IMG/VR virus record: IMGVR_UViG_3300013121_000030
Location: 32,001-96,000 of that record
Source: an uncultured virus (IMG/VR IMGVR_UViG_3300013121_000030)
Taxonomy: Duplodnaviria > Heunggongvirae > Uroviricota > Caudoviricetes
Direction: 5' to 3' (one strand)
Length of the DNA: 64,000 nt
Shown here: in pieces, positions 1 to 64,000 of the stretch
How positions within the stretch are numbered: position 1 is the stretch's first letter
How the letters are laid out: every line of letters starts with the position of its first letter
Translations under genes and position numbers: made by a program
Notes under the pieces: generated by a model
The model's input: only the letters and a program-made list of their open reading frames with translations
What the model was told of the DNA's origin: nothing
Databases searched by the model: none

Positions 1-444
1 GCCCCAAAGTTGACCATTGACGAAGATCTTCCAGGTGTTGATACCTGACTTCTGGCTCTCTTTTGAGGCGTAAGTGAACCTCACGCCATAATTGCCAGAC
101 ATGACCAGTTTCCTAAACTCTAGTGCTGCGATCCCCTTTTCCGTGATTTTCCACCAGTCACCGAGGGAAGAAAACCCGGGAGAAGTGTGTTCCCAGGCCA
201 CGAGACCTTCCTTCGCCATCTTCTCATACAATCTCTCAAAAAAAGCATTGTTTGCAGTTGGGCCAAAACGCCGATCCCCTTGAGGCTTCAGCAGGTCCTT
301 CAGGAGTAGCTCTTCGTCTTCCGAGATAGTCTTTGGAACGGGATTAGGCCCAGGTTCCTGCGCCATTCCAGGAGGCCGGCGTGGTGAGAAGTTCAGGCCA
401 GCGGCGAGTCTTTTGAGGCTTGAACGAAGTTGTTTTGGGGTCAT
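1..444 (-). CDS. Hypothetical protein, partial (runs off the window start)
   Basis: Manually translated open frame MTPKQLRSSLKRLAAG...KIFVNGQLWG with no stop before base 1; alternative ATG at 468; absent from the ORF track because it has no stop. Confidence 0.6.
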   Translation of the reverse strand, partial: MTPKQLRSSLKRLAAGLNFSPRRPPGMAQEPGPNPVPKTISEDEELLLKDLLKPQGDRRFGPTANNAFFERLYEKMAKEGLVAWEHTSPGFSSLGDWWKITEKGIAALEFRKLVMSGNYGVRFTYASKESQKSGINTWKIFVNGQLWG

Positions 445-509
445 GCGAGGTTCCTGGGCATAGTCCATTCACCGTCAATGTGCCTTGTGGGTGGGGTATG
501 AGGCATACC

Positions 510-1775
510 ATGTCTAAAAAGTCGAGCAAGCCCCCCAAACCAAAAATCTACTGGAAGATTCGGTTGTCTCAACTTGGGGATGCTGTGATCGAAGTTGCAT
601 CTTGGACCCAGACTGCACTCCCCCTAGCTCTCAATCCAAAGGTGGCAACGGGGCTTGGGTTTCTCACAGGGATTCTCACCCTTCGGAAGAGGACTCTTGG
701 AACAAATCATCCTTCCAAGGTCCTGGAAGGGTGGTCTGAAGTTCTTGAGGATTTCCCCAACACTGAGGTTGTTAAGAAGATCCTTCGGCTGGCGGATGGG
801 GTGCATGTCCAGGGAAAAGGTTTCTCTGACCGGGATCCGTGGGCAGCAGGAAGTGCATCCTTTACGCTGCGGCACACCACGTTTCAGCACGAGACAATTA
901 ACATCCTCGAAGTCGCGCATGGGGGCCAGGGGAATCAGGTCCACACCATTTATACAGACCAACCCATTCTCTTCAAAGAATGGTTCTCGGAGAAGTTCTG
1001 GGAGGCTTACTCTCCAGCCAAGATTTGTTATGAGGATCTGTATTTTCGGCCTCGGACTCTGGACGTCGGGAAAGAAAAGGAGGTGGATCCTGAGTTCCCA
1101 ATGCCCGCGTACTGCAAACCTCTCATTGAAGATATCAAGCAGGCACATTCCGTGGGGAAAACTAGGAACCTAGTTTTCACGGGTCCTCCAGGGATTGGCA
1201 AATCTACCATGGTCCGTCAGATTGCCTGTCAGGTTGGGGCTTCGCGGATCCTCAGTATGAGTGGAAGTGGCTGGAATGTGATCTCTGCTCTGGTAACGGT
1301 GGCGGAGATGCTGAAGCCCCAGGTCCTGATCATAGATGATTTGGATGCCATGGGGGCATTTGGAGCCAACTCACTGGGATTCTTCGAGTCTCGGAAATTC
1401 CCTCTGATCATGGCGACCATCAACGACCCGAAGAAATTTGGGGACGCAGATCAGATTGGGGCGTTCTTTCGTTGTGGACGTTTCGACCGATTCCTCCGTG
1501 TTGAATCCTCGCATCTTGGGGAGATCCAAGACTTTTTACGCCGACGAATCCCGTTCTCGGACCAGGTTGAGATTCCTGAACTACCCCCCGCTTATCTCCA
1601 AGAAATCGTCAACCTGTCACGGACTGCCGGCACGCCCCAAGATGTAGAATCCGCCGTCAGAATCGTCCGAGAGCACTACGATTTTCTTCAAAGCATCCAA
1701 TCAGGGGCCGCAAAGAAGGATGGGGGGTCCGCCGCCGCGGTTGCGGATCCCGACATTGCGGAGGCAAAGGAGTAG
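510..1775 (+). CDS. AAA+ ATPase
   Basis: Walker A GPPGIGKS, Walker B LIIDD, sensor ATIND, arginine-finger-like RCGRFD; start taken at ATG 510. Confidence 0.8.
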   Translation: MSKKSSKPPKPKIYWKIRLSQLGDAVIEVASWTQTALPLALNPKVATGLGFLTGILTLRKRTLGTNHPSKVLEGWSEVLEDFPNTEVVKKILRLADGVHVQGKGFSDRDPWAAGSASFTLRHTTFQHETINILEVAHGGQGNQVHTIYTDQPILFKEWFSEKFWEAYSPAKICYEDLYFRPRTLDVGKEKEVDPEFPMPAYCKPLIEDIKQAHSVGKTRNLVFTGPPGIGKSTMVRQIACQVGASRILSMSGSGWNVISALVTVAEMLKPQVLIIDDLDAMGAFGANSLGFFESRKFPLIMATINDPKKFGDADQIGAFFRCGRFDRFLRVESSHLGEIQDFLRRRIPFSDQVEIPELPPAYLQEIVNLSRTAGTPQDVESAVRIVREHYDFLQSIQSGAAKKDGGSAAAVADPDIAEAKE

Positions 1776-1776
1776 C

Positions 1777-2250
1777 TCAGCCGAAGTCGTAGGCCACTAG
1801 CCGGCCATCTACGGTGAGGCCCACTTGGCAGCAGTCAATGCTATTGACCCAAGGGGGCAAGGTATTTGGAAGTTCTTGGCTGACCCACTCCATGCAGGAG
1901 ATGCACACCCCAAACCTTTGGGTCAACTCCTGGTGAATCCAGCTTTTGGCCAAGTTGGGGTTTCCCTGTTGGCGGATTTCGGAAAAGTTGGCAGCTTCCC
2001 CCTCCTCCCAGTGGGGGATCTTCACTACATGGTCCTCACACAAGAACACAATGCGGTGTCGTCCGATCCCAATCGGATTGCCAAAGAGCCGCATGGCTTC
2101 CGCCTCAGGGCGGAGGTACCGTTCAATCTCGGGGAGGCCACTTTTGACCAGTCGCTTCCAGTGGGGGATATGGTCCCACCATCCCAGGCGGGATCCCATG
2201 GGCATCGGTTTCCCCAGATTAAACTTCATGCCGTTGAAGTCGAACTTCAC
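1777..2250 (-). CDS. Small protein with a kinase-like fold (putative)
   Basis: IGIGRHRIVF...VVKIP and terminal YDFG resemble kinase Gly-loop, Lys and DFG elements; conserved promoter -10 lies 6 nt upstream of the GTG. Confidence 0.45.
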   Translation of the reverse strand: MKFDFNGMKFNLGKPMPMGSRLGWWDHIPHWKRLVKSGLPEIERYLRPEAEAMRLFGNPIGIGRHRIVFLCEDHVVKIPHWEEGEAANFSEIRQQGNPNLAKSWIHQELTQRFGVCISCMEWVSQELPNTLPPWVNSIDCCQVGLTVDGRLVAYDFG

Positions 2251-2256
2251 CTATCA

Positions 2257-2284
2257 AGGGTAGCACTATGAGGCACGAGTTACA
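2257..2284 (-). promoter_or_regulatory. Conserved phage promoter (TGTAAC-N16-TACCCT)
   Basis: One of 12 copies with invariant 16-nt spacing and TGC before the -10 hexamer. Confidence 0.75.
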
Positions 2285-2442
2285 CGGAGGATGCGATGTG
2301 TAGGACGTGGAAGACAATCCAGGGGGTTCTGTTTGCTACTCCTGTTCTGGTGTGGGTGTGGGTAGGTCGTATGAGGACCTGGAAGGAAGAGTAATCTGGC
2401 GCACGATAGCGTCCTTATCCCCTCCCGTTACCAGAGGGGACG

Positions 2443-2739
2443 ATGCCGCAACCTACAAATAACTCAAGGGACGGCGTGGGGATGTCGGGGTTCTTGGACA
2501 TCGCCATGAAGATCTTGGCTTCATTGGTGGTGCCTTTAATTATTTGGGCGGTTAAGCTTGAGGTTACCAACGCCTTGCAAGATGAGAGAATCAATGAGTT
2601 GCAAGGTGACCTGTCCAAGCTCTCGAATATCACGTCGCAAGTTCAAACCATCAATCTGTCGCTAGTCGGGCTGGAGGCCAAGATCCAAAATGTCAACGAA
2701 AAAGTCGCTAACATCGAAGATCTTCTTCGGTCTCATTAG
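2443..2739 (+). CDS. Membrane-anchored coiled-coil protein (i-spanin- or holin-like)
   Basis: Hydrophobic ILASLVVPLIIWAV followed by heptad-rich C-terminus; overlapped by a lipoprotein ORF. Confidence 0.45.
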   Translation: MPQPTNNSRDGVGMSGFLDIAMKILASLVVPLIIWAVKLEVTNALQDERINELQGDLSKLSNITSQVQTINLSLVGLEAKIQNVNEKVANIEDLLRSH

Positions 2740-2938
2740 CCTGTTGGGGTGTGAGGGGACTGAAGACCCCAATCAAGAGTCCTCAGCCGAACAACTCCAC
2801 ACCGAGTTGGAAGAGTGTTCAACAAGGGTTCAGTCAGGCCTCAGCTCTCTTCAGGAGACAGAAGAGACATTGGACACAATTCTTCAAAGAATGCTGGAGG
2901 ACGAGGGTAGGGTGGGAAACAATGAGCAACACCACTGA
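2690..2938 (+). CDS. Putative lipoprotein (o-spanin-like)
   Basis: Basic n-region, hydrophobic IFFGLISLL, lipobox LLGC, then acidic coiled coil; overlaps the upstream gene by 50 nt in another frame. Confidence 0.45.
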   Translation: MSTKKSLTSKIFFGLISLLGCEGTEDPNQESSAEQLHTELEECSTRVQSGLSSLQETEETLDTILQRMLEDEGRVGNNEQHH

Positions 2939-3188
2939 ATCCCCTGAGGTTTTTGGCCAACTGACCCCTGAAGAGGTCCAACAGATCTCTGCCTTCAAGA
3001 AGTCCTTCGAGGAGGTCCTTCGGACTCTTGGGGAGTTGAAGATGCGCGAGGCACAACTGGTCAAGCAGGGCACAATGCTTGACGAGGCTGCCGCCGAACT
3101 TCTGAAGACCATCGCGGTCCGGATTGGGGTTGGACATGACCTGTCGGGGTACGCGATTCGTCAAGATGGATCGGTGATCAAAGTATAG
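2922..3188 (+). CDS. Small coiled-coil hypothetical protein
   Basis: ATG at 2922 (MSNTTESPEV) overlapping the previous gene end; helical composition. Confidence 0.55.
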   Translation: MSNTTESPEVFGQLTPEEVQQISAFKKSFEEVLRTLGELKMREAQLVKQGTMLDEAAAELLKTIAVRIGVGHDLSGYAIRQDGSVIKV

Positions 3189-3212
3189 ACACGATCCCCA
3201 TAAGAGGGGATT

Positions 3213-4751
3213 ATGTCTACATGTGATCCGTGTCAACCAAACAATGGCCCGTGGGTGGGAAAAGAGAACCCCCTCGGGCCAGAGTCTTGTGGCACCTCAG
3301 ATGGAGGTGAAAATGACGGATCTGGGGATAACTGTGGCCTGGAGGGACCCACCCCCACAGGGGCCGACTGTCCGGGATGGGCCATAGGCCCAGGGGAGTG
3401 CCCCACACCTCCTCAAAATGTCGAGGTCGTCCACACCTTTACAAAGGGTGTGATGGATGTACGGTGGGACAATCCCGCAATTTTGGCCCACAATGGGAAA
3501 TACCAAGTCGTGGGTGTCAACATCTATCGTTCTGATACCTCAGAACGAGGTCCTTTCCGAAGGATAAATCTGGCCCCAGTGGGGGGGACTTTCTTCAGGG
3601 ACTTCACAAACAATATTCTTGTTCAGAATGAAGTTGTGGATTGGTTTAGTGGATGGCTCAATCGTGGGGAGGCAGCCAACAACAACCTTTGGAAGTTGAG
3701 GACTCGTCACTTCCCCATCGTGAAGCGAGCAGGTACAGCGATCCCCGCAAACAGTTGGGCGGATGTCCAGGTGACAATCAATGGTCAGGCCGTAGAGGTC
3801 CACGAAGTTTTTGGGCCAACTGGAGAAATAACCCTCGCCAACGTTCCTGGGTTTGATGTGGCGACTCAACAGTGGGTCTACCCCAACCTCCCCATTGGGC
3901 CTGAAACTGAAGTGGCGGTGACGTACAACTACGAGGGGAATGCCCTCCGTACGGATCTCGACCGCAAAATTTGGTACCGCGTTACCACAGTAGCTCTCAA
4001 CCCAGCATCTCCAGAAGGTTATCTGGAGACCCCCCTCATCCACACTGAGCCTGTCACATTTCGTGCCGTGGAGAAGCTCAGCTACATTTGGCGTGAGGCA
4101 ATCCGCCGCAACAACTGGATCCTTGAGCAGGGAGGGGAACGTGTGAAGGTCCTGGTCCGGAAGACCTCGGGGATCCCATGTTTCTGCCGAACTGATCCCC
4201 GGTCCTTGGAATACAACCAACAACCCAAGAACAACTGTTTGGACTGCTACGGGACCGGGTTTTTGGGGGGATACGAAGGTCCTTATGACCTCATCATCAC
4301 ACCCGATGATGCTCCACGAAGCGTGCGCCAGACGCCACAAGGAAGATACTTGGACCACACCCAGGATGTGTGGACAGGGCCAAGCCCTCTCCTCACACAA
4401 AGGGACTTCATCGTCAAACAGACGAATGAGCGCTACAGCATTGGTCCCGTTCACAAGCCTTCAGAACGTGGAAACATCATGCAGCAGCAGTTTCAGATCA
4501 AGTACCTGGACGAGCAAGACATCCGATACCAGGTGCCCATGATGTCCGTATCCGATTTGTGCTGGCCTGAGATCCGGTGGCGTCCAGCGGTGGTTCAGGG
4601 TGGAGCATGGATGGCAGAATACCCACCCCAAGGGCCGTGGCCTGTTGGAAACCAGTACCAACAGACGCCAATGCAAACCGAAAAAGAGAACATCCCAGAC
4701 ACACGCGAACAGCGAGGGCGAACGCCTGTGTGGGCAAACCGCACTTACTAG
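3213..4751 (+). CDS. Virion neck/head-closure-like structural protein
   Basis: SD GAGGGG; FN3-like segment (VRWDNP...VGVNIYRS); Cys cluster CFC...CLDCYGTGFLGGY; lies in the structural block. Confidence 0.5.
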   Translation: MSTCDPCQPNNGPWVGKENPLGPESCGTSDGGENDGSGDNCGLEGPTPTGADCPGWAIGPGECPTPPQNVEVVHTFTKGVMDVRWDNPAILAHNGKYQVVGVNIYRSDTSERGPFRRINLAPVGGTFFRDFTNNILVQNEVVDWFSGWLNRGEAANNNLWKLRTRHFPIVKRAGTAIPANSWADVQVTINGQAVEVHEVFGPTGEITLANVPGFDVATQQWVYPNLPIGPETEVAVTYNYEGNALRTDLDRKIWYRVTTVALNPASPEGYLETPLIHTEPVTFRAVEKLSYIWREAIRRNNWILEQGGERVKVLVRKTSGIPCFCRTDPRSLEYNQQPKNNCLDCYGTGFLGGYEGPYDLIITPDDAPRSVRQTPQGRYLDHTQDVWTGPSPLLTQRDFIVKQTNERYSIGPVHKPSERGNIMQQQFQIKYLDEQDIRYQVPMMSVSDLCWPEIRWRPAVVQGGAWMAEYPPQGPWPVGNQYQQTPMQTEKENIPDTREQRGRTPVWANRTY

Positions 4752-4785
4752 GTAAGCTTCAAATAATCCGACCAAAGGGAATCCC

Positions 4786-7700
4786 ATGCCCATCGAAAAC
4801 AAGGCCGAACGTAGTTGTAGTTTTGTGGACGCGCTGGTCCTGGGGTCCGCGCTTGCCGCCTTTTTGCGCCATCTTAACGGCGACGCGACAAATGGCCTCT
4901 ACAAGAAGGGCCAACAGCTCTGGCAGACACGGTATTCCGTGTCCTTTAAAGATGACCTGAAGCTCTTCCTGATTGAGCCTTTCGTTCAGGCGGGCAAGGC
5001 TCCCCAGCTTTTGGCCTCCAGTCGAGAGTTGATGCGTCTGACCCAAGCCAAGCGTATTATTTCGATCCTCCCGGATTTTCTCGCTTCGTTCTCGCAATGG
5101 CTTCCTGCACACCGGAACTCGTTTATTGAGTGCATGGACATGAGAACCAGAACGGAGGTTCTGGCACTGGCTAAGGTGGGCATGGATGCTGAGCCCGTGA
5201 CGCAGTTGGCGCAGCTTTCTGTTATCCGTCTGACAGGCCCCAACAAGGGAATGGTGGAGCAGTGGATTGATCGGGCTGCAAATGAAGCTGGAGTCATCGC
5301 CACCGATGATGCAGAAGCTCCGCTCAAGGGCATGGAGTCGATCCACGATTTGGGGGTTCAGATCTCGGAGTTGAACCAACAGATTACGTTGGAGCCAGAT
5401 GGCACCCCCCGTGAAGCCGAACTCATTGAGCATCGAGGAGATCTGCTCCAGAAACTTCAGGCAGAAGCTGACAAGAGTGCCACACCAGAGGCTGCTTTTG
5501 CGGTTGCAGCAGCAGCTGCGGCTACTCAGGGAGAGGACGGAGCTTCACGGATCTCCAGGAAGTACACTCTCACAGATGAACAGGAGGCTGTGATCCGCGC
5601 CGAGGGGTCCATTGTGGTGGCTGCGGGCGCCGGATCAGGGAAGACAGGGACTCTCATTGCTTGGCTGGACCACCTCGTTCACAACAAGGGGATCAACCCG
5701 GAGCGGATGGCGCTCATTTCGTTTACCCGGGCGGCATCCGCTGAGATTGCAGAACGGGCAAAAGGTCGCGCGGGGATTAGTGGGTCCTACATTGGCCGGA
5801 CGACCCACGCAATCGCAAGGACGGTTTTGAAATCTTTTGGTCCTTCCCATCAAGAACTCAACAGCCGTTACAAAGGCAAACTCCGTGAGGCCATCTTCAA
5901 AACGGAAGAGGCAGACAAGCTCTGGGACATTGCTCTCAAACAGGTTGAGATGGGGACTCCCAAAGGGGATGACGCTGACAAGGCTCAATACCTCAAAAAG
6001 GTATTGTTGACACTTATCCGGTCTGCCGCCTACCCTGACTTCTTTCAGAGCCTTCTGGATCAGCTCGATCGCGGAAAGATGCTGACCACCAACCAGTTGG
6101 GGGCTCTTGTCACCGACAAGTACAAGAATCTGCGCAAATTCCCTGATCTCTATCAGGGTGTCAAGGATATTGCTGAGGGGAGGGCTCCTGGGGCATCCAA
6201 AGTTGCTGCTCGGGAAGCCAAGCCGAAATCCCCCTACATGACCCAGCCAGCTGGAATGCGTTTCAATATCGGGGCCAAGGATTTACACGATCCGAAGGTT
6301 GACGTGGAGATGGTGCCCGGCAGAATTCGGCTGATCGTGGACAATTACATGTCTTCGGGGGTCAGTGTCGAGGAAGCCTATAAGATGGCCAAAGACGATC
6401 CAGACGCTCCGATCGTCCCGGCAGCTGCCTACGATGCTTATACTTGGCTCAAGCTCAATGACCCCATCCTGGGGCCGGCCATGGACTTTACGGACCAGAT
6501 TGTCTTGGCTCTCAAGGTGCTGGATGATCTGCCTCAAGCACGGGAAGCCGCGCAACGCATGTTTGATGTGGTGGTGGTGGACGAGGCTCAGGACTTGAGC
6601 GAAGTCCAGTTCCGGTTCTTCCAACACTTGATGAAAAAGACGCGCATTGGGGCCTACATTGGGGATGACAAGCAGAGCATTTACCGATTCCGCGGAGCGA
6701 TCCCCGAGAACTTCATCGCGCAGTCCAAAAAGTCCAAGCTTTTCCAGATGACCACCAACTTCCGAAGTGGGGAGGCCATCGTCAACGCAGCAAATCAACT
6801 CATCGCTCACAACAAGGGTCAGATCCCAATGGTCTGTTCGGCAGACCCCAAGAAGGGGGAGGGAGAAATTGGCTTCGTCCGAACCGCCTCTCATTCTGAG
6901 AGTGCTGAGATGGTAGCGGCCTCCATCGCAGAGTCCATCTCTTCGGGGGACTCTTCTGCCGCTGACTTCGGGATCTTGGTGCGAAACAATGCCGAGCTGG
7001 ATGCCTACGAGAAGGAATTGATCTCCCGGGGGATCCCATTCAAGAAGCTTCGCCCAGGGCCTATGTTCTTTGACAAGCCCCTTGTACGGGCGGTGATCTC
7101 GTGGATTCGCCTTGCGTCCCAGGTTGGGAGCCGGGAAGAGTTGAATGAGGCTGTCATGCATGCCTCCATGTTCCCAAGTTTTGGGCTCGGGCCTTCGTTC
7201 ATTTCAGCTTTGGCTAACATGACGCCATCCAATATGAGCTATGTGGATTACCTCCAAAGTGGCGCGAAGGTCTACACAGACCCAAAGTCCGCCTGGAAAA
7301 ACGCCAAATCCGTGGCTCCGTTTGTCGATGAAATGCGGGCAATGATGGCGATGGGAGGGGACACGGAGAGCCTGATCCTGGCGATCCTTGAAATCAAAGG
7401 CACCAAGGGTTCCCTCAAGAAGACCTTGAGGGGAAATGTCAGCGTTGATGACGTTGCCTCCAGTGGAGGAGGGGGGGCAGAGGCGGAGGCAGAGGCGGAG
7501 GCAGAAGCACTGGGTCCTTTGGCCCCAATCCTCAACATTGCGCGATCTGCTCCGAATCCTCAAGCATTCCTCGACTTCATCGTGAAAATGAAGGAAGCCA
7601 ACAGTAAGCTCCAAAAAGATGAGGAAAACTCAACGCCAGCAGTCTTGCTGGGGACAGTCCATACCTGGAAGGGACTCCAAGCACCTCATGTGTTTGTCTC

Positions 7701-8016
7701 CATGGCAGACGGGGTGTTCCCCAACACATTCTTTACTGGGGAAGAGGGAGCGGAACTGGAGGAAGAGCGTAGGCTTGCCTACGTGGCGCTCACTCGTGGC
7801 CAGTCTAAGGTCACAGTGATGGCTGCCAAGCTCAACTATCGTGCGGAGATCAATCCCCCGAAAACCCCTCCTCCCCAAAGTCCGTTCATCGGGGAGGCTT
7901 GCCTCAAGCCTGTGGGGACTGCCAAGAAGGCATTCTCTCGTCAGGCTTCTCGCTACGACTCAGATTTCTGGGAGAGTCGTGAAACTGCAAGGTCTTCAGG
8001 ATATTTCTGGAGCTAG
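4786..8016 (+). CDS. UvrD/PcrA/Rep-family (SF1A) DNA helicase with an N-terminal extension
   Basis: Motifs AGAGSGKT, VDEAQD, GDDKQSIYRFRGA, NFRS, TVHTWKGLQ, EERRLAYVALTRG. Confidence 0.92.
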   Translation: MPIENKAERSCSFVDALVLGSALAAFLRHLNGDATNGLYKKGQQLWQTRYSVSFKDDLKLFLIEPFVQAGKAPQLLASSRELMRLTQAKRIISILPDFLASFSQWLPAHRNSFIECMDMRTRTEVLALAKVGMDAEPVTQLAQLSVIRLTGPNKGMVEQWIDRAANEAGVIATDDAEAPLKGMESIHDLGVQISELNQQITLEPDGTPREAELIEHRGDLLQKLQAEADKSATPEAAFAVAAAAAATQGEDGASRISRKYTLTDEQEAVIRAEGSIVVAAGAGSGKTGTLIAWLDHLVHNKGINPERMALISFTRAASAEIAERAKGRAGISGSYIGRTTHAIARTVLKSFGPSHQELNSRYKGKLREAIFKTEEADKLWDIALKQVEMGTPKGDDADKAQYLKKVLLTLIRSAAYPDFFQSLLDQLDRGKMLTTNQLGALVTDKYKNLRKFPDLYQGVKDIAEGRAPGASKVAAREAKPKSPYMTQPAGMRFNIGAKDLHDPKVDVEMVPGRIRLIVDNYMSSGVSVEEAYKMAKDDPDAPIVPAAAYDAYTWLKLNDPILGPAMDFTDQIVLALKVLDDLPQAREAAQRMFDVVVVDEAQDLSEVQFRFFQHLMKKTRIGAYIGDDKQSIYRFRGAIPENFIAQSKKSKLFQMTTNFRSGEAIVNAANQLIAHNKGQIPMVCSADPKKGEGEIGFVRTASHSESAEMVAASIAESISSGDSSAADFGILVRNNAELDAYEKELISRGIPFKKLRPGPMFFDKPLVRAVISWIRLASQVGSREELNEAVMHASMFPSFGLGPSFISALANMTPSNMSYVDYLQSGAKVYTDPKSAWKNAKSVAPFVDEMRAMMAMGGDTESLILAILEIKGTKGSLKKTLRGNVSVDDVASSGGGGAEAEAEAEAEALGPLAPILNIARSAPNPQAFLDFIVKMKEANSKLQKDEENSTPAVLLGTVHTWKGLQAPHVFVSMADGVFPNTFFTGEEGAELEEERRLAYVALTRGQSKVTVMAAKLNYRAEINPPKTPPPQSPFIGEACLKPVGTAKKAFSRQASRYDSDFWESRETARSSGYFWS

Positions 8017-8025
8017 GAATTCATC

Positions 8026-8997
8026 ATGGCAACCAGTTACGTATCAATCAGCCGCGAAGAGTTTGAAGAGTTCCTTGACTCCGAGGTAACTCCCTTGGTG
8101 CGCCATAAATGGCAACGCAAGGGGTCGACGGCTGGAGTGTACTTCTTCCCTCTCTCTAAGCACACATTTTTGGAGATCAGCTCTTCCATTGGGTCTTCGG
8201 ATGATGCTTTAGGCCGAGGGGACGCTGCCATTCACGTCCGTCTGAAGAGCGCAGATGGCAGAAGAACCCTCAATGGGAGGGGCACCGACGAAACAAAGAT
8301 GCGTGTCAATCGGACTACCAATTGGAGAAGAAACCTCCAAGCAATGGTCAAACAGTACATCGCCACATACCAAAAGAGTCCACGATTTTACGACACCATA
8401 AGTTCGTATGAGGGCTTCGACAACTATCTGAACACATTCAAGGATCTCGTTCAGGGGGTTCCCAATTGGAACGCCAACAAATTCTTGAGGGACATGATGT
8501 CCCTTCTGGAAGGGAAGCGCCTCCTCACTGAGGCCCAAGAAGCAGCGATTATTAAGGCTTCACAGGCGGGGTCGAAAAGTTCAGAACGAGATACCTATCA
8601 ATCTGATTTTGAGATGTGGAAGTCTACCATTCAGGGACTCCCAGACTGGGAAAGATCAAAATTCTTGACCAGTCTTTTCAACGACCTCAACCAGGGGAAA
8701 ATGATTGGCCCGAGAGCCCAAGACATCGTCAAGGAGATTGTCGCCAAAAACAAGTGGTTGGTGAAGCTTAGAGAAGTGTGGAAACGTGCCAAGACGCTGG
8801 ATGAGAAACAGTTGGTGGAGGAAATTGGGACTAGCTTGAAGAGGATCCCAAAAAAGAACCTCCCCACGGATGCTGAGGTCCAAGCTCTTATTGAGAGGTT
8901 CCCTGGGGCCTTCGACGATCTCCTCCATCCTGGGACCACAAAAACTAGGCTTGCCCAAGTGATTGCGCGAGTCGCCTCATCCTATATGATGAGGTGA
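8026..8997 (+). CDS. Hypothetical protein with two internal helical repeats, possibly an internal head protein
   Basis: SD AGGA; repeats VQGVPNWNANKFL...LLTEAQ and IQGLPDWERSKFL...MIGPRAQ; C-terminal ARVASSY. Confidence 0.6.
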   Translation: MATSYVSISREEFEEFLDSEVTPLVRHKWQRKGSTAGVYFFPLSKHTFLEISSSIGSSDDALGRGDAAIHVRLKSADGRRTLNGRGTDETKMRVNRTTNWRRNLQAMVKQYIATYQKSPRFYDTISSYEGFDNYLNTFKDLVQGVPNWNANKFLRDMMSLLEGKRLLTEAQEAAIIKASQAGSKSSERDTYQSDFEMWKSTIQGLPDWERSKFLTSLFNDLNQGKMIGPRAQDIVKEIVAKNKWLVKLREVWKRAKTLDEKQLVEEIGTSLKRIPKKNLPTDAEVQALIERFPGAFDDLLHPGTTKTRLAQVIARVASSYMMR

Positions 8998-9530
8998 TGT
9001 TCAATTTCAAGGCACATTCCAAAAGTGGATTCAGTCTGCCAATCAAGGAGGCAGACATCTACACTTCGGAGCTGGCGAAGGACTTGGGGGCCATCCTTCT
9101 CGAAGCCGTCGTCTATGAGATAAGAAAGACTCAGGCTCGTCATCGTGGTTTGAAGCGTGCTGCCGGGGCACCTGTCCAAATCCCCTTAGACCCCAAATTT
9201 GCGGACTCCATGTGGGTGAAGACTACACCCACCTCGATCGAGGTGGGTTCTTCATGGCCCACCTTCGATGCTGTGGTTGAGGGGAAGCAGCCTTTCCCGA
9301 TGACGTGGCTAACCCAGCAAAAGGGAGTCAAGGTGGTTCCCTTTCCCAAGGGCCCGTTGGGGACAGTCCTCCTGAGAACGGCACCAAAGACCAAAGAAGA
9401 TGCGTGGGTTCACCCTGGCTTCTCCAAACAGTCATTTCTGGAGGATGGCTTGAAAAGGGCAATGCCATCAATGCAAAAGAGACTGGAGGAGCAAGTTCGG
9501 GCAAAATTGGCCAAGATTCGGTATTTATGA
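8994..9530 (+). CDS. Putative neck/tail-completion protein
   Basis: Coupled to the upstream stop; WVHPGF...FLEDG motif typical of phage morphogenesis (HK97 gp10-like) proteins. Confidence 0.45.
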   Translation: MMFNFKAHSKSGFSLPIKEADIYTSELAKDLGAILLEAVVYEIRKTQARHRGLKRAAGAPVQIPLDPKFADSMWVKTTPTSIEVGSSWPTFDAVVEGKQPFPMTWLTQQKGVKVVPFPKGPLGTVLLRTAPKTKEDAWVHPGFSKQSFLEDGLKRAMPSMQKRLEEQVRAKLAKIRYL

Positions 9531-9533
9531 GCG

Positions 9534-10169
9534 ATGGAACCTGTACAGATCTCCTGCCTGGAGGCGGTGTACTTCAAATCTCTCTCTCGACAATTTAAAA
9601 AGGGGGATTCCTTCTGGGTGAGCCCAGAGGTCGCCGCAGGCCCAGAGATGGTAAGCCTCGCCAGGAACAGGAAGATTCGCATTTACCCATCCAAGGACAG
9701 TCCCATGCCTCCGTCAAAAGAAATCCGCATCCCAGCTGTTGGAATGTCGCTTCGAGGACCAAATCTCAAGCTTCCTCCCCTCCAGCCTTCTCCCACTCCC
9801 CAGCCTTCTCCCACTCCCCAGCCTTCTCCTTTGGCTTCAAGACCAACCGAACCTGTGGGGACGGCAGAGATTCTACGGGGAATGTCAAGGATCGAAGAGA
9901 AGCTGGGAAGTCTCAGCTCCATTGAAGAGCGCCTGCGCAGCCTTGAAGAGAAGCCTGTTACGTTGACTGCGCCTCTCCAGGAAGGGAAGAGTTTGGCTGA
10001 AAAGCCTCCAGTCGAGAAGACCACCAAGAGCATCCTGGATCAGGAGTTCGTGCCTTCTATGGTGGAGGTACAAGGGGAGGTCAATGTCGAGGTTCCGAGT
10101 TCAGAGGCCTCAGGTGTTGGTGAGGCCATGAAGAGTCTTCGGAGGCTGCGAGCTGAGAAGAAAGGGTGA
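9534..10169 (+). CDS. Pro-rich/coiled-coil hypothetical protein upstream of the actin-fold gene
   Basis: PSPTPQ repeats; SRIEEKL/SSIEERL coiled coil; adjoins the next gene. Confidence 0.55.
   Translation: MEPVQISCLEAVYFKSLSRQFKKGDSFWVSPEVAAGPEMVSLARNRKIRIYPSKDSPMPPSKEIRIPAVGMSLRGPNLKLPPLQPSPTPQPSPTPQPSPLASRPTEPVGTAEILRGMSRIEEKLGSLSSIEERLRSLEEKPVTLTAPLQEGKSLAEKPPVEKTTKSILDQEFVPSMVEVQGEVNVEVPSSEASGVGEAMKSLRRLRAEKKG
9782..9829 (+). repeat. 18-bp coding tandem repeat (~2.7 copies) encoding QPSPTP
   Basis: ccagccttctcccactcc repeated in tandem. Confidence 0.85.
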
Positions 10170-10174
10170 GGAAG

Positions 10175-11173
10175 ATGTCTGGAGTTGGAATCGATCTTGG
10201 AACCATGAACATTGTCGCCGCACGGAGTGTGGATGACAAGATTTCAACCAAGCGAATTAGGGATGCTTTCATTGATCTCCCCTTGGGGTCTGAACGCATG
10301 CTGAAGCTCGCCAAAGTGAGCCACATCCGTAGGGATGATGCTCTCTTGATTGTGGGAGACGCTGCCTATGACATGGCAAACATGTTGGCGAAGGAAGTAC
10401 GTCGACCTCTTCAGGGAGGACTTGTTTCGTCGGGAGAGTTGGATGCCCTGAGTGTCTTGGCAATCTTGGTCCGCGAGGTCTTGGGGGCCCCCGCAGTCCC
10501 CAATGAGATTTGCCGATTCTCCGTCCCGGCCGCTCCTGTGGATGCTCCAAACCAGGATGTCGTCTACCATCGCCGGGTCCTGGAGAAGATTGTCGGCGAC
10601 TGCGGATATCGCGCCATGGCCTCTAACGAAGCCTTGGCGATCGTATTCTCTGATTGTGCGGACAGCAGCTTTTCTGGGATTACGATGAGTTTTGGGTCTG
10701 GGATGACGAATGTTTGTCTTGCGCTCCACACCTTGGAAGCAATGTCTTTCTCGGTGGCAGTGGGCGGAGACTACATCGATGCCAAGTCAGCCCAGCAGCT
10801 TGGATCCCAAATGACTCGTTCGAGAATCTGCTCCCTGAAAGAGAAAGGGATTGATTTGCGGTCCCCTCGTACTCGGGAGGAGCAGGTTTTGGAGTGTTAC
10901 TACCGAAACCTCATCGAGCACGTCTTCGAGAAAATGATTGAGGAGTTTGACCGTCAGCGTGGGAAGATTGCCGCACCATTCCCAATTCCGCTGGTGGTAT
11001 CGGGTGGCACCTCCAAGGCTGGAGGATTCTTGGAGCTGTTCAAAGAGATTTTTGAAAAGAGGAAGGGTCGCTTCCCAGTTGAGATCTCTGAGGTAAGACC
11101 TGCCAAGGATCCTCTAAATGCAGTTGCCATGGGTCTTTTGATCCAAGCCATGCAAGATTCTGAAGAGGATTAG
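10175..11173 (+). CDS. Actin-fold ATPase (MreB/ParM/FtsA/Alp-like)
   Basis: Phosphate-1 GIDLGT, connect-1 NEALA, phosphate-2 SFGSGMT, GGDYID, adenosine VSGGTS, connect-2 PLNAVAMG; SD GAGGA. Confidence 0.85.
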   Translation: MSGVGIDLGTMNIVAARSVDDKISTKRIRDAFIDLPLGSERMLKLAKVSHIRRDDALLIVGDAAYDMANMLAKEVRRPLQGGLVSSGELDALSVLAILVREVLGAPAVPNEICRFSVPAAPVDAPNQDVVYHRRVLEKIVGDCGYRAMASNEALAIVFSDCADSSFSGITMSFGSGMTNVCLALHTLEAMSFSVAVGGDYIDAKSAQQLGSQMTRSRICSLKEKGIDLRSPRTREEQVLECYYRNLIEHVFEKMIEEFDRQRGKIAAPFPIPLVVSGGTSKAGGFLELFKEIFEKRKGRFPVEISEVRPAKDPLNAVAMGLLIQAMQDSEED

Positions 11174-11179
11174 GATCCC

Positions 11180-12421
11180 ATGTACTACTTTCTCACGGAA
11201 GCAGTCCAAAGACTTTTCACGAGTGAGCTACGGAGGTTCTGGCAGTACCACCCGGAATACCAGGGCATCGTGGACAAGATCATTGGGAAGTATTCCTTCC
11301 GTGAACGTCCTCAAATGGGGATCATTGTTAAGAACAGCTCGGGGAACATGGTTGGGTTGTCCGGCGACAACTTCCAGGGGACTGTGATGTCCTATGTCTA
11401 TCTAGCCCATGTGGATGGGAAGTTGGGGATGAGTGTGGAGTGGGTTCGGGAGAACTACCGGGCGATCCAGGCAAATCAGGGATTCTTCCCTTCTCCTCCT
11501 GGTATCTACTATTTGGACTTCTGCGATGAGAATGGAACACCCACGGACACGAGTTTTTATGTAGATCCTCTCTTGGATGTGGCGGGGGAGTCAGTCTTGA
11601 CAGTCGACCCCACGCATGGACAGCTTCAGAATCCTTTTGTGGCCGGGACACTTAGGCTCTGGAAAATGCCCGGAGATGTTCCACTAGTGCCTTCTCAGTT
11701 CACAGCTGACCCAACGACGGGATCGATCACGCTTCACACGGCGTTGGAGGGGGACGAGTTTTTGTCTGCGGACTACCGCTACCCAGGAGAAACCACGGGG
11801 CCCTGGGCTGTTCAGCCTGGGAGGGCTCTGATTGAACCCATTCCAGGGGCTGTGTTGGCCTTTGGGAGGAGGATTTGGCCTGGGGACCGCCTTGCTGTGG
11901 TAGTGCAGTCCTCTCGCCAACTTGCTGCTTTGGAGTACGGCGGGCGGTGGGAATTGGGGCTGGATTTTGATGTGATTGCGCGGGATGTGAATGCGCAGCG
12001 AGAGATTTTGGATCTCTCCACGATGTACCTCTGGTCAGTAGTTCGTCCTCGGCTCAGTTCCATGGGAATTGAGATCATGAATGTGTCTCTTGGGGGAGAG
12101 TCTGAAGAAGCCTACGATGAGAATGCGGACGACTACTTCTACACAGGATCATTTTCAATCCAGATCCAGACGGATTGGTCGGTCCAGGTTCCGCTGGGGA
12201 TTGTGATCCAACGGGTGGATACGGTCCCCCCCAATGCAGAAGGAGGACCAGCCACACCTCCACAATATCTCTCAAAGTATGGCCTCTCTGATGACCAGAT
12301 CAGTCAGGCGATGCTCCAGTTCCAGGTCGTCGAGGGAATGGGCCTCAACCCATTTGATCCTTTCTTCACAGGGAAGATCGGAAACCTGGGCCGCATGGGC
12401 ACAGGAGAGAAGCTCTTGTAA
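11180..12421 (+). CDS. Putative tail terminator/neck protein
   Basis: Located just before the sheath gene; beta-rich insertion; C-terminal DFDVIARD...SIQIQTDW resembles tail-terminator folds. Confidence 0.45.
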   Translation: MYYFLTEAVQRLFTSELRRFWQYHPEYQGIVDKIIGKYSFRERPQMGIIVKNSSGNMVGLSGDNFQGTVMSYVYLAHVDGKLGMSVEWVRENYRAIQANQGFFPSPPGIYYLDFCDENGTPTDTSFYVDPLLDVAGESVLTVDPTHGQLQNPFVAGTLRLWKMPGDVPLVPSQFTADPTTGSITLHTALEGDEFLSADYRYPGETTGPWAVQPGRALIEPIPGAVLAFGRRIWPGDRLAVVVQSSRQLAALEYGGRWELGLDFDVIARDVNAQREILDLSTMYLWSVVRPRLSSMGIEIMNVSLGGESEEAYDENADDYFYTGSFSIQIQTDWSVQVPLGIVIQRVDTVPPNAEGGPATPPQYLSKYGLSDDQISQAMLQFQVVEGMGLNPFDPFFTGKIGNLGRMGTGEKLL

Positions 12422-12852
12422 TGCCGGTATTTGTGTTCCAATGTGAGTCTTGTGGCCTCTCTTTTGAGAAGCTCACCTCTGCAACAAGAGCGGAATGCAA
12501 GAAATGCAAGAGCCCCTGTGAGAGAATTATGCAGAGTCAGGGGGGGATCACCTCTGGGCATGTCCCAGACATGCCCGCACCCCAGAATTCAGGGGCGAGT
12601 CTTGTGGACCACGAGGTGGACTGGGTGATCGCCACTGAGTCCAGGATGCGGCTTCACGAGATGCAGTTGCGCCAAGACTTCAAACGGCGAAAGGCAGAGC
12701 AGGCGAAGGTTTCTGGGCATTACCTGTCCCGCCTCTCAGACGGCGATTATTTTGTGATGACGGAGGATGAGCGGCAGGCGGCCAAACGGGCGAGAGTCCT
12801 TCACCAGGATGCTATTGACGAGATCAACCGAATCTCACGTCGTAAGCAATAA
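12421..12852 (+). CDS. FmdB-like zinc-ribbon protein
   Basis: MPVFVFQCESCG...CKKCKSPCERIM pattern. Confidence 0.7.
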   Translation: MPVFVFQCESCGLSFEKLTSATRAECKKCKSPCERIMQSQGGITSGHVPDMPAPQNSGASLVDHEVDWVIATESRMRLHEMQLRQDFKRRKAEQAKVSGHYLSRLSDGDYFVMTEDERQAAKRARVLHQDAIDEINRISRRKQ

Positions 12853-12896
12853 TTTGATGATGCAGGGAAACTTTCAAGGGACACCGAGGAGTTTTC

Positions 12897-15800
12897 ATGC
12901 CTTTTTTCGGGACTGCCTACCAACCAGCAGGCGTATATGTTCGGACTCTTTACGACAATCCGACTCCATCTGTTTTGTCGAACGTCCGAATCCCCGTCTT
13001 TGTTGGTACGGGCAATGAGATTCTTACGCGGTTCGACCTTGAGCTGATCCGCGGATCTAGCTCCTTTAGCTCCCAGTTTGTCCCTGATGAGGACATGACG
13101 GGACGGTCGGTGGTCACGATTACCACAGCTGGCCAAGTCATCTTGGGGGACTTCAACGGGGAGCGCAGGCGGGTTCAGGTCCGGAATTACCCGATTGTTG
13201 ACCCGACGACCAATGAGCTGGTCGTCGACCCCAGCTCGATTTCCGTCCTCATCAATGGTCGACCCGATGTGGTTTTGGGTGTCGCAGATGCCAACCTTGG
13301 TGTCATTGAGATCAGCACAGCACCTGAACTGAATGACGAGGTGTTGGTCAGCTACAACTTCAAGCGTACCGACACCCAAATCACAGACGATGTGTCGGAG
13401 CAGGTATCCCCACTTCCTGCTTCTCTGGCGGGGGCTCAGGGGGATTCTTTTGTCTTCACAACAACTACAAATATCTTCCGGTTTCGGGTGGACGACGACC
13501 AGAATCAGGAGATCACGGTCAATCTGGGGACGGGCACAAAAAACCCTGCCACTGTGGTGAGCTTGATCAATGGTGCGGCAGCCTCCACATCCTTGGTGGC
13601 TTCGACCTTCACCAACAACTACGGGAAAGTAGCCATCCTCCTCTCGGCTGAGAGGGACATTGAAATCCTGGAGGGTTCTGCCAACCCCATTTTGGGATTC
13701 ACGACAGGCCAGCGCACCAACCGCAAGAAGACATTCTATGTCTTCAACGGGCCTATTGTCGACGGCTCTAATGGTGGGGTGACGACAACGGACGTCACCA
13801 AGGTTGAGGTTCGCGTCGATGGGATTTTGACAACGGCATCTGCGGTCGATGGGCAAAATAGGGCTGTAACCTTGTCCTTCGCTCCTGAGGTAGGGAGCGA
13901 GGTCAAGATCACCTACTACTTCAATGCCTGGCAGGATACCTTTGACTTCTTGCCGAACACCAACGTCACGGCGATCCTTCGGTGTGGCATTATCCCTGGC
14001 AACTCAGATTTTGTTCAAGGAGTAGACTACGTCCTTCAAGACAACCACGTTGTTTGGGGGACTGCTGCACTTATCTCAGCGGGCGTGGTGGCACCTTCTT
14101 CGGCTGCCTTGGGTCCAACCACACTGGGGGCATCCAGCCAGATCACAGCCACTCTTGTGGATAATCGGTGGTATTTGGCGGAAGCTCCTCCAGTCGTAAA
14201 CTCGACTGTTTCCCCCCCTGTGGAGTCCAGGACTCAGTTCACACTTCCTGTCCAGCCGACGACTGGGAACGGGCGAGACTTCCCGTTGGGGGCTGAGGTC
14301 TTTGAGAGCATCTCCAACAACCGTATTGACCTCCCCACCAACAACCCCAACCTGGTCCAGGCGTACTGGGGATTTGACCTCCAAGATGCCTTTAATCGGG
14401 GAGCAGTCGAGGTTTTGGAGGTTGATGGGACCACGATCACCCTGAAGAATGCAGTCCCAGTTGGGGCCCAAGTTTGGGCGACGTTCTACTACAACATTCT
14501 TGTTGATAACGAGTACACCCTCAAGGTTCAGACCCCAGGTCCCAGCGGGATTGGCACCTACTTCATCTTCGACAAGAACGAAAACCCCATCTACAACCCA
14601 CTTTTGGGCACCAAGGGACCAGCCCTCACGGGAATCACACTGGTGTTTCCGTCAGGTTCTGAGTTGCTCCCAGACGCGCATTTCGAGGGAGGAACAGGGG
14701 GACCCGTTGAAGAGACAGTGACGGTCTCCTTGGCAGAGAAGGATGCCACACTTGCCAAGTTCTCCTTTGATGGATCTGGGCCATACTCCTTTATCTCTGG
14801 AGCCTCTGATCGTGCCTATCTTCAAATCGATAGCGCACTCCTGGCAGGTGGAGCCGCTGGAATTTCTCTTTCGGCCCCCATGGGAATTTCAGGGCTTGGG
14901 TTCTCAGCATCCCTCTTGGGAGAGGAGATTGAGTACAGCATTGACTCAGGTCTGACCACCTACGACATCCTCCAAGGCATCAACGACAACGTGTCGATGA
15001 CACTGGATGGGATTACGATCACAACGGTCGTCCCCGAACAGTTGGGGGTGGATGCTTCTGCCTATGTTGAGGCTTTGAATGCTGTAGCCAAGACCTCCAG
15101 CTTTGCGCCTTCCTATGTCGCGCAGACACGGTTTGTGGGGACCACAACGATCACTGCGGGTGTTTATGACACCTTTACGATGTACTACACGGGTGTGACC
15201 AACGGGGCTTCGGGTCCCCTCCAGATCACAATCCCCCCAGGAAACTATGTCGCTCCGTCGTTCTTGGCCACGGCGGTTCAGAACGCGGTCAACACTGCTG
15301 TGGCGGCCTTGCCAGTCCAATTCGAGGGGTTGGCCATTGGGGTGGAGGCCAACTACAACGGCCAGTTGGCATTCTCTCTGGTCGCTGCGGACAGCGACAC
15401 AGGAACCTTCGCTTCCGGAACGATAACTTCCAGTGGGGCCCTCCTCGGAGACACCATCTCAATTGGTGGAATTACTCTGACTGGTGCGCTGGACTACACA
15501 GCTGGAGGCCTAAACTTCGACACTGGGCAGGCCTCCGCCACCATTCTGGCCAATGGTGTCCGGCCAGGGGATACTTTCACCATCGATGTTGGGGGCGGAC
15601 CAATCACCATCACCGCTTCTGGCTCCCAGACCCCGGGGGGTTTGGACTTCAACGAGGGTGTTCAGGCCACAGGGACCATCACAGTTGCAGGCCCCATTCC
15701 TGGGGATACCGTAACGGTGGCGGGAATCACGCTGACAGCTTCGGGTTCTCAGACTCCGGCAGGATTGGACTTTGACGAAGGAACTCGCGCTTCAGGAACT

Positions 15801-18800
15801 GCGACGCTTTCGGGGGTCCTTTATGGGGACACGATCACGATTGCGGGAGTGACGCTCACAGCGAGCAACACTTTGACTCCTGGAGGGCTCGACTTCAACG
15901 TCGGCCAAGCTGCCTCAGGAAGCATCAAGTGCGTCGGGATTCAGCCTGGCGACACCGTGACGCTCAATGGAACTGCGTTGACGGCTGCTGGGGCTCAAAT
16001 TCCAGGTGCTTACAACTTCAACGAAGGAGTTCAGGCCACTGGAACGATCACAACCTCCGCCGTTCTGACAGGTGACCAAGTGGCCATTGGTGGGATCACC
16101 CTCACCGCGGCTGGCGCTCAGACTCCGGGTGGCCTCAACTTCAACGAGGGCACCAAGGCGACGGGATCCTTCACGGTCACCACCTTCCCGACAACTGCTT
16201 CTCTCACCATTGGTGTCAACGTGTTGGCGCCCGCGGGTGGGCCGAGGACTCCAGGTGGGGATGATTACGACAACACCTTGGGTTCGGCCGCTGCAATTGC
16301 GGCCGACATCAATGCCGCTCTCAACGATCCCCTGAATAGCTTTGCGGGAACCACAACTTCTTCCGTTGTGGGCACCACAGTCAACCTGACTGCGGTTGTC
16401 CCCGGAGCTGTGGGTAACGCCATCGTTACCTCGTCCACAGACGGCACCATTACCGCAGCAGCAGCGACGTTGTTGGGTGGTGTGGGTGACGATAACACCG
16501 TTGCCGCATCGATTGCGGCCGCCATCAACGACGCTCTGAACGGCTTGAATGGGACAGCCTCTGCCACGGCGCTTCTCAATGTCGTCACGGTGACTGCGGT
16601 AACTCCGGGGTCGGCTGGGAACTCTATCCCCCTCACCACAACAACCCCGATTCGGTTGGCAATTTCAGCTGCCACTCTTTTGGGTGGCGTTGGAACCAAC
16701 AACACCGTTGCAGCCAGCTTGGCTGCTGCAATCAACGATGCTCTAAATATCCCATTGCCGACAACCTTCTCGGCAACGGCTATTGGAGATACTGTTTTCC
16801 TCACGGCGGTGGTTCCGGGGGCTGCTGGAAACCTCCTTACGCTCGCAACCACTGCTCCAGGAAGGGCCCAACTCTCTGGGCCTCTCATGACGGGAGGTTC
16901 AGGGACCAACATTACAGCAGCTTCGAGCCTTGTGTCGGCGATTTTGGATCCTGCCAACGGTTTGGTGGGGACTGTCATCGCAGACAATGGCGCTGGCACC
17001 CTGAACATTGTGACGATTGAGGCTTATACGCCAGGGTCAGGAGGCAACGCCATTATTCTGGCGTCCTCAACCCTGGTTCGGATCCTCCTGTCTGGAGGCA
17101 CACTGGCAGGAGGCGTTGGGGACAACACAACGGTCGCAGCATCAATCGCGGCGGCCATCAATGATGCTGGAAACGGCATCGTTGTCACAGCCACGGCCGT
17201 CGCCGCACTCAATGTGGTGACGGTTACGGCGGTCACTCCAGGAAATATTGGAAACCTGATCACGCTGGCTACCAGCAACAGCACCAGGCTTCTGGCAAAC
17301 GGGGCGACACTGTCGGGGGGGATCGGGACGAACTTCACCGTTGCATCCTCGATCGCGGCGGCCATCAATGACGCTGGAAACGGATTGGCTGTGGCAATCG
17401 CCGCCAACAATGATGGGGGGTTGTCCGCCACAGTCACCGTCTGGGCACTCACACCAGGGCTCGTTGGCAACACCTACACCCTCGCGTCCTCGAATCCTGT
17501 CCGGCTGGCCATCTCTGGGGGATTCTTTGTGGGTGGTGCAACAACCACCCAGGTCGCCAGCAGCATCGTCCAGGCAATCAATGATGTTCTGAACGGGCTG
17601 ACAACGTTGGTGGAGGCTGACAATAGCGCGGGCACCTCCAACATCATTACGGTAACGGCAGCCGATCCTGGGTCTCAAGGGAACTACATCAGTCTCGCCA
17701 GCTCGACTGGGGTACGTCTCCCAGTCTCCGGAGCATTCCTGACGGGAGGCTCCAATCTGGGCGGCGGATATTTGGAGTTCTTGGATGCCCCCACCATTAC
17801 TTCGGACTTCTCCATTCTTGCGGGAATTTCGACGGACTCGTTGCCGGGCCTGTCTCAAACCAAGCTGCTGAACTGCGATATTGCACGTCGCTTCACGGTT
17901 GCGGGAACTTCAGGACGGTTGATCTACGACCGGATCATCTTGAGGAACCGCATCGTCCCAGGATCGGGCTCGATCACCTACCATTCTCAGCTTTCGCAAA
18001 CTGAACTTGTCATCCAGGGCACTAACGCCCAGTCCTTCACAGGACTGGTTCCCAAAGCAGCTGGGTTGGCAGGCTTTGCTGCGACAGTTCAACCTGCCTC
18101 GATGTTCGGCGAGGTTGGTTTCAAGGACGGGCAAATCGCGGTTGGGACCTATGGTGATGCTCGGGATGGGATGCCAGCGGTTCGGTTCTATGCGCAGGGA
18201 GGCGTCAATCCCCAGAACAACGTTGTGAAGATCAACATTGACGGAAAGCCGTTCACGGTGGTCTTCACGAATGCCTCCGGAGCTGCAATTCCTTCGGGAA
18301 GCTCTGCACTGGTTCCACTTGGTCCTGTATCCATTGCGAACACTGTCCTACACCAAATCCAAACTGCAGCTTCTGCGGCAGGACTTGGGACGGTGATCTT
18401 CCAAGAGGGGGCAGGGATCCGTTACGTTTCGCTGTTGGACACAGCAGACTCCCAGATCACGATTGGGACGGGAAATGGGAACTCGACTCTGGGGCTCGTT
18501 GCTGGGGCAACATCCACTCGGACCCTTGTGGAGCCAGAAGTTGTGGCCTCGGCACTCATGGCTCACCATGCGGGTTCGGTGGCGTCGGTCCTTTTGGACT
18601 ACCAGTCGCCCACGAACACTTACTTTGCAGCCCAAGCACTTGCAGGGGTGGTGAGGGATTCAACCAATGCGGAGTTCCTCTTCATCGAGTCTCAAGCCAA
18701 CAACGTCATTGGGTTGGGGCCATCCAGCAACATTTTGGTGCTGGATGCACTGACGTCCTCGTGGCTGCGTGTGGGCACGGGTTTGGATACTTCCTCTGGG

Positions 18801-20237
18801 GAGGGATCCGCAGGAGAGTCAGGGTACCAGGGATTCTACGTCACCTCTTCGGATTCTGTAGATGGATCCGGAACTGCGAACACTTCCGAATTCAACTTCG
18901 GGGTGGGCCAGGATGGTGTGGTTGGCCAGACTTACCGTGACGAAGTGACTGGGCTGGTCTTCACACTTCTTCCTCGTGAAGGGAACGCCTCGTACCCGAC
19001 TGGGGTTGGAGCCACCTTTACCTTTGAGGTTCGCAAGTTGGTGGCAACAGATGCGAACATCCCCATCAATGCCATCCCTGGGATCCAATTGTTGGTCACC
19101 AACACCACGGGAACAGCGACGGGGAATACTGCGGTTGTAGAGACGATCGAGAGGGGTGGAGCGGAGCCTGCGGTGGGGGATAGCTACTTTGTGAGCTACA
19201 ACTACCAGAAGGATCTGGATCGTGAGCCCTGGAGCATTGTGCAGTTGTACACATCTCTCCAGGCGGTCATCTCCAACTACGGATCAATCGACCCAGATCA
19301 TCCCCTGACGTTGGCATCCTATCTGTCCAATCTCAATGGGTCGCTGTTGTGGGGTGTGCGTCAAGTCCCCAAAGAACCCGGCTCCAACCAAGCGTCTGTT
19401 GAAGATTATTTGGCGGCGTTTGACTCGTTGTCCGGAATCTTGCCCAGCGGGTTGACTCTGGACACGATCACTCCTCTTCGGGGAGATAGTTTGGTCCTCT
19501 TCCAGGCCCTTCGGAAGCACTGTGATGTGCAGTCCAGCTTCAAGTTCAGGGCCGAACGGACAGGGATCATTGGGGTGTCCTCCGGAACCCAACCCACTCA
19601 GGTAGGGAATATCGCCAAGGCGATCGGGTCTGAGCGGATGCGCCTGGTCTACCCAGACATTGTGACCCTGATTTTGGAGGATGCGGTTGGGAACCAGAAG
19701 ACCTTCTTGGTGGATGGGACCTACATCGCTGCGGCGTGGGCAGGCAATCGTGCCTCCCCAAATATTGACGTTGCGACTCCATGGATTGGGCGCACGAGCC
19801 TGATGTTCGGGTTTGATCGTCTGGCGCGTTCTCTGAATGACATCCAGAAGAATACGGTTGCCACCCAGGGTGTGGTGGTCTTCGAGCAAAAGGGATCCGC
19901 GATTCAGGTCCGGGACGCCTTTACGACCGACATGTCAACAATCTTGACACGTCTCCCAACGATTCGGACTATTGGGGATGAGGTTCAGAGAACGACACGA
20001 CGGGATCTGGAAAGGTTCATCGGAATCAAGTTCTTGTCTGGGATCCTCTCCGAGATCACAGGCCAGATAACGACGACCCTGAAGACCCTGAAGCGAGAAG
20101 AGATCATCTCGAACTTTACAGGTGTGGCAGCCAATGTTTCGAGTGAGGCAACAACGGTGGAGGCTCAAGCAGCCTACCAGCCGGTGTTCCCACTGAAGTA
20201 CATTCTGGTCACCTACAACCTTCGGAGCCGTCTCTAG
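12897..20237 (+). CDS. Contractile tail sheath protein, giant (2446 aa), with inserted domains
   Basis: SD GAGGAG; N-terminal YQPAGVY; sheath-like C-terminus (RLVYPD, RDAFTT, YQPVFPLKYILVTY); followed by the tube gene. Confidence 0.85.
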   Translation: MPFFGTAYQPAGVYVRTLYDNPTPSVLSNVRIPVFVGTGNEILTRFDLELIRGSSSFSSQFVPDEDMTGRSVVTITTAGQVILGDFNGERRRVQVRNYPIVDPTTNELVVDPSSISVLINGRPDVVLGVADANLGVIEISTAPELNDEVLVSYNFKRTDTQITDDVSEQVSPLPASLAGAQGDSFVFTTTTNIFRFRVDDDQNQEITVNLGTGTKNPATVVSLINGAAASTSLVASTFTNNYGKVAILLSAERDIEILEGSANPILGFTTGQRTNRKKTFYVFNGPIVDGSNGGVTTTDVTKVEVRVDGILTTASAVDGQNRAVTLSFAPEVGSEVKITYYFNAWQDTFDFLPNTNVTAILRCGIIPGNSDFVQGVDYVLQDNHVVWGTAALISAGVVAPSSAALGPTTLGASSQITATLVDNRWYLAEAPPVVNSTVSPPVESRTQFTLPVQPTTGNGRDFPLGAEVFESISNNRIDLPTNNPNLVQAYWGFDLQDAFNRGAVEVLEVDGTTITLKNAVPVGAQVWATFYYNILVDNEYTLKVQTPGPSGIGTYFIFDKNENPIYNPLLGTKGPALTGITLVFPSGSELLPDAHFEGGTGGPVEETVTVSLAEKDATLAKFSFDGSGPYSFISGASDRAYLQIDSALLAGGAAGISLSAPMGISGLGFSASLLGEEIEYSIDSGLTTYDILQGINDNVSMTLDGITITTVVPEQLGVDASAYVEALNAVAKTSSFAPSYVAQTRFVGTTTITAGVYDTFTMYYTGVTNGASGPLQITIPPGNYVAPSFLATAVQNAVNTAVAALPVQFEGLAIGVEANYNGQLAFSLVAADSDTGTFASGTITSSGALLGDTISIGGITLTGALDYTAGGLNFDTGQASATILANGVRPGDTFTIDVGGGPITITASGSQTPGGLDFNEGVQATGTITVAGPIPGDTVTVAGITLTASGSQTPAGLDFDEGTRASGTATLSGVLYGDTITIAGVTLTASNTLTPGGLDFNVGQAASGSIKCVGIQPGDTVTLNGTALTAAGAQIPGAYNFNEGVQATGTITTSAVLTGDQVAIGGITLTAAGAQTPGGLNFNEGTKATGSFTVTTFPTTASLTIGVNVLAPAGGPRTPGGDDYDNTLGSAAAIAADINAALNDPLNSFAGTTTSSVVGTTVNLTAVVPGAVGNAIVTSSTDGTITAAAATLLGGVGDDNTVAASIAAAINDALNGLNGTASATALLNVVTVTAVTPGSAGNSIPLTTTTPIRLAISAATLLGGVGTNNTVAASLAAAINDALNIPLPTTFSATAIGDTVFLTAVVPGAAGNLLTLATTAPGRAQLSGPLMTGGSGTNITAASSLVSAILDPANGLVGTVIADNGAGTLNIVTIEAYTPGSGGNAIILASSTLVRILLSGGTLAGGVGDNTTVAASIAAAINDAGNGIVVTATAVAALNVVTVTAVTPGNIGNLITLATSNSTRLLANGATLSGGIGTNFTVASSIAAAINDAGNGLAVAIAANNDGGLSATVTVWALTPGLVGNTYTLASSNPVRLAISGGFFVGGATTTQVASSIVQAINDVLNGLTTLVEADNSAGTSNIITVTAADPGSQGNYISLASSTGVRLPVSGAFLTGGSNLGGGYLEFLDAPTITSDFSILAGISTDSLPGLSQTKLLNCDIARRFTVAGTSGRLIYDRIILRNRIVPGSGSITYHSQLSQTELVIQGTNAQSFTGLVPKAAGLAGFAATVQPASMFGEVGFKDGQIAVGTYGDARDGMPAVRFYAQGGVNPQNNVVKINIDGKPFTVVFTNASGAAIPSGSSALVPLGPVSIANTVLHQIQTAASAAGLGTVIFQEGAGIRYVSLLDTADSQITIGTGNGNSTLGLVAGATSTRTLVEPEVVASALMAHHAGSVASVLLDYQSPTNTYFAAQALAGVVRDSTNAEFLFIESQANNVIGLGPSSNILVLDALTSSWLRVGTGLDTSSGEGSAGESGYQGFYVTSSDSVDGSGTANTSEFNFGVGQDGVVGQTYRDEVTGLVFTLLPREGNASYPTGVGATFTFEVRKLVATDANIPINAIPGIQLLVTNTTGTATGNTAVVETIERGGAEPAVGDSYFVSYNYQKDLDREPWSIVQLYTSLQAVISNYGSIDPDHPLTLASYLSNLNGSLLWGVRQVPKEPGSNQASVEDYLAAFDSLSGILPSGLTLDTITPLRGDSLVLFQALRKHCDVQSSFKFRAERTGIIGVSSGTQPTQVGNIAKAIGSERMRLVYPDIVTLILEDAVGNQKTFLVDGTYIAAAWAGNRASPNIDVATPWIGRTSLMFGFDRLARSLNDIQKNTVATQGVVVFEQKGSAIQVRDAFTTDMSTILTRLPTIRTIGDEVQRTTRRDLERFIGIKFLSGILSEITGQITTTLKTLKREEIISNFTGVAANVSSEATTVEAQAAYQPVFPLKYILVTYNLRSRL
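15402..17750 (+). repeat. Seven N-half plus seven C-half protein repeats inside the sheath
   Basis: 7 x (A.GTIT...GDT.TI.G.TLT...GGL.F..G) followed by 7 x (.VA.SIAAAIND...VTVTA..PG..GN...L.GG). Confidence 0.85.
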
Positions 20238-20247
20238 GAGAGAAGTC

Positions 20248-21039
20248 ATGGCGAACCAAGACAGAAATGCGCAAAATGGAATCCAAGGTTCCAGCTACCT
20301 CTACGACTATGGGACGACCGCCAACACTCGCACCGCAGTCTCCCAGAAGGTACGGATCCTCACTCCCATGTATGGATCGAATGCCAACATCCTCCTTCAG
20401 ATCGGGGTTCTGAGTTCTTTCAGTCCATCTGAGTCCAAGAATGTTGAGCCTGTTCGGGGGATTGGCTTCGGAGACCAAATCGCCGAGTTGGTCCCAAGCG
20501 TCACAGAGCCCATGGCAGCAGATATGGAACGGGCCTTCCTGTACCTCTCAAACTTGTGGCAAGCCACAGGTTACGCTGGAGGCATTGATGGGCCTGTGCG
20601 GTCTCTGCGCCACCATCGGTGGCCCTTCGACATTGAAATGCAACTTGTGTTTTCAACCCTGTCTGATGCAGACCTTACAGGCCAGGGTGGGGTGGGGTAC
20701 ACAGGTCCCTCGGGTACCTTCACAGGAGGGACCAAAGAGATCGTCTACCCAGAGGTGACCAACGATCTTAGCGGTCGACCAGGAGCCCTTCGTGGACACT
20801 CGGCTATCATCACGCTCTATGAGGCGTGCTGGTTTACGAGCTACTCCATCTCGAACATCAACAAGGACTCAGGAATGCTCATGGAGACCGGAAACGTTAT
20901 GATTTCGGATGTCCACGACTTCAACTCAGAGTACGGGGAGTTCTTGGCAACCGGGAACGACCCTCTGGCAGGACAGCTTGGATCTGTTAGGTTCAACTTC
21001 GGCAGCCAGAAGGGCGGGACGCCCTTCATCAACGTCTAA
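20248..21039 (+). CDS. Tail tube protein
   Basis: Directly after the sheath; SD GGAGA; VRGIGFG...ELVPS, PFDI, YEACWFTSYS typical of myovirus tube proteins. Confidence 0.75.
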   Translation: MANQDRNAQNGIQGSSYLYDYGTTANTRTAVSQKVRILTPMYGSNANILLQIGVLSSFSPSESKNVEPVRGIGFGDQIAELVPSVTEPMAADMERAFLYLSNLWQATGYAGGIDGPVRSLRHHRWPFDIEMQLVFSTLSDADLTGQGGVGYTGPSGTFTGGTKEIVYPEVTNDLSGRPGALRGHSAIITLYEACWFTSYSISNINKDSGMLMETGNVMISDVHDFNSEYGEFLATGNDPLAGQLGSVRFNFGSQKGGTPFINV

Positions 21040-21054
21040 TCCTTGAGAAGGATG

Positions 21055-21090
21055 GAGGAGGATGCTTGGGAATTCCCAAGCATCCTCCTC
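21055..21090. terminator. 36-bp perfect palindrome between convergent genes, probable bidirectional terminator
   Basis: gaggaggatgcttgggaa/ttcccaagcatcctcctc. Confidence 0.65.
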
Positions 21091-21091
21091 T

Positions 21092-21424
21092 TCAATTGGG
21101 GAGGACCACAAGATTTGGCTTGCGAGTCTTCTCCTCCTCATGGAGGTCCTCATCCAGCTGGAGACTACGTTCGATGAACTCTGCGAAGACCCGTAGGAAA
21201 TCGAAGGTCGTAGCATCCATAGTATCCTCGCGGACAGAAGATAGAGAACGGGTGGGATAGTAACGTACATAGGAAGTTACCGTGGAGGGAATTCCCTTGT
21301 ACGTCACGGTGGTGGGAGAGAGGGCATAGAAGACCCCATCTACTTCATAGATGAACCCTCGGTTTTCGTCCCAAAACCACCCAGCAAGCTCTTCTGCGAT
21401 TTCGTCGTGCTCGATTCTGCGCAT
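21092..21424 (-). CDS. Hypothetical protein
   Basis: 110-aa ORF preceded by GAGGTGA SD; ends at the palindrome. Confidence 0.55.
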   Translation of the reverse strand: MRRIEHDEIAEELAGWFWDENRGFIYEVDGVFYALSPTTVTYKGIPSTVTSYVRYYPTRSLSSVREDTMDATTFDFLRVFAEFIERSLQLDEDLHEEEKTRKPNLVVLPN

Positions 21425-21471
21425 TCAGGTATCACCTCGCGTCCCTGATACCCTCCCGAGTATCAGGTAGC

Positions 21472-22083
21472 ATGAGCCGCGAGAATCCCCCATGCTTTGG
21501 GAACTTTGATGTTGTAGAACCCTGCAAAGAGTGCCTTCTGTGGTCTTCTTGCTTGACAGACACACTCCCACGGAGGGAGCATCTTGTTCGCGCGGAGCTA
21601 TTCCGCACACTTCCAGAAGTGGTGACAGGAGTTGCAACGATCCGTGTTGGGAAGCAAGATAGGGAAACGCTTCCGATTATGTTTCACCGGGTTTCGGTGG
21701 AGATGGACCCCAAGAGAAAGAAGCATCAAGCTGCTTATCTTTCGGAGGCGTTGTCACCCTCCTCTTTGACCCTTGATGTAGGTTCTGTCTCAAAGGCTGT
21801 TTGGAAAACAAATTTCCAGAGTCGACGGATCAATTACTTTGTGAACGTCGCGCCACGTTCGGTCGTAGAGTTTGCATGGAGCATCCGAGAGAAGCTCTTC
21901 CCAAACCTCTTCTCAGCCCAATCTCGCTATGAGATCAACATTTTCAAGGACCCCAAGACAGGTTCAGGGTGCCTCGTGAAGTATATGCCTCACGAGGCAC
22001 AGATTCAGGACATCCCTGAAGACCCCACGAGTGATTGGGATGAGGTCCCCATAAGGCTTCTCTTGGCCCTCAAGGAAGTTTGA
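21472..22083 (+). CDS. Hypothetical protein with an N-terminal Cys cluster
   Basis: PPCFG...CKECLLWSSC. Confidence 0.55.
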   Translation: MSRENPPCFGNFDVVEPCKECLLWSSCLTDTLPRREHLVRAELFRTLPEVVTGVATIRVGKQDRETLPIMFHRVSVEMDPKRKKHQAAYLSEALSPSSLTLDVGSVSKAVWKTNFQSRRINYFVNVAPRSVVEFAWSIREKLFPNLFSAQSRYEINIFKDPKTGSGCLVKYMPHEAQIQDIPEDPTSDWDEVPIRLLLALKEV

Positions 22084-22086
22084 TCT

Positions 22087-22842
22087 TCAGGATTTCCCCT
22101 TCATGGCATCCTTGGCTCCACCGATCCATTCCTCTTCCTCGACTCTCTTCGAGAAGTCATTGATGATGACTTCCGCCTGATCTTCTGGCACATCTGAGGC
22201 GATCATAGCTTCTTGGAAGGTGCGGACGATAAACTCGAACAACCGCAGGAAGGGAACCCCTTGGAGATCAATCGCCTTATTGGCGTTGATCTCATTGCGT
22301 TTGATCCATGTCTGGGCTAGTGCCTGAAGAGCTTTCAGGCGCCTCAACGAAAACTGGCTAGCATCCTTTGATCGGCCTTCTGACTCAGCTCGCATTCTCT
22401 CATAGGAGAGAGAAGACGACTCCAAGGCAAATTCCTTGATTGTGATCGCCAGGATGGATTCCGAATCCGGGTTGGTGAGTGCCGCCTGGAGAAGTCGATC
22501 CTGGGCGTAGAATTTCTTGCGCCGAGAGGATGCTTTGTTTCCAGACACAGCTTGGACGATTGTGTCCTTGGACCCTCCTGGATTCTCAACACTTCCCAAG
22601 TGGTGTTTGTACCCCAAGGGTTTTCCGGGGTGGTTGGCCATCGTAACCGCAGCTCCCTTCCGGAACACCACCATGTCCTTGGGCTCTACAGAATCCACCC
22701 TCTTCCATCGATTTTTGCCCGTCTCTCCATCTACAACAGCAATTCGGGCGATACCCTCGGGGATGGTGTCCAAGACCTCACGAGTCGCAGGCCTCAACTC
22801 AATGTCGTCAGCGGGGTCTGGTTTTTGGGGGATATTGACCAT
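22087..22842 (-). CDS. Hypothetical protein, candidate terminase small subunit
   Basis: Divergent from terL; helical C-terminal half; TAGAGT 6 nt upstream of the ATG; function inferred from position only. Confidence 0.4.
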   Translation of the reverse strand: MVNIPQKPDPADDIELRPATREVLDTIPEGIARIAVVDGETGKNRWKRVDSVEPKDMVVFRKGAAVTMANHPGKPLGYKHHLGSVENPGGSKDTIVQAVSGNKASSRRKKFYAQDRLLQAALTNPDSESILAITIKEFALESSSLSYERMRAESEGRSKDASQFSLRRLKALQALAQTWIKRNEINANKAIDLQGVPFLRLFEFIVRTFQEAMIASDVPEDQAEVIINDFSKRVEEEEWIGGAKDAMKGKS

Positions 22843-22913
22843 ATCGATACTCTACACATGGATTTTGTGCGTGTTGCGCGCTGGCTTGCCCTGGGTTTGG
22901 TATTTATGGGGAG

Positions 22914-24869
22914 ATGGGACGAAAAAATGAAGGTAATGGTCTAGCTCTCTCCCGAATTGCTCTCAAGGCGAGTCGCAAGTCTGAGGTGGCCCCACAGGCA
23001 CCGCCTATGAGCAGCTCCTCGGCCCCCGAAATCCCCCAGCTGGGGAAGATGGACATCATCGAGTTCGTGGAGTCGGCTTGGGGACTGGGTGTGAAGTTGT
23101 TCCCCGTGCAGAGGGTTGTATTGAAGGCCCACTACGGGATCCCGCTGGACGACACTCTCAAATTTGAGATAACTGACTGGAGACGTGAGAACAAGAGGTA
23201 CTTCACAGAGAAGACCTACTTGGAATATCTGTTCGACACAGGGCGAAGCAACATTCGGGAGGTCGTCCCAGGGAAAGAGCTGCGCAACATGGTGTTGGCG
23301 TTTGGCCGGAGGTCTGGAAAGACCTCAATCAGCGCTTGCATTGTGGCCTATGAGGTTTATCGTCTTATCCACACCTACAATCCTCAAAAGTATTACGGGG
23401 TGGTCCCTACCAACCCCATCAACCTAATCTCGATCGCTACTTCCAAGGACCAGGCTGGTCACTTGTTCCAGGAGGCATCCGGGCACTTTGCCAAGTGTGG
23501 GTTTTTCAAGCGCTACATGGCCCGCGATACTATGACGGCGATTTGGTTCCAGAGCCCCGCGGAAATCGAAAAGTATGGGATGTACTCGGACAATCCCAGG
23601 GCACGGGCTACTATTCGGGTGAAATTTGAGCCCTGCAACGCCAAGGGTCTTCGTGGCGCTGGTAACTACGTGGTCATCCTGGACGAGGTGGCCCACTTCG
23701 TGGAAGTTGGTTCCAAATCGGCTGAGGATGTGTTCAATGCCGTATATCCGTCCACGGCAGCGTACTCCCCCAAGGACGAGAACAAAAAGGCGCTCAGGGA
23801 CCAGTCGGACGCCCGAGTCATTATGATCTCTAGCCCATTGGGAAAAAAGGGTCTCTTCTGGGACCACTTCCGCCGGGGGATGGAGGGGGCGGACAACATG
23901 CTCTGCATTCAAGCTCCAACGTGGGAGGTAAACCCAACGGTCGCGGCAGGGGTGTTTATTGATGCGCACTCCGTGGACCCACGCCAGTTCGATGTGGAGT
24001 ACGGCGCGGAGTTCTCGGAGCGGACCCTCGGATTCTTTGAAGAGGCCAAGGATGTTACAGACTGCATCGACCCGACCTTGCGGCCCAAGCTTCTTGGTGT
24101 TTCAGGTCGCCGCTACTTTATGGGCTTCGACTTGGGCCTCGTCGTGGACGCCTCAGCCATGGCGATTGTTCATTTGGAGGACGGCCGCATTGTGACGGAC
24201 TTCGTGGACCAGATCAAGGCAGGGGAAGGGGAATACCGAGATCGCAAACGCCTTGAGTTTGATGATGTGGCGGACTGGATCCACGAGCAGAGCCGAAAGT
24301 TTGCGATTGTGGAGGGGATTTTCGACCAGTGGGGAGGCATTCCTTTGGAGCAGGCTCTTGTCAAGAAGGGGCTCACCCAGATCAAGACGGAGCATATGAC
24401 TGGGCAGAGAAACTCTGAGATCTACCAAAATCTCAAAGCCATGATCTTCGATCGTCGACTGGTGCTTTTTGACCTCAACGAAGAGGACAGGCGTCGTCAT
24501 CATCAGGAGACGGGCAAGCCTGCTCCCGAACATGCTCCCTACATCATGCAGCTTTTGGGACTTCAGGCGGAGTACAAATCGAAGTACGTTATCAACGTTG
24601 AGGCCCCCAAGGGTCAAGGGAAACATGACGATTTGGCAGACGCCTTGGCACGGGCTGTGTGGTTGGCTTCTCAGGCGATGGGGAAGGCATCGTACATTGC
24701 AGGGGCACGGTCTTCAACGCCAATCTCGAATGGCTATACGCCGAACCATATGGACATGGTAAAGGCACGCCTCCAAGGCCGATTGGGGGGGTCCCATCCC
24801 ATGAGGATGAATCCAACCCGAAACCCTGGGCTCTTCAATCTCTATGTCAAAAAGTATTCTTCCAAGTGA
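22914..24869 (+). CDS. terL: Terminase large subunit
   Basis: LFPVQ, Walker A GRRSGKT, Walker B VILDE, coupling motif ISSP, RNase H-like nuclease GFDLG and HDDLADA. Confidence 0.92.
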   Translation: MGRKNEGNGLALSRIALKASRKSEVAPQAPPMSSSSAPEIPQLGKMDIIEFVESAWGLGVKLFPVQRVVLKAHYGIPLDDTLKFEITDWRRENKRYFTEKTYLEYLFDTGRSNIREVVPGKELRNMVLAFGRRSGKTSISACIVAYEVYRLIHTYNPQKYYGVVPTNPINLISIATSKDQAGHLFQEASGHFAKCGFFKRYMARDTMTAIWFQSPAEIEKYGMYSDNPRARATIRVKFEPCNAKGLRGAGNYVVILDEVAHFVEVGSKSAEDVFNAVYPSTAAYSPKDENKKALRDQSDARVIMISSPLGKKGLFWDHFRRGMEGADNMLCIQAPTWEVNPTVAAGVFIDAHSVDPRQFDVEYGAEFSERTLGFFEEAKDVTDCIDPTLRPKLLGVSGRRYFMGFDLGLVVDASAMAIVHLEDGRIVTDFVDQIKAGEGEYRDRKRLEFDDVADWIHEQSRKFAIVEGIFDQWGGIPLEQALVKKGLTQIKTEHMTGQRNSEIYQNLKAMIFDRRLVLFDLNEEDRRRHHQETGKPAPEHAPYIMQLLGLQAEYKSKYVINVEAPKGQGKHDDLADALARAVWLASQAMGKASYIAGARSSTPISNGYTPNHMDMVKARLQGRLGGSHPMRMNPTRNPGLFNLYVKKYSSK

Positions 24870-25092
24870 TCCTTCTCGTGCAGACCACCGCATGATCCTG
24901 TATCTCACAAAGGGGAATGGGGTTCATGTGTCCCCCTCAGCGTGTGAGGTCGTAAGTAAGGTATTCCGAAAGGCCGGAGGGTCCTGGAAGAGGATCTTCC
25001 TGGGATCCACCGCAGATCTCAAGCTCCTCCGGCGCGTGATCAAAGTGGCCATTAAGGCCAAGGTGCTACCCAAAGAAGAAAAGTGGCCATGA
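24844..25092 (+). CDS. Small basic hypothetical protein
   Basis: ORF bridging terL and the next gene with overlaps. Confidence 0.4.
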   Translation: MSKSILPSDPSRADHRMILYLTKGNGVHVSPSACEVVSKVFRKAGGSWKRIFLGSTADLKLLRRVIKVAIKAKVLPKEEKWP

Positions 25093-25526
25093 TCTCACCT
25101 ACCCTTGAACGAATTTCGGTTCCCTATAGAGAGGCCGTTGACCGAATAAATCGGGAGTTTGGGGCTGAGCTTGCCTCAAAGAGAACCAGGGTAGAGGACC
25201 TCCTGGGCTCTGTTGATGAGCAAGAACTTCGACGAGCCCTTGAGAAAGTGGGGATAGATGGTCATCGCCAACGTCTATTCCAGTTAGCTTTTCGACTTCG
25301 GTCGGAGGCTCTGAATCGTCAAAAATTGGCATCCGTCGTGGGTTCTGTGAACCCCCACCTGAGGACTGTCAGTCATACCCTTGAGTCCATCCTCCGAGAG
25401 GTTTCTGCGGTATCTGTCCCACCAGGGACAGTCGAAAGCCAAAAGAAGAAAAAGATCCTGCGTCACCTCCAGGGGATGATGGACGGATGCAGAGCCCTAA
25501 AGAAGGAAGTCCATGGCGCAGTCTAA
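25083..25526 (+). CDS. Hypothetical helical protein
   Basis: Overlaps its neighbours in the head operon. Confidence 0.55.
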   Translation: MAMISPTLERISVPYREAVDRINREFGAELASKRTRVEDLLGSVDEQELRRALEKVGIDGHRQRLFQLAFRLRSEALNRQKLASVVGSVNPHLRTVSHTLESILREVSAVSVPPGTVESQKKKKILRHLQGMMDGCRALKKEVHGAV

Positions 25527-27378
25527 AAAAAGAACGCAGAGGCGCTCGCCTGTTGTTGCTGGTGGCCAAACACCTGCATCGAAGTCTTCCAACGAAGATA
25601 TGAGGGTCGTCGCTGAGGTGCCGCCAAAAAAGAGGGACCTGTATATTGGTGTCCCCACGTTTGCCCCTCGGCCCCCCACCCGAAAGATCGCAACTCTCCG
25701 AGAGAAAGTTGCAGCTTCTTGTGGGCCAGGAACAGGATCTTTTGGTGGAACCGGGGGAGTTTCTGTTGGAGGAGGCGGCGGTGGTTATGGTGGAGGATAT
25801 GGGAATCTAGGTGGGACAGTCACTCAGTCGAGTGGGGGGAATTTTTATTCTCCAGAGCTTTCCACGGACTTCCTTCAGCTTCCACAGAGCCTAATTGAGC
25901 AGTGGAACTTCTACCGATTCTTTTACTACAACCACCCATTGGTGGGGAGGGCACTGGATACGCATGTCCAGCTCCCACTTTCCAAGATCCGCCTGAGCCG
26001 TCCTGTCTGCAAGAACAAGGAATTGGGGGAAGAAGCTCTCCGGTTTTGTTTGAAGTGGGTGCGCAAGGTTGAGCTTTCTGAACGTCTCGCGGAAATTGTC
26101 TTCAATTTCTTCCTGATTGGGGAGGTCTTCATCTTCTGCGAAGACACCAACCCTGAGATGCCCGAGGAAGTCTCAAAGAGGGTGGTGACGAAGGTTCAGG
26201 AGGATGGGACCGTTACCTCCGAGTGGGAGGAGTACCCAAACGCGGATGATAGGATAACTTCGTGGATGAGGAAGAACTACAAGGGATGGACCAAGATCAG
26301 AGTGCTCCCTCCCGAACAAGTCCACATTGAGACCTTCCCGTTCACGGATGAAGTTTTGATTGAGATCATCCCTGACGCGAAGACCAAGTTCCTCATCGAA
26401 CAGGCCGACTCAGGGGACCCTAACGCGATTAGGGTTATGGAATCCATGGATGATTCGGTGATTGCGGCGGTTCGGGGAGGGAAGAATATTTCCCTGAACA
26501 CAGACCCCAACGCAGGTTCGTTTGTCTACTACATGAGCAACAAGCCCTCCCAGTATGAGCCTCGGGGGCACAGCATTCTTCAGCGGTGTCTTAGGACACT
26601 TGTCTATTCAGACATGCTCCGACAAGCCCAAAATCAGATTGCTTCTCGGCACATGACACCTGTGCGTCTGGTTTATGCGGAGGACATGAACGAGCAGCAA
26701 GTGGAGGAACTCAGATTCCAAGTTGACTTGGCGCTCCAAGACCCTGACTACTCCATCGTCACTAACTTCCAGGTTACATGGGAGGAGATGAACTCCAATG
26801 GTCGCCTCCTCGAACTTTCGGGAGAGTACGACATCATTGCTCGGGAGCTGTACGCTGGTTTAGGGGTCACAGAGTCCCTCCTCTCAGGGGAATCCTCCTA
26901 CGCGGGGGACCGAATCAACCTGGAGGTTTTGAATACCAGGTACATGGCCTTGCGGGACAAGGTTCAGAGCCTCGTGGAAAAGCACTTCCTGGAGCCCATG
27001 TGTAGGCGCATGGGGTTTGTGGAGGAGGACGAGGACGGGGACTTGGTGACTGTATTTCCCAGGTTCTCGTTCACACGGCTGGCCTTGCGGGACCACCAAG
27101 AGATTTTCGATGCCCTCATGCAGCTCTACAACAAGGGATCCTTGGATGTTGAGACCATCTATGAGGTCCTGAACCTGGACACCCAGACCATCAATGAGCG
27201 CCTCCAACGCGATTTTGGCTCTCTGGCAGATGCTTCATTCAATGATCTGGTTCGTGGTCTCTACGGTGAAGTGGGTCGTGCCTTGGCAGAGAGGACAGAC
27301 TTCACCAAGAAAGTGGCCGCACTTTTGAACCTCAAGTACACAGAGCCACCTCCTGAGGGAGGCGACAGGTTCGGGTGA
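25513..27378 (+). CDS. Portal protein
   Basis: Follows terL; FFYYNHPLVGRALD, YEPRGHSILQRC, LYAGLGVTESLLSG helical portal-like motifs; basic and Gly-rich N-terminus. Confidence 0.8.
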   Translation: MAQSKKRTQRRSPVVAGGQTPASKSSNEDMRVVAEVPPKKRDLYIGVPTFAPRPPTRKIATLREKVAASCGPGTGSFGGTGGVSVGGGGGGYGGGYGNLGGTVTQSSGGNFYSPELSTDFLQLPQSLIEQWNFYRFFYYNHPLVGRALDTHVQLPLSKIRLSRPVCKNKELGEEALRFCLKWVRKVELSERLAEIVFNFFLIGEVFIFCEDTNPEMPEEVSKRVVTKVQEDGTVTSEWEEYPNADDRITSWMRKNYKGWTKIRVLPPEQVHIETFPFTDEVLIEIIPDAKTKFLIEQADSGDPNAIRVMESMDDSVIAAVRGGKNISLNTDPNAGSFVYYMSNKPSQYEPRGHSILQRCLRTLVYSDMLRQAQNQIASRHMTPVRLVYAEDMNEQQVEELRFQVDLALQDPDYSIVTNFQVTWEEMNSNGRLLELSGEYDIIARELYAGLGVTESLLSGESSYAGDRINLEVLNTRYMALRDKVQSLVEKHFLEPMCRRMGFVEEDEDGDLVTVFPRFSFTRLALRDHQEIFDALMQLYNKGSLDVETIYEVLNLDTQTINERLQRDFGSLADASFNDLVRGLYGEVGRALAERTDFTKKVAALLNLKYTEPPPEGGDRFG

Positions 27379-27410
27379 AGCCTTGATATCTTGGACTCAT
27401 CGAGGACGCA

Positions 27411-28307
27411 ATGATTACCATTGACAGCGACTTCGAGCCTATCCCCTACGAAGATGGGTCTTTGGCAGCACCAGGAGATGCCGTCAACTATCGTCTAGGG
27501 CTGGAGGAAATCCCAGGATGGTTGGCGTTGGACCCCAAGTCCAATGTCTTCTGGACGGGTGACTTTGGTATTCGATACCAAGGCCGACGATTTGTTTTTG
27601 TAGGGGAAGAGAAGGAGTCAGGGGAGATCCCGCCGATCTACACCCTCGTCCGAGGCAAAGTGTCTCCCCGACCCGCCAAGAAGCCTCCCAAGGAGTGGAT
27701 TGGCTCAGATGGGTTCCTGACTTCAGAACTGTATACCGCCCAAATGCTGGTAAGCAAGACCGCGGCCAAGTATGTGAAGACTGCCAAGATCCATGGGGTG
27801 AAGCGTGGGGATGGGTCATCGGTCGGACTTTTCATCCCTCTCCCGCGTCGCCTCGCTCGCAAATTTCCAAGTCTCCACCCAGAAGACTCCTCTCCCTCTC
27901 ATGTGACTCTTATGTTTCTGGGGGAAATCAAGGATCCCGCAGAACAAAAGAGACTCGTCCAGACTCTTCAGAAGGAGATGGGATCCTGGTGGGACGATGC
28001 CACGGCAACACTCGGGCCCATGGGGATCTTTGAGAATGACGGGAACACAATTCCACATGCAAAAGTAGATTTTGACAGGGACTTTCGTGGACTCCGCTCA
28101 AAACTGAAAGTGGTTTTGGAATCGGCAGGTTTCCCGGTGGACTCCACACATGCGGATTACAAGCCGCATGTGACCATGGGATATTTTCCCAGCGGGGAGT
28201 GGGACCAGGATAAGGTTCGAGTTCCCACGGGGACATGGACTTTCGATTGCTTTGAGGTCTGGGGCCTTCCCAAGGTGTACCGGATCCCCTTCAATGGGGG
28301 CGCATGA
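27411..28307 (+). CDS. 2H phosphoesterase (2'-5' RNA ligase/Acb1-like) domain protein
   Basis: Two HxT motifs, SHVTLMFLG and KPHVTMGY; SD GAGGA. Confidence 0.85.
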   Translation: MITIDSDFEPIPYEDGSLAAPGDAVNYRLGLEEIPGWLALDPKSNVFWTGDFGIRYQGRRFVFVGEEKESGEIPPIYTLVRGKVSPRPAKKPPKEWIGSDGFLTSELYTAQMLVSKTAAKYVKTAKIHGVKRGDGSSVGLFIPLPRRLARKFPSLHPEDSSPSHVTLMFLGEIKDPAEQKRLVQTLQKEMGSWWDDATATLGPMGIFENDGNTIPHAKVDFDRDFRGLRSKLKVVLESAGFPVDSTHADYKPHVTMGYFPSGEWDQDKVRVPTGTWTFDCFEVWGLPKVYRIPFNGGA

Positions 28308-28308
28308 G

Positions 28309-30507
28309 ATGAGACTCCGGCAGGCTACAAAGAGCAAGTCCGAGTGGGAAGACGAAAAGATCCAGGAGGTCCACGGGAAGCCCCTCCCGCGGAAGAAGCC
28401 CCCTCGCCAAGACTTGCGGACTCATTCCAACGACACGGAATACGAGGATCGAAACGAAAAAGAGCGGGAATACCGTCGAAGTCGACGTGCAGCAGACCAT
28501 AAGCCAGGAGATGTTTGGCGGACGGAGTCTGGTTGGCGAGGAATGAATGAGGATGGGGACTCCAAGACCTATCCTGGGAAGGATAGTGCTGAGGAGTTCG
28601 CACGAGGGTCTGTGGAAGAGCTTGGGGAGGAGGATATCCTTCCTGAGGACGACACGGAGACTCCAGAAGACGAAGGGTTGGAGGAGGTTTCGGAGGAGGA
28701 TCTGGACCAAGATATTGAGAAGAAACGGAAAGCTGAGTCACGAACAAGGGAGCAGCTCGCACGGACTATGGAGAGGGCTCGGTCTGTCCTCCACAGTGTC
28801 CTTGGTTCCGCCAAGACAGACCTCCCGAAGGGGATTGAGGAATCTCTTTCCAAGGCAGTGTCATCCTTCAAAGGGAAGGACTTCAGGTCCCTCCTCCGAA
28901 CTTTTGAGTCAAAGATCAGAACGTATTCTTCTCAGAATGCTTTCTCCAGTTGGGCACGAGATCAGGCTAACCACATCGTAAGCTTCAAGAATTGGGCTGA
29001 GGTGGAGTCCCCCCAAGCCATGGGTCAGAAATTGGCTCAAATGGCAATCGCATTTAATGTTGTCGCCAACCCCAAAATCCTTGGTGGAAAGCCGATCTCA
29101 TCGAAACCCAAGACTCCCCAAGAACTCGGGGATCGAACACAGGAGGCCTACTCTCACTACAGCAAGCTCGACCCAACGTTGATTGAGCATGCAGCTTCGC
29201 AGATTGAGGAGGAACTCAAAGGACTGGAAGAAGGATCCCCACGAGCGCAGGAACTCAACGCCATACTGACCGGAATCGCCCTCGCCAACATTGTAAAGAC
29301 GGGGAAATCTGTTGCGGGCAGACCTGAACCGAGTGCAGGAGCAGTGGCCCTTGTGAAGAAGATGTCAGACCTGGGACAGGTGGATTTGCTGTTCCGGCCT
29401 GTGGAAGACTTTTTCGCTACAGATAGCAGGGATGATATCAAGAGGGCCTTGTCCCTTCTTGAGCCAAAGGAACTGATCGAGGTAACGATGGGTGGAGACA
29501 GTGATCATCCCTATCGCGCCTTGGGTGACAAGCTCCTCAAGGGTGAAATACCGGAACCCTTTGATGCAGGAGTTCGGGAGTTTTTGGAAGAGGAGTTCAT
29601 GTTAAGCATGTCCTGGAAGGATCGGGCATTCCGAGATGCTCTTGAGTCCACAGGACGAAAAGTAGACGCTGAGACACGGGGGCGGGAGTTGGGGGCGGCA
29701 ATCAAGGTGCCCGCGCCAGAGATCGAGGATTTCCTGGATGCGGTGGACAAGGTGGCCGCAGAGGAGCCCTTGAGTCGTGAAGAGGATGTGGCCATCCGTA
29801 ATTATGATGCATCCAAGGGTGCAAGTTTGCTCCGGGGGAGTGCCAAGCAGTTCGTCAAATGGGTTTCCCAAGCCTTCTCAAAGCCCATACAGGGCTCGGC
29901 TCTTCCCGTGATGAAGAAGTTTGTGGAGACTGGGGACAAGGAGTGGCTCACACGACCCGCTGTTCCGCACCCAGACCGCCCCCCTGTGGCCAAGAAAGCC
30001 TCTTTACACTTTTCCACCTATAGATCCCAAGGTAATCGAAGAATCACGGATTCTATACCCCCGAGGAAAATCATGGCAAAGAAAATCGAGAAGAAGGCCG
30101 CCCTCATCGTCACCGATCTGATGGATCGAGTTGCGAACCTCCTGGAGTACAACCGTGCATCGCTGGGTGTTCCTTCGCATGTTGTGAAGGACCTTGCAGG
30201 TCGGTTGGATGCGGTTTCTGACCATATCAATCGCCGTTCCGGAACTCTGAAGCAGGTCCAATCGCGCACTGCACAGATCAACTCATCTCCTTACGATTTT
30301 GATGAGAATTTCACGGAGACAGACCTGGCTCCGGGGAATTTTGACCCATCTGAGATCGGGGAGATGTATGATGGGGCGTTTCTTCGAGACGAAGATGAGC
30401 CCTACGTTGACTGCATTGGCGAGCAGGATGAGTTTTACCAACTGGGCAGGGTTCAGGAGAATGGTCTCTTCTCCAATGCCAAGACTGCCGCCCGTCGTCG
30501 TAGGTAA
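28309..30507 (+). CDS. Large head-cluster protein, probably with an internal in-frame gene from 30073
   Basis: Acidic N-terminal part, HKPGDVWRT module, helical core; internal GAGGA-ATG at 30073. Confidence 0.6.
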   Translation: MRLRQATKSKSEWEDEKIQEVHGKPLPRKKPPRQDLRTHSNDTEYEDRNEKEREYRRSRRAADHKPGDVWRTESGWRGMNEDGDSKTYPGKDSAEEFARGSVEELGEEDILPEDDTETPEDEGLEEVSEEDLDQDIEKKRKAESRTREQLARTMERARSVLHSVLGSAKTDLPKGIEESLSKAVSSFKGKDFRSLLRTFESKIRTYSSQNAFSSWARDQANHIVSFKNWAEVESPQAMGQKLAQMAIAFNVVANPKILGGKPISSKPKTPQELGDRTQEAYSHYSKLDPTLIEHAASQIEEELKGLEEGSPRAQELNAILTGIALANIVKTGKSVAGRPEPSAGAVALVKKMSDLGQVDLLFRPVEDFFATDSRDDIKRALSLLEPKELIEVTMGGDSDHPYRALGDKLLKGEIPEPFDAGVREFLEEEFMLSMSWKDRAFRDALESTGRKVDAETRGRELGAAIKVPAPEIEDFLDAVDKVAAEEPLSREEDVAIRNYDASKGASLLRGSAKQFVKWVSQAFSKPIQGSALPVMKKFVETGDKEWLTRPAVPHPDRPPVAKKASLHFSTYRSQGNRRITDSIPPRKIMAKKIEKKAALIVTDLMDRVANLLEYNRASLGVPSHVVKDLAGRLDAVSDHINRRSGTLKQVQSRTAQINSSPYDFDENFTETDLAPGNFDPSEIGEMYDGAFLRDEDEPYVDCIGEQDEFYQLGRVQENGLFSNAKTAARRRR

Positions 30508-30537
30508 TCAATCACCCCACACACGGGGAGGCGAACC

Positions 30538-31140
30538 ATGGGACGCTTCAAACAGGCGGACTCTGGCAACTGGCAGGCTCGCGCCAAGGACTTCAAGGTT
30601 GGTCAAGCAGTTCGACTGACCTACGGAGGGGACGCGGATGAGGGCCGCGTCGTGGCTGTTTTGCCCGCGATTGGGATGGTGGATGTCCAATTCCCCAACA
30701 CCAACTATCGCCTCCCCGTCGAGGACCTCCAAATTCGGAATCCCGACTTTGATCCCTTCATTGCCCCAACCCACGAGGAGATTCCTGGAGGAGTTGGGAG
30801 TGCAGCGTTGCTCCCTGAAGGAGCCACCCAACGGCCTGGAGAGCAAGTCCCTCCAGATATGTTGGTGAGGACAGCACAGACTGTGGCTGCACGGCATTTG
30901 CGCAAGAAGGCCCTCTACTGGGCAGACCTAGGCCGCAAGTATCGCTCAACACGGTCCGAATTTGAAAGTGGTCAGTTTACCTGCCCACGATGCGGGGAAA
31001 TCCTCAAGAAGACCGTATACAAGCGAGAGGACGGGCGCTCTGTGAAGCTTCGTGGGTGTCCGGGGTGCATGTTCCTGATTCGTGAGCAGGACATCCTGGT
31101 GGACCATTGTGCCCCCTCTCTCGCGGAGGAGGAAATCTGA
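30538..31140 (+). CDS. Hypothetical protein with an SH3-like N-terminus and a C-terminal zinc ribbon
   Basis: FKVGQAV...GRVVAV...VDVQF; CPRC...CPGC; SD GGAGG. Confidence 0.65.
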   Translation: MGRFKQADSGNWQARAKDFKVGQAVRLTYGGDADEGRVVAVLPAIGMVDVQFPNTNYRLPVEDLQIRNPDFDPFIAPTHEEIPGGVGSAALLPEGATQRPGEQVPPDMLVRTAQTVAARHLRKKALYWADLGRKYRSTRSEFESGQFTCPRCGEILKKTVYKREDGRSVKLRGCPGCMFLIREQDILVDHCAPSLAEEEI

Positions 31141-34016
31141 TGGCCTTCCGAAAACTTGCCAAGGCATATGTTTCACACCCCATCTTTGGGGCCGACAAGT
31201 GGCAGTCCTTCATTGACCACCACAAGCGCCAGCTCGTTCCCGCAGGAAAGGTAGCCTCCAAGACTGCCAACCTGGCAATGCAGGCGAGCGAGATTCTTGG
31301 AGAAGATTTTGATCCGGCCAATTATCTCCTGACGCACTGTACGATCGTAGCTTCCGTGGACGTGGAGGAAGCTCCCTCCACGATGACCAAGTTGGGTCGC
31401 ATCAAAGATCCTGAATCTGGGGAGATGATCACTCGGAAGTGGTCCAACTTCAGGATTGCCCCCCAAACAATCCCGTGGATCAATAACAACAACGATGCTT
31501 GGTCACGGCCAGTCCTGATGAAGTCCTACCGGACTTTCATTGGAGGACATAACTTCCAGGAACATGTCCAGATTGAAGCCCAGTCCAAGGGACGCATCAT
31601 CGATGCGGTAGCTCGGGATGTCGGGCCCTCCGTCTATACTGACATCCTTTTGGCGACGCATCGGAAGCACGCCCATCTCATCCAAGACATTGAGGGTGGG
31701 CGCCTGAACACGTTGTCAATGGGGTGTTCCGTAACCGAAACTCAGTGTAGCAAATGCGGAAATGTCGCCAAGGATGAGACGGAGTTTTGTTTCCCACCGG
31801 AAACCAGGGTCCTCTTGGCCAGTGGCAACTATATCCCCATTTCCGATATTCGAGAAGGGGAACAGGTGGTAACCCACCTGGGCAACCGGGGGACAGTTAC
31901 TCACACTTTCACTCGCCACTATAACGGCGAGGTTGTAAATATTGAGGTTGATGGTGTTCCTGTCCCTATTCAGGCAACTCCGAATCATCCGTTCCTCGTG
32001 ATGCGTCCTCGGACTCATTGTGAGTGTGGTTGTGGAGAAAGACTAGAGAAGACGGTCGAGCACAAACGGGGAAGCGCAAAGGCATTCTTCCGAAGGTTCA
32101 AACCCCACCACAGCACCAAAGTGCGCGACATTAACTCTTCTCAGGAATTTCCTGATTTCGAGTTCGTAGAAGCCGATGAAATTTCGGCGGGGGACTATCT
32201 CGTGTTCTCTGGCTACGGTGTCGTAGAGGACACTCAAGTTTCCGAAGAAAAAGCCGAACTTATTGGGCTGTTCTTGGCGGAGGGAAGTTTCATAAAAAGA
32301 GACGGAAAGCGCGTAGGGATTGAGTTTGCTTTTGGGTGGAACGAAGAAGATACTCTCGCTACCCATTGCGCCAACCTTTTGCGACAATCCTTCGGCACTA
32401 GAGAGCCGACTCTTCAATGGGAAGAGCTTATAACTCCTGAGGTCCTTCCGGTAAAACACCGGAGAGGGTGTGCGGAAGCATCGTGTCCACGATGTTGTGC
32501 TCCTTCCGAATACCAATACAATGCAGGAAAAGAGAGACATACTTGCAAGGTATGCCACCATACGTGGAAATCATCCTCAACAATGGGGACTGTTCGGACG
32601 TATCGTTCCTCAAATGAGGAAAAAGGAACGACACGGGTTCGTCTCATGGACTCTGTGGCGGCTAATTTCTTTTTTGAGTGGTGCGGAGAATATAGCCCGA
32701 CCAAACAACTAAACTCGAAGGCTGTGGCTTGGCCACACACACTTCAACACCGCATCTTGTCGGGTTGGTTCTCAGGGGATGGTACAAACATCGCACAGGG
32801 TGCGGTGGGTTGCACAACCTCACGGACTCTCGCGGATCAAATGCGCCTTTTGGCTACGCGATGCGGTGTTTATGCCCGACAGGAGATTGTCGTTGGACAA
32901 TCCACATTGAAGAGTAAGAAAGTTTCTTCGGGCCTCTCTGTTCAGGAGATCCTTGTACGCGATGAGTATGGCCTTCTTCCTTTACATCGTGTTGTAATCC
33001 CAAGTCCTCCTCCATGGTTGGGACCGAAATTTACGGCTTCTTCCCGGCCTACCCTCAAAGTTGAGGGGAATGAATACAAGAGGATCCGCGGAAGCTCCAT
33101 CTATCGCGTCCGTAAAACTTCACGAGTCCCTTATCATGGGGAAGTTTACAACTTCGAGGTCCAAGGAGATAATTCCTATGTGGTCGAAGGAGTAGCAGTC
33201 CACAACTGCCAGCATATCCGTTACGAGAAGGGGAACACGTTCTACGACGAGCGTGGGATGCCCAATAAGATCGCGGAGCTGTGTGGGCACGAGAGCATCG
33301 ACCCAACGGGCGGAGTCCAATTCATCGAAGCTTCATGGGTGGGAACACCTGCCTTTACTGGGGCGGTGATGCGGAATATTATCCAGCCCGAAGAAATCGA
33401 CACTGCGACATTCCAAAAAATCCTGAAGAGCAAGGCAACGGAACCCAATCCCAATGCCACCCCCAAGGCGGCCAACTTGAAGCGTCGTGCCGAAGACTTT
33501 GACTTCGATATGGGAGGAGAGGACGAGGCTCCTGCTCCCGACGAGGCGAAGAAGGAAGAGAAAGAAAAGGATCCTCTTCGTGAGGTCGAGGATGAACTGG
33601 AGCAAACGGTTGTAGATCGCGTCAAAAAGCGCATCCAGGATCGTCTTCAGAAGGAAGAACAGGCCAAGTCCTTGAAGCCTGAAGGTGAACTGGCGACCTC
33701 CAACGACTCCAATGTTTTCAAGGAAGCCTCCAGGAAGATCGCCTACCAGACCTCCTTGGACATCATGGCGCGTACTGCGGCTAGTGATGCAACACTAATT
33801 TCGCAAGTTGCGATGCTGAATCGTAGATTTGGAATCTATATTCCAAATCGCATCTATAGAGCTTCCTTGAAAGTTGGTCCGACTTCCAAGTACGGCTCCC
33901 TCCAGAACTACCTCCGGTCCTGCCAGAGAGTTCTGGGTTCGATCACTCCCCAGGAGGCGACGACACTTGTTCGTCTCGGGCACCTCCTAAACAAGCGGAA
34001 AAGAACGGTATCCTAA
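31140..34016 (+). CDS. Prohead maturation protease (intein-containing)
   Basis: Between portal and scaffold; catalytic-type FQEH, LSMGC, FIEASWVGTPAF; CSKC...C-x-H zinc site interrupted by the intein; SD GGAGGA. Confidence 0.8.
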   Translation: MAFRKLAKAYVSHPIFGADKWQSFIDHHKRQLVPAGKVASKTANLAMQASEILGEDFDPANYLLTHCTIVASVDVEEAPSTMTKLGRIKDPESGEMITRKWSNFRIAPQTIPWINNNNDAWSRPVLMKSYRTFIGGHNFQEHVQIEAQSKGRIIDAVARDVGPSVYTDILLATHRKHAHLIQDIEGGRLNTLSMGCSVTETQCSKCGNVAKDETEFCFPPETRVLLASGNYIPISDIREGEQVVTHLGNRGTVTHTFTRHYNGEVVNIEVDGVPVPIQATPNHPFLVMRPRTHCECGCGERLEKTVEHKRGSAKAFFRRFKPHHSTKVRDINSSQEFPDFEFVEADEISAGDYLVFSGYGVVEDTQVSEEKAELIGLFLAEGSFIKRDGKRVGIEFAFGWNEEDTLATHCANLLRQSFGTREPTLQWEELITPEVLPVKHRRGCAEASCPRCCAPSEYQYNAGKERHTCKVCHHTWKSSSTMGTVRTYRSSNEEKGTTRVRLMDSVAANFFFEWCGEYSPTKQLNSKAVAWPHTLQHRILSGWFSGDGTNIAQGAVGCTTSRTLADQMRLLATRCGVYARQEIVVGQSTLKSKKVSSGLSVQEILVRDEYGLLPLHRVVIPSPPPWLGPKFTASSRPTLKVEGNEYKRIRGSSIYRVRKTSRVPYHGEVYNFEVQGDNSYVVEGVAVHNCQHIRYEKGNTFYDERGMPNKIAELCGHESIDPTGGVQFIEASWVGTPAFTGAVMRNIIQPEEIDTATFQKILKSKATEPNPNATPKAANLKRRAEDFDFDMGGEDEAPAPDEAKKEEKEKDPLREVEDELEQTVVDRVKKRIQDRLQKEEQAKSLKPEGELATSNDSNVFKEASRKIAYQTSLDIMARTAASDATLISQVAMLNRRFGIYIPNRIYRASLKVGPTSKYGSLQNYLRSCQRVLGSITPQEATTLVRLGHLLNKRKRTVS
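31788..33206 (+). mobile_element. Intein (473 aa) with a LAGLIDADG homing endonuclease
   Basis: Starts CFPPETRV; block B ATPNHPF; LIGLFLAEG and LSGWFSGDG; block F/G VYNFEV...VAVHN followed by Cys. Confidence 0.93.
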
Positions 34017-34033
34017 AGATCAGAGGAGAACCC

Positions 34034-36304
34034 ATGGCACGTCAGCGCACAACCTGGAAACGATACGCATCCCCTCCCCCCCAGATGCCGGCAGTCGGCG
34101 TCACGGAAGATCCTGGCCACCCGGCGTACTACCCGGACCCTGAGGCCGACAAGTATAGGACGGGGGATACCTCGTCATGGGCGGAGGATCCCCATCCGGG
34201 TCCGTACGCCACTCCCGGGTCTGTTCCTCCAGCAATGCCCGGTAATCTTGTCACAGAGGACGTCCAGCATCCCGCATTTGTTTTGAAGCAGGCAGCCCTT
34301 CATCGGGTGGCCCAACAGCGTGCGAGGATTTGCGTTCGCATTGCCTCGCTTTTGCTTCCTCCGTCAGCCTCAGAGGCTGCGATTGAGAAGCGTGCTGACA
34401 GCCTCATGGACTTCCACACCGCAGACCTTCGCAATATGTTGGCAGGCCTGATTCAGGCCAAGAAGGCTGAGGACGACTCAGAGGAGGAGGATGTGGAGGA
34501 CGACGAGGACGAAGAAATTGAAGAGGAGGAAGAGGAAGAGGAGATGACAGCCAAGAAGAAGGCTGCCCTCCGTCGTCTTGCTCTCCTCCGCAAGGCCAAG
34601 AAGGCTGAGGACGACTCAGAGGAGGAGGAGGAAGACAAGGAGGAGGATGAGATGACAGCCAAGAAGAAGGCTGCTCTCCGTCGCCTTGCTCTCCTCCGCA
34701 AGGCCAAGAAGGCTGAGGACGACTCAGAGGAGGAGGAGATCGAGGAGGACGATGACGAAGAGGAAGAGGAGATGACAGCCAAGAAGAAGGCTGCCCTCCG
34801 CCGTCTTGCTCTCCTTCGCAAAGCCAAGAAGGCTGAGGACGACTCAGAGGACGTCGAGGCTGAAGATGAGGAAGAGAAGTCCGCCAAGAAGAAAGCCAAG
34901 AAGGCTGCCCTCCGCCGCAAGGCGGAGGAGATGATGATGGAGGACGATGAGGACATCCTCGCCAATGTGAAGAGGGATTGCTCTCCCTCTTCCAATAAGC
35001 CTTATGGGGATCGGGACTCGACATCCAAGGCTTATCGAGAACTCTACGATGAGTGCTATGCCGACTTCAAGACAGCCTCCCCCAAGCTTTCCAAGAAGGC
35101 TGAGGACGACTCAGAGGACGTCGAGGCTGAAGACGAGGACAAGGAGGCCAAGAAGGCAGCTTCCTTGCTCTTCAAGCACTTGAAGCGTCTCGCTGCGGAA
35201 GAGGAGAAAGAGGAAGAGGACAAGGAAGCCAAGAAGAAGGCTGCCCTCCGCCGTAAGGCTGAGGAGGATGCTGAGATTGAGGAGGAGACCACAGCCAAGA
35301 AGAAGGCTGCTCTTCGCCACAAGGCAAAGCTGGCAATCTTGAAGGCAGCTTCTCGTAAAAAGAAGGCTGCGGAGCAGCTCCGAGAGCGCAAGGCCAGCCT
35401 CGCCTACCTCAAGAAGGTCTTGAAGACTGCAGCCGGTCGCAAGCGCGCTTCGGATTTCTTCGGCATGGACACCGATGAAATCAAGGCATGCATGTGCGCG
35501 GAGGAAGAGGATCTCAAGGCGTGCGAGATGGAGGCAGAGGATTTGGATGGTGACGGTGTCGACCAGGACCGCAACGACTACTCCACCTCGGCCTATCCTC
35601 AAAAGAATGTTGGCATTGCCGCATCCGAGGAAGACATCACCGCAGATTTGGACATGATGGCGGACGAAGACCCGACTGCCTTCATGGACGAGGATGAGGA
35701 AATTCTTCTGATTGACGATGATGACGACGACATCATGGTCGAAGAGATTGAGGATGAGGATCCGACTGACTTCGATTTTGAAGACCCCACTGACTTTGAA
35801 GTCGAGGACGATCTCGATATTATGGCGGGGGACACAGAGGTCGAGGCAGAGGATGACGACTCTGAGCTAATGGCCATGTTGCGCAGCATGGCTGCCTCTG
35901 ATGAAGGGGAAGAGAGCGAAGAGGAAGAGACTGCGGCAAAGAAGGCATCTGAGGAGTCGGATGCAGTCGAGCCACACTTCCCCACTCCCTGGAGCGGGGA
36001 AGGAGGGAATGTCAATCCTCCGAAGTCCCCGGTGACTCCTCAGGTAGCTCAGTCCCTGAAGCAAGCCAGCGTGGATCCAATGGGGATGATGGATGCTGCG
36101 GATGAGGAGTTGGCCATGCTGTTTGGCGGGGCCGCTCCCAAGGCCAAGAAGGCAGGTCTTCGTCCTCAGCCCAAGACTGCTTCTGCGGCCAAGTCCCCAA
36201 AGGCCCTAGGGCAGGTCACTCGCCAGGCTTCTGGCGGGAACCCGGATGACATTTCGATGCTGTCCAAGCTTTGGGACCAGATGCCTGACGTCTCGAAGGT
36301 CTGA
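34034..36304 (+). CDS. Capsid scaffolding/core protein (very acidic, repetitive)
   Basis: Between the protease and capsid genes; D/E tracts alternating with KKKAALRR; SD GAGGAG. Confidence 0.7.
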   Translation: MARQRTTWKRYASPPPQMPAVGVTEDPGHPAYYPDPEADKYRTGDTSSWAEDPHPGPYATPGSVPPAMPGNLVTEDVQHPAFVLKQAALHRVAQQRARICVRIASLLLPPSASEAAIEKRADSLMDFHTADLRNMLAGLIQAKKAEDDSEEEDVEDDEDEEIEEEEEEEEMTAKKKAALRRLALLRKAKKAEDDSEEEEEDKEEDEMTAKKKAALRRLALLRKAKKAEDDSEEEEIEEDDDEEEEEMTAKKKAALRRLALLRKAKKAEDDSEDVEAEDEEEKSAKKKAKKAALRRKAEEMMMEDDEDILANVKRDCSPSSNKPYGDRDSTSKAYRELYDECYADFKTASPKLSKKAEDDSEDVEAEDEDKEAKKAASLLFKHLKRLAAEEEKEEEDKEAKKKAALRRKAEEDAEIEEETTAKKKAALRHKAKLAILKAASRKKKAAEQLRERKASLAYLKKVLKTAAGRKRASDFFGMDTDEIKACMCAEEEDLKACEMEAEDLDGDGVDQDRNDYSTSAYPQKNVGIAASEEDITADLDMMADEDPTAFMDEDEEILLIDDDDDDIMVEEIEDEDPTDFDFEDPTDFEVEDDLDIMAGDTEVEAEDDDSELMAMLRSMAASDEGEESEEEETAAKKASEESDAVEPHFPTPWSGEGGNVNPPKSPVTPQVAQSLKQASVDPMGMMDAADEELAMLFGGAAPKAKKAGLRPQPKTASAAKSPKALGQVTRQASGGNPDDISMLSKLWDQMPDVSKV
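34455..34920 (+). repeat. Coding tandem repeats (KAKKAEDDSE-acidic-MTAKKKAALRRLALLR)
   Basis: Three near-identical copies plus partial copies, differing in acidic tract length. Confidence 0.85.
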
Positions 36305-36315
36305 TCACTCTTCAG

Positions 36316-36354
36316 AAAAAAGAGCCGGGGGATGCGTCTCCCGGCTCTTTTTTT
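36316..36354 (+). terminator. Rho-independent terminator (bidirectional type)
   Basis: A-tract, gagccggg/cccggctc stem and T7 tract just after the scaffold stop. Confidence 0.85.
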
Positions 36355-36476
36355 GTTCTCGCACTAAATATTTAGTGCATGTGGCGAAACATTATTCAGA
36401 AGAGACCTACTCGTAGAAATCATTCTCCGGGGGGATCTCCAAACGGCACCCTCTTGTACACAAGGAGCTTCAGCCC

Positions 36477-37136
36477 ATGGCAGAGCTTGGACAGGCGAGC
36501 GGTGGTTGGACCGAAAGTTCCTCAGCCCTCCGTATTTTGGAAGTAGGCGTGAGGAACACCCTCGGGATTGCAACGACTGACGCTTTTACGCAAACCAATC
36601 CCCCAATCGTCACCACGGCGATCACAATCTCAACCCAGGTCAACACTCGTGCCTTTGGCGTCCTTTCGGGGTCCGTCATTTTCGCACGACGTGACCAGGG
36701 GTCCAACTACATCGGTGGCCCGGTCGAGCCGGGTGCCCCCAACAACATTCTGATCCGTCCGCTGGGCGTCCTGATCAACAACGCGGCAGGCAATGCGTTT
36801 GAGAACCAGCCAGCAGTTGCTTCAGGTCGAATCCCCTACGTCAGCGGCCAGGGCGTTTATGGTAACCGTCTCTTTGAGACCCAGGCGCTCGCTGCGGCGG
36901 CTCCCCTGGCTCAGGGTGACCAGATCATCTACTCCACGGGCCAGGAACTGATTGCTTCGCGCAATGGTTACCTCCAGATGCGAGTCACCACTCAGACGGG
37001 TGCTGCGGTATCGTTGGATATTGCCACCATCGCATCTGAAGTTGCCAACGGTGCAGCTGCTTCAACAACCATTGGCATTCTCAAGATGCCACCCGACTCC
37101 ACCATGTACGAGCTGATCTACGACCAGCGGATCTAA
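36477..37136 (+). CDS. Head decoration/minor capsid protein
   Basis: Directly upstream of the MCP; beta-rich; PLGVL...ASGRIPY...LIASRNGYL; SD AGGAG. Confidence 0.6.
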   Translation: MAELGQASGGWTESSSALRILEVGVRNTLGIATTDAFTQTNPPIVTTAITISTQVNTRAFGVLSGSVIFARRDQGSNYIGGPVEPGAPNNILIRPLGVLINNAAGNAFENQPAVASGRIPYVSGQGVYGNRLFETQALAAAAPLAQGDQIIYSTGQELIASRNGYLQMRVTTQTGAAVSLDIATIASEVANGAAASTTIGILKMPPDSTMYELIYDQRI

Positions 37137-37154
37137 GAAAGGAGGAAGACTACC

Positions 37155-38033
37155 ATGTCAAACACTAACGTGGATAACGCGGTCAAGCAACAGATCATCT
37201 CCAAGTACATCTTCACGCAGGAGGGGCGCAACAAGATTGCGGCATCGCTCACGATGCCGCTTCGGTCGCGCCGCGACTACACCTCGGTGGGTCGTCGTGC
37301 CTTCCTTGTGGAGCAATTGCCAGATGGGGCACTCGCCATTTACGATAAGGACCCGGATGTTACGGCCTTCGTAATTGGTGAAGAAGGGGACAGCGTTTCC
37401 GCTGTGGTCAAGCCACGGCGTGTGACGGTGCCACTCTTCGAGATCGCTTCGCTTCCTCAGATCCCGCTCACGCAGATCAAGGAGCGTCGCTTCGACCTCA
37501 TCGAGCGTGCTCAGGACCTTGCTCGCGCCCAAATCCAGGCTGCCGAAGACGAGCGCGTCTTCGCTGTTCTGGACGCGGTTGCGGTCAACGGTTTTGACTC
37601 GCTTCCCCCCATCAACCCCGACATTCCGGTGGTCGCCCCGATTTCGGCAGCCGTCCTTGGTGACGCCTTCGCCTCGATCGAGCGCCACGACCTCCGCGTC
37701 AATCGCATTTTCATGAATGCGATCGACTACGCGGACCTTCGGAAGTTCGGCCGAGACATCCTGGACATTGAGTCCCAGGCTGTCCTGCTCAAGTCGGGCA
37801 TCATGGCAAACCTTTGGGGCGCGCAGATCATCACTTCGCGCCAAGTCCCCGCTGGCATCGTTTACATCGTAACCGAGCCGGAAATGCTGGGCCGTATTCC
37901 GGTTCGCACCGAACTTACGGTTCTCAGCGCGGACGACCCCAAGGCCCGCATGATCGGCTTCTCGTGCTTCGAGAACCTGGGAATCATGTGCCACAATCCG
38001 CGTGGTCTGGTTCGCCTTCTGGTCACCAGATAA
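37155..38033 (+). CDS. Major capsid protein (HK97 fold)
   Basis: Strong SD AGGAGG; biased codon usage; RRVTVPLFEIAS.PQI, AAEDERVF, LWGAQIITS, NPRGL; resembles Bxz1-like/encapsulin-like capsids as I recall them (not searched). Confidence 0.85.
   Translation: MSNTNVDNAVKQQIISKYIFTQEGRNKIAASLTMPLRSRRDYTSVGRRAFLVEQLPDGALAIYDKDPDVTAFVIGEEGDSVSAVVKPRRVTVPLFEIASLPQIPLTQIKERRFDLIERAQDLARAQIQAAEDERVFAVLDAVAVNGFDSLPPINPDIPVVAPISAAVLGDAFASIERHDLRVNRIFMNAIDYADLRKFGRDILDIESQAVLLKSGIMANLWGAQIITSRQVPAGIVYIVTEPEMLGRIPVRTELTVLSADDPKARMIGFSCFENLGIMCHNPRGLVRLLVTR
37993..38026 (+). repeat. 34-bp direct repeat, copy 1 (MCP 3' end)
   Basis: acaatccgcgtggtctggttcgccttctggtcac, identical to 41047-41080. Confidence 0.95.
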
Positions 38034-38060
38034 GCCACTGAAGCCCTCCTAGTGGGCTTC

Positions 38061-38101
38061 CAAGAGGGTCAGCAAGTTTCCTTGCTGACCCTCTTGATTT
38101 T
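38061..38101 (+). terminator. Terminator hairpin after the MCP
   Basis: 16-bp perfect stem caagagggtcagcaag/cttgctgaccctcttg followed by atttt; smaller hairpin at 38040-38060. Confidence 0.8.
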
Positions 38102-38130
38102 GAAAAACCCGATGGTGTAAATACTCGAAC

Positions 38131-40239
38131 ATGAGTGTGGTGAGGAAGTGTCTTCAGTGTCGGGAAGAATTTCGTTTGGAGTCGGGTGAGGTCAACGTAC
38201 GATGCAGGGAGTGTCGGGAGCTTCGCCGACAGAAGGTCTGTCAAAAGTGCTCGGCAGCGTACAAGGATGATTCCGCCAAGAACACTCGGAGATACTGCCC
38301 AGCTTGCACACAAGTACCTCCGCGTGATGGGGGCAGGACTAGAGAGTTGGAGCGAAGGCGTCAAGGCCCACAGGGTAGGATTGACGAGCTGTTTTCAATA
38401 AAAAAGGGGACTCCGACATGGTGGGGCCGCGTTGGGGATTTGCTTTACCTCCAGTTGTTCCCGGGGGCCCTGGACGCCAATCTGGAATACGGCAACAAGT
38501 CTCCCTTCGACCTTGAGTCCAAGGAGCATGGGCGCGTCAACGCAAAAACGGCCAAGTGTCGTCGGTCTCGCCACGGTATCCCAATGTGGCAGTTTCTCTT
38601 GGAAGGGAGAGGAAATTGCGACACGTTCTTTTTGGTCGGATTTGACTCTGACCAGCGACATGTCGTTCACGCTTGGATTGCCCCAGCATCCTCTCTGCCT
38701 CGATCGCTCAAGAGGATGAGCCCTGAGTCGAAGGAATACGATGGCAGGGCCTACGAGGTGGGGGAGGATGTTGTTCGGGTCTTGGATCGCAAGTTCCAGT
38801 CCCTTTTGGACGTGGAGGAGGTGGGCCCTTCTCTACGCAAGAGGCGATACGATCGTGGGATTTTGGGGAATCTTGGTGAGAAGCTCTACGCTCACCAGTT
38901 CCCGAACTCCACACACATTTCCTCTGCCATCTCCAATGCGACGTGGGACTTCACAGACATCGATGGCACCACAGTGAATGTTCGGATCCGAAGGCCCGCT
39001 CAAGATCGCAAGAGGTGGACATTTTTGAGGTCTGGGGCCTCCACCGCAGATGTCTATCACTTCTATGGCCTGGATCCTCGGGGATTGGAGGTTTTGGCAG
39101 CATATCGAGTCCCGACACCTGAGATGCCTACGAAGGGATTTTCAGTCCCTCTCGAAGGGCCCTCCAAATGGGACCGCTTTCGAGTGGGGGATTGGCCCCA
39201 GGGCGTTTCCAGTTTTGTGGATAATACAGATTCCGTGTTTTTGGACATCACATCTCTTCGGGGAGAAACTGTGGCTGCGATGTCTTCTGAGGAAGTCGAG
39301 CTTCTCCTCCAGAGGGCCCTGAAGTTCTTCCGAGGGGAAGGGTTCCCGTTCCCGTCGCCGCTGGATGAGGACCAGTTGAGGGATGCCCTGGAGAAGGTTC
39401 GACGGTTCTCTCCACGTGGGGATTTCATGCCACCGGATGCGTCTGGGGTCTCTATCTGCGATGCGTACCAGCCTGGGCGATTCCACACCAAGAACTGTGC
39501 GGCGGACCACTCTGCCTTCTCAGCCTTCCATGATGATCAGCGGCTCTTGAGAGCACTTCGATTTTGTCTCCAAGGCGCTTCGCCGCGGATGACTTCGGAT
39601 CGGGTGCGGTCAGCATTGACGGCACTCAATCGGACTCCATCCCATTTCCGTCCCACAGTTGCATTTGCTCTTTGCAGGCATTACTTGCCTGACGGAGGGA
39701 CCGTTTTTGATCCGTGTGCTGGATGGGGCGGACGTCTCGTAGGGGCGTTGGCGGCTAGGTGTTCGTATGTGGGGGTGGAACCTGTGGAGTCGACAGTGGA
39801 TGGGCTGCACAAGATTGCCTCCAGGTTGAGAGAGGCCCGCGTTGGGGGAGGCGTGACCATACTTCACTCCACCATTGAGGAGGCTGATTTGGTGGGGGTT
39901 ACCGCAGACTTTGCCTTGACGTCTCCGCCTTATGTGGATCAGGAATCCTACGAAGGATTGGAGTGGTCGGAATATGCGGCCTGGAGATCAGGGTTTCTCC
40001 CATTGATGTTTGAGCGGGTGGAGGAGGTTCTTCGTCCTGGGGGACGATTTGCCGTCAACATCGCCGATGTTCGGCGTGGGAGTAAGACTCTGGCACTCAC
40101 GAGGGATGTTCGAGAGACTGCGGGACGTTTGGGGTGGGTTGAAGAAGGGGGATGGAGGATGGAGCTGGGGTCGTTTGGAGGGCGCCGAAAGGATGAGCCC
40201 ATCCTTGTCTTCAAACGGGTAACAAGCAGATGGGCATGA
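38131..40239 (+). CDS. Zinc ribbon + two restriction-endonuclease-like domains + amino (N4C/N6A) DNA methyltransferase
   Basis: Four N-terminal CxxC pairs; two homologous G.G..LY...D...VN.K/R...W.F...D.F/Y...G.D units; motif I FDPCAGWGG; motif IV TSPPY. Confidence 0.8.
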   Translation: MSVVRKCLQCREEFRLESGEVNVRCRECRELRRQKVCQKCSAAYKDDSAKNTRRYCPACTQVPPRDGGRTRELERRRQGPQGRIDELFSIKKGTPTWWGRVGDLLYLQLFPGALDANLEYGNKSPFDLESKEHGRVNAKTAKCRRSRHGIPMWQFLLEGRGNCDTFFLVGFDSDQRHVVHAWIAPASSLPRSLKRMSPESKEYDGRAYEVGEDVVRVLDRKFQSLLDVEEVGPSLRKRRYDRGILGNLGEKLYAHQFPNSTHISSAISNATWDFTDIDGTTVNVRIRRPAQDRKRWTFLRSGASTADVYHFYGLDPRGLEVLAAYRVPTPEMPTKGFSVPLEGPSKWDRFRVGDWPQGVSSFVDNTDSVFLDITSLRGETVAAMSSEEVELLLQRALKFFRGEGFPFPSPLDEDQLRDALEKVRRFSPRGDFMPPDASGVSICDAYQPGRFHTKNCAADHSAFSAFHDDQRLLRALRFCLQGASPRMTSDRVRSALTALNRTPSHFRPTVAFALCRHYLPDGGTVFDPCAGWGGRLVGALAARCSYVGVEPVESTVDGLHKIASRLREARVGGGVTILHSTIEEADLVGVTADFALTSPPYVDQESYEGLEWSEYAAWRSGFLPLMFERVEEVLRPGGRFAVNIADVRRGSKTLALTRDVRETAGRLGWVEEGGWRMELGSFGGRRKDEPILVFKRVTSRWA

Positions 40240-41531
40240 ACCCTATTCGAGTCTCTGTAGGTTCTCTCAAGCCTTTTTTGGAGGGGATGGAGGTTGTATG
40301 GTCCCATGCCCAGTGGGCACTGATGAAATATGGGGACAACTTTATCGCTAAGGCGGGTGATATTGCTTGGGTAAATGAGGTGAGGGAGCTTCTTTCTCAA
40401 GGGAAGAAGCCCGAAGAGATTGATCGCATACTCAATGAAAAGTGGCATCGCCACCCAAATGGAGGCGGGTGGGTGGCCAAAACAGCTCATGTTGATTCAA
40501 GCGCCTTTGTAGGAGAAAATTCTATAGTCTATGGCAACGCTAAGATCTACGGCAACGCCTGGGTCAACGACAAGGCTAAGATCTATGGCGACGCTCAAAT
40601 CAGTGATAACGCCGAAGTCTACGGCGGTGCTAGGGTATATAACAACGCTAGTGTCTATGGCGATGCCAGAGTCTATGATGAGGCTCGGATTTATGGTAAC
40701 GCCAAAGTCGGCGACAGCGCTCAGGTCCTGGACTTTGCCCATGTCTTTGACAGCGCCATAATTTGTGGAGGTTCACACATTTTTGGTTGTGCCGAGGTAT
40801 TGGGCAACGCCAAAGTCTATGGCAACGCCAAAGTCTACAGCGCCGCCCAGGTCTCAAACGACGACCAGGTTTGTGGGAGCGCCAGGATTGACGGTGGGCA
40901 TCGCTTCGCTCTCATCGATCATGCTATGGACCTCGCACGTACTAAAAGTTCCTTTCCTGGTGTCCCCATGGGACCTGGTTTTGAGGGACTCCGAGTGGAT
41001 CCAGAAGTGGTCTTCACATGCCGTGAAGAAATGGGGATTGCGTCATACAATCCGCGTGGTCTGGTTCGCCTTCTGGTCACGAGAGAAACTTGCGACAGCA
41101 GCACTCCGTCCATGCTGGCCCGCTCCGCAACAGAGGCGTTGGTGCGCGTCGGTGGACGCGCCTCTGCAACTCTCATTTCACATCTAGCAGCCCAACTCCT
41201 CAAACGGATGGGTCTCCCCGAGTCCCCAACGGCCCAATCCATCCTCATGGTCCTCACGCCCATCGCGGCTCACGCCGTGGGTGTCCGACTCCAAAACGTC
41301 CGCCTCCAACAGTGGTCGCAAGAGGCCCTTCAATCAGTCCTCGCCCAAATGGGCACGGACTTCATTCAGTCCCTCTGGCCCCACGTTCAGGACCACGCCG
41401 AGGTCTTCTTGAAGAACTCCGAAGCTCTGGGAGGAGTTTCCAAAGAACTCCTGTCAGGCAACAGTGTAGACGATCTCTTGACCCTGAAGGGAGGCGATAC
41501 AGCTATCCCCATTCCAGTTGTTGAAGGCTGA
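40236..41531 (+). CDS. Chimeric protein: hexapeptide (left-handed beta-helix) repeats + MCP C-terminal fragment + hydrophobic tail
   Basis: ATGA overlap with the MTase stop; repeated A(K/R/E)(V/I)YG(N/D); internal NPRGLVRLLVTR. Confidence 0.6.
   Translation: MNPIRVSVGSLKPFLEGMEVVWSHAQWALMKYGDNFIAKAGDIAWVNEVRELLSQGKKPEEIDRILNEKWHRHPNGGGWVAKTAHVDSSAFVGENSIVYGNAKIYGNAWVNDKAKIYGDAQISDNAEVYGGARVYNNASVYGDARVYDEARIYGNAKVGDSAQVLDFAHVFDSAIICGGSHIFGCAEVLGNAKVYGNAKVYSAAQVSNDDQVCGSARIDGGHRFALIDHAMDLARTKSSFPGVPMGPGFEGLRVDPEVVFTCREEMGIASYNPRGLVRLLVTRETCDSSTPSMLARSATEALVRVGGRASATLISHLAAQLLKRMGLPESPTAQSILMVLTPIAAHAVGVRLQNVRLQQWSQEALQSVLAQMGTDFIQSLWPHVQDHAEVFLKNSEALGGVSKELLSGNSVDDLLTLKGGDTAIPIPVVEG
41047..41080 (+). 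repeat. 34-bp direct repeat, copy 2
   Basis: Identical to 37993-38026. Confidence 0.95.
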
Positions 41532-41789
41532 CACTTCATCTCCCACGAGCACCTGAGCGTCTCGAAGATAGGGCCGCAATAGATCTTCTTTTTCCTTGGC
41601 CGGGAATCCCCGGAGAACACAGTAAATGCCGAAGGCCAGTTCATCGAAGAGCTGGAGGATTTCTTCTCTGGAAAGGGGTGGACATTCCCCAAACCAACGA
41701 GGGGCAATGAGCCTCATGAAGGTCTCCACAACATCACAGAAGTCGTTGTCTCCCAAACGAACGCAGAGGATGGGCTGTTTTGGGTTCAT
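41454..41789 (-). CDS. Hypothetical protein
   Basis: Coupled to 41786..42028; convergent overlap with the + strand ORF. Confidence 0.55.
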   Translation of the reverse strand: MNPKQPILCVRLGDNDFCDVVETFMRLIAPRWFGECPPLSREEILQLFDELAFGIYCVLRGFPAKEKEDLLRPYLRDAQVLVGDEVSAFNNWNGDSCIASLQGQEIVYTVA

Positions 41790-42028
41790 TGTTCGAGTTT
41801 CTCAATGTGACCAACGATTTGATCGTACAAATGATCGTCGCGCTCCTGAACACTCGTTGCGCCATCGGCGGACACTCTCAAAATACGATATATGCCATTT
41901 GCGTTGATTGAAAGATCCGCTCCCCGTGGACCTCGACGGACCAGAGAAATAAACTCAATCCCTTTGTCCCGCAGCAAGAGCTGCACAGCTTCCTGGAGAG
42001 ATAGTGAGATTTTTGGACGGCCCGACAT
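41786..42028 (-). CDS. Hypothetical protein
   Basis: 80-aa ORF with ATGA-type coupling to the next gene. Confidence 0.5.
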   Translation of the reverse strand: MSGRPKISLSLQEAVQLLLRDKGIEFISLVRRGPRGADLSINANGIYRILRVSADGATSVQERDDHLYDQIVGHIEKLEQ

Positions 42029-42106
42029 GTGAGGGGGTGTGTAGATTGGGCTACACTACGACTTCAATACCCCAGCAGGGACTTCCCGCTGGGGTATTCT
42101 GTGGCC

Positions 42107-42556
42107 TTACTCGACGTCCCCCTCAGCATCCTCGGCATCCTCATCCCCCCCAGGGTCCCGAGGATCGAAATCGTCCAGAGGGCCATCGTAGGACACCCCG
42201 TAGCCCTCCACCTTGAGGTGGATCTTGGCGGTCTTCTTGATCCCTGACCACCATGACACCTCGGGAGCGGTCACGGTGTACGTGAACTCCTCGCCCATGT
42301 TGCGGGTCCCGGCCGGGTAGAGGTAGAGGCCGCCGGGCGTGGTCTCATCTCCCTTGAGAGCGGAGATGATCTGCACCGCCATGTCGTGGCCGCCATTGAT
42401 CTGGCGAGCGTCAGAGATCCCGTTGACGACGGGTCGGCCGGCGAGGATCCCCTTGAGGTCCGCTCCGTGCCCAGACGGATAGCCGTCGTACTGGCGATAG
42501 AGGACCGCGATCTCCGTGTCCCCGGTCTTGATGATGGTGAGGCTTCGTGTTCCCAT
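42107..42556 (-). CDS. Conserved phage early protein (MGTRS...YDGYP type)
   Basis: MGTRSLT...LYRQYDGYPSGHG...EFTY motif; ATG 6 nt after the promoter -10. Confidence 0.7.
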   Translation of the reverse strand: MGTRSLTIIKTGDTEIAVLYRQYDGYPSGHGADLKGILAGRPVVNGISDARQINGGHDMAVQIISALKGDETTPGGLYLYPAGTRNMGEEFTYTVTAPEVSWWSGIKKTAKIHLKVEGYGVSYDGPLDDFDPRDPGGDEDAEDAEGDVE

Positions 42557-42562
42557 GCTCCA

Positions 42563-42590
42563 TGGGTAGCACGCGGACCCCCAGGTTACA
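42563..42590 (-). promoter_or_regulatory. Conserved phage promoter (TGTAAC-N16-TACCCA)
   Basis: Motif copy. Confidence 0.7.
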
Positions 42591-42651
42591 CACAGTCCTG
42601 TGTGCCATATCTCACATAGGTAGCCCAGACTGTCCAATCCTCATAGCAACC

Positions 42652-43485
42652 TCATCTCGTGGTGACTTTTTCTTCAAGGATCGAGAAGATGGTGCCCAGA
42701 AACTGTGGGATCCGCTTGGCCATCTCGGAAGCGGAACCGTGGGAAATGGCGACCAACTCACGTTTTCTCATTCCTGGAACAACTTCCTTGGCTTCCAGTT
42801 TGAAAGTGCCGTCATCCTTCTCTGTGGCGAGGATGGATGCCCGGTAGCTGGATCCTCTGACCAACTGGAAGTTCAAGTCCAGATCGTAACCACGGCTGTA
42901 AATCCCAGCTTCGAGGGATTCAATTCCTGTCAGGGCCGAGGCCCTCCGTTTAGCCTCATTGAGTGCGGATTCAAAAGCTGTGAGAATGAGGGACCGCTCA
43001 TTCTCCCGACGCTTCTCTGCCTGATTTTTTTCGTCCAGGGCCTCCCATCCACCCATTTTTTCCACTTCAGAGAAGACCTCACCCAGGAAGGACTGTGCCA
43101 AAATTTTCCCGATCTTGTTGGCTGAGGGTTTTCCTTTTACGGGATTCTTCCCCAAGACCGTAACTCCTGTGGAGACGTCCTTTGGCATGGAGAGAGAAAC
43201 CGTGGAGGAGACTCCAAGATGATAGGCTGCCACACTAACTCTAACTGAGGTCGCGGGTCTGTGGGCGGATGCAGTGTCGACAGTCGCCCATGCCACAGCT
43301 TGGACACCCTTCGCGGCCAAGGGACTGATGGATTTGTTGGCGGTCTTCAGCAGATCTTCCAGATACTTATTCTGAGAGGAAGTTAGTGCATACGCATTCT
43401 GGATCTCTGGCTGTGCCGCAATCCAGCTACGAGCCACCTTGGAGATGAGGGGTTCAAGTGACATGGTGTTCTCCTTCCTGCTCAC
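42652..43485 (-). CDS. Hypothetical protein (N-terminal ISKVARSW motif)
   Basis: 277-aa ORF coupled to the upstream gene. Confidence 0.6.
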   Translation of the reverse strand: MSRKENTMSLEPLISKVARSWIAAQPEIQNAYALTSSQNKYLEDLLKTANKSISPLAAKGVQAVAWATVDTASAHRPATSVRVSVAAYHLGVSSTVSLSMPKDVSTGVTVLGKNPVKGKPSANKIGKILAQSFLGEVFSEVEKMGGWEALDEKNQAEKRRENERSLILTAFESALNEAKRRASALTGIESLEAGIYSRGYDLDLNFQLVRGSSYRASILATEKDDGTFKLEAKEVVPGMRKRELVAISHGSASEMAKRIPQFLGTIFSILEEKVTTR

Positions 43486-43886
43486 AACTTGGAGATCTTC
43501 CGAAGAAGGTCACGGATCAGCTTTGGGCTCGAACTGGCATCCAGCTCCTCCCCAAGGGCATCAATCATGTCGTTTTTGTAAATGCGGATACCTCCCCTCA
43601 AGCTCTTCTCTGCCCTGATCCTTGCCTCCCGCATCTCTGCCGCAGACTTCTCCATATGCATTTGGAGTCCCGTGAGGTTTGTTTTCAGAATCGATAGAGT
43701 TTTGGGGGAGAGCATTGGCTCTACATGCTTCAGCACTCCATGGAGATAGAATATCTGGTCCCACGTCTCTACCAACGCAGGAGCATCATCCATTCCTCTC
43801 CAAGGAGGGGCAGAGACGGCTTGCTTGTGAAACTGGAGAACTGCAGCAGAAAAGCCGGAGAGCATACCTCCGGCTTCGGTACGCAC
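43482..43886 (-). CDS. Hypothetical protein
   Basis: ORF in the - strand operon. Confidence 0.5.
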   Translation of the reverse strand: MRTEAGGMLSGFSAAVLQFHKQAVSAPPWRGMDDAPALVETWDQIFYLHGVLKHVEPMLSPKTLSILKTNLTGLQMHMEKSAAEMREARIRAEKSLRGGIRIYKNDMIDALGEELDASSSPKLIRDLLRKISKL

Positions 43887-43897
43887 GAATTAATGCG

Positions 43898-46114
43898 TCA
43901 GTCGATGTTGAGAGACCAGATCCCCACTGGGTTGTTCTCGTAGGACTTGCACCTCCGCACCTCATACCACCCTGCCTCCATGGAGGTGAGGTGGTCATGT
44001 TCTGGGTGCTCCACCCTCATGCCCCCGGGAGCGTGCAAGAACCCCAGGCGGTTCTTCGGCTCCTTCGCCACAGAGATGTGGAGCGTGATGGGGTCATCTG
44101 TCTGGGAGACGAACGTGTGGGACTCAAAACTGAAGGAGTGCCCACTCTGGGGGTTTTCTGCGACCTTGGCCTTGGCGGCGAGGGGGTCCTTGGACTGACG
44201 AAGGAAGATCAAATCCCCTTGCTGGGCACAGACCCACGATGCAGGGACATTCCCCGCCATGTACTGGTAGCAGCGCTCCACGAGCTGATGCGGGGGCGTG
44301 TTGTGGCCGTCTGTGATGCGACACGGCCGGACACGATGGAAGTGGACCCATGTGGCACCAGAATCCCGCCGCTCAAAGATGATCAGGAAGGTGGGATATC
44401 CGCGCGCCGTGACGGTTCCCGTCAGGGTGAAGAAGCACAGGCCGTAGTCATCCCCCTGCCCATTCAAATTCTTCTCCAGGTCGTTCACGACGATCCCACC
44501 AGTCACAGGATCCGTGAACCCTTCCTCGAAGAGGTAGTAGTTCCGTGAATAGCACCACTGGGTGCGCACCCCACTGACCGAAACCGCAACGTAGGGGATG
44601 GTGACAGTCCGGGTTTCGTTGTCGACCTGGGGCGTGAACGCAGAGCGCTCCTTCCGAGTCTTCTGCGCGTGGGAGACATCCTCGTCGCCTTCGTTGTCCA
44701 TCTCCAGCTCCCACTGGGACTGCACAAACTTGGGCATGGCCTTCCACTTGGGGCCCTTGGTGTGTTTGGTGAGGAACGCAGGCCACTTGAAGAGGGCGTT
44801 CAACCATGGGGTGATGTCCCGTTCGTAGGTAGTCCTGCTTGCGGCGTTCTTCGCCACCTCCGAAATGATGGGAGACCAGCCCTTCTGAGAGAGGGCCTTC
44901 TCCCACAGCAGGAACTCCCGGTTGACGGGGGCTCCATGGTCCCCTGGCTGCGAGAACACCCCTGTGGGGATGTCTCCTGCTGCAATGGCCGCAAAGAGCT
45001 TGGGGTATGCCTCCTTGGTAATCCCAAGGCCCGCAGCCTGGCCCTCCGCCGTCTTCTGCTTGCGGTAGTCCTTCTTGGCTTCTTCTTCGCGTATCTTGTC
45101 CGAGACTCCAGGAAGGGACTCACACAGCCTTCGACGAAATCTCAGGCCATTGATGACGGCCCTGTTTTTCCCAACCCCGACCGAATCAGTCCACGAGTGA
45201 TACCGGAATTCCTCCTGGGAGAATTGGGGTTGGCGTGCATCGCGGAGTGCTGCGACGAGCTTGTCGTAATCCTCCCCAACCGCACGAAGAAACGCCGACA
45301 GGAGCTTGTTGTTGGAGACTCCCTCCCAAGTCCTTGGAGACCGAAGCCACTCGAAGAAGCGAAACTCAAACGGCAGCTCCGTTTTGAGGCGTCCCAGATT
45401 CAGTGCGATGGTCTTCCTTGTCCGGGTTGCCGTCAGCCCCTCATCATCACAATCATACGTCCACGCACTCATGAGGGACGACCAGAGGGTCTCTGGGCCT
45501 CCCTCAAATGAGCTTCCACGGAGGTGGCCCATGATCGTGGGAATCGGGTAATTCTCGCGCAAGGATTCGTAGAAATGGCCCTTCCAGGAACCTACCTCCA
45601 CGTCCACACGAAGATCTGTTCCCTCCACAGTCACGTGCCCCACTGAAGGGCACAGGAACTTTAGATGACGACGGAGGATTTCCCCGCGGAACTCAATCTC
45701 CACCTCTCCAAAGAGGTAGGGTCTCAGATATTTGGACTTCGGTGAACAACGAAGCTCTAGTTCCCATTCCTGTCCAGGAGCATAGGAATCCGCCTCCATG
45801 TAGTGGTTTTCTGTTCTTCCTCTATGAAAGTCACCGGGGATCCGAAAGCTGACCTGAGAGGGGCGAGTAGTTACCTCAGACACCAACTTGGCCTTAAAAA
45901 GATCTGGTGTTGCGACCAGCTTTTCTCGCAACCAATCCGGTGACCGCCTAGAAGGGTGGGTCGAAATCCTCAGATTGGAATCGTCTCCCACAACCCCCAC
46001 CACTCCAAGGCCGGGCGCAATCTCGACACGGTGGATGAGAATCTCTTTGTGCTTGTAGTAGGTGTTCAAGAAGTCAGTGGAAAAGTCAGTGGAAAAAGAG
46101 ACGGAAATGGTCAT
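43898..46114 (-). CDS. Large hypothetical protein with a C-terminal QGD...H.EH...G.Y.V domain
   Basis: 738-aa ORF; AQQGDLIF, ESH, HPEHDH, GWYEVRR motif seen in phage proteins. Confidence 0.65.
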   Translation of the reverse strand: MTISVSFSTDFSTDFLNTYYKHKEILIHRVEIAPGLGVVGVVGDDSNLRISTHPSRRSPDWLREKLVATPDLFKAKLVSEVTTRPSQVSFRIPGDFHRGRTENHYMEADSYAPGQEWELELRCSPKSKYLRPYLFGEVEIEFRGEILRRHLKFLCPSVGHVTVEGTDLRVDVEVGSWKGHFYESLRENYPIPTIMGHLRGSSFEGGPETLWSSLMSAWTYDCDDEGLTATRTRKTIALNLGRLKTELPFEFRFFEWLRSPRTWEGVSNNKLLSAFLRAVGEDYDKLVAALRDARQPQFSQEEFRYHSWTDSVGVGKNRAVINGLRFRRRLCESLPGVSDKIREEEAKKDYRKQKTAEGQAAGLGITKEAYPKLFAAIAAGDIPTGVFSQPGDHGAPVNREFLLWEKALSQKGWSPIISEVAKNAASRTTYERDITPWLNALFKWPAFLTKHTKGPKWKAMPKFVQSQWELEMDNEGDEDVSHAQKTRKERSAFTPQVDNETRTVTIPYVAVSVSGVRTQWCYSRNYYLFEEGFTDPVTGGIVVNDLEKNLNGQGDDYGLCFFTLTGTVTARGYPTFLIIFERRDSGATWVHFHRVRPCRITDGHNTPPHQLVERCYQYMAGNVPASWVCAQQGDLIFLRQSKDPLAAKAKVAENPQSGHSFSFESHTFVSQTDDPITLHISVAKEPKNRLGFLHAPGGMRVEHPEHDHLTSMEAGWYEVRRCKSYENNPVGIWSLNID

Positions 46115-46132
46115 CGTGGGTTTCCTGTGGTG

Positions 46133-47515
46133 TTAGATGTACCCCTCGGCGATGTCCTGAAAGAGATCACGATTGGCAATGACTGCGTGGTTGATCCGCA
46201 CAACCATTCGTTGCGCATCCCTTTCTGGGATTCCGACCCTCTCGGCGAGTTCAGCAGCACGAAGACCCGCGAAGCGATGCGCCTCGAAAACTTGCGCCCA
46301 TGGGAGTTCAGGCTCGTCAAAAAGGTCGGACACGAGCCTCAAGGCTCGCGCCTTGAGGGATTCAAACTCAAGGCGATCCTCAGCGTTCTCTTCGGGATCG
46401 GCCATTCGTTCGAGAGCCAGCTCATCCTTTGGCTGAGCATTCAGGTCATCGAACTGCCCGAATTCCAACCCCACTTCTTCTCGTTGACGTCGCTCTCCCT
46501 CCGTTCGTGCTCCAACCGAAGACCTCAAGAGGGCGTCCTGTCCCTTGTCCCGAACGATGGAACACACCTGCTTTGTAATCCACTGGCGTGCAGCTGCAGC
46601 GTTGATCTTCCCCTCAATGATATGCCGGGAAAAGGCATTGTTGGAGATTTTGCGAGCAATTGCTTCTCGCATCTCATCTTCGGCAGTCCCCGCCGCCGCT
46701 GAGACCGGAAATCGGAGCTTGATCGTCCTCAAAACTCGATCCAGAAAACCCGAAGTGATGTCTTGGTAGGCAATCCAGAATGCGGTGAGATTGGTGCCCA
46801 GATTGTTCTTGGTCCACCGATCCACCGCAGATGGATCCAAGAGCCGAATTTCTCCCCCATCCTGGGGCGAAAGACGTGAGAGTCCCACCTGGAACTTGAG
46901 CTGACTCAACACCCGTGCCTTTCGCAGAATCGTCAGCAGAGGCAAGTCTGGGTATTGACGACACATGAAGATGTGCAAGTCTCCCTCGCTCATCATCCCC
47001 CGAAAGTAAGGGTGAAAGTCCTCAGGCATGGAGGACAGAAGGACTTCAGCGAAGATGTCCCGCGCAGAATCCATGTCTGCCGAACATCGGAGTCGTTCTC
47101 CCAGCAGAGAGGGACTCCCGTCCTCTTGGAGGAGTTGCAACATCCGTGCGGATCGTCGACACGTCTCCAAATACTGCGTCGAGTATCCTGCCGTCCCCCT
47201 CAGAAGAAGCCGATAGATTCCCACATCCCCAACGGAAGGAAGAGAAGTCAACGACCACCCCCCACGTCCCACAGGGATCTCCCCCGATGTTGGGGGATTT
47301 GACCTGTGACTAGGGCCCACCCGAACCACGGGGATTTGATGTAGGATCCGAAGGATCTCTGCATCAAACTCCTCCACTGGAAGACGGTCTGCCCAGCGAT
47401 CTGCACCACAATAGGATCGGACCCGATCCAAAAATTGGGTTGTTTGGATGGATGACGTTTGCGCCAAAAGGGCGCAAAGAACGGTCGACCACGGAATCGT
47501 GGTTGGGAGCTTCAT
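46133..47515 (-). CDS. Sigma-70/ECF-like factor with an N-terminal extension
   Basis: Region-2-like AEDEMREA...RQWITKQV..IVRD; region-4 HTH FEAHRFAGLRAAELAERVGIPERDAQRMVVR. Confidence 0.6.
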   Translation of the reverse strand: MKLPTTIPWSTVLCALLAQTSSIQTTQFLDRVRSYCGADRWADRLPVEEFDAEILRILHQIPVVRVGPSHRSNPPTSGEIPVGRGGWSLTSLPSVGDVGIYRLLLRGTAGYSTQYLETCRRSARMLQLLQEDGSPSLLGERLRCSADMDSARDIFAEVLLSSMPEDFHPYFRGMMSEGDLHIFMCRQYPDLPLLTILRKARVLSQLKFQVGLSRLSPQDGGEIRLLDPSAVDRWTKNNLGTNLTAFWIAYQDITSGFLDRVLRTIKLRFPVSAAAGTAEDEMREAIARKISNNAFSRHIIEGKINAAAARQWITKQVCSIVRDKGQDALLRSSVGARTEGERRQREEVGLEFGQFDDLNAQPKDELALERMADPEENAEDRLEFESLKARALRLVSDLFDEPELPWAQVFEAHRFAGLRAAELAERVGIPERDAQRMVVRINHAVIANRDLFQDIAEGYI

Positions 47516-47588
47516 AATCTGTCCTGTGGTGTGTGGGAACGGGAACGTTGAGTGTAGACCGCTCCCCGAAGTCCGGATGTAAGGTCCC

Positions 47589-47831
47589 TTACAACAGGGG
47601 CCGAGGTACTGTGAGTCGCTTCACAGTGCCCCCAGGGGGGCACTGTCGGTATGCTTCAGCACGAAAGTGGAACTCGCCGATGATGTCCTCACCCACTTGA
47701 ACCCTCCACCGATAGCAAGAGGGTCTCTTGGAGTCCTTCTCCACAACGCGCCTTTCTCGTGCGTAGCCCGCACTTCGCGTTGTGGAGGTGAAGACATCAG
47801 GAGATGGGTCCCTGAAGTAGCGAGTCGTCAC
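47589..47831 (-). CDS. Small hypothetical protein
   Basis: GTG 6 nt after the promoter -10. Confidence 0.55.
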   Translation of the reverse strand: MTTRYFRDPSPDVFTSTTRSAGYARERRVVEKDSKRPSCYRWRVQVGEDIIGEFHFRAEAYRQCPPGGTVKRLTVPRPLL

Positions 47832-47837
47832 ACCCCC

Positions 47838-47865
47838 AGTGTAGCACGACTTGGACCGACTTACA
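47838..47865 (-). promoter_or_regulatory. Conserved phage promoter (TGTAAG-N16-TACACT)
   Basis: Motif copy. Confidence 0.7.
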
Positions 47866-47868
47866 CAA

Positions 47869-48366
47869 CTAATTGTCGAACCAGAACACGATCCGGCAGG
47901 GTTGGTCGGGCTTCTCCAAGGACTTCATGAAGGTATGGATAGCCTTCATGAGGTTGGCGGCATAAGGATCTTCGGGTCTGCAGTGACGGAGGATCTTCGT
48001 GACCTCCTCCGTTCCGAGCCACGAGGGAGTATGACGGTCTGGATTTGTGATCCGAACAGGGACCCCATTCTTCTCCTCCCAGACCTGGCAAATGCCCCTG
48101 GAGATCCATTTTCGAGCGTTCTCTGTGGTGACAACTCTCTCCACCGAGCTTTCCTCGTCACTCACCCAGAGCAAGTATTTGTCCTGAACCCTCCAGGAGA
48201 TGTCCTTCGGAATCCCCTTTGGGGGTAGGGACTTCGCGGTTTCATACCTGACCCCGGCCAGGAGAGAGAACACCGAGTATTGGCGGGGGTAACAGAACTC
48301 GCCCACAAATTTCCATTCCCCCGCTCGCTGCTGCTCCACAAACGGACCATGAATGTCGGTTCCCAT
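47869..48366 (-). CDS. Conserved phage hypothetical protein (MGTDIH...RIVFWFDN type)
   Basis: MG.DIH, R.Y..F..LAGVR, HTPSWL, RIVFWFDN motif; SD GAGGA. Confidence 0.75.
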   Translation of the reverse strand: MGTDIHGPFVEQQRAGEWKFVGEFCYPRQYSVFSLLAGVRYETAKSLPPKGIPKDISWRVQDKYLLWVSDEESSVERVVTTENARKWISRGICQVWEEKNGVPVRITNPDRHTPSWLGTEEVTKILRHCRPEDPYAANLMKAIHTFMKSLEKPDQPCRIVFWFDN

Positions 48367-48388
48367 GCTCTGAATTCCTCTCACCCGG

Positions 48389-48416
48389 AGAGTAGCACGA
48401 TGGCTAGGAAGTTACA
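48389..48416 (-). promoter_or_regulatory. Conserved phage promoter (TGTAAC-N16-TACTCT)
   Basis: Motif copy. Confidence 0.7.
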
Positions 48417-48470
48417 TGGAGAGTGAGCCTGATCAGTCTCACAGGCGCGGATCGCGCGCTGCGTCAGGGG

Positions 48471-50162
48471 TCAAGAGGTCTTCCAGAGGAAGACATGTGT
48501 GTCCGAAACCGCCCAAAGAGCAGCCCCGCATGCGAAGAGATCTGCTGCACGGGACGCAATGAGGGGATCCGTGACAATCTTTGTCGCCGGGTGTCCGCGA
48601 TGGTTGAGGAAGATTTCAAGCTTCTCTTCGTGGGGGACGGAGACCGCACATACCCCAGTGTCCAAAACGGCCATGGATGGTTCGTAGGGCACAGGGGTCT
48701 CTTCGGTGCGGAGATCGTAGGCTCCCGAAGAATCAAATCGAAGGACGTGCCTGAAGTATCTCGTCCCCTTTCGAGTGGAGACGAGCAGAACTCCCTTTGA
48801 GGAGAGGGCGCCCAACACTGTGTGGTGTTCGAGTTCCCTCACGATGGCTCGGACAGAGGTGTCCTTGGAGGGGAACACCATGAACAGTGGGGACCCGAAG
48901 GCATTCTGTGTGATCACCCCAGGGTCCATTCGGGTGGCCTGCGGCATGACGGTGGAAAAACTGTGAGCCGTCAAGAACACCCGATTGTTGAGGCACGTCC
49001 CACGAATCTCAGTGATGCTCTCCCCCATCCGAGCGAATATTCTCCCATCCGCAGACATGAGGGATTGGGCCGCGATTTGCGTTGTGACTTGACGGCTGCC
49101 ATCCAAATCCTCTCCGGTGAGATTTCCTTCGGCATCCAAGGAAAGTAGGATTCTCCCCTGGACATCCAAGACAGCACATGGGCCCTGTGGGGCAGGTCGG
49201 CTCTTCCCGCCGTCAATCCACAGTTTGTTCTGTCCCAAGACCACATGTCGTTGGGGGGAGTCCGCATACAAAATCTTCCGAATCTCTTCTGAGGTTGTCA
49301 GAACAGCAACTTCACGGAGGTTCGTAGCATGAATGAGGATGGGCTGGAGGAGGATGGGTGCTCCAGACATGGACGCTGGGGGCTCCAACCTCTTCCCAGA
49401 CACAAAGATAGCCTTCATCCAGTCCATGTAGGCCGATGGGACATCGGACATGGGGAAGCAAGCTGGCGGGAGCTTGGTTGCGGGGTCAAAGATCGAGATC
49501 CCCAACTGCATCCTGGTCAGCAAATCCTTCCCACAGGGATGTTGGCCCTGGTAGGGGTGGATCCCAATCAGGAGTTTGCACACCAACACCGCAAACGAGA
49601 ACCAGTCGGATCCCTCAGTCCACTTCCCATGAGCAATGGGATCCATGATGACTTCGGCGATAGCCCGAGCCGGAAAGTTTGGGGTCTGGTAGGAATCCGT
49701 GTCAATGAACCACGGACTCACAAAATCAGGACCCACGAGGATGTTTCCCTCATTCAGGTCCACGATCAAAGTCTGAGCTTTGTGGATCCTCTCGATGACC
49801 TCTCGACACTTGAGGATCAGGTCGTGGATCATGGGGTTGGTGATGGCCTCACGCCGCCGAAATCCCTTTGTGAAGAGAGGGCTCAGCGGCGTCGACGAAT
49901 CCACAAAACGAAAGGTGTGCCCTACATAGCAGGACTTCTGAGAATCGCCGAAGAGGGGCTCCTCGGGCAAGATAACCCGCGGATCCCGGATTGCGGCCAA
50001 CTCCCGAATCTTTGGGATGGGGACGACACGCTGGGGATCGTGATAGATTTTGATGCCGTGCGTGCGTGAAACCCGGAAGATGGAACCCTCGCCGCCCTGT
50101 GCTACAAAATCCTTGGTGGTATCCACATTGTAGGTGGAGGATGCCGTCCAGTAGCGTGTCAT
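48471..50162 (-). CDS. Ser/Thr protein kinase (TerY-P triad type) with a beta-rich C-terminal domain
   Basis: AQGGEGSIF, IKIYH, VDLNEGNILV, IDTDSYQ, SDWFSFAV, GIHPY. Confidence 0.85.
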   Translation of the reverse strand: MTRYWTASSTYNVDTTKDFVAQGGEGSIFRVSRTHGIKIYHDPQRVVPIPKIRELAAIRDPRVILPEEPLFGDSQKSCYVGHTFRFVDSSTPLSPLFTKGFRRREAITNPMIHDLILKCREVIERIHKAQTLIVDLNEGNILVGPDFVSPWFIDTDSYQTPNFPARAIAEVIMDPIAHGKWTEGSDWFSFAVLVCKLLIGIHPYQGQHPCGKDLLTRMQLGISIFDPATKLPPACFPMSDVPSAYMDWMKAIFVSGKRLEPPASMSGAPILLQPILIHATNLREVAVLTTSEEIRKILYADSPQRHVVLGQNKLWIDGGKSRPAPQGPCAVLDVQGRILLSLDAEGNLTGEDLDGSRQVTTQIAAQSLMSADGRIFARMGESITEIRGTCLNNRVFLTAHSFSTVMPQATRMDPGVITQNAFGSPLFMVFPSKDTSVRAIVRELEHHTVLGALSSKGVLLVSTRKGTRYFRHVLRFDSSGAYDLRTEETPVPYEPSMAVLDTGVCAVSVPHEEKLEIFLNHRGHPATKIVTDPLIASRAADLFACGAALWAVSDTHVFLWKTS

Positions 50163-51040
50163 AGCCCGAGCTTCCTCTTGGTCTCCTGGAGATAGAACTC
50201 TTCCAGGGTGGGGGCCTCTTCAGGGGCAATGAAGAGATAGGACCCGGCCAAATCGTCCGTATGGGTTTGCGCAATGCACACCTTCCGATAGGCAGCCAGG
50301 AGGGGCAGCCACGGCTTGCGAAGGTGTAGATGACTGGAAAATCCCTCCACAAGGTGGTCCACCAAAACCTTGGGGTCGACCCCTCGGAAGGTTTCCAGCC
50401 CATCCGAGAATACTGCGGCGAAGTTGTATTCCTCTGGTCCCCAGGTCTCATCGACGAAGGGAGCAATGTCTCGCTCCTCGCTGTCCAACTCAGTTTGCCC
50501 CGAGAACCTACGGACCTTGTCCTTGAGGGGTGTGGGACCAAAGGTGTCCTGGTAAGGATTACCTTCCCCCATGAAGTAGGGGATGTATGGGGGCTGATTG
50601 GAAGGGGCCGAAATCTGGTGAATCTCGAACGTCACTCCTTCAAGTGAGATCTTTCCTCGGACCCACACCCCGTCCCCACACCCACGGAGACGAAAGCCCT
50701 GGGAGTCGAAGGTAAGAGCCAGGAGCGTACAAAGCTCAGACGTTGTTGGGAGGCCAAGAGCTGCGCGGACCTGAGTAACCTGCGAATGGGCTTTGGTGAA
50801 GAGGGAAATGGAATCCTTGCTCCACGAATCAGGGTCCCCATCCATCATTTTGGCCACGGTGCTCACCCATAGCCTGGACCCAATGTCTGTGAACGTCCCA
50901 GACGAGCACCCGTCCGAGACGATGGCGAGACCCACAGGAGGCTTCTCGGGATCCAAGGTCCCCGCGAAGGAGAAAGCATAGTCTTCACAAACACGGTGAG
51001 TTGAGCCGATTGAGAAGTGGTGTCCAGCGAAGATTTTCAT
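50159..51040 (-). CDS. PP2C-like protein phosphatase
   Basis: GSTH..CEDY, IVSDGCSS, CTLL, CGDG, FSDGLE, TDDL. Confidence 0.8.
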   Translation of the reverse strand: MKIFAGHHFSIGSTHRVCEDYAFSFAGTLDPEKPPVGLAIVSDGCSSGTFTDIGSRLWVSTVAKMMDGDPDSWSKDSISLFTKAHSQVTQVRAALGLPTTSELCTLLALTFDSQGFRLRGCGDGVWVRGKISLEGVTFEIHQISAPSNQPPYIPYFMGEGNPYQDTFGPTPLKDKVRRFSGQTELDSEERDIAPFVDETWGPEEYNFAAVFSDGLETFRGVDPKVLVDHLVEGFSSHLHLRKPWLPLLAAYRKVCIAQTHTDDLAGSYLFIAPEEAPTLEEFYLQETKRKLGL

Positions 51041-51104
51041 GGGATGTTCCAGGGATTCATGGGCCATGGAGGAGATTTCCCCCTCCATGGCCTGGGGTGA
51101 CTGC

Positions 51105-51893
51105 TCAGATCGAGAGCAGCTTGGAGGCGCTGCCGGTCCCCAGAGCCTTGCTCTGGGAGATGGACTGAGAGGCCACGAAATGGCCGATCTTCGCCATGGT
51201 GGCGGGAGACGCATCTCCGGCGGCAATGTAGTTGTCGATCCCCACCGACCCCTTGTAGTTGTCGAGGTAGGACGAAGTGCTTGTGGAGGGGTCGACGTTG
51301 ACCCCCACGAGCACGGACTGGAGGGACTCCAGCACCCGAATCTCGGGGTTCAGCTTGGCTGCCTTGGCAGAGCTGAGTGCTGTCTGAGCACCCTGCATGT
51401 TCTCGCGGGAAGCGTTTTCCTCTCCATCGGTCAAGACGAAGAGGACCGCATTGACCAGGAAGCCCTTCTCCGTCAAGGACTTCCCGTAAGCGAGGGTGGC
51501 TGAGCAAGCATCCACAATCGCGTCGTTGAGGGCCGTACATCCATAGGGAGCGATGGCGCCGGCGTAGTCTCCGGAGGTCACATCCATCAACTCCTTGAAG
51601 CCGAAGGTCTCCTTCACGCGATCTGCGAAGGTAACCATACGGACCATCATGTTCGCTGCCTGAGGGGAACGAGCCGCCCCCTGGATGGCGGACTCGACGG
51701 CCTTCGAGAGGAGGTTGGCAAAACCCGCGACTGAGGAAGAACAATCGACGAGGATGGTGATGAGGGTGTAGGACGTTGCGCCCAGGTTGTTGGGGTCCAT
51801 GGCCGAGAAGACCTTGGACTGCCCGCCGAAACCGAAGTGCGACGGGTCAAACGTGAACGACTGCATCCCACTTGGGATATTGGACGATGCCAT
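51105..51893 (-). CDS. vWA domain protein (TerY-like)
   Basis: MIDAS DCSSS, GCTALNDA, LTDGEENAS; start taken at MASSNIP (51893). Confidence 0.8.
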   Translation of the reverse strand: MASSNIPSGMQSFTFDPSHFGFGGQSKVFSAMDPNNLGATSYTLITILVDCSSSVAGFANLLSKAVESAIQGAARSPQAANMMVRMVTFADRVKETFGFKELMDVTSGDYAGAIAPYGCTALNDAIVDACSATLAYGKSLTEKGFLVNAVLFVLTDGEENASRENMQGAQTALSSAKAAKLNPEIRVLESLQSVLVGVNVDPSTSTSSYLDNYKGSVGIDNYIAAGDASPATMAKIGHFVASQSISQSKALGTGSASKLLSI

Positions 51894-51913
51894 GGTGATA
51901 CCTGTGTTGAGGG

Positions 51914-52711
51914 TCAGAGGTTGAAGGTGGTGGAGTTCTCGATGCGGATGCCCTTGCTCCGCAGGGCATCGAAGAAGGAAGCGACGACGGCATCGTAGCC
52001 GGGCACGGGCACGGGCGACGTGCAGTCCTGTAGAACTACGATGCGCTGGAGGAAGGACGTGGGCACGTTGGCGAGGAGGTCCGCCACAGAGTTCTGGAGG
52101 CAGAAGTTGAGGGCCTCGCCAGCCACGACCAGGCAATCCGCCTGCGTGAGCGAGGCGAGGAGATTGCTGTTGATCTGGGTGCGGGGATCCCCAGGATCTG
52201 GCACCACTGCCTGGAAGATGCTGTAGTGCTCCGTCAGCGGATGGTCTCCCTTGACCTCCATCGTGAAGTTGTTCTTGATGGCCGCAGACCACTCCAGAGC
52301 GGCATCCATGAGGCTGGGGTGGATCGACCATCCCCAAGTGCCGATGACGCAGTGCTGGGGCCAAATGGTGTGGGTCTTGCCCGAAGCATCCAGAGCCTTG
52401 AGGTACTTCAGGGCCTTCTGGTAGAGGCCTGGAATGGCCGGCTGCCAAACGCCGTCCTCCACCTCCTTGGCGGTGATCGTCGTGAAAGGAGCCGGGTGAT
52501 CCCCCGCCCCATTCCGCCAAAACACCGGATGGAAGATGGCCCACACGTGGTGGGAATCCGCGGTCATGGTGACGTGGTGGATATTCTTGGCGTTCCGTCG
52601 AATCCAAGCCCCCAAACGAGCCATGTCCTGGTCCGCTCCCGGAACAAAAAGGGAGCCCTTGGGATCGCAGAAATCGTTCTGCGCGTCGATGACAAAGAGG
52701 TGGTTCCTCAT
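51914..52711 (-). CDS. Nicotinamidase/isochorismatase-family cysteine hydrolase (PncA-like)
   Basis: VIDAQNDFC, GSLFVPGA, DSH, WPQHCVIGT, KG...EHYS, AGEALNFC. Confidence 0.85.
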   Translation of the reverse strand: MRNHLFVIDAQNDFCDPKGSLFVPGADQDMARLGAWIRRNAKNIHHVTMTADSHHVWAIFHPVFWRNGAGDHPAPFTTITAKEVEDGVWQPAIPGLYQKALKYLKALDASGKTHTIWPQHCVIGTWGWSIHPSLMDAALEWSAAIKNNFTMEVKGDHPLTEHYSIFQAVVPDPGDPRTQINSNLLASLTQADCLVVAGEALNFCLQNSVADLLANVPTSFLQRIVVLQDCTSPVPVPGYDAVVASFFDALRSKGIRIENSTTFNL

Positions 52712-52967
52712 GATTATTTTTCCTTGTGTGTGTTCTGCCCCACAGGATGTGGGGGAGGTAATGTTGCCCCGAAATATACCCCGGGGGAATTATGGGAGGT
52801 ACTCCGCCGGATCTGGAATGATCCCCAATCCTCACGGAGGATCGAATGGCATGTGTGGCCTCAGGTGGAAGCTCCTCGTTTACTGGAAACCCTGTCCACA
52901 TCTCCATGCGACCATTCCGGATCTTGGCTGCATAGGCCCGGCCGCTCTGGTCGCTATCCTTGAGAGG

Positions 52968-53348
52968 TCACAGGGGGAACACCTCCACCGAGGGCCACGC
53001 CACCTGGCACAAGGCCTTCGTCTTGGAGAGATAGATCAGGTTCTCCGATTCCTCCTCAGGAGGCAACAGAACACTCGTGTGGCCCTGGATGAATCCGAAT
53101 GCGGCGCTCGCGTTGTCGGCTTGACGCCAGTGAACGCGGCCTTCCTCCTCCGCCTTTGCGAGGATGGGCCGGAGCCCATCCCACGCCTCAGGGACCCCCT
53201 TCACCCACGAGGAGTATCGCTCCACAGTCTCCCGGATCCCCATCTTCGTGCAACCGAAGATGTAGAGGGTCTCTGAAGAATCCTGGAAAGACATGCCCTG
53301 GGCGATGTCTCGCAGGAGACTGGAGAAACTGAGGTAGATCGTCTTCAT
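52968..53348 (-). CDS. Hypothetical protein
   Basis: ATG (MKTIYLS) downstream of a promoter copy. Confidence 0.55.
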   Translation of the reverse strand: MKTIYLSFSSLLRDIAQGMSFQDSSETLYIFGCTKMGIRETVERYSSWVKGVPEAWDGLRPILAKAEEEGRVHWRQADNASAAFGFIQGHTSVLLPPEEESENLIYLSKTKALCQVAWPSVEVFPL

Positions 53349-53360
53349 GGCTTCAGGACC

Positions 53361-53388
53361 AGTGTAGCACGTCGGTCGCCAAGTTACA
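53361..53388 (-). promoter_or_regulatory. Conserved phage promoter (TGTAAC-N16-TACACT)
   Basis: Motif copy. Confidence 0.75.
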
Positions 53389-53394
53389 CGGGGA

Positions 53395-53823
53395 TCAGTG
53401 GAACAGGCCGTATCCTCCGACGGGGAGGGAAGCCGAGGGCTGGATTTCTTCGTACTTGAAGGAGGGATTCCCTCGGAGCACGGTGAAGAGGAACAGGTCC
53501 AAGAACGAATCCGTATCCAGATCCAGCCCAGCCTCACCCGTCTCCCAGTGGTGTTCGGGACCTCCCTCTACCTCCCACCCCATCTCTGCGATGCCTGCCG
53601 CCACGAACTTGTTCCAGGAGTCCTCTCGAAGCCAGGAGTCCTCGTACTCTGCGGCCACCTCATTCATGACATCGACACCAATGACCTTGGTCCCCTCAGC
53701 GTAGGCGTTAATGATCTCATCGCTGGAGAGGTTGGTCCTGAGAAGGATTCTCCTCGTCTTCTCATGGCCATCACCACTCCAGTCTCCGATGACCAGCTCA
53801 ATGACATGTTCCTGGTTTTCCAT
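53395..53823 (-). CDS. Conserved phage hypothetical protein (GDWSGDGH...GGYGLF type)
   Basis: IGDWSGDGHEK, EYED, GGYGLF; SD AAGGA. Confidence 0.7.
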   Translation of the reverse strand: MENQEHVIELVIGDWSGDGHEKTRRILLRTNLSSDEIINAYAEGTKVIGVDVMNEVAAEYEDSWLREDSWNKFVAAGIAEMGWEVEGGPEHHWETGEAGLDLDTDSFLDLFLFTVLRGNPSFKYEEIQPSASLPVGGYGLFH

Positions 53824-53824
53824 A

Positions 53825-54238
53825 CTATGATCCTTTCTGGCTCCAGTCGGCCGCCTCATTCCGCAGGAGCGCAGCGAAGTCTCCGGGGGATTGCTTCAAA
53901 GCTGCCTCCATAGTCGAATAGAGGCCCAGCCGCTTGGTCCCATTCCCTGATGGGAACGTGATACTGGTTCTCCAGCCAACACTGGCTGGCTCCACCTTGA
54001 GAGCAAAGAACCCGATTTCTTCGCCCATGATAAGGAGGTTGCCCAATGTTCCCAGAGTCGTTTGGCCTCGTTGGGAATGGTGCCATACCACTCTCTTCCC
54101 TGAGCCACTGCGGAACTCTTGGAGCTGGTTGCGCAACTCCTCGATCTCGGCGTCAGCCTCTGAAGCGACCATCATTGCAGTCTGAAGTACCTCGTCAGGG
54201 GTCCTCATGTTGAGGATCTTTTGAGCGTATTTGCCCAC
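53825..54238 (-). CDS. Hypothetical protein
   Basis: GTG with SD GAGGAG downstream of a promoter copy. Confidence 0.55.
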   Translation of the reverse strand: MGKYAQKILNMRTPDEVLQTAMMVASEADAEIEELRNQLQEFRSGSGKRVVWHHSQRGQTTLGTLGNLLIMGEEIGFFALKVEPASVGWRTSITFPSGNGTKRLGLYSTMEAALKQSPGDFAALLRNEAADWSQKGS

Positions 54239-54465
54239 TGTGGCTCCTCTCCTCCACGAGTGTAGCACGCCAGAGGACGAGTTACACCGGATTCAGTATC
54301 CCACTCTTCCCCACATCGTCCGTAAGTGTAAGAGTCCCCACATGCAGTGCAGCGATAAGCCTTTTTTCCCCCGCGCGTCCCGTCTGGGACCACCCCTCCT
54401 CGATGACACACGCGACAAATTGGCCTTGGCTGCTTCTTCAGGGGACTTTTGCCACAATTTTCCAT
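54205..54465 (-). CDS. Small zinc-ribbon protein
   Basis: CRVC...YRCTACG; its 3' end overlaps the promoter and the next gene. Confidence 0.4.
   Translation of the reverse strand: MENCGKSPLKKQPRPICRVCHRGGVVPDGTRGGKKAYRCTACGDSYTYGRCGEEWDTESGVTRPLACYTRGGEEPQWANTLKRSST
54259..54286 (-). promoter_or_regulatory. Conserved phage promoter (TGTAAC-N16-TACACT)
   Basis: Motif copy. Confidence 0.75.
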
Positions 54466-55067
54466 GAGGAGCCTTTTCGAGCGGTCGTGATGTGGGAGAA
54501 GTGGTGTTCAAGCTCGTGAATCAGTTCAGGGATGGGGTGCCACTGAAACAGTGTAAAGTCGACCCCATCCAAGATTCTCAACTGCATGTGAAAAACTCGT
54601 CTGCCAACATATCCGGAGGCTTCGACAAATCTGTGGCCGTTATAGGTGTAGGTGTGCCACCCCCACCTAGGATGATCGAAGGTATTGAAAACGAATCTCC
54701 CTCCAGGGCGCAAGATCCGAGCGACCCTGGGGAAGACTTTCTTCAGGTTGAGGTATCCGATGGATTGCCTGCACGCGACCACATCGAATTGGGACTCACC
54801 TTGAAGTTCTTCGGCGGATGCGCGACGAGCTTCAAAGCAAGGAGACAAGAGATGGCATCGGGGATTGAGATCCCGAAGGACAACACGACTGGCTCCCATT
54901 TCCAGAGCTTGACGGGACAAGACTCCCGTGCCGCCACACAAGTCCAGGACCGCCTCACCGGGCTGGAGTGCCGCGAACTGAAGAAGGCCGTCCTTTCTAT
55001 CAATCCACCGCTGGTAGAGGGAGGTGTAATTGTCTGTCGTGCAGTTAAACATCAGAGTTTTGGCCAA
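54438..55067 (-). CDS. Class I SAM-dependent methyltransferase
   Basis: VLDLCGGTG, FDVV, RILRPGGRFVF. Confidence 0.85.
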   Translation of the reverse strand: MAKTLMFNCTTDNYTSLYQRWIDRKDGLLQFAALQPGEAVLDLCGGTGVLSRQALEMGASRVVLRDLNPRCHLLSPCFEARRASAEELQGESQFDVVACRQSIGYLNLKKVFPRVARILRPGGRFVFNTFDHPRWGWHTYTYNGHRFVEASGYVGRRVFHMQLRILDGVDFTLFQWHPIPELIHELEHHFSHITTARKGSSWKIVAKVP

Positions 55068-56167
55068 GTGGACTCGTCGGCCGACAAGGCCGCAACAAAT
55101 CCGTGTCCTTGGATGTTGAAGATAGGCGGGAGAGGGTCACGATGTGAATCTCTCACTGTTCCTGGTGGAGCATAAGGCAACGTTGGAACATTGGGAAGCT
55201 GGACATGGAGGTGAAGGACAGCCTCAGCCCAACGGTGGGTGAACAACATCCGAACCAAGAGGGGCGCATTGAGGCTGGCTTTTTCGAGCCCCGCCAACAG
55301 AATGCTCTTCCCAAGAAGGGCTGTGTAAACAGCATTTGCGCTCGAAAAACCTGGGCCCTTCTTTCGAGGAGAGATGAGAGAGCAGGCGTATCCCGCACGG
55401 ACTGCAATAGACCCGAAGACTTGCTCGGGAATCCCCAACACAGTCCCCGTGAAAAAGTTTCGATAGTGATTCGCAAGGCGGTCAAACAACACGACCGAAG
55501 ATTCTTGCACTGTGGCTGTCCCACAGTCTGTGGTTGAGGAAAAATGTTGGTCCTCAATCACCTGGACAATCTCCTCCAGAAATGCAGGATCACCAACCTC
55601 AAAGGGCATAATCGTGCCATCTGGAAATACCAGTGACTTCTTTTTGAGGGCAGCCAAATCATTGGCGACCACACAATGACACTTGGCCCTCAGACAGACT
55701 CCGTAAGCAGCCTGGAGAGTCTGATCCAGAGAAGAACCTGAAGTCATCTTACACCCAATGAGGTGCATCTTCGGATTGATCCGCCGCATCTCATCAATGA
55801 CATGGGGAGCAAGGATGAATGGAATCAACATCCGTTCACCAACTCCCACAGTGAGCATCTTGCCGTGGAAGGGAGTTTCAGGAATCCAGTTGACGACGGC
55901 GGCTGCCATGACCGCAGCATCGAGAGTGGGAGCCAGCTCCCTACACTTGGCCTGGTAGTCCCAGAACCCATTGTGACGAATGACCTGGACTCGTTCGGGA
56001 GGGACAATTCCTGGGATGTCCGGAATCAGAAAGATGACTTCATGCCCGCGATCCCGAAGCAGCGAGGCAAGGTGCGCTGCCCAGATCCCGCGGGATCGGT
56101 TGCCGACGAGCTTGTTGTCATCCAGCTTCCCGTAGACAGCGCCTGCTGTGATTAGGATTCGAGACAT
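55052..56167 (-). CDS. CoaB-like (phosphopantothenate-cysteine ligase fold) domain fused to a class II aldolase-like domain
   Basis: ILITAG, NRSRG, MAAAV, LIGCK, VVANDL; C-terminal GSIAVR...LISPR...KAS...VLHLH. Confidence 0.7.
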   Translation of the reverse strand: MSRILITAGAVYGKLDDNKLVGNRSRGIWAAHLASLLRDRGHEVIFLIPDIPGIVPPERVQVIRHNGFWDYQAKCRELAPTLDAAVMAAAVVNWIPETPFHGKMLTVGVGERMLIPFILAPHVIDEMRRINPKMHLIGCKMTSGSSLDQTLQAAYGVCLRAKCHCVVANDLAALKKKSLVFPDGTIMPFEVGDPAFLEEIVQVIEDQHFSSTTDCGTATVQESSVVLFDRLANHYRNFFTGTVLGIPEQVFGSIAVRAGYACSLISPRKKGPGFSSANAVYTALLGKSILLAGLEKASLNAPLLVRMLFTHRWAEAVLHLHVQLPNVPTLPYAPPGTVRDSHRDPLPPIFNIQGHGFVAALSADESTWPKL

Positions 56168-56173
56168 GGGGTT

Positions 56174-56830
56174 TCATCCTTTGCGGAGAGACTCCGAAAT
56201 TTCCACAGCCACCCGAAGCGGGGCCAAGTTGGCTTGCGAGCCTATCTTCCACCAGATCTCCTGAAGGGGGAATCCCAGGAGAGAAGTGGGATCTTTGATC
56301 TCCCCCAGATTTGTGACCCACGACTGGACCACTGGCTCCGATATTCGGAGCGACCCGGCGCAATCGGAAGGATTGCACGTCTGGATGTACTCCATCGCCT
56401 CCCACGGCGAGATCTTCCGCATCTTCATCACTTCCGTGAAGACGAAAGATTGCCCTCCAACCCGCACCAACTCTCCTCCGCTCGCATTGCTGAGGATTGT
56501 GACTCCAGTGGACGACATCACCTCCTTTCCTGACATGGCGAGGATGTTGCTCAACATCCCATCAGGAGTCGGCTCCTTGTGGAGAGGCTTGCCTTCCACA
56601 GAGATCACCTGGTCGCAGGTGAGAATGGCATCCTCGTCGCCGAAACGAGCCACAAGTTCGAGCCCCTTCATGAGGCTCAGGAACTTGGGGCCCTCAACCA
56701 CAGGATCCTTGAGGAGGACATCCTCATAGGCTCGCTCATCGATTCGGGCACCTTCTGCCCTCCAAGGATCCAGGAAGATCTGCCTGAAAAAGTTGATGCG
56801 GTACTTGGATGTGGTTCCGAGGATGTACAT
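56174..56830 (-). CDS. Maf-family nucleoside-triphosphate pyrophosphatase
   Basis: ILGTTSKYR, IDE, LTCDQV, K.P, SGK, DCAGS, LLGFP. Confidence 0.8.
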   Translation of the reverse strand: MYILGTTSKYRINFFRQIFLDPWRAEGARIDERAYEDVLLKDPVVEGPKFLSLMKGLELVARFGDEDAILTCDQVISVEGKPLHKEPTPDGMLSNILAMSGKEVMSSTGVTILSNASGGELVRVGGQSFVFTEVMKMRKISPWEAMEYIQTCNPSDCAGSLRISEPVVQSWVTNLGEIKDPTSLLGFPLQEIWWKIGSQANLAPLRVAVEISESLRKG

Positions 56831-56883
56831 GAGTTCTCAGGTCCCCCGTGATTACGGGGGAGCATGGACGATAAGGTGGCTGG

Positions 56884-57031
56884 GAATAGATCCCCGCCTT
56901 CGCGGGGGAAAGTCCCTCTCGACAGAGACAGGGGCACCACGGGGGGGAAGATCCCCGCGTTCGCGGGGGAAGGCATGCTCAGAAATCACACTAACCCTGT
57001 TACCCAGGAAGATCCCGAACGCGAGGGAAAG
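56884..57031 (-). CRISPR. Type I-E-like CRISPR mini-array: 3 repeats (one degenerate) and 2 spacers of 32 bp; no cas genes in the window
   Basis: Repeats at 56884-56912, 56945-56973 and 57006-57031 with an exact 61-bp period; - strand middle repeat CCTTCCCCCGCGAACGCGGGGATCTTCCC. Confidence 0.75.
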
Positions 57032-57032
57032 C

Positions 57033-57407
57033 TCAGGACAGAACCGCAGACCCCACCGCAAGGTCCACGAGACGCTTGTGGGGGTCCAGGAGGCGGACGG
57101 ACTTGCCGTCCACACGGACGGTGAAGCTCTCATGGAGTTCGTGGGTGATGATCTGCTGGATGGCCAACCACGCCGTGAACACCACGGACTCGATGGAGGC
57201 GGTGGAGGCCACGAACCACTTGCGCCCATAGCCAATTCCGTATTCAGAAGAGTTGGCATCCGGCCGCTCGAACGAGCACTGGATGTTCCATCCCACCTGC
57301 TCATCATCGGAAGCAGGCTGGATGCGCCATTGGAAGCGCCACTCCTCGAATCGAGTGGCGCGCATTTCGATCCCAAAAAGGATCTCATGGAGTTCGTTCT
57401 GGATCAT
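57033..57407 (-). CDS. Conserved phage hypothetical protein (GRKW...HE..E.F...PH type)
   Basis: GRKWFV, SVVFTAWLA, HELHESF, DPH. Confidence 0.7.
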   Translation of the reverse strand: MIQNELHEILFGIEMRATRFEEWRFQWRIQPASDDEQVGWNIQCSFERPDANSSEYGIGYGRKWFVASTASIESVVFTAWLAIQQIITHELHESFTVRVDGKSVRLLDPHKRLVDLAVGSAVLS

Positions 57408-57420
57408 AGTATCCCTTCAT

Positions 57421-57879
57421 TTAGCGGAGAGCCCGCCGCATGAACACCAGCAACTGATTCTCATCTAGGTGCAGGAGAATCTTTAGGGCATTCTGGTGGG
57501 CCCGAAGCTTCTTAGCCTTGCGGAAGACCGCCCGCATCTTTCCCATCCTCAACGTCGCGGCCCAGTTTGATGCTACAGCCTCATGGATGAGGAGGAGGAT
57601 GCGGGTGTTGGGCACCCCAAAGTAACGGAGCGCAACCACTTCCGCCGCCAATGTCTGAAGTTCACGGGCAGGAGCAAGCCGAGCAAACTTGCCCAGACAT
57701 GTCTGAGCAGCATCTGCTGACCACGAATCTGAAGAGAGCGACACTCCGCCAGCCACAAGATGGAGCCCCTCATGCAGAATAGACTCTGCAAGATTTCTCC
57801 CTTCCGTATCCATGAAGGTGTAGGTAGAGATCCCCCGATCCTCCATGAACTCCTCCAGTTTCTCTTCGGTCGCCCACAT
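57421..57879 (-). CDS. Hypothetical protein with an HExxH motif
   Basis: LHEGLH plus a downstream E; ATG 6 nt after the promoter -10. Confidence 0.55.
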   Translation of the reverse strand: MWATEEKLEEFMEDRGISTYTFMDTEGRNLAESILHEGLHLVAGGVSLSSDSWSADAAQTCLGKFARLAPARELQTLAAEVVALRYFGVPNTRILLLIHEAVASNWAATLRMGKMRAVFRKAKKLRAHQNALKILLHLDENQLLVFMRRALR

Positions 57880-57885
57880 ACTTCT

Positions 57886-57913
57886 AGGGTAGCACCTTGA
57901 TTCTCATGTTACA
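57886..57913 (-). promoter_or_regulatory. Conserved phage promoter (TGTAAC-N16-TACCCT)
   Basis: Motif copy. Confidence 0.75.
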
Positions 57914-57914
57914 C

Positions 57915-57949
57915 AAAGAAAAGGAGGGCTGGATATCCAGCCCTCCTTT
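57915..57949 (-). terminator. Rho-independent terminator after DUF932
   Basis: 30-bp perfect palindrome at 57920-57949 ending in a T-rich run on the - strand. Confidence 0.75.
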
Positions 57950-57956
57950 GGGGAGG

Positions 57957-58940
57957 TTACACCATGGAAAGGAGGAGCGTCCGGGCGCGGGCGTTGAGGT
58001 CGGCGCCGCTCCCAAGAAGGACGGACTCGGTCCGGGAGTTCCCGCCCTTGACGTTCTTCACGGTCGCCTCGTGGGAGGTGAAGAACGTGAGGGCGTTGAA
58101 GGCGCCGTAGAAGGTGTTCTCGACTCCCTTCTGGCCCACCGCACCGAACCGAAGCCGGTTCAGGAGCGCGTGGCGGTTCAGCGCCCGCGTCTGGGCGGCC
58201 CCCTCCTCCATGGGGATCGGGAAGAGCTTGAGAAGGAAATTCTCCCACTCGTCAGGGGTCATCCCCCGATTGGCGAGCTTGGTAAGCTCCTCCTCGTCCC
58301 GCTTGAAGCGGGTCATTGCCTCGCCGAGGATGCGGGCCGCCTCCTTCATACGGTCGTCCTTGGACGACGTGTGGCGGATGGAGATTAGGCCGCCCTCACC
58401 ACGAGCCGCGTTCCAGGTGTTCTTGCAGACCACGCGCGTGGTCACAGGCCCGACATGCATGGCGTCCTTGCCATTGTGACTGTTAGTGGCCCAGATGTAG
58501 GGAATATGACGATCCCCGAGAATCGGCTCGAAGCCGTCCTGGAGGCGCCCCAGCGCCCACACGATCTGGCCGTCGCGGAGACTGCCCGCGGTCTCGAAGA
58601 CGACCTTGCCATCCGCCACATCGGCCACGTCCTGGCAGAAGTTGAACAGCTCCTCGTTCTGGATCGGCTGGTACAGCCGACCCGACATCCCCAGCACCTT
58701 GCCGTCGTCCTCCCGGACGATGGCCCGGCCGACGTTCTGGGGGACCCGGATCTCCTGGTCACCATGGCGGATCGTCAGGTCCCGCATGACCACCCGGCTC
58801 TTGAGCTGGGCGAGCCGCATCGCGGTCTCAGCATCCACCGGCTCATCGCCAGCGGAGACCCCCAGACCGTGCCAGGGAACCGCCCCAGCGTACATCATCT
58901 TCGCAACCCCGTTGTTTCCGATTTCGAGTTCGTGTGCCAT
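57957..58940 (-). CDS. DUF932 family phage/plasmid protein
   Basis: MAHE...PWHGLG, YQPIQN, ETAGSL..G, NSHNG, TRVVC.NT, IRHT. Confidence 0.88.
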   Translation of the reverse strand: MAHELEIGNNGVAKMMYAGAVPWHGLGVSAGDEPVDAETAMRLAQLKSRVVMRDLTIRHGDQEIRVPQNVGRAIVREDDGKVLGMSGRLYQPIQNEELFNFCQDVADVADGKVVFETAGSLRDGQIVWALGRLQDGFEPILGDRHIPYIWATNSHNGKDAMHVGPVTTRVVCKNTWNAARGEGGLISIRHTSSKDDRMKEAARILGEAMTRFKRDEEELTKLANRGMTPDEWENFLLKLFPIPMEEGAAQTRALNRHALLNRLRFGAVGQKGVENTFYGAFNALTFFTSHEATVKNVKGGNSRTESVLLGSGADLNARARTLLLSMV

Positions 58941-58946
58941 GCCTCA

Positions 58947-58974
58947 ACAGTAGCACTCCGACTCTCAAGTTACA
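58947..58974 (-). promoter_or_regulatory. Conserved phage promoter (TGTAAC-N16-TACTGT)
   Basis: Motif copy; ATG 6 nt downstream. Confidence 0.75.
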
Positions 58975-59124
58975 TGGTAAAGGACAAGATTTTTCATTCT
59001 TCCGTCGCGGGTCGGATTCGACCCCAAAAACACGGAAAGGACCGTACCTTTCGGCACGATCCTTTCTGATCCTGAGGATGAGCGGCCTTCGACCGTGATC
59101 GCCCTCCGACCACCATCCAAGATT

Positions 59125-59565
59125 TTACGAAGTTTTCTTGAGGAAGTCTCCGAGGGTTCTGTAGCGCTTCGCCAGGTTGCACATTTCCTCATGAAGATCT
59201 TCTCGGACACTTTCCACCGTGTAGCAGTGGAGATTCTCCTTGGTGGCGCCACATCCACATGAACAGTAATCCTGTCGTAGTTGTGCGACATACCACCCAG
59301 GTGCGCGCCAATACATTTCGATCCTATCGTAGGACCGAATTTCCGCGGTAAACTCAGCCCAAAGTTTGAGGTTTTCCCTCTTTCCGAGAAAGAGGACGTA
59401 CTCATCACTCCCAATCTTCGTAGCCTTCAGGCTGGGTGAAATTTCATCATATCGATGTCTCTCCTCATGCTGCTCCATCTGAGAACGGGATGTCGAGGTG
59501 ATGCCACACCTCTCGCAGGCGTAGGTGGTGGAGGTGACGGTGACGGGACTGGAAATTTCCTTCAT
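59125..59565 (-). CDS. Hypothetical protein with a C2H2-like zinc finger
   Basis: YACERCG...HEERH; CSCGC; SD GAGG. Confidence 0.6.
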   Translation of the reverse strand: MKEISSPVTVTSTTYACERCGITSTSRSQMEQHEERHRYDEISPSLKATKIGSDEYVLFLGKRENLKLWAEFTAEIRSYDRIEMYWRAPGWYVAQLRQDYCSCGCGATKENLHCYTVESVREDLHEEMCNLAKRYRTLGDFLKKTS

Positions 59566-59894
59566 GGTGCCTCTGTGTAGGTTTGAGGTATCTTGTAGCT
59601 GGGCCCTGGCTCCCAACCAAAGTGGTTGTTTTTGGAGCCCTTCTGCCCCCTGGAGTTGATTTGCTGCTCAAGGGTGAGACGCTGGACACCCATCCTCTTG
59701 ATGGTCCCGTCGTGCTCCCAGGCTTCCAGGAGGAGATCCGCATCCCGCTCCCCCTCAAAGATCTGGACCCCATGGGGCCGATCGTTGACGAGATAGAGGA
59801 CCAGGTCTGCTCCCGAAGCGAATCCAGTGGCGAGCTTGCAGAGCCAAGCCCGTGCTGCCTTGGAGCCTTGAAGACGGATGAGCGCGGAGTTCAC
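59562..59894 (-). CDS. Hypothetical protein
   Basis: GTG 6 nt after the promoter -10; coupled to the next gene. Confidence 0.5.
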   Translation of the reverse strand: MNSALIRLQGSKAARAWLCKLATGFASGADLVLYLVNDRPHGVQIFEGERDADLLLEAWEHDGTIKRMGVQRLTLEQQINSRGQKGSKNNHFGWEPGPSYKIPQTYTEAP

Positions 59895-59900
59895 AGGTCC

Positions 59901-59958
59901 AGTGTAGCATGCTGATCCGCGAGTTACACGTGTAACTTGTCCCCTGATGTGCTACACT
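59901..59958. promoter_or_regulatory. Back-to-back divergent pair of the conserved promoter
   Basis: agtgta-N16-gttaca-cg-tgtaac-N16-tacact; central 16-bp palindrome at 59922-59937. Confidence 0.85.
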
Positions 59959-59966
59959 CTCTCGTA

Positions 59967-61040
59967 ATGAGCACTTTCGCAACGACCATCCACACCATCA
60001 AGATCTCCGCACACCCGAACGCGGATGCGCTCGAACTCGCCCACGTAGGGGCGTACGTGAGCATCGTCAAGAAGGGTCAGTTCCAGACGGGTGACCGTGT
60101 AGCCTACATCCAGGAGCAGAGCCTTCTTCCTGAGGCGCTTCTGGACGAGCTGGGTCTCCGTGGACGTTTGGCGGGCTCCGAGGGGAATCGTGTCAAGGCG
60201 GTCAAGCTCCGGGGGGTTCTGTCCCAGGGGATTTGCTATCCGGCCCGGCCGGAGTGGGAGGTCGGCCAGGATGTCTCTGAGATCCTGGGAATCACGAAGT
60301 GGGAGCCCCCGATTCCGGCGCATCTGGGAGGCCAGATGCTCAACCTTGGGTCGCGCCACACCGCGACCTACGACATCGAGAATTACAAGGGCTTTCCTGA
60401 CGTCCTGGTCCCTGGGGAGGAGATCGTCGCCACGGAGAAGATCCACGGCACCTGCTGCCAGGTGGTCCTTCTCCCGAAGGGGATGGAGGTCGAGGGGAAG
60501 CGGGTGTTCGTGGGCACAAAGGGGATGGGGGCCAAGGGCCTGGTCTTTCGGGAGGAAGTCCCGAACCCCAACGTCTACATCCGAGCCACCGAGAAGATTC
60601 GGGGAATCTTGGAGGACAGCCCTCTCTTCGTTGGAGCCACAGAGCCTGTGATCCTTCTGGGGGAGGTCTTCGGGGAGGGCGTCCAGGATCTCCACTATGG
60701 AGTCAAGGGAGTCACGTTCCGGGCCTTCGACATCGTTCGGGGATTCCGCGGAGGTCAGAACTTCCTGGACGATTCGGATCTGGATGAGGCCCTTAATGCC
60801 CTCGGGATTCCTCGGGTTCCGGTCCTCTTTCGGGGCCCCTTCGACCTGGAGGCGCTCATGCCCCTCATCCGCGGCAGGGAGACCCTCTCGGGGAATGCGG
60901 TCCACATCCGTGAGGGGATCGTGGTCCGCACGACGAAGGAGCGGAAGGACCCTCAGATTCCCGCCCTGGAAGGTCGTGTCCAGCTCAAGCTGGTGTCGGA
61001 GGACTATCTCCTCCGCAAGGGGGGGACGGAGCACAACTGA
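59967..61040 (+). CDS. RNA ligase, DRB0094/Rnl2-like family
   Basis: OB-like N-terminus HPNADALE...LRGVLSQG; motif I TEKIHGT; GEVFG, AFDI, REGIVVR, LKLVS. Confidence 0.9.
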   Translation: MSTFATTIHTIKISAHPNADALELAHVGAYVSIVKKGQFQTGDRVAYIQEQSLLPEALLDELGLRGRLAGSEGNRVKAVKLRGVLSQGICYPARPEWEVGQDVSEILGITKWEPPIPAHLGGQMLNLGSRHTATYDIENYKGFPDVLVPGEEIVATEKIHGTCCQVVLLPKGMEVEGKRVFVGTKGMGAKGLVFREEVPNPNVYIRATEKIRGILEDSPLFVGATEPVILLGEVFGEGVQDLHYGVKGVTFRAFDIVRGFRGGQNFLDDSDLDEALNALGIPRVPVLFRGPFDLEALMPLIRGRETLSGNAVHIREGIVVRTTKERKDPQIPALEGRVQLKLVSEDYLLRKGGTEHN

Positions 61041-61253
61041 TGCGCCTTGTGCGCCCATCCCGGCGCACCATTCGAGCCGAACAGCTCAAACGCAAGGATC
61101 GACGGCTCTCCCAACGAGCTGGAGGAGCCTCACGGGCAGGTGCGGCTCTCTGTGGAGCTTCAAGTTGCAGTGTTTCAGCCTCTGTCACGGGTTCTTACCT
61201 GCGAATGCAGGCCGACTCCTATGCGGCCCTGGCCGAAACCCTCCGATCATCGG

Positions 61254-61281
61254 TGTAATCTGACGACCGGCGTGCTACCCT
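61254..61281 (+). promoter_or_regulatory. Conserved phage promoter (TGTAAT-N16-TACCCT)
   Basis: Motif copy; ATG 6 nt downstream. Confidence 0.7.
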
Positions 61282-61287
61282 CCAGTC

Positions 61288-61914
61288 ATGAGACTCAACG
61301 CCAGTCTGGAAACCATCCAGAAGACATACGAGACGGAGCGAGCAGGGAGGGCGCTCGCCAGCCAGATCCTCTTTCTCGTGGAGGATCTCCAAGTCACCAT
61401 GAAGGACGAGAAAGATGGCTGGGGAGAGATCGCCAAAGAATCCGGGAAGAGGGAGCTTCTGGATCTTCTTCTCAAGGACCAGAATGCCCATGGAGACGAG
61501 GATTCCAGCGTGGCCTCCGGGACTCGCGCATGGGTTCTGTGGGGCGGTGAGGCCGCAATCGAGCCGTATCTTCAGGCGGTAGAAATTGTCCGCTTCCGAA
61601 AGCATTTCGGGGCGTGGCGAAAGGACCAGAAAAGCGCATTCCGATTCCTCCTCAAGAAGGTGGGAACTGAGGAGATGTTTGGTCTGGATCAAAGCCGCAA
61701 GAACCTCTTCTTCAACCTCGAAGAGGCAACCACGGCTCTGGCCACGGCCTACTCAAAGTGGGTCGAAAAGACTTCAAAGGAATACCTCACCTGCATTGAG
61801 GCAGCCGAGCTTCATCTCAAGAAGCTTCGGGATTCGTGGGATAGCGCACAAAAACGGCTCCTGGAATCCCACCAAAACATCGTCGGAGGTAATCTCGAAA
61901 ATCACCTCCGGTAA
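61288..61914 (+). CDS. Hypothetical helical protein
   Basis: 208-aa ORF directly behind a promoter copy. Confidence 0.65.
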   Translation: MRLNASLETIQKTYETERAGRALASQILFLVEDLQVTMKDEKDGWGEIAKESGKRELLDLLLKDQNAHGDEDSSVASGTRAWVLWGGEAAIEPYLQAVEIVRFRKHFGAWRKDQKSAFRFLLKKVGTEEMFGLDQSRKNLFFNLEEATTALATAYSKWVEKTSKEYLTCIEAAELHLKKLRDSWDSAQKRLLESHQNIVGGNLENHLR

Positions 61915-61915
61915 G

Positions 61916-61943
61916 TGTAACTTCGACGTTGGCGTGCTACACT
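61916..61943 (+). promoter_or_regulatory. Conserved phage promoter (TGTAAC-N16-TACACT) upstream of the tRNA-like RNA
   Basis: Motif copy. Confidence 0.75.
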
Positions 61944-61949
61944 GTCTTT

Positions 61950-62094
61950 GAACTCAACCCCTCCCTGTAGTTCAACAGGGAGAACACCCGGAAGTGATCC
62001 GGAAGTAGGCCGAGGCCCGGTTCGATTCCGGGGATGTGTGGACACAGGCTGAAAGTGTTGGAGGTTCGATTCCTCTCAGGGAGGGGTTGAGTTC
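61950..62094 (+). ncRNA. tRNA-like structured RNA with two T-arms and an extended closing stem
   Basis: Acceptor-like CTCCCTG/CAGGGAG extended to 18 bp; TA-GTTC...GAAC D-arm; two GGTTCGATTCC hairpins; no CCA. Confidence 0.75.
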
Positions 62095-62135
62095 TTGTTC
62101 TCCTTCAGATCAAGACTTCAGAGTATCAGAAACCA

Positions 62136-64000
62136 ATGCCGACACTTCAGCTCTTCTCTCGCGGGGGACAACCCCGCACACTCTTCAACGTCCGTCTTGA
62201 TTCCTTTGCGGGAGTCGCGGCACCAGCTCCCTCCCCCAAGCACTTCGTGATTGTGGTGGACCGTTCGGGGTCCATGTGGGGATCCATGGAGGATCTGAAG
62301 AAGACCCTCCTTCAGCTCCTGGTGGTTCAGGGCTGTACGGATCCTGGGATGCTCGTGTCCCTCATCTCCTACTCTTCCCAGGGGGACATGACGGTTCACT
62401 TCCAGCGGGTTCCTGCTCGCCAGATCACTTCGGGCTCGTCCGCGGAGACCTCGATTCGGGCACTCCACGTCACGGGGCTGACCTGCATCTCGCAGGCTCT
62501 CTCCAAGGCGGTGGAGATGATCCAGCCTGGGGAGGCGACCCTGATTTCCCTCCATTCGGACGGCTACGCGAATGATCGGTCGCCATACACGGAGGGTCGT
62601 GCATTGGATGCGATCGTCGCGGACTTCTCGTCCAAGTATCCGAGCGCATGCATCTGCACGATCGCATACAGCGCCTACTCCGACTTCGGCCTCCTCGATC
62701 GGCTCGCGTCGGCGACGGGAGGTTCCTGCATCGTCGCCTCCTCAATCTTCGAGGTCTTTGAGGCTCTCTCTGCGTCCATGAAGACGCTGGAGGGGACTTC
62801 CAAGGCCATCGAGATCCCAGCCCAGGGGGCCGACTTCGTGGTGGCGATCGACATCGAGGCAAAGAAGGTCTACGGAGCCGAGGGGGATCTTCGGGTTTTT
62901 GGTCTCCACTCGGGAGCGACCATCCTCCGTCTCACCAAGGCTCCTGGGGCCTCTGAGGCAGCTCTGAGTCCCGAGTGGACGCTGGCCTGTGCGCGGGCCT
63001 TCCTGTCCATGAGGCGGCTGGCGGATGCCAAGGGCGCGGCCATGGCTTCTCGTGTGGAGGCCATGAAGAGCCACCTGAACGCGCTCCTCCCCTCGGATCT
63101 GGCCACCTGGTCCCAGGCCATGGAGGAGGCGATTTTCGGGGGTGAGGATCTCCACCAGGTTCCGTCGCTGGTATCCAGCGACGCATCCGTCCTCGACATC
63201 TGCAAGGTTCTGGCGCAGGATCCCTCGCACGTTCAGATCCACATCCCCAGCCTGATGGCCGGTTACAAGCGCCGGTCCATCATGAAGGTGGCAGGCAAGT
63301 GGGATGGGGGGACGCTCGTGGCCCCCAAGACCCGCACCAAGAATGCGGATGACAGTGAGTGGGTGGCCATCACGGGGGTGGATGTTTCGAGCACGAAGTG
63401 TTCGATGAACCTCGCCACGAAGCGCCCGATCGATCTCGTGGACCAGTCGGGAAAGGTCATCACGGAGGCCGGTGGGATTTCTCTGGTGCGGAAGCTCTCC
63501 AACTTCCGCAACTACACCCTGGTCGCGGACGGGAAGGTTCTGGTCCCGCGTCTCCGCATCAAGATCTCTTCCAAGGCCCTTTTTGATCGCCTGGTGCAGA
63601 TGAGGGCCATTCCTGCGGGGAAGTTCACTCCCACGGAGAGTGTGGAGATTGATTTCGAGGGACGTCCTCTCGTCTCGGACGAAGGGTTCTCGATTCCCGC
63701 AGACCTCTTCCAGCGGATGGCGCTCCTGCGGGTGATTTCTTCCACCCTCGCAGCCATCATGAAGGGGGAGTCCGCGGAACTCACCAAGGAGCAGATCGCA
63801 GCGCTTGCTGAGGTGGGTCTCAGCAAGAATCTGTTCGTGAACCTTCCGAGCACGGTTCCGTACGCAGACCGGGATCAGGCTGTGGCGAACGGCTGGATTG
63901 ACAGCTACGTGGCCTACTCGATCAGCCTGGGCTCCAAGGAGATCTTCTCGCTCGGGGAGTTCTACTCCGCGAATGAGTTCCTGGGTCGGTGGTGGGAGGT
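62136..64000 (+). CDS. vWA-domain protein, partial (runs off the window end)
   Basis: Manual translation of the N-terminal part: MPTLQLF...FVIVVDRSGSM (MIDAS), GLTCISQAL, LHSDGYAND; absent from the ORF track, consistent with no stop before 64000. Confidence 0.8.
   Translation, partial: MPTLQLFSRGGQPRTLFNVRLDSFAGVAAPAPSPKHFVIVVDRSGSMWGSMEDLKKTLLQLLVVQGCTDPGMLVSLISYSSQGDMTVHFQRVPARQITSGSSAETSIRALHVTGLTCISQALSKAVEMIQPGEATLISLHSDGYANDRSPYTEGRALDAIVADFSSKYPSACICTIAYSAYSDFGLLDRLASATGGSCIVASSIFEVFEALSASMKTLEGTSKAIEIPAQGADFVVAIDIEAKKVYGAEGDLRVFGLHSGATILRLTKAPGASEAALSPEWTLACARAFLSMRRLADAKGAAMASRVEAMKSHLNALLPSDLATWSQAMEEAIFGGEDLHQVPSLVSSDASVLDICKVLAQDPSHVQIHIPSLMAGYKRRSIMKVAGKWDGGTLVAPKTRTKNADDSEWVAITGVDVSSTKCSMNLATKRPIDLVDQSGKVITEAGGISLVRKLSNFRNYTLVADGKVLVPRLRIKISSKALFDRLVQMRAIPAGKFTPTESVEIDFEGRPLVSDEGFSIPADLFQRMALLRVISSTLAAIMKGESAELTKEQIAALAEVGLSKNLFVNLPSTVPYADRDQAVANGWIDSYVAYSISLGSKEIFSLGEFYSANEFLGRWWE

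Follow-up and report, generated by a model that had tools for sequence, protein, structure and literature searches.

Predicted seven-level recursive domain insertion in the probable tail sheath of an uncultured jumbo phage

How is a tail sheath polypeptide to be understood when seven consecutive units of one type are followed by exactly seven units of another? The question is raised by the gene for P0001, a protein of 2446 aa encoded at 12897..20237 (+ strand) in the 64-kb window, which is the whole stretch of DNA analysed here (64,000 nucleotides). The window comes from a 234-kb contig of an uncultured jumbo phage, and the closest cultured relative is the Acidobacteriota myovirus Tunturi_5. 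The reading we consider probable is that of a contractile-tail sheath in which a single domain has been recursively inserted into itself to a depth of seven levels, probably forming a projecting bristle stalk.

Array organisation and mirror pairing

The array occupies residues 837-1621 (nt 15405-17759), with seven units of about 41 aa, here termed N (837-1126), followed by seven units of about 70 aa, termed C (1127-1621). The units were called with profile HMMs built from the units themselves, and the E-values ranged from 3e-13 to 9e-22 for the N units and from 4e-23 to 2e-27 for the C units. Exactly seven of each were found, as a first-pass annotation of the sequence had described; it had placed the array at 15402-17750 and the only contact between the two types near 16280, and the sole N/C junction was found at 16274/16275. 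The same annotation held the two types to be different. This is refined by MAFFT, which places each N unit on the beta half of a C unit, so that the two sequence patterns show some relation.

All units lie on the + strand. The outgoing halves of nested domains 1 (outermost) to 6 are N1 (aa 837-877; 15405..15527; E 7.5e-17), N2 (aa 878-921; 15528..15659; E 2e-18), N3 (aa 922-962; 15660..15782; E 9e-22), N4 (aa 963-1003; 15783..15905), N5 (aa 1004-1044; 15906..16028) and N6 (aa 1045-1085; 16029..16151; E 2e-20). The innermost, distal domain 7 is made up of N7 (aa 1086-1126; 16152..16274), a divergent unit without the GDT motif, and its partner C1 (aa 1127-1199, start at 1127/1132; 16275..16493; E 4e-23). 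The returning halves of domains 6 to 1 then follow in order, namely C2 (aa 1200-1268; 16494..16700; E 2e-27), C3 (aa 1269-1338; 16701..16910; E 9e-24), C4 (aa 1339-1410; 16911..17126; E 2e-24), C5 (aa 1411-1479; 17127..17333; E 2e-26), C6 (aa 1480-1550; 17334..17546; E 6e-24) and C7 (aa 1551-1621; 17547..17759; E 1e-25).

The DNA repeats with matching periods, which measure 123 nt across the N half of the array and 207-213 nt across the C half, and the identities are 60-83%. The units are too diverged for Tandem Repeats Finder, which did not report the array when run on the gene, and on sequence grounds the repeats are old. Charged and aromatic residues are very scarce in the array, which is unusually uniform, and no recognisable binding motif was found in it.

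The whole array sits inside one beta-hairpin of a host outer domain. The N-terminal part of this domain (aa 740-836; 15114..15404, +) ends with the strand 'QLAFSLVAADSDTG' and the C-terminal part (aa 1622-1661; 17760..17879, +) begins with the strand 'GYLEFLD'; in the LR745208 homologue the array is absent and both host strands are joined directly ('...TQAAGDASGVLEFIVGG...'). The host is the outermost of the ordinary sheath domains, and insertion in its hairpin places the two ends of the array side by side.

The first-pass annotation had proposed that the N and C units are halves of one domain, nested one inside the other, and had named an AlphaFold model with N1-C7, N2-C6 and further mirror pairs as the check. 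The AF2 model of aa 740-1661 has a mean pLDDT of 88.8 and a pTM of 0.51, a value compatible with an elongated or flexible array and in itself no proof of anything. All seven mirror ranges were recovered in this model. In VIA-align, single PDB domains of 60-110 residues fit exactly from the start of N_i to the end of C_(8-i) for every i from 1 to 7. The ranges in model numbering are 1..922 for the host domain, 97..881 for N1-C7, 138..807 and 140..809 for N2-C6, 181..723 for N3-C5, 305..527 and 307..525 for N6-C2 and 346..454 for N7-C1, while those for N4-C4 (224..669) and N5-C3 (265..597) have low Z (4-5) and are informative only through their exact boundaries.

ESMFold2, which was fed the same 44-row alignment as AF2, was given N1-3 and C5-7 as separate chains. 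The two chains docked with an ipSAE of 0.88, compared with 0.00 for the best control; 58 of 80 solved complexes reach this value, as do 2 of 110 mismatched pairs. At least 99% of the contacts were common to the runs, with partner pLDDT of at least 95, and the 25 contacts of least error all belong to N1-C7 (103/104 with 844/845), N2-C6 (139-146 with 773-778) or N3-C5 (184-189 with 702-706). In the controls without a partner, the pLDDT was about 33 for N1-3 and 55 for C5-7, and hence the halves model poorly alone and pair as mirrors, which speaks against an independent folding of the two repeat types, the outcome that the first-pass annotation had named as a refutation. A search by sequence for a solved complex resembling N1-3/C5-7 found none.

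Rate covariation among 44 orthologues, with the shared tree regressed out, ranks the mirror permutation first of 5040, with r = 0.64 for the N3-C5 pair, and this gives independent support for the mirror pairing. The unit-similarity matrices also agree when N and C units are matched as mirrors (r 0.78, rank 36 of 5040). The parallel pairing of N_i with C_i was rejected, having a unit-similarity correlation of -0.01 and a covariation sum of -1.05. In the predicted structures, each N_i packs with the sequence-distant C_(8-i) into a single compact domain around the inner ones. The nesting itself, with its N_i + C_(8-i) domains and their insertion in a hairpin, is well supported by the models, the covariation and the comparative architecture.

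The NC domain in homologues and other proteins

The N7C7 arrangement was found in 45 of 45 full-length proteins, which are P0001 of the window, the entry for the same protein in the database (P0002) and the 43 homologues P0003-P0045. As the arrangement is invariant down to 45% identity, the length of the array appears to be under selection. In the wider family, 695 proteins carrying the domain were sampled as 150 representatives, and at strict thresholds 112 of them have balanced strings: NC (71), NNCC (17), NCNC (14), NNNCCC (3), NCNCNC (3), NNNNCCCC (2), NCNCNCNC (1) and NNCNCC (1). The equal N and C counts that the first-pass annotation had anticipated are thus seen in every full-length homologue and likewise in the proteins with NNCC, NNNCCC or NNNNCCCC. 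The remaining 38 representatives are unbalanced at the same thresholds. Hand inspection covered part of them and traced the seeming inequality to units that fell short of the threshold or to tandem arrays whose N unit is short, while a few strings, the NCC of P0061, P0074 and P0128, stand as unequal. Lenient filling of gaps where an N unit might have been overlooked was discarded, as it produced spurious N calls and the balanced representatives fell from 112 to 93 of 150.

Two homologues illustrate the range of arrangements. P0047 is a free-standing, colinear copy of the inner levels N4-N7/C1-C4, with 46% identity over 487 aa. The sheath homologue P0055, which aligns with P0001 starting at residue 1, has NCNCNC at a neighbouring loop, and this is the alternating order that the earlier annotation expected of simple tandem duplication. 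The gene context of P0047 and P0151 consists of phage-like contigs (ribonucleotide reductase, RecD-like helicase) and gave no clue to role.

No family was found in Pfam, PHROGs or NCBIfam for the N and C units or for ten other domain-carrying proteins; the lone family match in the array is a weak one to a PHROG of unassigned function (residues 1554-1628). The contiguous N6N7C1C2 block was used as the search profile, and a PDB sequence search with it gave chance-level matches only. A broader profile that combined N-only, C-only and spanning rows in one alignment was abandoned; in it MAFFT placed N over the beta half of C. In the model, the NC domain superposes over most of its length on an alpha/beta fold of the sheath-outer or FliD D2-D3 type, and the predicted fold matches the outer domains of other sheaths and of FliD/flagellin. 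There was no RNA polymerase chain among the structural matches listed for the AF2 model.

A broader proposition, to which we give an even chance, is that the NC unit is a phage surface domain so far without a name, widespread across at least 695 protein clusters and intrinsically self-insertable at one or two loops. Self-insertion would then generate balanced-bracket architectures (NC, NCNC, NNCC, NNCNCC ... N7C7), central blocks would be portable and able to fold, with P0047 corresponding to levels 4-7, and each sheath subunit would carry a ruler-like stalk of about 20 nm. The NC arrays themselves define a domain family that has so far escaped annotation, together with a simple rule of balanced N and C halves; pipelines for annotation and repeat finders at present misread the pattern as two unrelated repeats. 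For protein engineering, the nest offers a natural scaffold whose length should shift by steps of about 110 aa as central blocks are gained or lost.

Proposed projection from the tail and alternative readings

The proposed explanation starts from an alpha/beta domain of about 110 aa, in which the N half is a beta-hairpin plus an 'FDxG' strand and the C half a helix plus a beta-meander. This domain has been opened at its own N/C junction seven times, each opening taking another copy of itself. As a consequence of this recursive opening, the chain runs out through N1 to N7, turns in the innermost domain (N7 + C1) and comes back through C1 to C7, with N_i and C_(8-i) folding together as one globular domain. 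The seven domains probably resemble a two-stranded string of beads about 20 nm long, and a stalk on each of a few hundred sheath subunits would amount to a built-in bristle coat. Its faster-evolving distal domains probably touch host surface polymers or the soil matrix through weak, multivalent contacts. A straight, projecting stalk with a role in adhesion or shielding is what we infer.

The alternative that survives best, although we think it unlikely, accepts the nest and lets its domains lie along or wrap the sheath, where they would contact neighbouring subunits and form an outer lattice that cements the tail or tunes contraction, a structural rather than an adhesive role. For the outer sheath domains of other phages, a stabilising effect on the discs by way of neighbour contacts has been proposed (PMC9230969, on phage 812). 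A lattice of fixed geometry would also suit the conservation of exactly seven levels, and the array is unusually uniform and uncharged. On the other hand, the mean pairwise identity is 0.61-0.72 for the proximal units and 0.54-0.60 for the distal ones, with the gradient mirrored on both arms, and faster evolution of distal domains suits exposed tips better than lattice contacts. In addition, homologous sheaths function with 0, 1 or 3 NC domains at nearby loops, so that the array is dispensable for sheath assembly.

The position of the nest on the tail depends on the identity of the protein, which the first-pass annotation had called a tail sheath. The assignment agrees with our matches. In tblastn, the 'tail sheath' gp326 of Tunturi_5, a phage with a contractile tail (PMC11924767), was matched over query residues 1-2443 (E 4e-44), and the 'tail sheath' proteins of Gordonia phages Pupper and CherryTomatoes were matched at E 7e-6. 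The best conserved parts of P0001 among its homologues are the termini. The C-terminal sheath core region (aa ~2169-2442; 19401..20222, +) matches PHROG 10244 'tail sheath' (E 2e-7), Pfam PF17482 Phage_sheath_1C (residues 2356-2442; 20.5 bits, E 5e-4, below the cut-off of 26.9) and, weakly, the phage 812 sheath profile (5li2_A, E 0.012); a phmmer search of the C-terminal 407 aa against the PDB found no match. The downstream ORF (20248-21039) matches a Tunturi_5 'virion structural protein' whose gene is close to that of the Tunturi_5 sheath. No tube or terminator families were recognised in the 64-kb window by family-profile searches including PHROGs and NCBIfam. Homology to annotated sheaths at both termini thus points to a sheath. 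It is very improbable that P0001 is instead a large virion protein of another sort, for example a fibre or decoration protein, that shares sheath domains and carries the nest away from the tail surface, even though the PF17482 score lies under the Pfam cut-off, NCBIfam gives no match to P0001, the PDB profile match reaches no more than E 0.012, and the AF2 model of the C-terminal 407 aa alone, run for the core fold, is unusable (pLDDT 41).

Slightly less credible still is the reading in which the N and C arrays are independent repeats, for example a beta-solenoid followed by alpha/beta beads, that number seven each by chance: the likeness of the N pattern to the C-unit beta half could in principle let each type form its own sheet and some family members are unequal at strict thresholds, but seven of seven mirror ranges act as single domains in the AF2 model, the N1-3 pLDDT of about 33 alone becomes 95 with C5-7 and contacts are mirror-only, the covariation favours the mirror permutation over all others, counts are equal in every full-length protein and in the shorter nested ones, and an insert in a hairpin must come back to its start.

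Comparison with known systems

As nested sheath and flagellin domains and a six-level recursion in RNA polymerase have been described, P0001 adds a deeper variant to a kind already known. It extends the reach of recursive insertion to seven homologous levels, unbranched and constant across a diverged phage clade, and is among the deepest recursive domain nestings yet seen. If the self-insertable reading is true, the nest and the ordinary sheath domains beneath it would together surpass in depth every other natural domain nest known.

The stalk of streptococcal antigen I/II offers a parallel in layout, as its A repeats pair antiparallel with an equal number of later P repeats. In both cases two repeat types form separate blocks of equal number, one after the other, and antiparallel pairing gives, or in P0001 would give, a long stalk, whereas that of antigen I/II is an alpha-helix wound with a polyproline helix and bears a distinct tip domain rather than consisting of globular domains.

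The whiskers of 'hairy' jumbo phages are presumably separate tail-attached proteins, unlike the predicted projection of P0001, which belongs to the sheath polypeptide itself. These whisker-like fibres occur along the tails of CBB, phAPEC6 and Atu_ph07 (PMC5259590, PMC7247149, PMC6102473), and the likeness to such myoviruses would lie in projections that cover the tail sheath. P0001 predicts a new route to a 'hairy' tail, with the bristles encoded within the sheath subunit.

Among sheaths, nested additional domains are known from T4 gp18, from phage 812 and from jumbo phages with multi-domain sheaths of 'type 3' (Evseev et al. 2022, PMC9230969). Sheaths of the two-domain class measure 426-713 aa in that survey, and the domains of known sheaths, which are mostly unrelated, number up to 'five and more' (PMC9230969), whereas P0001 adds to its ordinary domains a single domain nested sevenfold in itself, within 2446 aa. 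The outer domains D2/D3 of flagellin and FliD, which resemble the NC domain in fold, reach two to four levels and are generally not copies of each other.

An analogy in recursion logic is Si3 of the cyanobacterial RNA polymerase beta' subunit, in which hybrid-motif/HABAS insertion is recursive, with 8-10 domains and a six-level nest that was the extreme example in a survey of 2.7 million domains (PMC13114784, PMC11515920). In both proteins homologous small domains are inserted recursively into one another, and the likeness is one of logic and not of membership; protein and biology differ, and the fold appears to differ as well. Si3 is branched, with hosts that hold several inserts, whereas the P0001 nest is strictly unbranched (N7C7), goes at least one level further and sits on the virion surface.

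Sheath gene and its genomic setting

The 2446-aa protein (P0001) is encoded at positions 12897-20237 (+ strand). In tblastn searches it matched the annotated sheath of the Tunturiibacter jumbo phage Tunturi_5 (residues 1 to 2443, E 4e-44) and also the sheaths of Gordonia phages. A match to PHROG 10244 'tail sheath' was found in the C-terminal third (2e-7), together with a Pfam Phage_sheath_1C match under the Pfam cut-off and a profile match to the phage 812 sheath (E 0.012). The contractile tail of Tunturi 5, a myovirus in culture, measures 167 nm (PMC11924767), and this tail and the matches listed here argue strongly, at the level of sequence, for reading the product as a tail sheath. The predicted fold of the sheath core has a pLDDT of only 41.

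The source genome is a single contig of 234,244 bp with 55% G+C. Its phage hallmarks are a large terminase (22914-24869), a Mu-like portal (weak Pfam match) directly followed by a 2H/LigT-type phosphoesterase (PF13563, E 1.4e-8; both at 25513-28307, + strand), an intein-bearing gene and a UvrD helicase. A 969-aa ORF at 31107-34016 (+ strand) with Hint/intein-splicing and LAGLIDADG matches is probably an intein within a late gene or a gene of the head module. Inside the neck/tail gene block, and two genes ahead of the sheath gene, a 335-aa ORF (10166-11173, + strand) matches Pfam Volactin over its full length (PF25216, E 6.5e-69); Volactin is an actin-fold family first described in haloarchaea. 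The ORF directly upstream of the sheath gene (143 aa, 12421-12852, + strand) ends 44 nt ahead of the sheath start and carries an N-terminal zinc-ribbon match (PF09723) slightly under the cut-off.

Layout of the array and probable pairing of its units

Seven N units of ~41 aa (residues 837-1126) are followed in the sheath by seven C units of ~70 aa (residues 1127-1621), each recognized by profile HMMs with E values of 1e-13 to 1e-27, and nothing comparable was found with these HMMs in the rest of the protein. The two types are in contact only at residue 1126/1127 (nt 16274/16275), and periods of 123 nt and 207-213 nt at the DNA level agree with this layout; the coordinates and the seven-plus-seven count of the first-pass annotation were right. 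Ala, Gly and Thr account for 46% of the array, which has a pI of ~4 and is nearly devoid of Lys, Glu, His, Cys, Met and Trp. All fourteen units sit as a single insertion in one hairpin of an outer sheath domain, the host domain (aa 740-836 and 1622-1661). The uncultured phage LR745208 (485 kb) has a homologue of 1665 aa (44% identity) in which no N or C units were found and the two flanking host strands are joined directly; Tunturi_5 is likewise devoid of the array. Since an insert in a hairpin must begin and end at one place, the out-and-back path is forced by topology alone.

We regard the nested-domain reading of the array, with each N unit (N_i) completed by the C unit at the mirror position (C_(8-i)), as very probably correct. 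An AlphaFold2 (AF2) model was calculated for aa 740-1661 together with 43 homologues (mean pLDDT 88.8, pTM 0.51), and its topology was taken from structural alignments to PDB domains. When single PDB domains of 60-110 residues were aligned, the ends of the model ranges (model residue 1 being aa 740) fell at the start of N_i and the end of C_(8-i): 97..881 for N1 and C7, 138..807 and 140..809 for N2 and C6, 181..723 for N3 and C5, 224..669 for N4 and C4, 265..597 for N5 and C3, 305..527 and 307..525 for N6 and C2, and 346..454 for N7 and C1, with the split host domain at 1..922. The pairing proposed earlier (N1-C7, N2-C6 and so on) was thus recovered in the model for all seven levels, each as a single domain.

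ESMFold2, a second predictor, served as an independent check in which N1-N3 and C5-C7 were supplied as separate chains. The pair reached a median of 0.88 in three runs, compared with 0.00 for the best of three controls; in a calibration that is only rough (own alignment used), 58 of 80 solved complexes and 2 of 110 mismatched pairs scored this high. Contact agreement between runs was at least 99%, the partner pLDDT was at least 95, and all of the 25 least-error contacts were N1-C7, N2-C6 or N3-C5. In controls where the partner was absent, pLDDT was ~33 for N1-N3 and 55 for C5-C7, so that in these models neither half appears to be a domain by itself. Independent folding of the two repeat types, which the first-pass annotation had named as the outcome that would overturn it, is therefore not what the predictions indicate, as partnerless halves model poorly and pairing is mirror-only. 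No solved complex resembling the N/C pairing was found by sequence, which makes it unlikely that the predictor was recalling a known structure.

Evidence obtained independently of structure prediction points the same way. Pairwise distances were computed per unit for 44 orthologues, and the residuals were correlated after the shared tree, taken as the mean of all units, had been regressed out. When the correlations are summed, the mirror pairing comes first among the 5040 possible N-C pairings (2.32; individual pairs 0.23, 0.40, 0.64, 0.07, 0.34, 0.34 and 0.30). The parallel pairing of N_i with C_i, with a sum of -1.05, was rejected. The mirror map also brings the similarity matrices of the N and C units into agreement (r 0.78, rank 36 of 5040), with N7-C1 and N5-C3 kept in every top permutation, and conservation declines mirror-wise from proximal to distal on both arms.

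The domain and its architectures in relatives

The expectation that homologues would have equal N and C counts was borne out, as N7C7 was found in 45 of 45 full-length proteins, namely P0001, the database entry for the same protein (P0002) and 43 homologues (P0003-P0045), with 45-100% identity in the array. This invariance suggests that length is under selection and that unbalanced intermediates are selected against. The phages with N7C7 are all uncultured. In an exhaustive profile search the domain was found in 695 proteins, and 112 of the 150 representatives listed have balanced strings at strict thresholds: NC (71), NNCC (17), NCNC (14), NNNCCC (3), NCNCNC (3), NNNNCCCC (2), NCNCNCNC (1) and NNCNCC (1). 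About ten of the other 38 are tandem arrays with a ~99-aa period, which read as unbalanced because a short N unit of 29 aa is missed by the HMM. The ~390-aa and ~500-aa families, when aligned, are NNNCCC, NNNNCCCC, or an outer domain with an [NNCC][NC] block inserted ahead of its last strand; a few of the 38 strings, in P0061, P0074 and P0128, still read NCC.

P0046 (2042 aa) carries NNCC at its N-terminus. P0047 (521 aa) corresponds colinearly to N4-N7 and C1-C4 of the sheath, its nested levels 4-7, with 46% identity over 487 aa, which shows a central block to be self-sufficient as a module. P0047 (loci L003 and L004) is free-standing and lies on phage-like contigs beside a ribonucleotide reductase and a RecD-like helicase. 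Two metagenomic homologues, ~48% identical at both ends, belong to this sheath family: in P0163 (1750 aa) one NC domain follows the host-domain helix, and in P0055 (1993 aa) the last host strand is followed by three NC domains in tandem. As these sites differ from each other and from that of the window sheath, the module entered three different loops of one host domain in separate lineages. It thus has three independent insertion sites; one lineage extended it by tandem repetition, another by nesting.

Two further ORFs with the domain occur in the same phage outside the window, one of 532 aa (C1:145894-147489, + strand) with a single N+C domain (N 176-218, C 222-289) and one of 354 aa (C1:163670-164731, + strand) with a C unit at 137-207. 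P0109, P0129, P0151, P0137 and their relatives (285, 394, 500 and 619 aa) form one protein family. Its members begin with a ~55-aa region, after which come nests 2, 3 and 4 (perhaps 5) levels deep, with length steps of ~108 aa. Their 'FDxG' strand stands ahead of each C helix and not at the end of the N unit, which places the insertion point one strand off relative to the sheath.

Proposed function and comparison with known nests

Models, covariation and comparison show a chain that runs out through seven N halves and returns through seven C halves, so that each sheath subunit carries seven complete domains rooted at a single point of its outer face. The unbranched nest suggests an insertion loop opposite the domain termini, which would give a string of beads ~20 nm long at ~3 nm per domain. 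If the tail resembles that of Tunturi 5 and has roughly 40 six-subunit discs, it would then bear a few hundred bristles. A tip that evolves faster, together with the precedent of Ig-like decorations, suggests that they may adhere weakly and multivalently to polymers of the cell surface or matrix. The main rival is a role of the array in a lattice or as cement instead of in adhesion; a stalk-and-adhesion function is plausible.

No family for the N/C domain was found in Pfam, NCBIfam or functional PHROG. Its fold matches the protruding domains of other sheaths (A-1(L), PhiTE, Mu and Milano), the T7 gp12 nozzle domain, T4 gp11, FliD D2-D3 and flagellin D2/D3. The host domain has a general pattern like that of the NC domain and matches the E217, Pa193 and XM1 sheath domain (95-214).

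Sheath outer domains with an outgoing and a returning chain are a described feature (PMC9230969), as they likewise are in flagellin and FliD. Recursive insertion of homologous domains has already been described in Si3 of the cyanobacterial RNA polymerase, a branched nest of six levels that a survey covering 2.7 million domains gives as its extreme case (PMC13114784). Our literature search found no paper on a seven-level self-nested sheath array. What is new here is the depth, with seven homologous levels above the ordinary sheath nest, the strict linearity of the nest, its setting on the virion surface, and an unnamed domain family with a balanced grammar.

Follow-up and report, generated by a model that had tools for sequence, protein, structure and literature searches.

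The 202-nt minus-strand gap between ORF124 and a maf-like gene of an uncultivated jumbo phage is the site of a short repeat-spacer array in type I-E format. We read it as a CRISPR-derived mini-array without cas genes that would supply guides to the Cascade complex of the host; we put the probability of this whole mechanism at roughly 0.5, and a CRISPR derivation of the locus, taken by itself, is highly probable. On the analysis set out here, the phage most likely borrows the CRISPR machinery of its host. The window, the 64,000-nt stretch of DNA that was analysed, spans positions 32001-96000 of an IMG/VR virus record of 234,244 bp, which CheckV puts at ~90% complete, and the GC content is ~55%. 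The phage itself, at ~234 kb, is represented in wastewater and aquatic samples.

The stop codon of ORF124 (TGA) lies at 57035-57033 and the first repeat begins 1 nt further on. All copies in the array are direct and lie on the coding strand of the operon, in the following order.

57006..57031, minus strand: psiR1 (R1), a degenerate 26-nt repeat, CTTTCCCTCGCGTTCGGGATCTTCCT, with a 3-nt deletion inside the hairpin
56974..57005, minus strand: spacer S1, 32 nt
56945..56973, minus strand: R2, an intact 29-nt repeat, CCTTCCCCCGCGAACGCGGGGATCTTCCC, composed of 5 nt, CCCCGC GAAC GCGGGG and ATCTTCCC
56913..56944, minus strand: spacer S2, 32 nt
56884..56912, minus strand: R3, an intact 29-nt repeat, CTTTCCCCCGCGAAGGCGGGGATCTATTC, composed of CTTTC CCCCGC GAAG GCGGGG ATCTATTC and kept as Rb in a related phage
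56865..56883, minus strand: a 19-nt short spacer-like segment, CCAGCCACCTTATCGTCCA, 16 of its 19 positions being kept in the related phage
56836..56864, minus strand: psiR4, a repeat-like hairpin, TGCTC CCCCGT AATC ACGGGG GACCTGAG, ending 5 nt before the maf ATG (56830)

The letters and coordinates given for R1, S1, R2, S2 and R3 in the initial annotation agree exactly with the sequence, as does the type I-E format recognized there (29-nt repeats with a CCCCGC-N4-GCGGGG hairpin, an 8-nt tail beginning AT and 32-nt spacers); the 19-nt short spacer and the psiR4 hairpin were absent from that description and are added here. The period of exactly 61 bp that had been reported holds between R2 and R3 and fails between the starts of R1 and R2, which are 58 nt apart because R1 lacks 3 nt inside its hairpin, the 3' ends staying in the 61-nt register. 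The interval between R3 and psiR4 is only 19 nt. psiR1 matches R2 at 21 of 26 positions, with an identical 3' GGGATCTTCC, and folding predictions place it in a duplex with the end of ORF124 and not in the repeat hairpin. S2 is the only spacer with an intact repeat on both sides. The layout of psiR4 (5 + 6 + 4 + 6 + 8, with a 6-bp stem and a 4-nt loop) is that of the repeats. The general type I-E repeat layout of ~29 nt, with a GC-rich 6-7-bp stem, a 4-nt loop and an 8-nt tail beginning AU, fits R2, R3, psiR4 and the two repeats of the related phage (Ra and Rb), R1 being degenerate. The four phage repeats show 5-12 mismatches in 29 positions to one another, which is not the picture of recent duplication, and the degenerate repeat is the promoter-proximal one, the reverse of what is seen in normal arrays.

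The arrangement is not due to chance. The 22-nt repeat core is present in two copies, shuffled sequences giving an expectation of 0.00, and a CCCCNN-N4-NNGGGG geometry with complementary arms is found at seven sites in the 234-kb genome, three of them within 125 nt at the array, random genomes of the same composition having on average ~1 such site. A search of the 234-kb genome for further copies of the array repeat returned none, this being a single locus. In an alignment of six hairpins (R2, R3, psiR4 and three copies from the related phage) the stem positions pair in 100% of cells, compared with 36-56% when the partner is slid, and at two stem positions both partners have changed in a compensatory way, from G-C to A-U in Ra and from C-G to U-A in psiR4. 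This covariation points to a maintained hairpin, although with six sequences the evidence is modest. Comparison of the crRNA strand of the array with the Rfam CRISPR-DR models gave no significant match, which is uninformative either way because Rfam also fails to recognize true arrays of this repeat class (L042 and L014, described below).

The array lies in the middle of what appears from promoter-motif positions to be a single transcription unit, the elements of which are listed in the direction of transcription.

57920..57949, minus strand: terminator-like hairpin with a 13-bp stem and a T-rich tail, ending the upstream DUF932 unit
57890..57914, minus strand: bipartite promoter motif GTGTAAC-N12-GTGCTA, the presumed start of the transcription unit of the array
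57421..57879, minus strand: ORF152, the first gene of the unit, function unassigned
57033..57407, minus strand: ORF124, a conserved 124-aa phage protein with 56 homologues and a weak match to phrog_1540
56174..56830, minus strand: maf-like gene directly downstream of the array (PF02545, 2.2e-19)
55052..56167, minus strand: CoaB/DFP-like gene in the same unit (PF04127, 6.6e-20)
54438..55067, minus strand: SAM methyltransferase gene, the last of the unit
54263..54287, minus strand: next copy of the promoter motif, marking the start of the following unit

The window contains the bipartite motif 13 times where 0.24 would be expected. The copy at 57914-57890 directly follows the terminator-like hairpin, 11 nt before ORF152, and is kept in the related phage (L050, positions 177-201). 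Between 57890 and 54287 there is no further copy, the array having none of its own. From these positions we infer a transcription unit composed of ORF152, ORF124, the array, maf, the CoaB/DFP-like gene and the methyltransferase gene. The initial annotation had likewise placed the array in an operon, and the motif copies at 57914-57890 and 54287-54263 bear this out; its further suggestion that Cas6 would cut the mRNA upstream of maf follows by inference from that placement. No terminator-like T-run after the R2, R3 or psiR4 hairpins was reported in the terminator scan. A contig from an RNA library, of the form found in the related phage, spans the start of maf through Rb and into the spacer of the relative; as an assembled contig, which displays neither strand nor RNA ends, it is a weak hint of co-transcription.

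A coding reading of the array was rejected: the overlapping open reading frames of 178 and 216 aa have no family matches, and the conserved frame is that of ORF124. The stop codon of ORF124 is itself conserved, and, in the window, an upstream ATG close to psiR4 is not in the maf reading frame.

The related phage was recovered through the 90% cluster of ORF124, the sole route that yielded relatives. Its two contigs, L050 and L051, come from different runs and are identical across the array region. Following the ORF124 TGA the order is 13 nt, Ra, a 41-nt spacer, Rb, 19 nt, psiR4, 3 nt and the maf ATG, with the following components.

Ra, L050/L051: TACTT CCCCAC AAAC GTGGGG ATTGGCCG
Spacer, L050/L051, 41 nt: ACTGCCCAA three times followed by ACTGCGGCGGCCGT, equivalent to 32 nt plus one extra 9-nt unit
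Rb, L050/L051: TCTTC CCCCGC AAAC GCGGGG ATCTCCCC
19-nt unit, L050/L051: CCTGCTACCTAATCGTCCA, identical to the window at 16 of 19 positions
psiR4, L050/L051: CCCCGT GATC ACGGGG ATACGAGA

The relative keeps 56406-56910 and 57032-57374 of the window, and the 121 nt between them are replaced by 82 other letters. Nucleotide identity to L050 is 93% for ORF124, 81% for the trailer from R3 to the maf ATG, 76% for maf and 66% for ORF152. Since this trailer aligns while the stretch from the stop codon to R3 is not alignable, R3, the 19-nt unit and psiR4 are orthologous and the promoter-proximal repeat-spacer cassette has been exchanged. Spacers that stayed invariant among relatives had been named at the outset as a finding that would speak against an array; the cassette of L050/L051 differs from that of the window. 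The incoming repeat, Ra, is different from those of the window and equally I-E-like, with a handle ending in CCG as in E. coli-type repeats, and, unless the locus has a CRISPR origin, it is difficult to account for a replacement by another well-formed I-E-like repeat. Recombination with another array is the more likely route of the change, a simple Cas1-Cas2 insertion with repeat duplication being disfavoured because Ra and Rb differ too much. The 41-nt spacer of the relative is off the 6-nt increment of Cascade.

The comparison also bears on whether the locus might be a functionless remnant of a host type I-E array, acquired by illegitimate recombination and drifting neutrally in an intergenic gap. 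Decay of this kind would fit the degenerate R1, the four mutually different repeats, the 9-nt slippage expansion in the spacer of the relative and the spacers for which no target was found. Neutral drift does not, however, readily keep the stem by compensatory changes in every copy except R1, nor maintain the locus in two lineages in which the nucleotide identity of the adjacent genes has fallen to 66-76%, and in the relative the cassette has been swapped for a well-formed repeat-spacer unit rather than merely eroded. We therefore regard neutral decay as quite improbable.

Other routes to relatives were unproductive. Protein searches with Maf and ORF124 in IMG/VR and with ORF124 in the JGI metagenomes found no relatives, a set of 5.8 billion proteins held no homologue of this Maf, and the spacer of the relative and the conserved trailer, used as DNA patterns, had no match in IMG/VR or the JGI metagenomes. 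Homologues of ORF124 at 55-70% identity occur in other contexts, without an array.

The absence of cas genes, noted in the initial annotation for the window, extends to the whole ~90% complete record, in which searches for Cas6e, Cas7e, Cse1 and Cas1 gave no match at E <= 1. The sensitivity of these searches is imperfect for the I-E-specific families, the controls for which were positive only in Thermus; the Cas1 control was positive widely. To place the repeat among bacterial arrays, its core plus ATCT was scanned against 185,579 species, with one genome per species. Nearly all of the 46 places found are single hairpins; two are real arrays with a 61-nt period, one in an Acidobacteriota MAG (GTCTCCCCCGCGAGCGCGGGGATCTGCCC), in which one copy has a GAAG loop as in R3, and the other in Clostridia bacterium DTU025 (GTCTCCCCCGCGTGCGCGGGGATCTACC). 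For the arrays with the exact core plus ATCT (L014 and L042) the fetched flanks contained no cas gene, and the corresponding MAGs gave no Cas6e hit. A looser core recovered dozens of long arrays with the consensus G[GT]CTCCCCCGC[GA]CACGCGGGGATCGACCC and a 61-nt period, in Sphingomonas, Thiobacillaceae, Anaeromyxobacter, Polyangiales, Parvibaculum, Caldilineaceae and others.

Arrays with the core TCCCCCGC-N4-GCGGGGATC have a 29-nt repeat and a 61-nt period, as in the phage. Cas6e (PF08798) is present in all five of the bacterial genomes with such arrays that were tested and, in the four with comparable coordinates, lies no more than ~1 to 8 kb away from the fetched array locus. Because Cas6e accompanies the arrays in five of five genomes, the repeat class is assigned to type I-E by association, an assignment that applies to the class and not to the phage repeats themselves. 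Compared with the phage repeats, the nearest cas-linked repeat consensus has the same length, stem, loop size and AUC at the start of the handle; its 5-6 mismatches over 29 positions fall chiefly in the 5' flank, the loop and the 8-nt handle.

The same core also occurs in a different setting. Among the genomes with single hits are several small alphaproteobacterial MAGs, one of them labelled Micavibrio aeruginosavorus, and two such Micavibrio-like MAGs of 2.2-2.3 Mb contain ~71 and 95 copies, on both strands, of a TTCCCCGCGAARGCGGGGATCT hairpin resembling a REP element, for which we know of no published name. Over the 25 conserved positions of this element, it and true type I-E repeats resemble the phage repeats about equally (2-4 differences each). 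The sequence beyond ATCT is variable in the REP-like copies, and no Cas6e was found in these MAGs. The possibility that the repeats belong to a dispersed REP family, raised in the initial annotation as an argument against an array, is thus half borne out: a look-alike with nearly the same 22-nt core exists, but every clustered case that was examined is a convergent inverted pair 25-45 nt apart, never a direct repeat at 61 nt. The family has 70-95 dispersed copies per genome in inverted pairs, whereas in the phage the copies are all direct and confined to one locus, with conservation over 29 nt, inserts of 32 nt and a 61-nt period. Many dispersed copies, typically in inverted pairs, are what define REP/REPIN elements, and the phage locus does not have this character.

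The look-alike family is one argument for reading the phage hairpins as intercistronic stem-loops unconnected with CRISPR, whether REP-like stabilizers of the mRNA, processing sites or attenuators of maf, with a coincidental 61-nt spacing. CCCCGC-GAAR-GCGGGG followed by ATCT is, after all, a dispersed element in the Micavibrio-like MAGs, GC-rich genomes often contain isolated hairpins of this type, psiR4 sits within the 5' UTR of maf, neither a target, a host nor a cas gene was found, and coincidences are to be expected when very many windows are scanned. It would nevertheless leave without explanation the spacers of 32, 32 and, in the relative, 32 + 9 nt, a 29-nt repeat whose conserved flanks extend past the stem, and the different yet I-E-like Ra (CCCCAC/GTGGGG, with its CCG-ending handle); R2, R3 and psiR4 are moreover not reported as terminator-like. 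Because the phage copies are direct, are conserved over 29 nt and enclose 32-nt inserts, we keep non-CRISPR hairpins as a rival and not as the best reading, and consider them unlikely.

Neither spacer of the window nor that of the relative has a detectable target. S1, S2 and the spacer of the relative have no match at <=9 mismatches in the genome of the phage itself, in keeping with the earlier remark that no self-match was noticed; no protospacer in 50,697 isolate phage records; no match in IMG/VR, searched with exact 20-21-nt seed patterns in which every sixth base was free; and none in ~290 further loci. The spacer of the relative does not match this phage, nor do S1 and S2 match 2.7 kb of the relative. 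Spacers that are both invariant and targetless had been put forward as evidence against a working array; the targetless part has so far held across the isolate phages, the IMG/VR seed patterns and the compared loci. No host was identified by repeat similarity in the 185,579-species and looser-core scans.

Targetless spacers are what would be expected if the repeats act as an RNA anti-CRISPR decoy of the Racr type, binding host Cas6e and Cas7e in dead-end complexes with the spacers as mere filler. Filler would account for sequences that vary freely, and a decoy could tolerate repeats that are imperfect mimics and not copies of any known array, with a hairpin kept by compensatory changes while the flanks drift. 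Racr RNAs, or solitary repeat units (SRUs), are widespread in phages (Camara-Wilpert et al. 2023, PMC10651486). As in these systems, the phage encodes a CRISPR repeat hairpin mimic without cas genes that could titrate Cas6 and Cas7. By definition, however, a Racr candidate is a repeat standing alone, and SRUFinder drops full repeats clustered within 100 bp as arrays (PMC10651486); the 3-4 phased repeats within 200 nt found here, with spacers between them, would be classed as an array under these rules. Nor need filler be exactly 32 nt twice, or 32 + 9 nt in the relative, and the described SRUs often lie right behind a predicted promoter (PMC10651486), whereas this array has no copy of the promoter motif to itself. 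A decoy of this type is in our estimate very doubtful.

Viral CRISPR mini-arrays with one or two spacers and no cas genes are known, for example from the Saccharolobus portogloboviruses SPV1 and SPV2; their repeats are usually identical to those of the host and most of their spacers match related viruses (PMC11656645). The phage array resembles them in having two spacers, a bacterial-subtype (I-E) repeat format in a virus without cas genes and spacers that differ between close relatives; it departs from them in its repeats, which are mutually different and 5-6 mismatches from the nearest true repeats, in the lack of a target among the sequences searched and in its position in mid-operon without its own promoter motif copy. 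A second precedent is the type I-E Cracr arrays of phages and prophages, such as CracrIE1/2 of a Salmonella prophage, which have 2-3 spacers, imperfect repeats (psiR) and short spacers (psiS) of 21-24 nt (Liu et al., bioRxiv 10.1101/2024.10.29.618823). In Salmonella the Cracr RNAs, whose psiS measure 24 and 21 nt, repress casA, and a psiR lacking 1 nt is poorly processed (bioRxiv 10.1101/2024.10.29.618823). By definition, at least nine PAM-proximal positions of a Cracr RNA match the spacer part of a host CreA/CreR crRNA-like RNA, these host RNAs being the ones that target cas or toxin promoters (bioRxiv 10.1101/2024.10.29.618823). The locus described here is similarly phage-borne and cas-less, with psiR elements, some bearing small deletions of the sort that impairs Cas6e processing, and a short spacer (19 nt), and the shortened spacer flanked by psiR that marks Cracr units is seen in R3, the 19-nt segment and psiR4 and is kept in the relative. 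Two of the three spacers are, in contrast to Cracr arrays, of the full 32-nt length, which would permit interference rather than mere repression.

A third parallel is with the CRISPR arrays of huge phages that Al-Shayeb et al. reportedly described in 2020, many of these phages being said to encode Cas proteins of their own. The present phage is likewise a jumbo phage (>200 kb) from metagenomes with CRISPR components but, unlike those, has no Cas found in its ~90% complete record. Phage mini-arrays, Racr RNAs and type I-E Cracr arrays are thus all on record, and no new category is opened by this locus; the initial annotation had already described phage mini-arrays and Racr RNAs as known, in agreement with the literature (PMC11656645, PMC10651486), in which repeat decoys and jumbo-phage CRISPR components also appear (PMC11656645). 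What is particular to the locus is its mid-operon position, the mixture of full-length and short units and the divergence of repeats whose hairpin is kept.

Taken together with these precedents, the supply of guides to host Cascade could proceed as follows. The array would be transcribed from the promoter motif at 57914-57890 within a polycistronic mRNA that also carries ORF152, ORF124, maf, the coaB-like gene and the methyltransferase gene, and host Cas6e would cleave every intact hairpin, in R2, R3 and perhaps psiR4, at its 3' base. Cleavage would free one canonical 61-nt crRNA, consisting of AUCUUCCC, S2 and the R3 hairpin, together with a ~48-nt crRNA-like RNA consisting of AUCUAUUC, the 19-nt segment and the psiR4 hairpin; S1, behind the broken hairpin of psiR1, is probably a fossil or poorly matured. 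The freed RNAs may then load into host Cascade, where the variable 32-nt spacers would serve as interfering guides against competing mobile elements and the conserved 19-nt unit as a Cracr-like regulatory guide, with competition against host crRNAs for Cas proteins as a possible side effect. Such cleavage would, in addition, break the mRNA immediately before maf.

Several observations count against guide supply: no protospacer and no host were found in the collections searched, the phage repeats have 5-6 mismatches in 29 positions to the nearest true repeats and diverge from each other, and the degenerate repeat is promoter-proximal. To these may be added the 41-nt spacer of the relative, the REP-like look-alike with its GNRA-like loop and the lack of cas genes around L014 and L042.

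A more elaborate form of guide supply can be imagined, in which the locus is a composite cassette embedded in the operon, with swappable 32-nt interfering guides in the promoter-proximal part and a fixed 19-nt Cracr-like regulator whose terminal hairpin abuts the start of maf. Cleavage by Cas6e would then both arm host Cascade and separate the expression of maf, the coaB-like gene and the methyltransferase gene from that of the upstream genes, so that the metabolic operon would act as a sensor of the CRISPR status of the host. This extension is speculative and we give it little weight.

Should the array work with host Cascade, an environmental jumbo phage would join the viruses that use a type I-E machinery not encoded in their own genomes, and full-length guides, a short guide of regulatory type and a worn repeat within one operon transcript would constitute a natural example of their combination. 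The array would also offer a small system in which to test the repeat divergence that Cas6e and Cascade tolerate. The phage repeat could, in addition, help to predict the host of this uncultivated jumbo phage. A scan with the handle-specific repeat gave mostly single hairpins among the matches listed, and one with the Ra-type repeat gave a two-repeat match in a Methanospirillum MAG, the rest being singles. Parts of the region are present, in small shares, in public runs from aquatic, wastewater and activated-sludge samples.

In the window, the phage's promoter-like bipartite motif RTGTAW-N13-GTGYTA occurs 13 times, where 0.24 matches would be expected, and is frequently positioned a few bases upstream of an ATG. 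One copy adjoins a terminator-like hairpin:

Window 57949-57920: terminator-like hairpin of 13 bp, with the motif copy at 57914-57890 directly after it
Window 57890-57914, minus strand: RTGTAW-N13-GTGYTA copy, one of the 13 matches

In the related phage, represented by contigs L050 and L051, a second copy of the motif lies directly 5' of ORF124, the gene preceding the array (L050:662-686), whereas the window has no copy at the corresponding position immediately before ORF124 (about 57408-57440). The array-bearing transcription unit thus differs between the two phages. Divergence between them is also mosaic across neighbouring genes: ORF152 (window 57421-57879) has 66% nucleotide identity to its counterpart (95 of about 152 amino acids), the adjoining ORF124 (window 57033-57407) has 93% and the 3' end of the DUF932 gene 91.5%.

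At the junction of ORF124 with the array, the predicted fold has a 9-bp hairpin that spans the stop codon (window 57023-57040, minus strand): the last codons of the gene, stop included (GUCCUGAGC), form one arm, and the 3' half of the first, degenerate repeat (GUUCGGGAU) forms the other. ORF124 homologues in two other phage contigs (L047 and L048) have three Amidoligase_2 genes upstream and a nucleoside 2-deoxyribosyltransferase-like gene as their downstream neighbour, surroundings that hint at a role for the family in nucleotide or DNA modification.

The spacer of the related phage (L050:1115-1155; identical in L051) contains three tandem copies of the 9-nt unit ACTGCCCAA. Removal of one copy leaves exactly 32 nt, a remainder which suggests that the spacer expanded by slippage. 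A wastewater metatranscriptome library (run X13; window 56776-56910) yielded a 221-nt contig that also carries this form of the array, extending from the start of maf through Rb, the repeat corresponding to R3, into the related phage's spacer; neither strand nor ends can be read from this assembled contig, and DNA carry-over is possible.

A look-alike of the repeat, TTCCCCGCGAARGCGGGGATCT, forms a dispersed REP-like family in two bacterial genomes of 2.2–2.3 Mb, G004 (a MAG labelled Micavibrio aeruginosavorus) and G001, with about 95 and 71 copies, respectively. Its hairpin is almost identical to the stem of type I-E CRISPR repeats; despite this likeness, a search of both genomes found no Cas6e. 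Nearly all copies occur as convergent inverted pairs 25–45 nt apart (for example, loci L280–L291), and the pairs are located in AT-richer intergenic DNA.

What the first reader, a model, noticed from the sequence alone, without database searches (positions are those of the whole stretch)
61950..62094. Novel tRNA-like RNA with two T-arms and a sealed 18-bp terminal stem, near an RNA ligase
Seen: the predicted TSS (61950) is the first base of a perfect 18-bp stem (61950-61967 with 62077-62094) whose inner 7 bp sit in the acceptor position. Next come a canonical-looking D-arm, an anticodon-like arm CCGG-AAGTGAT-CCGG (GTG central but lacking U33), T-arm 1 CCCGG-TTCGATT-CCGGG, a further hairpin region, and T-arm 2 GGAGG-TTCGATT-CCTCT. 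There is no CCA. About 74 nt separate the D-arm from the final T-arm, versus roughly 22 in a typical tRNA. Inference: not a decoding tRNA. It could be a tRNA mimic or decoy for anticodon nucleases or uncharged-tRNA sensors, a Y-RNA-like scaffold, or a precursor cut and rejoined by the DRB0094-type ligase encoded ~0.9 kb upstream under the same promoter class. A vWA protein gene follows directly.
Basis: partly seen in the sequence, partly recalled or inferred. Interest (0 to 1): 0.8.

Follow-up and report, generated by a model that had tools for sequence, protein, structure and literature searches.

The report
Phage tRNA-shaped RNA with two elbows
This is a real, conserved phage gene for a tRNA-shaped RNA that cannot decode and carries a second T-arm module where the variable loop should be; the same RNA sits almost unannotated in cultivable Aeromonas T4-like phages, so its unknown function can be tested at the bench.

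Summary
Window 61950-62094 folds as described, with a perfect 18-bp terminal stem and MFE z = -5.3. A phage promoter motif that occurs 23 times in the genome ends 6 nt upstream.

It is not a one-off. A covariance model built only from four Aeromonas T4-like phages (Aeh1, PX29, Ah1, phiAS5) matches the window RNA full length (74 bits, E about 1e-13). In the joint alignment 98% of cells pair, and 26 of 40 pairs show compensatory changes.

The fold is a tRNA body:
- It keeps U8, A14, a covarying 15:48 pair, G18G19 and the T-loop.
- The acceptor helix is extended and closed, with no CCA.
- The "anticodon" hairpin has only a 4-5-nt loop.
- The variable region is a 4-bp stem carrying a second T-arm and an invariant GUG-UGGN-CAC hairpin.

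It is therefore a non-decoding, two-elbow tRNA mimic. Function is untested; a decoy or scaffold for factors that read the tRNA elbow is my best guess.

The links to the Rnl5 ligase, the vWA gene and Ro/Y-RNA are not conserved. The phage has its own Rsr and YrlA-like RNAs elsewhere.

Rfam, ARAGORN and the literature I searched do not describe this RNA. The scan has met other phage tRNA bodies with giant variable-region cargo, but no sequence look-alike of this one.

The parts
61915..61943 (+). Phage promoter: GTGTAAC (61915-61921), 13-nt spacer, extended -10 box TGCTACACT (61935-61943). It places the transcription start at or next to 61950.
   Evidence: The motif occurs 23 times in the genome with fixed spacing, often 6-12 nt before an ATG. 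The start site itself is inferred, not measured.
61950..62094 (+). The whole 145-nt tRNA-shaped RNA
   Evidence: Fold z = -5.3. Full-length 74-bit match to a model built only from Aeromonas phage copies. Single copy in its own genome.
61950..61967 (+). 5' strand of the 18-bp terminal (extended acceptor) helix
   Evidence: In the family alignment, 12 of the 14 modelled pairs change on both sides.
61968..61985 (+). U8-A9 linker and D-arm (4-bp stem, loop with A14, A15, G18, G19, A21 equivalents)
   Evidence: UAG.UCA and GGAGA.C are invariant across both lineages. One D-stem pair covaries. Position 15 covaries with position 48: A:U here, G:C in the Aeromonas phages.
61988..62002 (+). Blunted 'anticodon' hairpin: 5-bp stem and 5-nt loop AGUGA
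   Evidence: CM alignment. 4 of 5 pairs covary. The loop is 4 nt (PX29, Ah1, phiAS5, avDM12) or 5 nt (Aeh1 and the window).
62003..62007 (+). Conserved AAGUA linker
   Evidence: Invariant in all 7 sequences.
62008..62050 (+). Variable-region module: 4-bp stem P (62008-62011 with 62047-62050) enclosing T-arm 1 (62016-62032) and a mini-hairpin UGUG-UGGA-CACA (62035-62046)
   Evidence: All 4 P pairs covary: GGCC:GGCU here, UCGA:UCGA in Aeh1, UCGG:CCGA in phiAS5. T-arm 1 has 2 covarying pairs. The mini-hairpin GUGUGG.CACA is invariant.
62051..62059 (+). Linker GAAA..GU ending in the position-48 equivalent
   Evidence: GAAA and GU are invariant. The last base covaries with D-loop position 15.
62060..62076 (+). 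T-arm 2 (GGAGG / UUCGAUU / CCUCU), stacked directly on the terminal helix as in tRNA
   Evidence: 3 of 5 pairs covary. The T-loop is conserved.
62077..62094 (+). 3' strand of the terminal helix, followed by a U-rich tail (a possible weak terminator) and no CCA
   Evidence: Terminator-like call at 62063-62093.
59967..61040 (+). Neighbour, not a conserved partner: Rnl5-type RNA ligase with its own promoter copy
   Evidence: PF21189 + PF09414. Naegleria Rnl5 at E 2e-21. Promoter at 59950. Ligase homologue loci lack the RNA.
62136..64000 (+). Neighbour, not a conserved partner: 813-aa vWA protein (runs to 64577, beyond the window). It starts 41 nt after the RNA with no promoter copy between them.
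   Evidence: PF13519. AlphaFold pLDDT 88; fold matches are vWA plus beta-sandwich proteins (4fx5, ArnB), not Ro60. Two homologue loci lack the RNA.

Best explanation
The locus is an independently transcribed gene for a stable, non-decoding, tRNA-shaped RNA. It belongs to a small phage family found in this uncultivated 234-kb phage and in Aeromonas T4-like phages.

Shown by sequence comparison:
- The RNA keeps the tRNA core: an acceptor helix stacked on T-arm 2, U8/A14, a covarying 15:48 pair, a D-loop GG for the T-loop, and a normal-length 5-bp anticodon stem.
- Three changes rule out use on the ribosome. The acceptor helix is extended to 14-18 bp and closed, with no free NCCA end. The anticodon loop is cut to 4-5 nt. 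The variable loop is replaced by a three-way junction carrying a second T-arm and an invariant GG-containing tetraloop hairpin.

Inferred:
- The second T-loop docks on that GG hairpin, as T-loops dock on D-loops. The RNA would then display two tRNA 'elbows' on one rigid body.
- It is handled and stabilised by the host tRNA machinery.
- It acts in trans as a mimic, either a decoy or a bivalent scaffold. Its targets would be one or more proteins that recognise the tRNA elbow or T-arm rather than the anticodon or the CCA end. Candidates are tRNA processing or modification enzymes, or a host tRNA-directed defence factor.
For: Family and fold:
- A model built from 4 Aeromonas phage copies alone finds the window RNA full length at 74 bits, E 1e-13. 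Ordinary tRNAs and other tRNA-like hits score 15-37 bits in the same searches.
- On the 7-sequence alignment 98.3% of cells pair, against 34-47% when partners are slid. 26 of 40 pairs have changes on both sides, and 0 of 500 shuffles reach any measure.
- G-U pairs and the T-loop sequence fix the strand.

Conservation and non-decoding:
- Invariant blocks match tRNA tertiary positions, and the 15:48 pair switches G:C to A:U.
- The hairpin loop is 4-5 nt and the hairpin is missing in looser relatives.
- No member has an encoded CCA.

Gene status:
- It has its own promoter copy.
- It is single copy, with no close paralogue among the phage's 42 tRNAs.
- The two host lineages are unrelated. The window phage gives only weak PHROG matches for terminase and portal and none for several large ORFs. 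The others are Straboviridae.

Distribution of the core:
- The core (T-arm 1, UGGN hairpin, T-arm 2) recurs in other viral and metagenomic contigs.
- It occurs in only 2 of about 185,000 prokaryotic genomes.
Against: - There is no expression, end-mapping, modification or binding data. No public RNA run was listed as holding either locus.
- The elbow-to-hairpin docking and the trans-acting role are inferences from tRNA structural knowledge, not results.
- The strict family has only 6 distinct sequences from two lineages. Most compensatory changes are therefore a single between-lineage contrast.
- The alignment was fitted to the model.
- In the window the RNA lies 41 nt before the vWA gene with no promoter in between. 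It could therefore also be, or only be, a 5' leader.
- No candidate protein partner co-occurs with the RNA in both lineages.
Confidence: 0.45

Rival explanations
1. Cis-acting processing or stability element. The tRNA-like fold serves as a 'punctuation' signal, like plant mitochondrial t-elements or mascRNA. It could also act as a 5'-terminal stabiliser for the downstream mRNA: the host tRNA-processing nucleases would cut it off, or its closed 5' stem would protect the transcript.
For: - In the window the RNA starts at the predicted +1 with a fully paired 5' end, and it lies 41 nt upstream of the vWA ATG with no promoter copy in between.
- In Aeromonas phages it is the first of three abutting tRNA-like RNAs inside a same-strand gene array, about 50 nt before rI.1.
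- Several looser relatives lie 13-36 nt before an ORF.
Against: - A processing signal does not need an invariant second T-arm module or a conserved AAGUA/GAAA core kept across unrelated phages.
- The downstream genes are unrelated to each other.
- The 18-bp stem plus U-rich tail looks like a transcript end.
Confidence: 0.2
2. Decoy for a specific host tRNA-targeting defence nuclease.
For: - The general tRNA shape is preserved.
- Phage tRNA variants are known (from my background knowledge, not checked here) to counter tRNA-cleaving defences.
- The window copy has a GUG-centred loop.
Against: - The loop is not conserved in length or sequence and is absent in relatives.
- With no free CCA end, sensors of the acceptor end are unlikely targets.
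- Only a factor that reads the elbow or T-arm remains possible, and that case is already covered by the best explanation.
Confidence: 0.08
3. A Y-RNA-type partner of the phage's own Ro60/Rsr protein. The long terminal stem would bind Rsr and the tRNA-like part would tether an effector.
For: - The phage encodes an Rsr orthologue with TROVE plus a Ro60-type vWA domain, at genome 30086-31780 on the minus strand.
- No Rfam Y RNA lies within 8 kb of it.
- The RNA is modular: a long stem plus a tRNA-like domain.
Against: - It lies 62 kb from rsr, on the other strand.
- It lacks the GNCGAA motif, and its stem is a perfect duplex.
- Its order is D-arm then T-arm, not the YrlA order of T, acceptor loop, D.
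- RF02553 does not hit it at E up to 10.
- The phage has YrlA-like RNAs in its tRNA cluster, with full-length RF02553 matches at 37 and 29 bits.
- Five Aeromonas phages carrying the RNA have no TROVE gene.
Confidence: 0.05
4. A precursor that is cut and resealed, for example by the nearby Rnl5 ligase, to give a working tRNA or a circular RNA.
For: An Rnl5-type ligase gene lies 0.9 kb upstream under the same promoter class.
Against: - Removing the inserted module would still leave a 4-5-nt 'anticodon' loop.
- The Aeromonas copies have no ligase or vWA gene nearby.
- Two ligase-homologue loci have no such RNA.
- The helix end is blunt, not a nick.
Confidence: 0.03
5. A decayed partial tRNA duplication, that is, a pseudogene.
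For: Some deposited records and tRNAscan-type tools treat such genes as pseudo or 'OTHER' tRNAs.
Against: - Compensatory changes occur in six of seven helices.
- Single-stranded blocks are invariant across two unrelated phage lineages.
- The gene has its own promoter.
- There is no related parent tRNA in the genome.
Confidence: 0.02

Closest known systems
Bacteriophage T4 stable RNAs C and D (species 1 and 2 RNA, rnaC/rnaD)
   Same: - Phage-encoded RNAs of about 120-140 nt of unknown function, made alongside tRNAs.
- rnaC ends in a canonical T-arm.
- The Aeromonas copies also belong to T4-like phages and sit in a tandem of odd tRNA-like RNAs.
   Different: - No detectable sequence or model similarity. 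R1 and R2 do not hit rnaC or rnaD in the T4 locus.
- rnaC has one T-arm, no recognisable D-arm, and no long closed terminal helix.
Bacterial and phage YrlA Y RNAs (Rfam RF02553)
   Same: A non-decoding RNA that mimics tRNA with D- and T-arms, joined to a long helix formed by the two ends (PMC4201824).
   Different: - YrlA is circularly permuted relative to tRNA (T-arm, closed acceptor loop, D-arm).
- It carries a GNCGAA Rsr-binding motif.
- It lies within 4 kb of rsr on the same strand.
- It has one T-arm.
None of these holds here.
Class II tRNAs (Leu, Ser, bacterial Tyr) with a long variable arm
   Same: - Normal tRNA order and core.
- An extra helix emerges between the anticodon stem and the T-stem.
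   Different: - Here the extra arm is a three-way junction with a full T-arm.
- The anticodon loop is 4-5 nt.
- The acceptor helix is 14-18 bp with no CCA.
- Rfam tRNA and ARAGORN do not call it.
Other phage tRNA bodies with large structured variable-region cargo, noted earlier in this scan (e1-3451191, e1-2903477, e1-5382045)
   Same: The same design idea: a tRNA body, an abnormal anticodon loop, and a folded domain in place of the variable loop. All are found in phages.
   Different: - No sequence look-alike.
- Those cargos are knotted arms or plain hairpins, not a second T-arm with a GG hairpin.
- I did not re-examine those loci.

Membership tests
Canonical decoding tRNA (Rfam RF00005) | 7-nt anticodon loop with U33 and a purine at 37 | tested here: not met
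   The loop is 5 nt in the window and Aeh1 and 4 nt in PX29, Ah1, phiAS5 and avDM12. Drawn with a 7-nt loop, the window copy has A33.
Canonical decoding tRNA (Rfam RF00005) | 7-bp acceptor stem with an unpaired discriminator and a CCA end (encoded or added) | tested here: not met
   The helix is 18 bp (window) or 14 bp (Aeromonas). The discriminator position is paired and there is no encoded CCA. Post-transcriptional trimming cannot be excluded with these tools.
Canonical decoding tRNA (Rfam RF00005) | D-arm, T-arm and core tertiary nucleotides (U8, A14, R15:Y48, G18G19, T-loop) | tested here: met
   All are present and conserved. The 15:48 pair covaries.
Canonical decoding tRNA (Rfam RF00005) | Recognised by tRNA detectors | tested here: not met
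   ARAGORN finds none. RF00005 gives no hit at E up to 10 on the window locus and none at E up to 1 on the Aeh1 copy.
YrlA / bacterial Y RNA (RF02553) | Encoded within about 4 kb of the Ro60/Rsr gene on the same strand | tested here: not met
   rsr is at genome 30086-31780 (-) and the RNA at 93950-94094 (+). Five Aeromonas phages with the RNA have no TROVE gene.
YrlA / bacterial Y RNA (RF02553) | GNCGAAN0-1G motif near the 5' end | tested here: not met
   The motif is absent from the 145 nt. It is defined in PMC4201824.
YrlA / bacterial Y RNA (RF02553) | Order: T-arm, closed acceptor stem-loop, D-arm | tested here: not met
   The order here is D-arm, hairpin, T-arm 1, T-arm 2. There is no RF02553 match.
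tmRNA | tRNA-like domain with a CCA end plus a tag reading frame | tested here: not met
   ARAGORN's tmRNA search found none. There are no Rfam tmRNA hits.
T4 rnaC/rnaD | Sequence or structure homology to T4 species 1 or 2 RNA | tested here: not met
   Neither model matches the T4 rnaC/rnaD interval. The folds differ. The likeness is one of kind only.
This family (two-T-arm tRNA-like RNA of Aeromonas Straboviridae) | Full-length match with all seven helices and the invariant blocks UAG.UCA, GGAGA.C, GAAGUA, GUGUGG.CACA and GAAA | tested here: met
   74 bits against a model that did not include the window sequence. Conserved blocks are listed.

The most novel reading that the evidence does not exclude
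The RNA is a bivalent 'two-elbow' tRNA decoy. By presenting two T-loop/GG-loop elbows on a body that can be neither charged nor decoded, it would trap or re-target a host factor that reads tRNA shape. That factor could be a tRNA-directed immunity nuclease or a tRNA processing or modification enzyme. This would be a new class of phage counter-defence or host-takeover RNA, conserved from T4-like Aeromonas phages to an unrelated jumbo phage.
Probability: 0.15. Interest if true: 0.8.

Novelty: new variant of a known kind. Interest (0 to 1): 0.6.

Why it matters
Phage tRNA-like RNAs of unknown function have been an open question since T4 RNAs C and D were sequenced in the 1970s. This family gives a clean, strongly covarying architecture that I found in neither Rfam nor the searched literature.

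It contains a complete second T-arm plus a D-loop-like hairpin, built into the variable region of a tRNA body that has been made unusable for translation. The invariant single-stranded blocks suggest selection for shape and for specific contacts.

The same RNA sits in cultivable Aeromonas phages (Aeh1, PX29, phiAS5, Ah1). Deletion, pull-down and structure work are therefore immediately possible.

It also shows that standard tRNA finders either miss these genes or mislabel them as 'tRNA-OTHER', 'tRNA-Ala' or pseudo-tRNA.

Tried and rejected
- **Rfam and ARAGORN.** Rfam at gathering and at E up to 10, and default ARAGORN, found nothing at the locus. ARAGORN with introns allowed gave an artificial 'tRNA-Ile with 30-nt intron' call that I do not credit.
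- **blastn of the window RNA against 50,697 phage records.** No match. The family was only reached through a two-T-arm pattern scan.
- **The two-T-arm pattern itself.** It is heterogeneous (over 120 loci), and only some share this architecture.
- **MAFFT alignment of the window with the Aeromonas copies.** It misaligned the middle of the RNA, so I used model-based alignment instead.
- **vWA link.** The search for related loci with the vWA protein found no close relative. Loci of two vWA homologues (37% and 34% identity) have no such RNA. The vWA fold is not Ro60-like.
- **Ligase link.** Two homologue loci have no such RNA.
- **Upstream ORFs.** The window's upstream ORF (208 aa) and the Aeh1 upstream ORF (158 aa) are unrelated.
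- **Downstream ORFs of looser relatives.** They are unrelated to each other.
- **Expression.** No RNA holder was listed for the window locus or the Aeh1 locus.
- **Literature.** Full-text searches for two T-arms or T-loops, and for T4 species 1 RNA with 'tRNA-like', found no description of such an RNA. The Aeh1 genome paper reports 24 predicted tRNA genes, including a Val(CAC), plus 3 predicted pseudogenes.
- **Not attempted.** Complex prediction (protein-only tool) and 3D RNA modelling.

Full report
**What the window is.** The window is bases 32001-96000 of a 234,244-bp IMG/VR virus record with 55% G+C. ARAGORN finds 42 tRNA genes in the record, including an ordinary tRNA-His(GUG), but none at the flagged locus. 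The phage is not T4-like: its terminase and portal give only weak PHROG matches and several large ORFs give none.

**Checking the observation.** The sequence is as described.
- 61950-61967 pairs perfectly with 62077-62094. This is the only long-range inverted repeat of 15 nt or more in the 64 kb.
- Inside the stem lie UA, a D-arm, a hairpin, T-arm 1, a small hairpin and T-arm 2.
- The 145-nt RNA folds to -71 kcal/mol, against -50 +/- 3.9 for dinucleotide shuffles (z = -5.3).
- Rfam reports nothing relevant, either at gathering thresholds or at E up to 10 on a 351-nt slice. Not even the tRNA model matches.

**Promoter.** The ten bases GTGCTACACT upstream of the RNA occur 21 times in the genome. 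Listing the 9-mer TGCTACACT gives 23 sites. Almost all have GTGTAAC-like boxes exactly 13 nt upstream, and many have an ATG 6-12 nt downstream. One copy ends 6 nt before 61950. Another precedes the ligase gene, whose real start is therefore the ATG near 59967.

**Finding relatives.**
- blastn of the window RNA against phage records found nothing.
- Most of those loci are different things. One, from Aeromonas phage Aeh1, has the same overall layout.
- blastn with the Aeh1 copy found 13 records, all Aeromonas Straboviridae: Aeh1, Ah1, avDM12-TAAL, PX29, AsFcp_1/2/4, phiAS5 and phiWae14. The element is unannotated in most, 'tRNA-OTHER' in PX29 and 'tRNA-Ala' in phiWae14.
- The Aeh1 genome paper lists 24 predicted tRNA genes, including a Val(CAC), plus 3 predicted pseudogenes (PMC1524935).

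**Homology and structure.**
- I built covariance model R1 from four Aeromonas copies only, using a structure I drew by hand.
- R1 matches the window RNA end to end at 74 bits, E about 1e-13. Every helix is aligned and most pairs are changed on both sides.
- Ordinary tRNAs and other tRNA-like hits in more than 1 Mb of fetched phage DNA score 15-37 bits.
- The RNA is single copy in its genome and resembles none of the phage's own tRNAs.
- The model-based alignment holds 7 sequences, 6 of them distinct. 98.3% of cells are standard pairs, against 34-47% when the 3' partners are slid by 1-3 columns.
- 26 of 40 pairs change on both sides, and no shuffle out of 500 reaches any measure.
- Six of seven helices covary. 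The seventh, the 3-bp mini-hairpin, is invariant.
- Caveats: there are only two lineages, so many compensations are one contrast, and the alignment was fitted to the model.

**Anatomy.**
1. A terminal helix of 18 bp in the window and 14 bp in the Aeromonas phages. T-arm 2 abuts its 3' strand, exactly as the T-stem abuts the acceptor stem in tRNA.
2. U8-A9, then a 4-bp D-stem. Its loop begins with A14 and contains GG and a final A.
3. One base, then a 5-bp hairpin at the place of the anticodon stem. Its loop is 5 nt (window, Aeh1) or 4 nt (the others).
4. An invariant AAGUA.
5. A 4-bp stem P whose four pairs all covary. It encloses T-arm 1 and a hairpin GUG-UGGN-CAC that is invariant apart from the N.
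6. An invariant GAAA..GU linker.
7. T-arm 2.

D-loop position 15 and the base just before T-stem 2 (position 48) switch together: G:C in Aeromonas and A:U in the window. This is the classic Levitt pair, and it argues that the outer body really folds like tRNA. By analogy with the D-loop/T-loop contact, the GG of the UGGN hairpin is the obvious partner for T-loop 1. That would give a second elbow, but this step is inference.

**Why it is not a decoder.** The loop is too short and variable. The acceptor end is closed with no CCA. Looser relatives drop the hairpin altogether.
- An 88-nt type occurs in five contigs, a 105-nt type in two, and a 122-nt type in one. Others also keep the core of stem P, T-arm 1, UGGN hairpin and T-arm 2 inside an acceptor-like helix.
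- The core pattern is found in only 2 of about 185,000 prokaryotic genomes. It is essentially a viral feature.

**Neighbourhood.**
- The ligase has an N-terminal OB domain plus an RNA_ligase domain. Its best solved relative is the Naegleria Rnl5 enzyme, so 'DRB0094-type' is fair.
- The 813-aa vWA protein belongs to a large family of about 98 homologues at around 35% identity. Its AlphaFold model (pLDDT 88) resembles vWA plus beta-sandwich proteins such as 4fx5 and ArnB, not Ro60.
- Neither neighbour is conserved with the RNA. The Aeromonas copies lie between small unknown ORFs and rI.1. Loci of two vWA homologues and two ligase-homologue loci have no such RNA.
- Downstream ORFs of the looser relatives are unrelated to each other.

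**The Ro/Y-RNA idea.**
- The phage does encode an Rsr orthologue with TROVE plus a Ro60-type vWA domain, at genome 30086-31780 on the minus strand. That lies just outside the window.
- No Rfam Y RNA lies within 8 kb of it, and none reaches threshold anywhere in the genome.
- However, the gaps between tRNAs at genome 210906-211038, 211359-211502 and 211579-211711 hold RNAs in the YrlA order: T-arm, closed 7-bp stem-loop, then D-arm, inside a long terminal stem.
- Two of them give full-length sub-threshold RF02553 matches, at 37.4 bits (E 4e-6) and 29.1 bits.
- The flagged RNA has tRNA order instead and lacks the GNCGAA motif defined in PMC4201824. It sits 62 kb away on the other strand, and its homologues occur in five Aeromonas phage genomes without any TROVE gene.
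- The Y-RNA reading is therefore unlikely.

**How it most likely works.**
- Shown: it is a conserved, strand-specific, structured RNA gene with a tRNA core that has been disabled for decoding and charging. It carries a conserved second T-arm module.
- Inferred: it accumulates as a stable RNA, shows two elbows, and acts in trans on a factor that reads tRNA shape. I give this 0.45.
- The main rival (0.2) is a cis role as a processing or stabilising element. The RNA is 41 nt upstream of the vWA ATG with no promoter in between. In Aeromonas phages three tRNA-like RNAs abut each other inside a same-strand gene array.
- The remaining rivals are each unlikely: an anticodon-nuclease decoy, a Y RNA, a cut-and-rejoin precursor, and a pseudogene.

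**Comparison with what is known.** The closest in kind are T4 RNAs C and D and YrlA. Neither is homologous or shares the layout. Class II tRNAs share only the idea of an extra arm. This scan has reported other phage tRNA bodies with large variable-region cargo, but none is a sequence look-alike. I found no description of this architecture in Rfam 15 or in the full-text library. I rate it a new variant of a known kind, namely a phage tRNA-like non-coding RNA.

Noticed in passing
L176:817-2511 (-), genome 30086-31780, just upstream of the window: The phage encodes a Ro60/Rsr orthologue of 564 aa with TROVE plus a Ro60-type vWA domain. It has its own copy of the phage promoter.
   Followed up: partly
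L184:15506-15638, 15959-16102 and 16179-16311 (genome 210906-211038, 211359-211502, 211579-211711): YrlA-like RNAs lie between tRNA genes, in the order T-arm, closed 7-bp stem-loop, D-arm inside a long terminal stem. Two give full-length sub-threshold RF02553 matches (37.4 and 29.1 bits). They are the likely partners of the phage Rsr, yet lie about 180 kb from it, unlike the 'within 4 kb' rule for known YrlA.
   Followed up: partly
genome 206880, 207397, 207618, 210059, 210364 (L184 region): Further well-formed T-arm hairpins in the tRNA cluster lie outside any ARAGORN call. They suggest more non-canonical tRNA-like genes.
   Followed up: no
L130:4142-4258 (Aeromonas phage Aeh1), with equivalents in PX29, phiAS5, Ah1 and avDM12: A second conserved tRNA-like RNA directly abuts the two-T-arm RNA. 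It has a 15-bp closed terminal stem, a D-arm, a long hairpin with a 4-nt loop instead of an anticodon arm, a further hairpin, and one T-arm. It is unannotated in Aeh1.
   Followed up: partly
L130:4276-4397 (Aeh1 'tRNA-Val CAC'; the PX29 equivalent is annotated as a two-piece tRNA-Leu): A tRNA scoring 53 bits on RF00005 has a 53-nt stretch where the 7-nt anticodon loop should be. That insertion is far too short for a group I intron.
   Followed up: no
L127:659-746, L134:244-331, L170:3671-3758, L133:6286-6369, L137 (minus strand): A well-conserved 88-nt RNA type from viral and metagenomic contigs and one Bacteroidetes MAG. It has an 8-bp acceptor-like helix enclosing stem P, T-arm 1, a CUG-UGGA-CAG hairpin, a UUGG-containing linker and T-arm 2, with no D-arm or anticodon arm.
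   Followed up: partly
window 59880-59960: Two copies of the phage promoter face away from each other around a palindrome (GTTACACGTGTAAC). They drive the ligase gene rightwards and a minus-strand gene leftwards.
   Followed up: no
L143:3699-4874 (-) next to 5001-7478 (+): In a 223-kb phage contig, the vWA-family homologue lies divergently next to a PolyA_pol/CCA-adding-type nucleotidyltransferase gene. The window phage itself has no PF01743 gene.
   Followed up: no
window 51105-52907 (-): A second 600-aa protein hits the same PHROG (phrog_7371) as the vWA domain of the 813-aa protein, so the phage has at least two vWA-type proteins besides Rsr.
   Followed up: no
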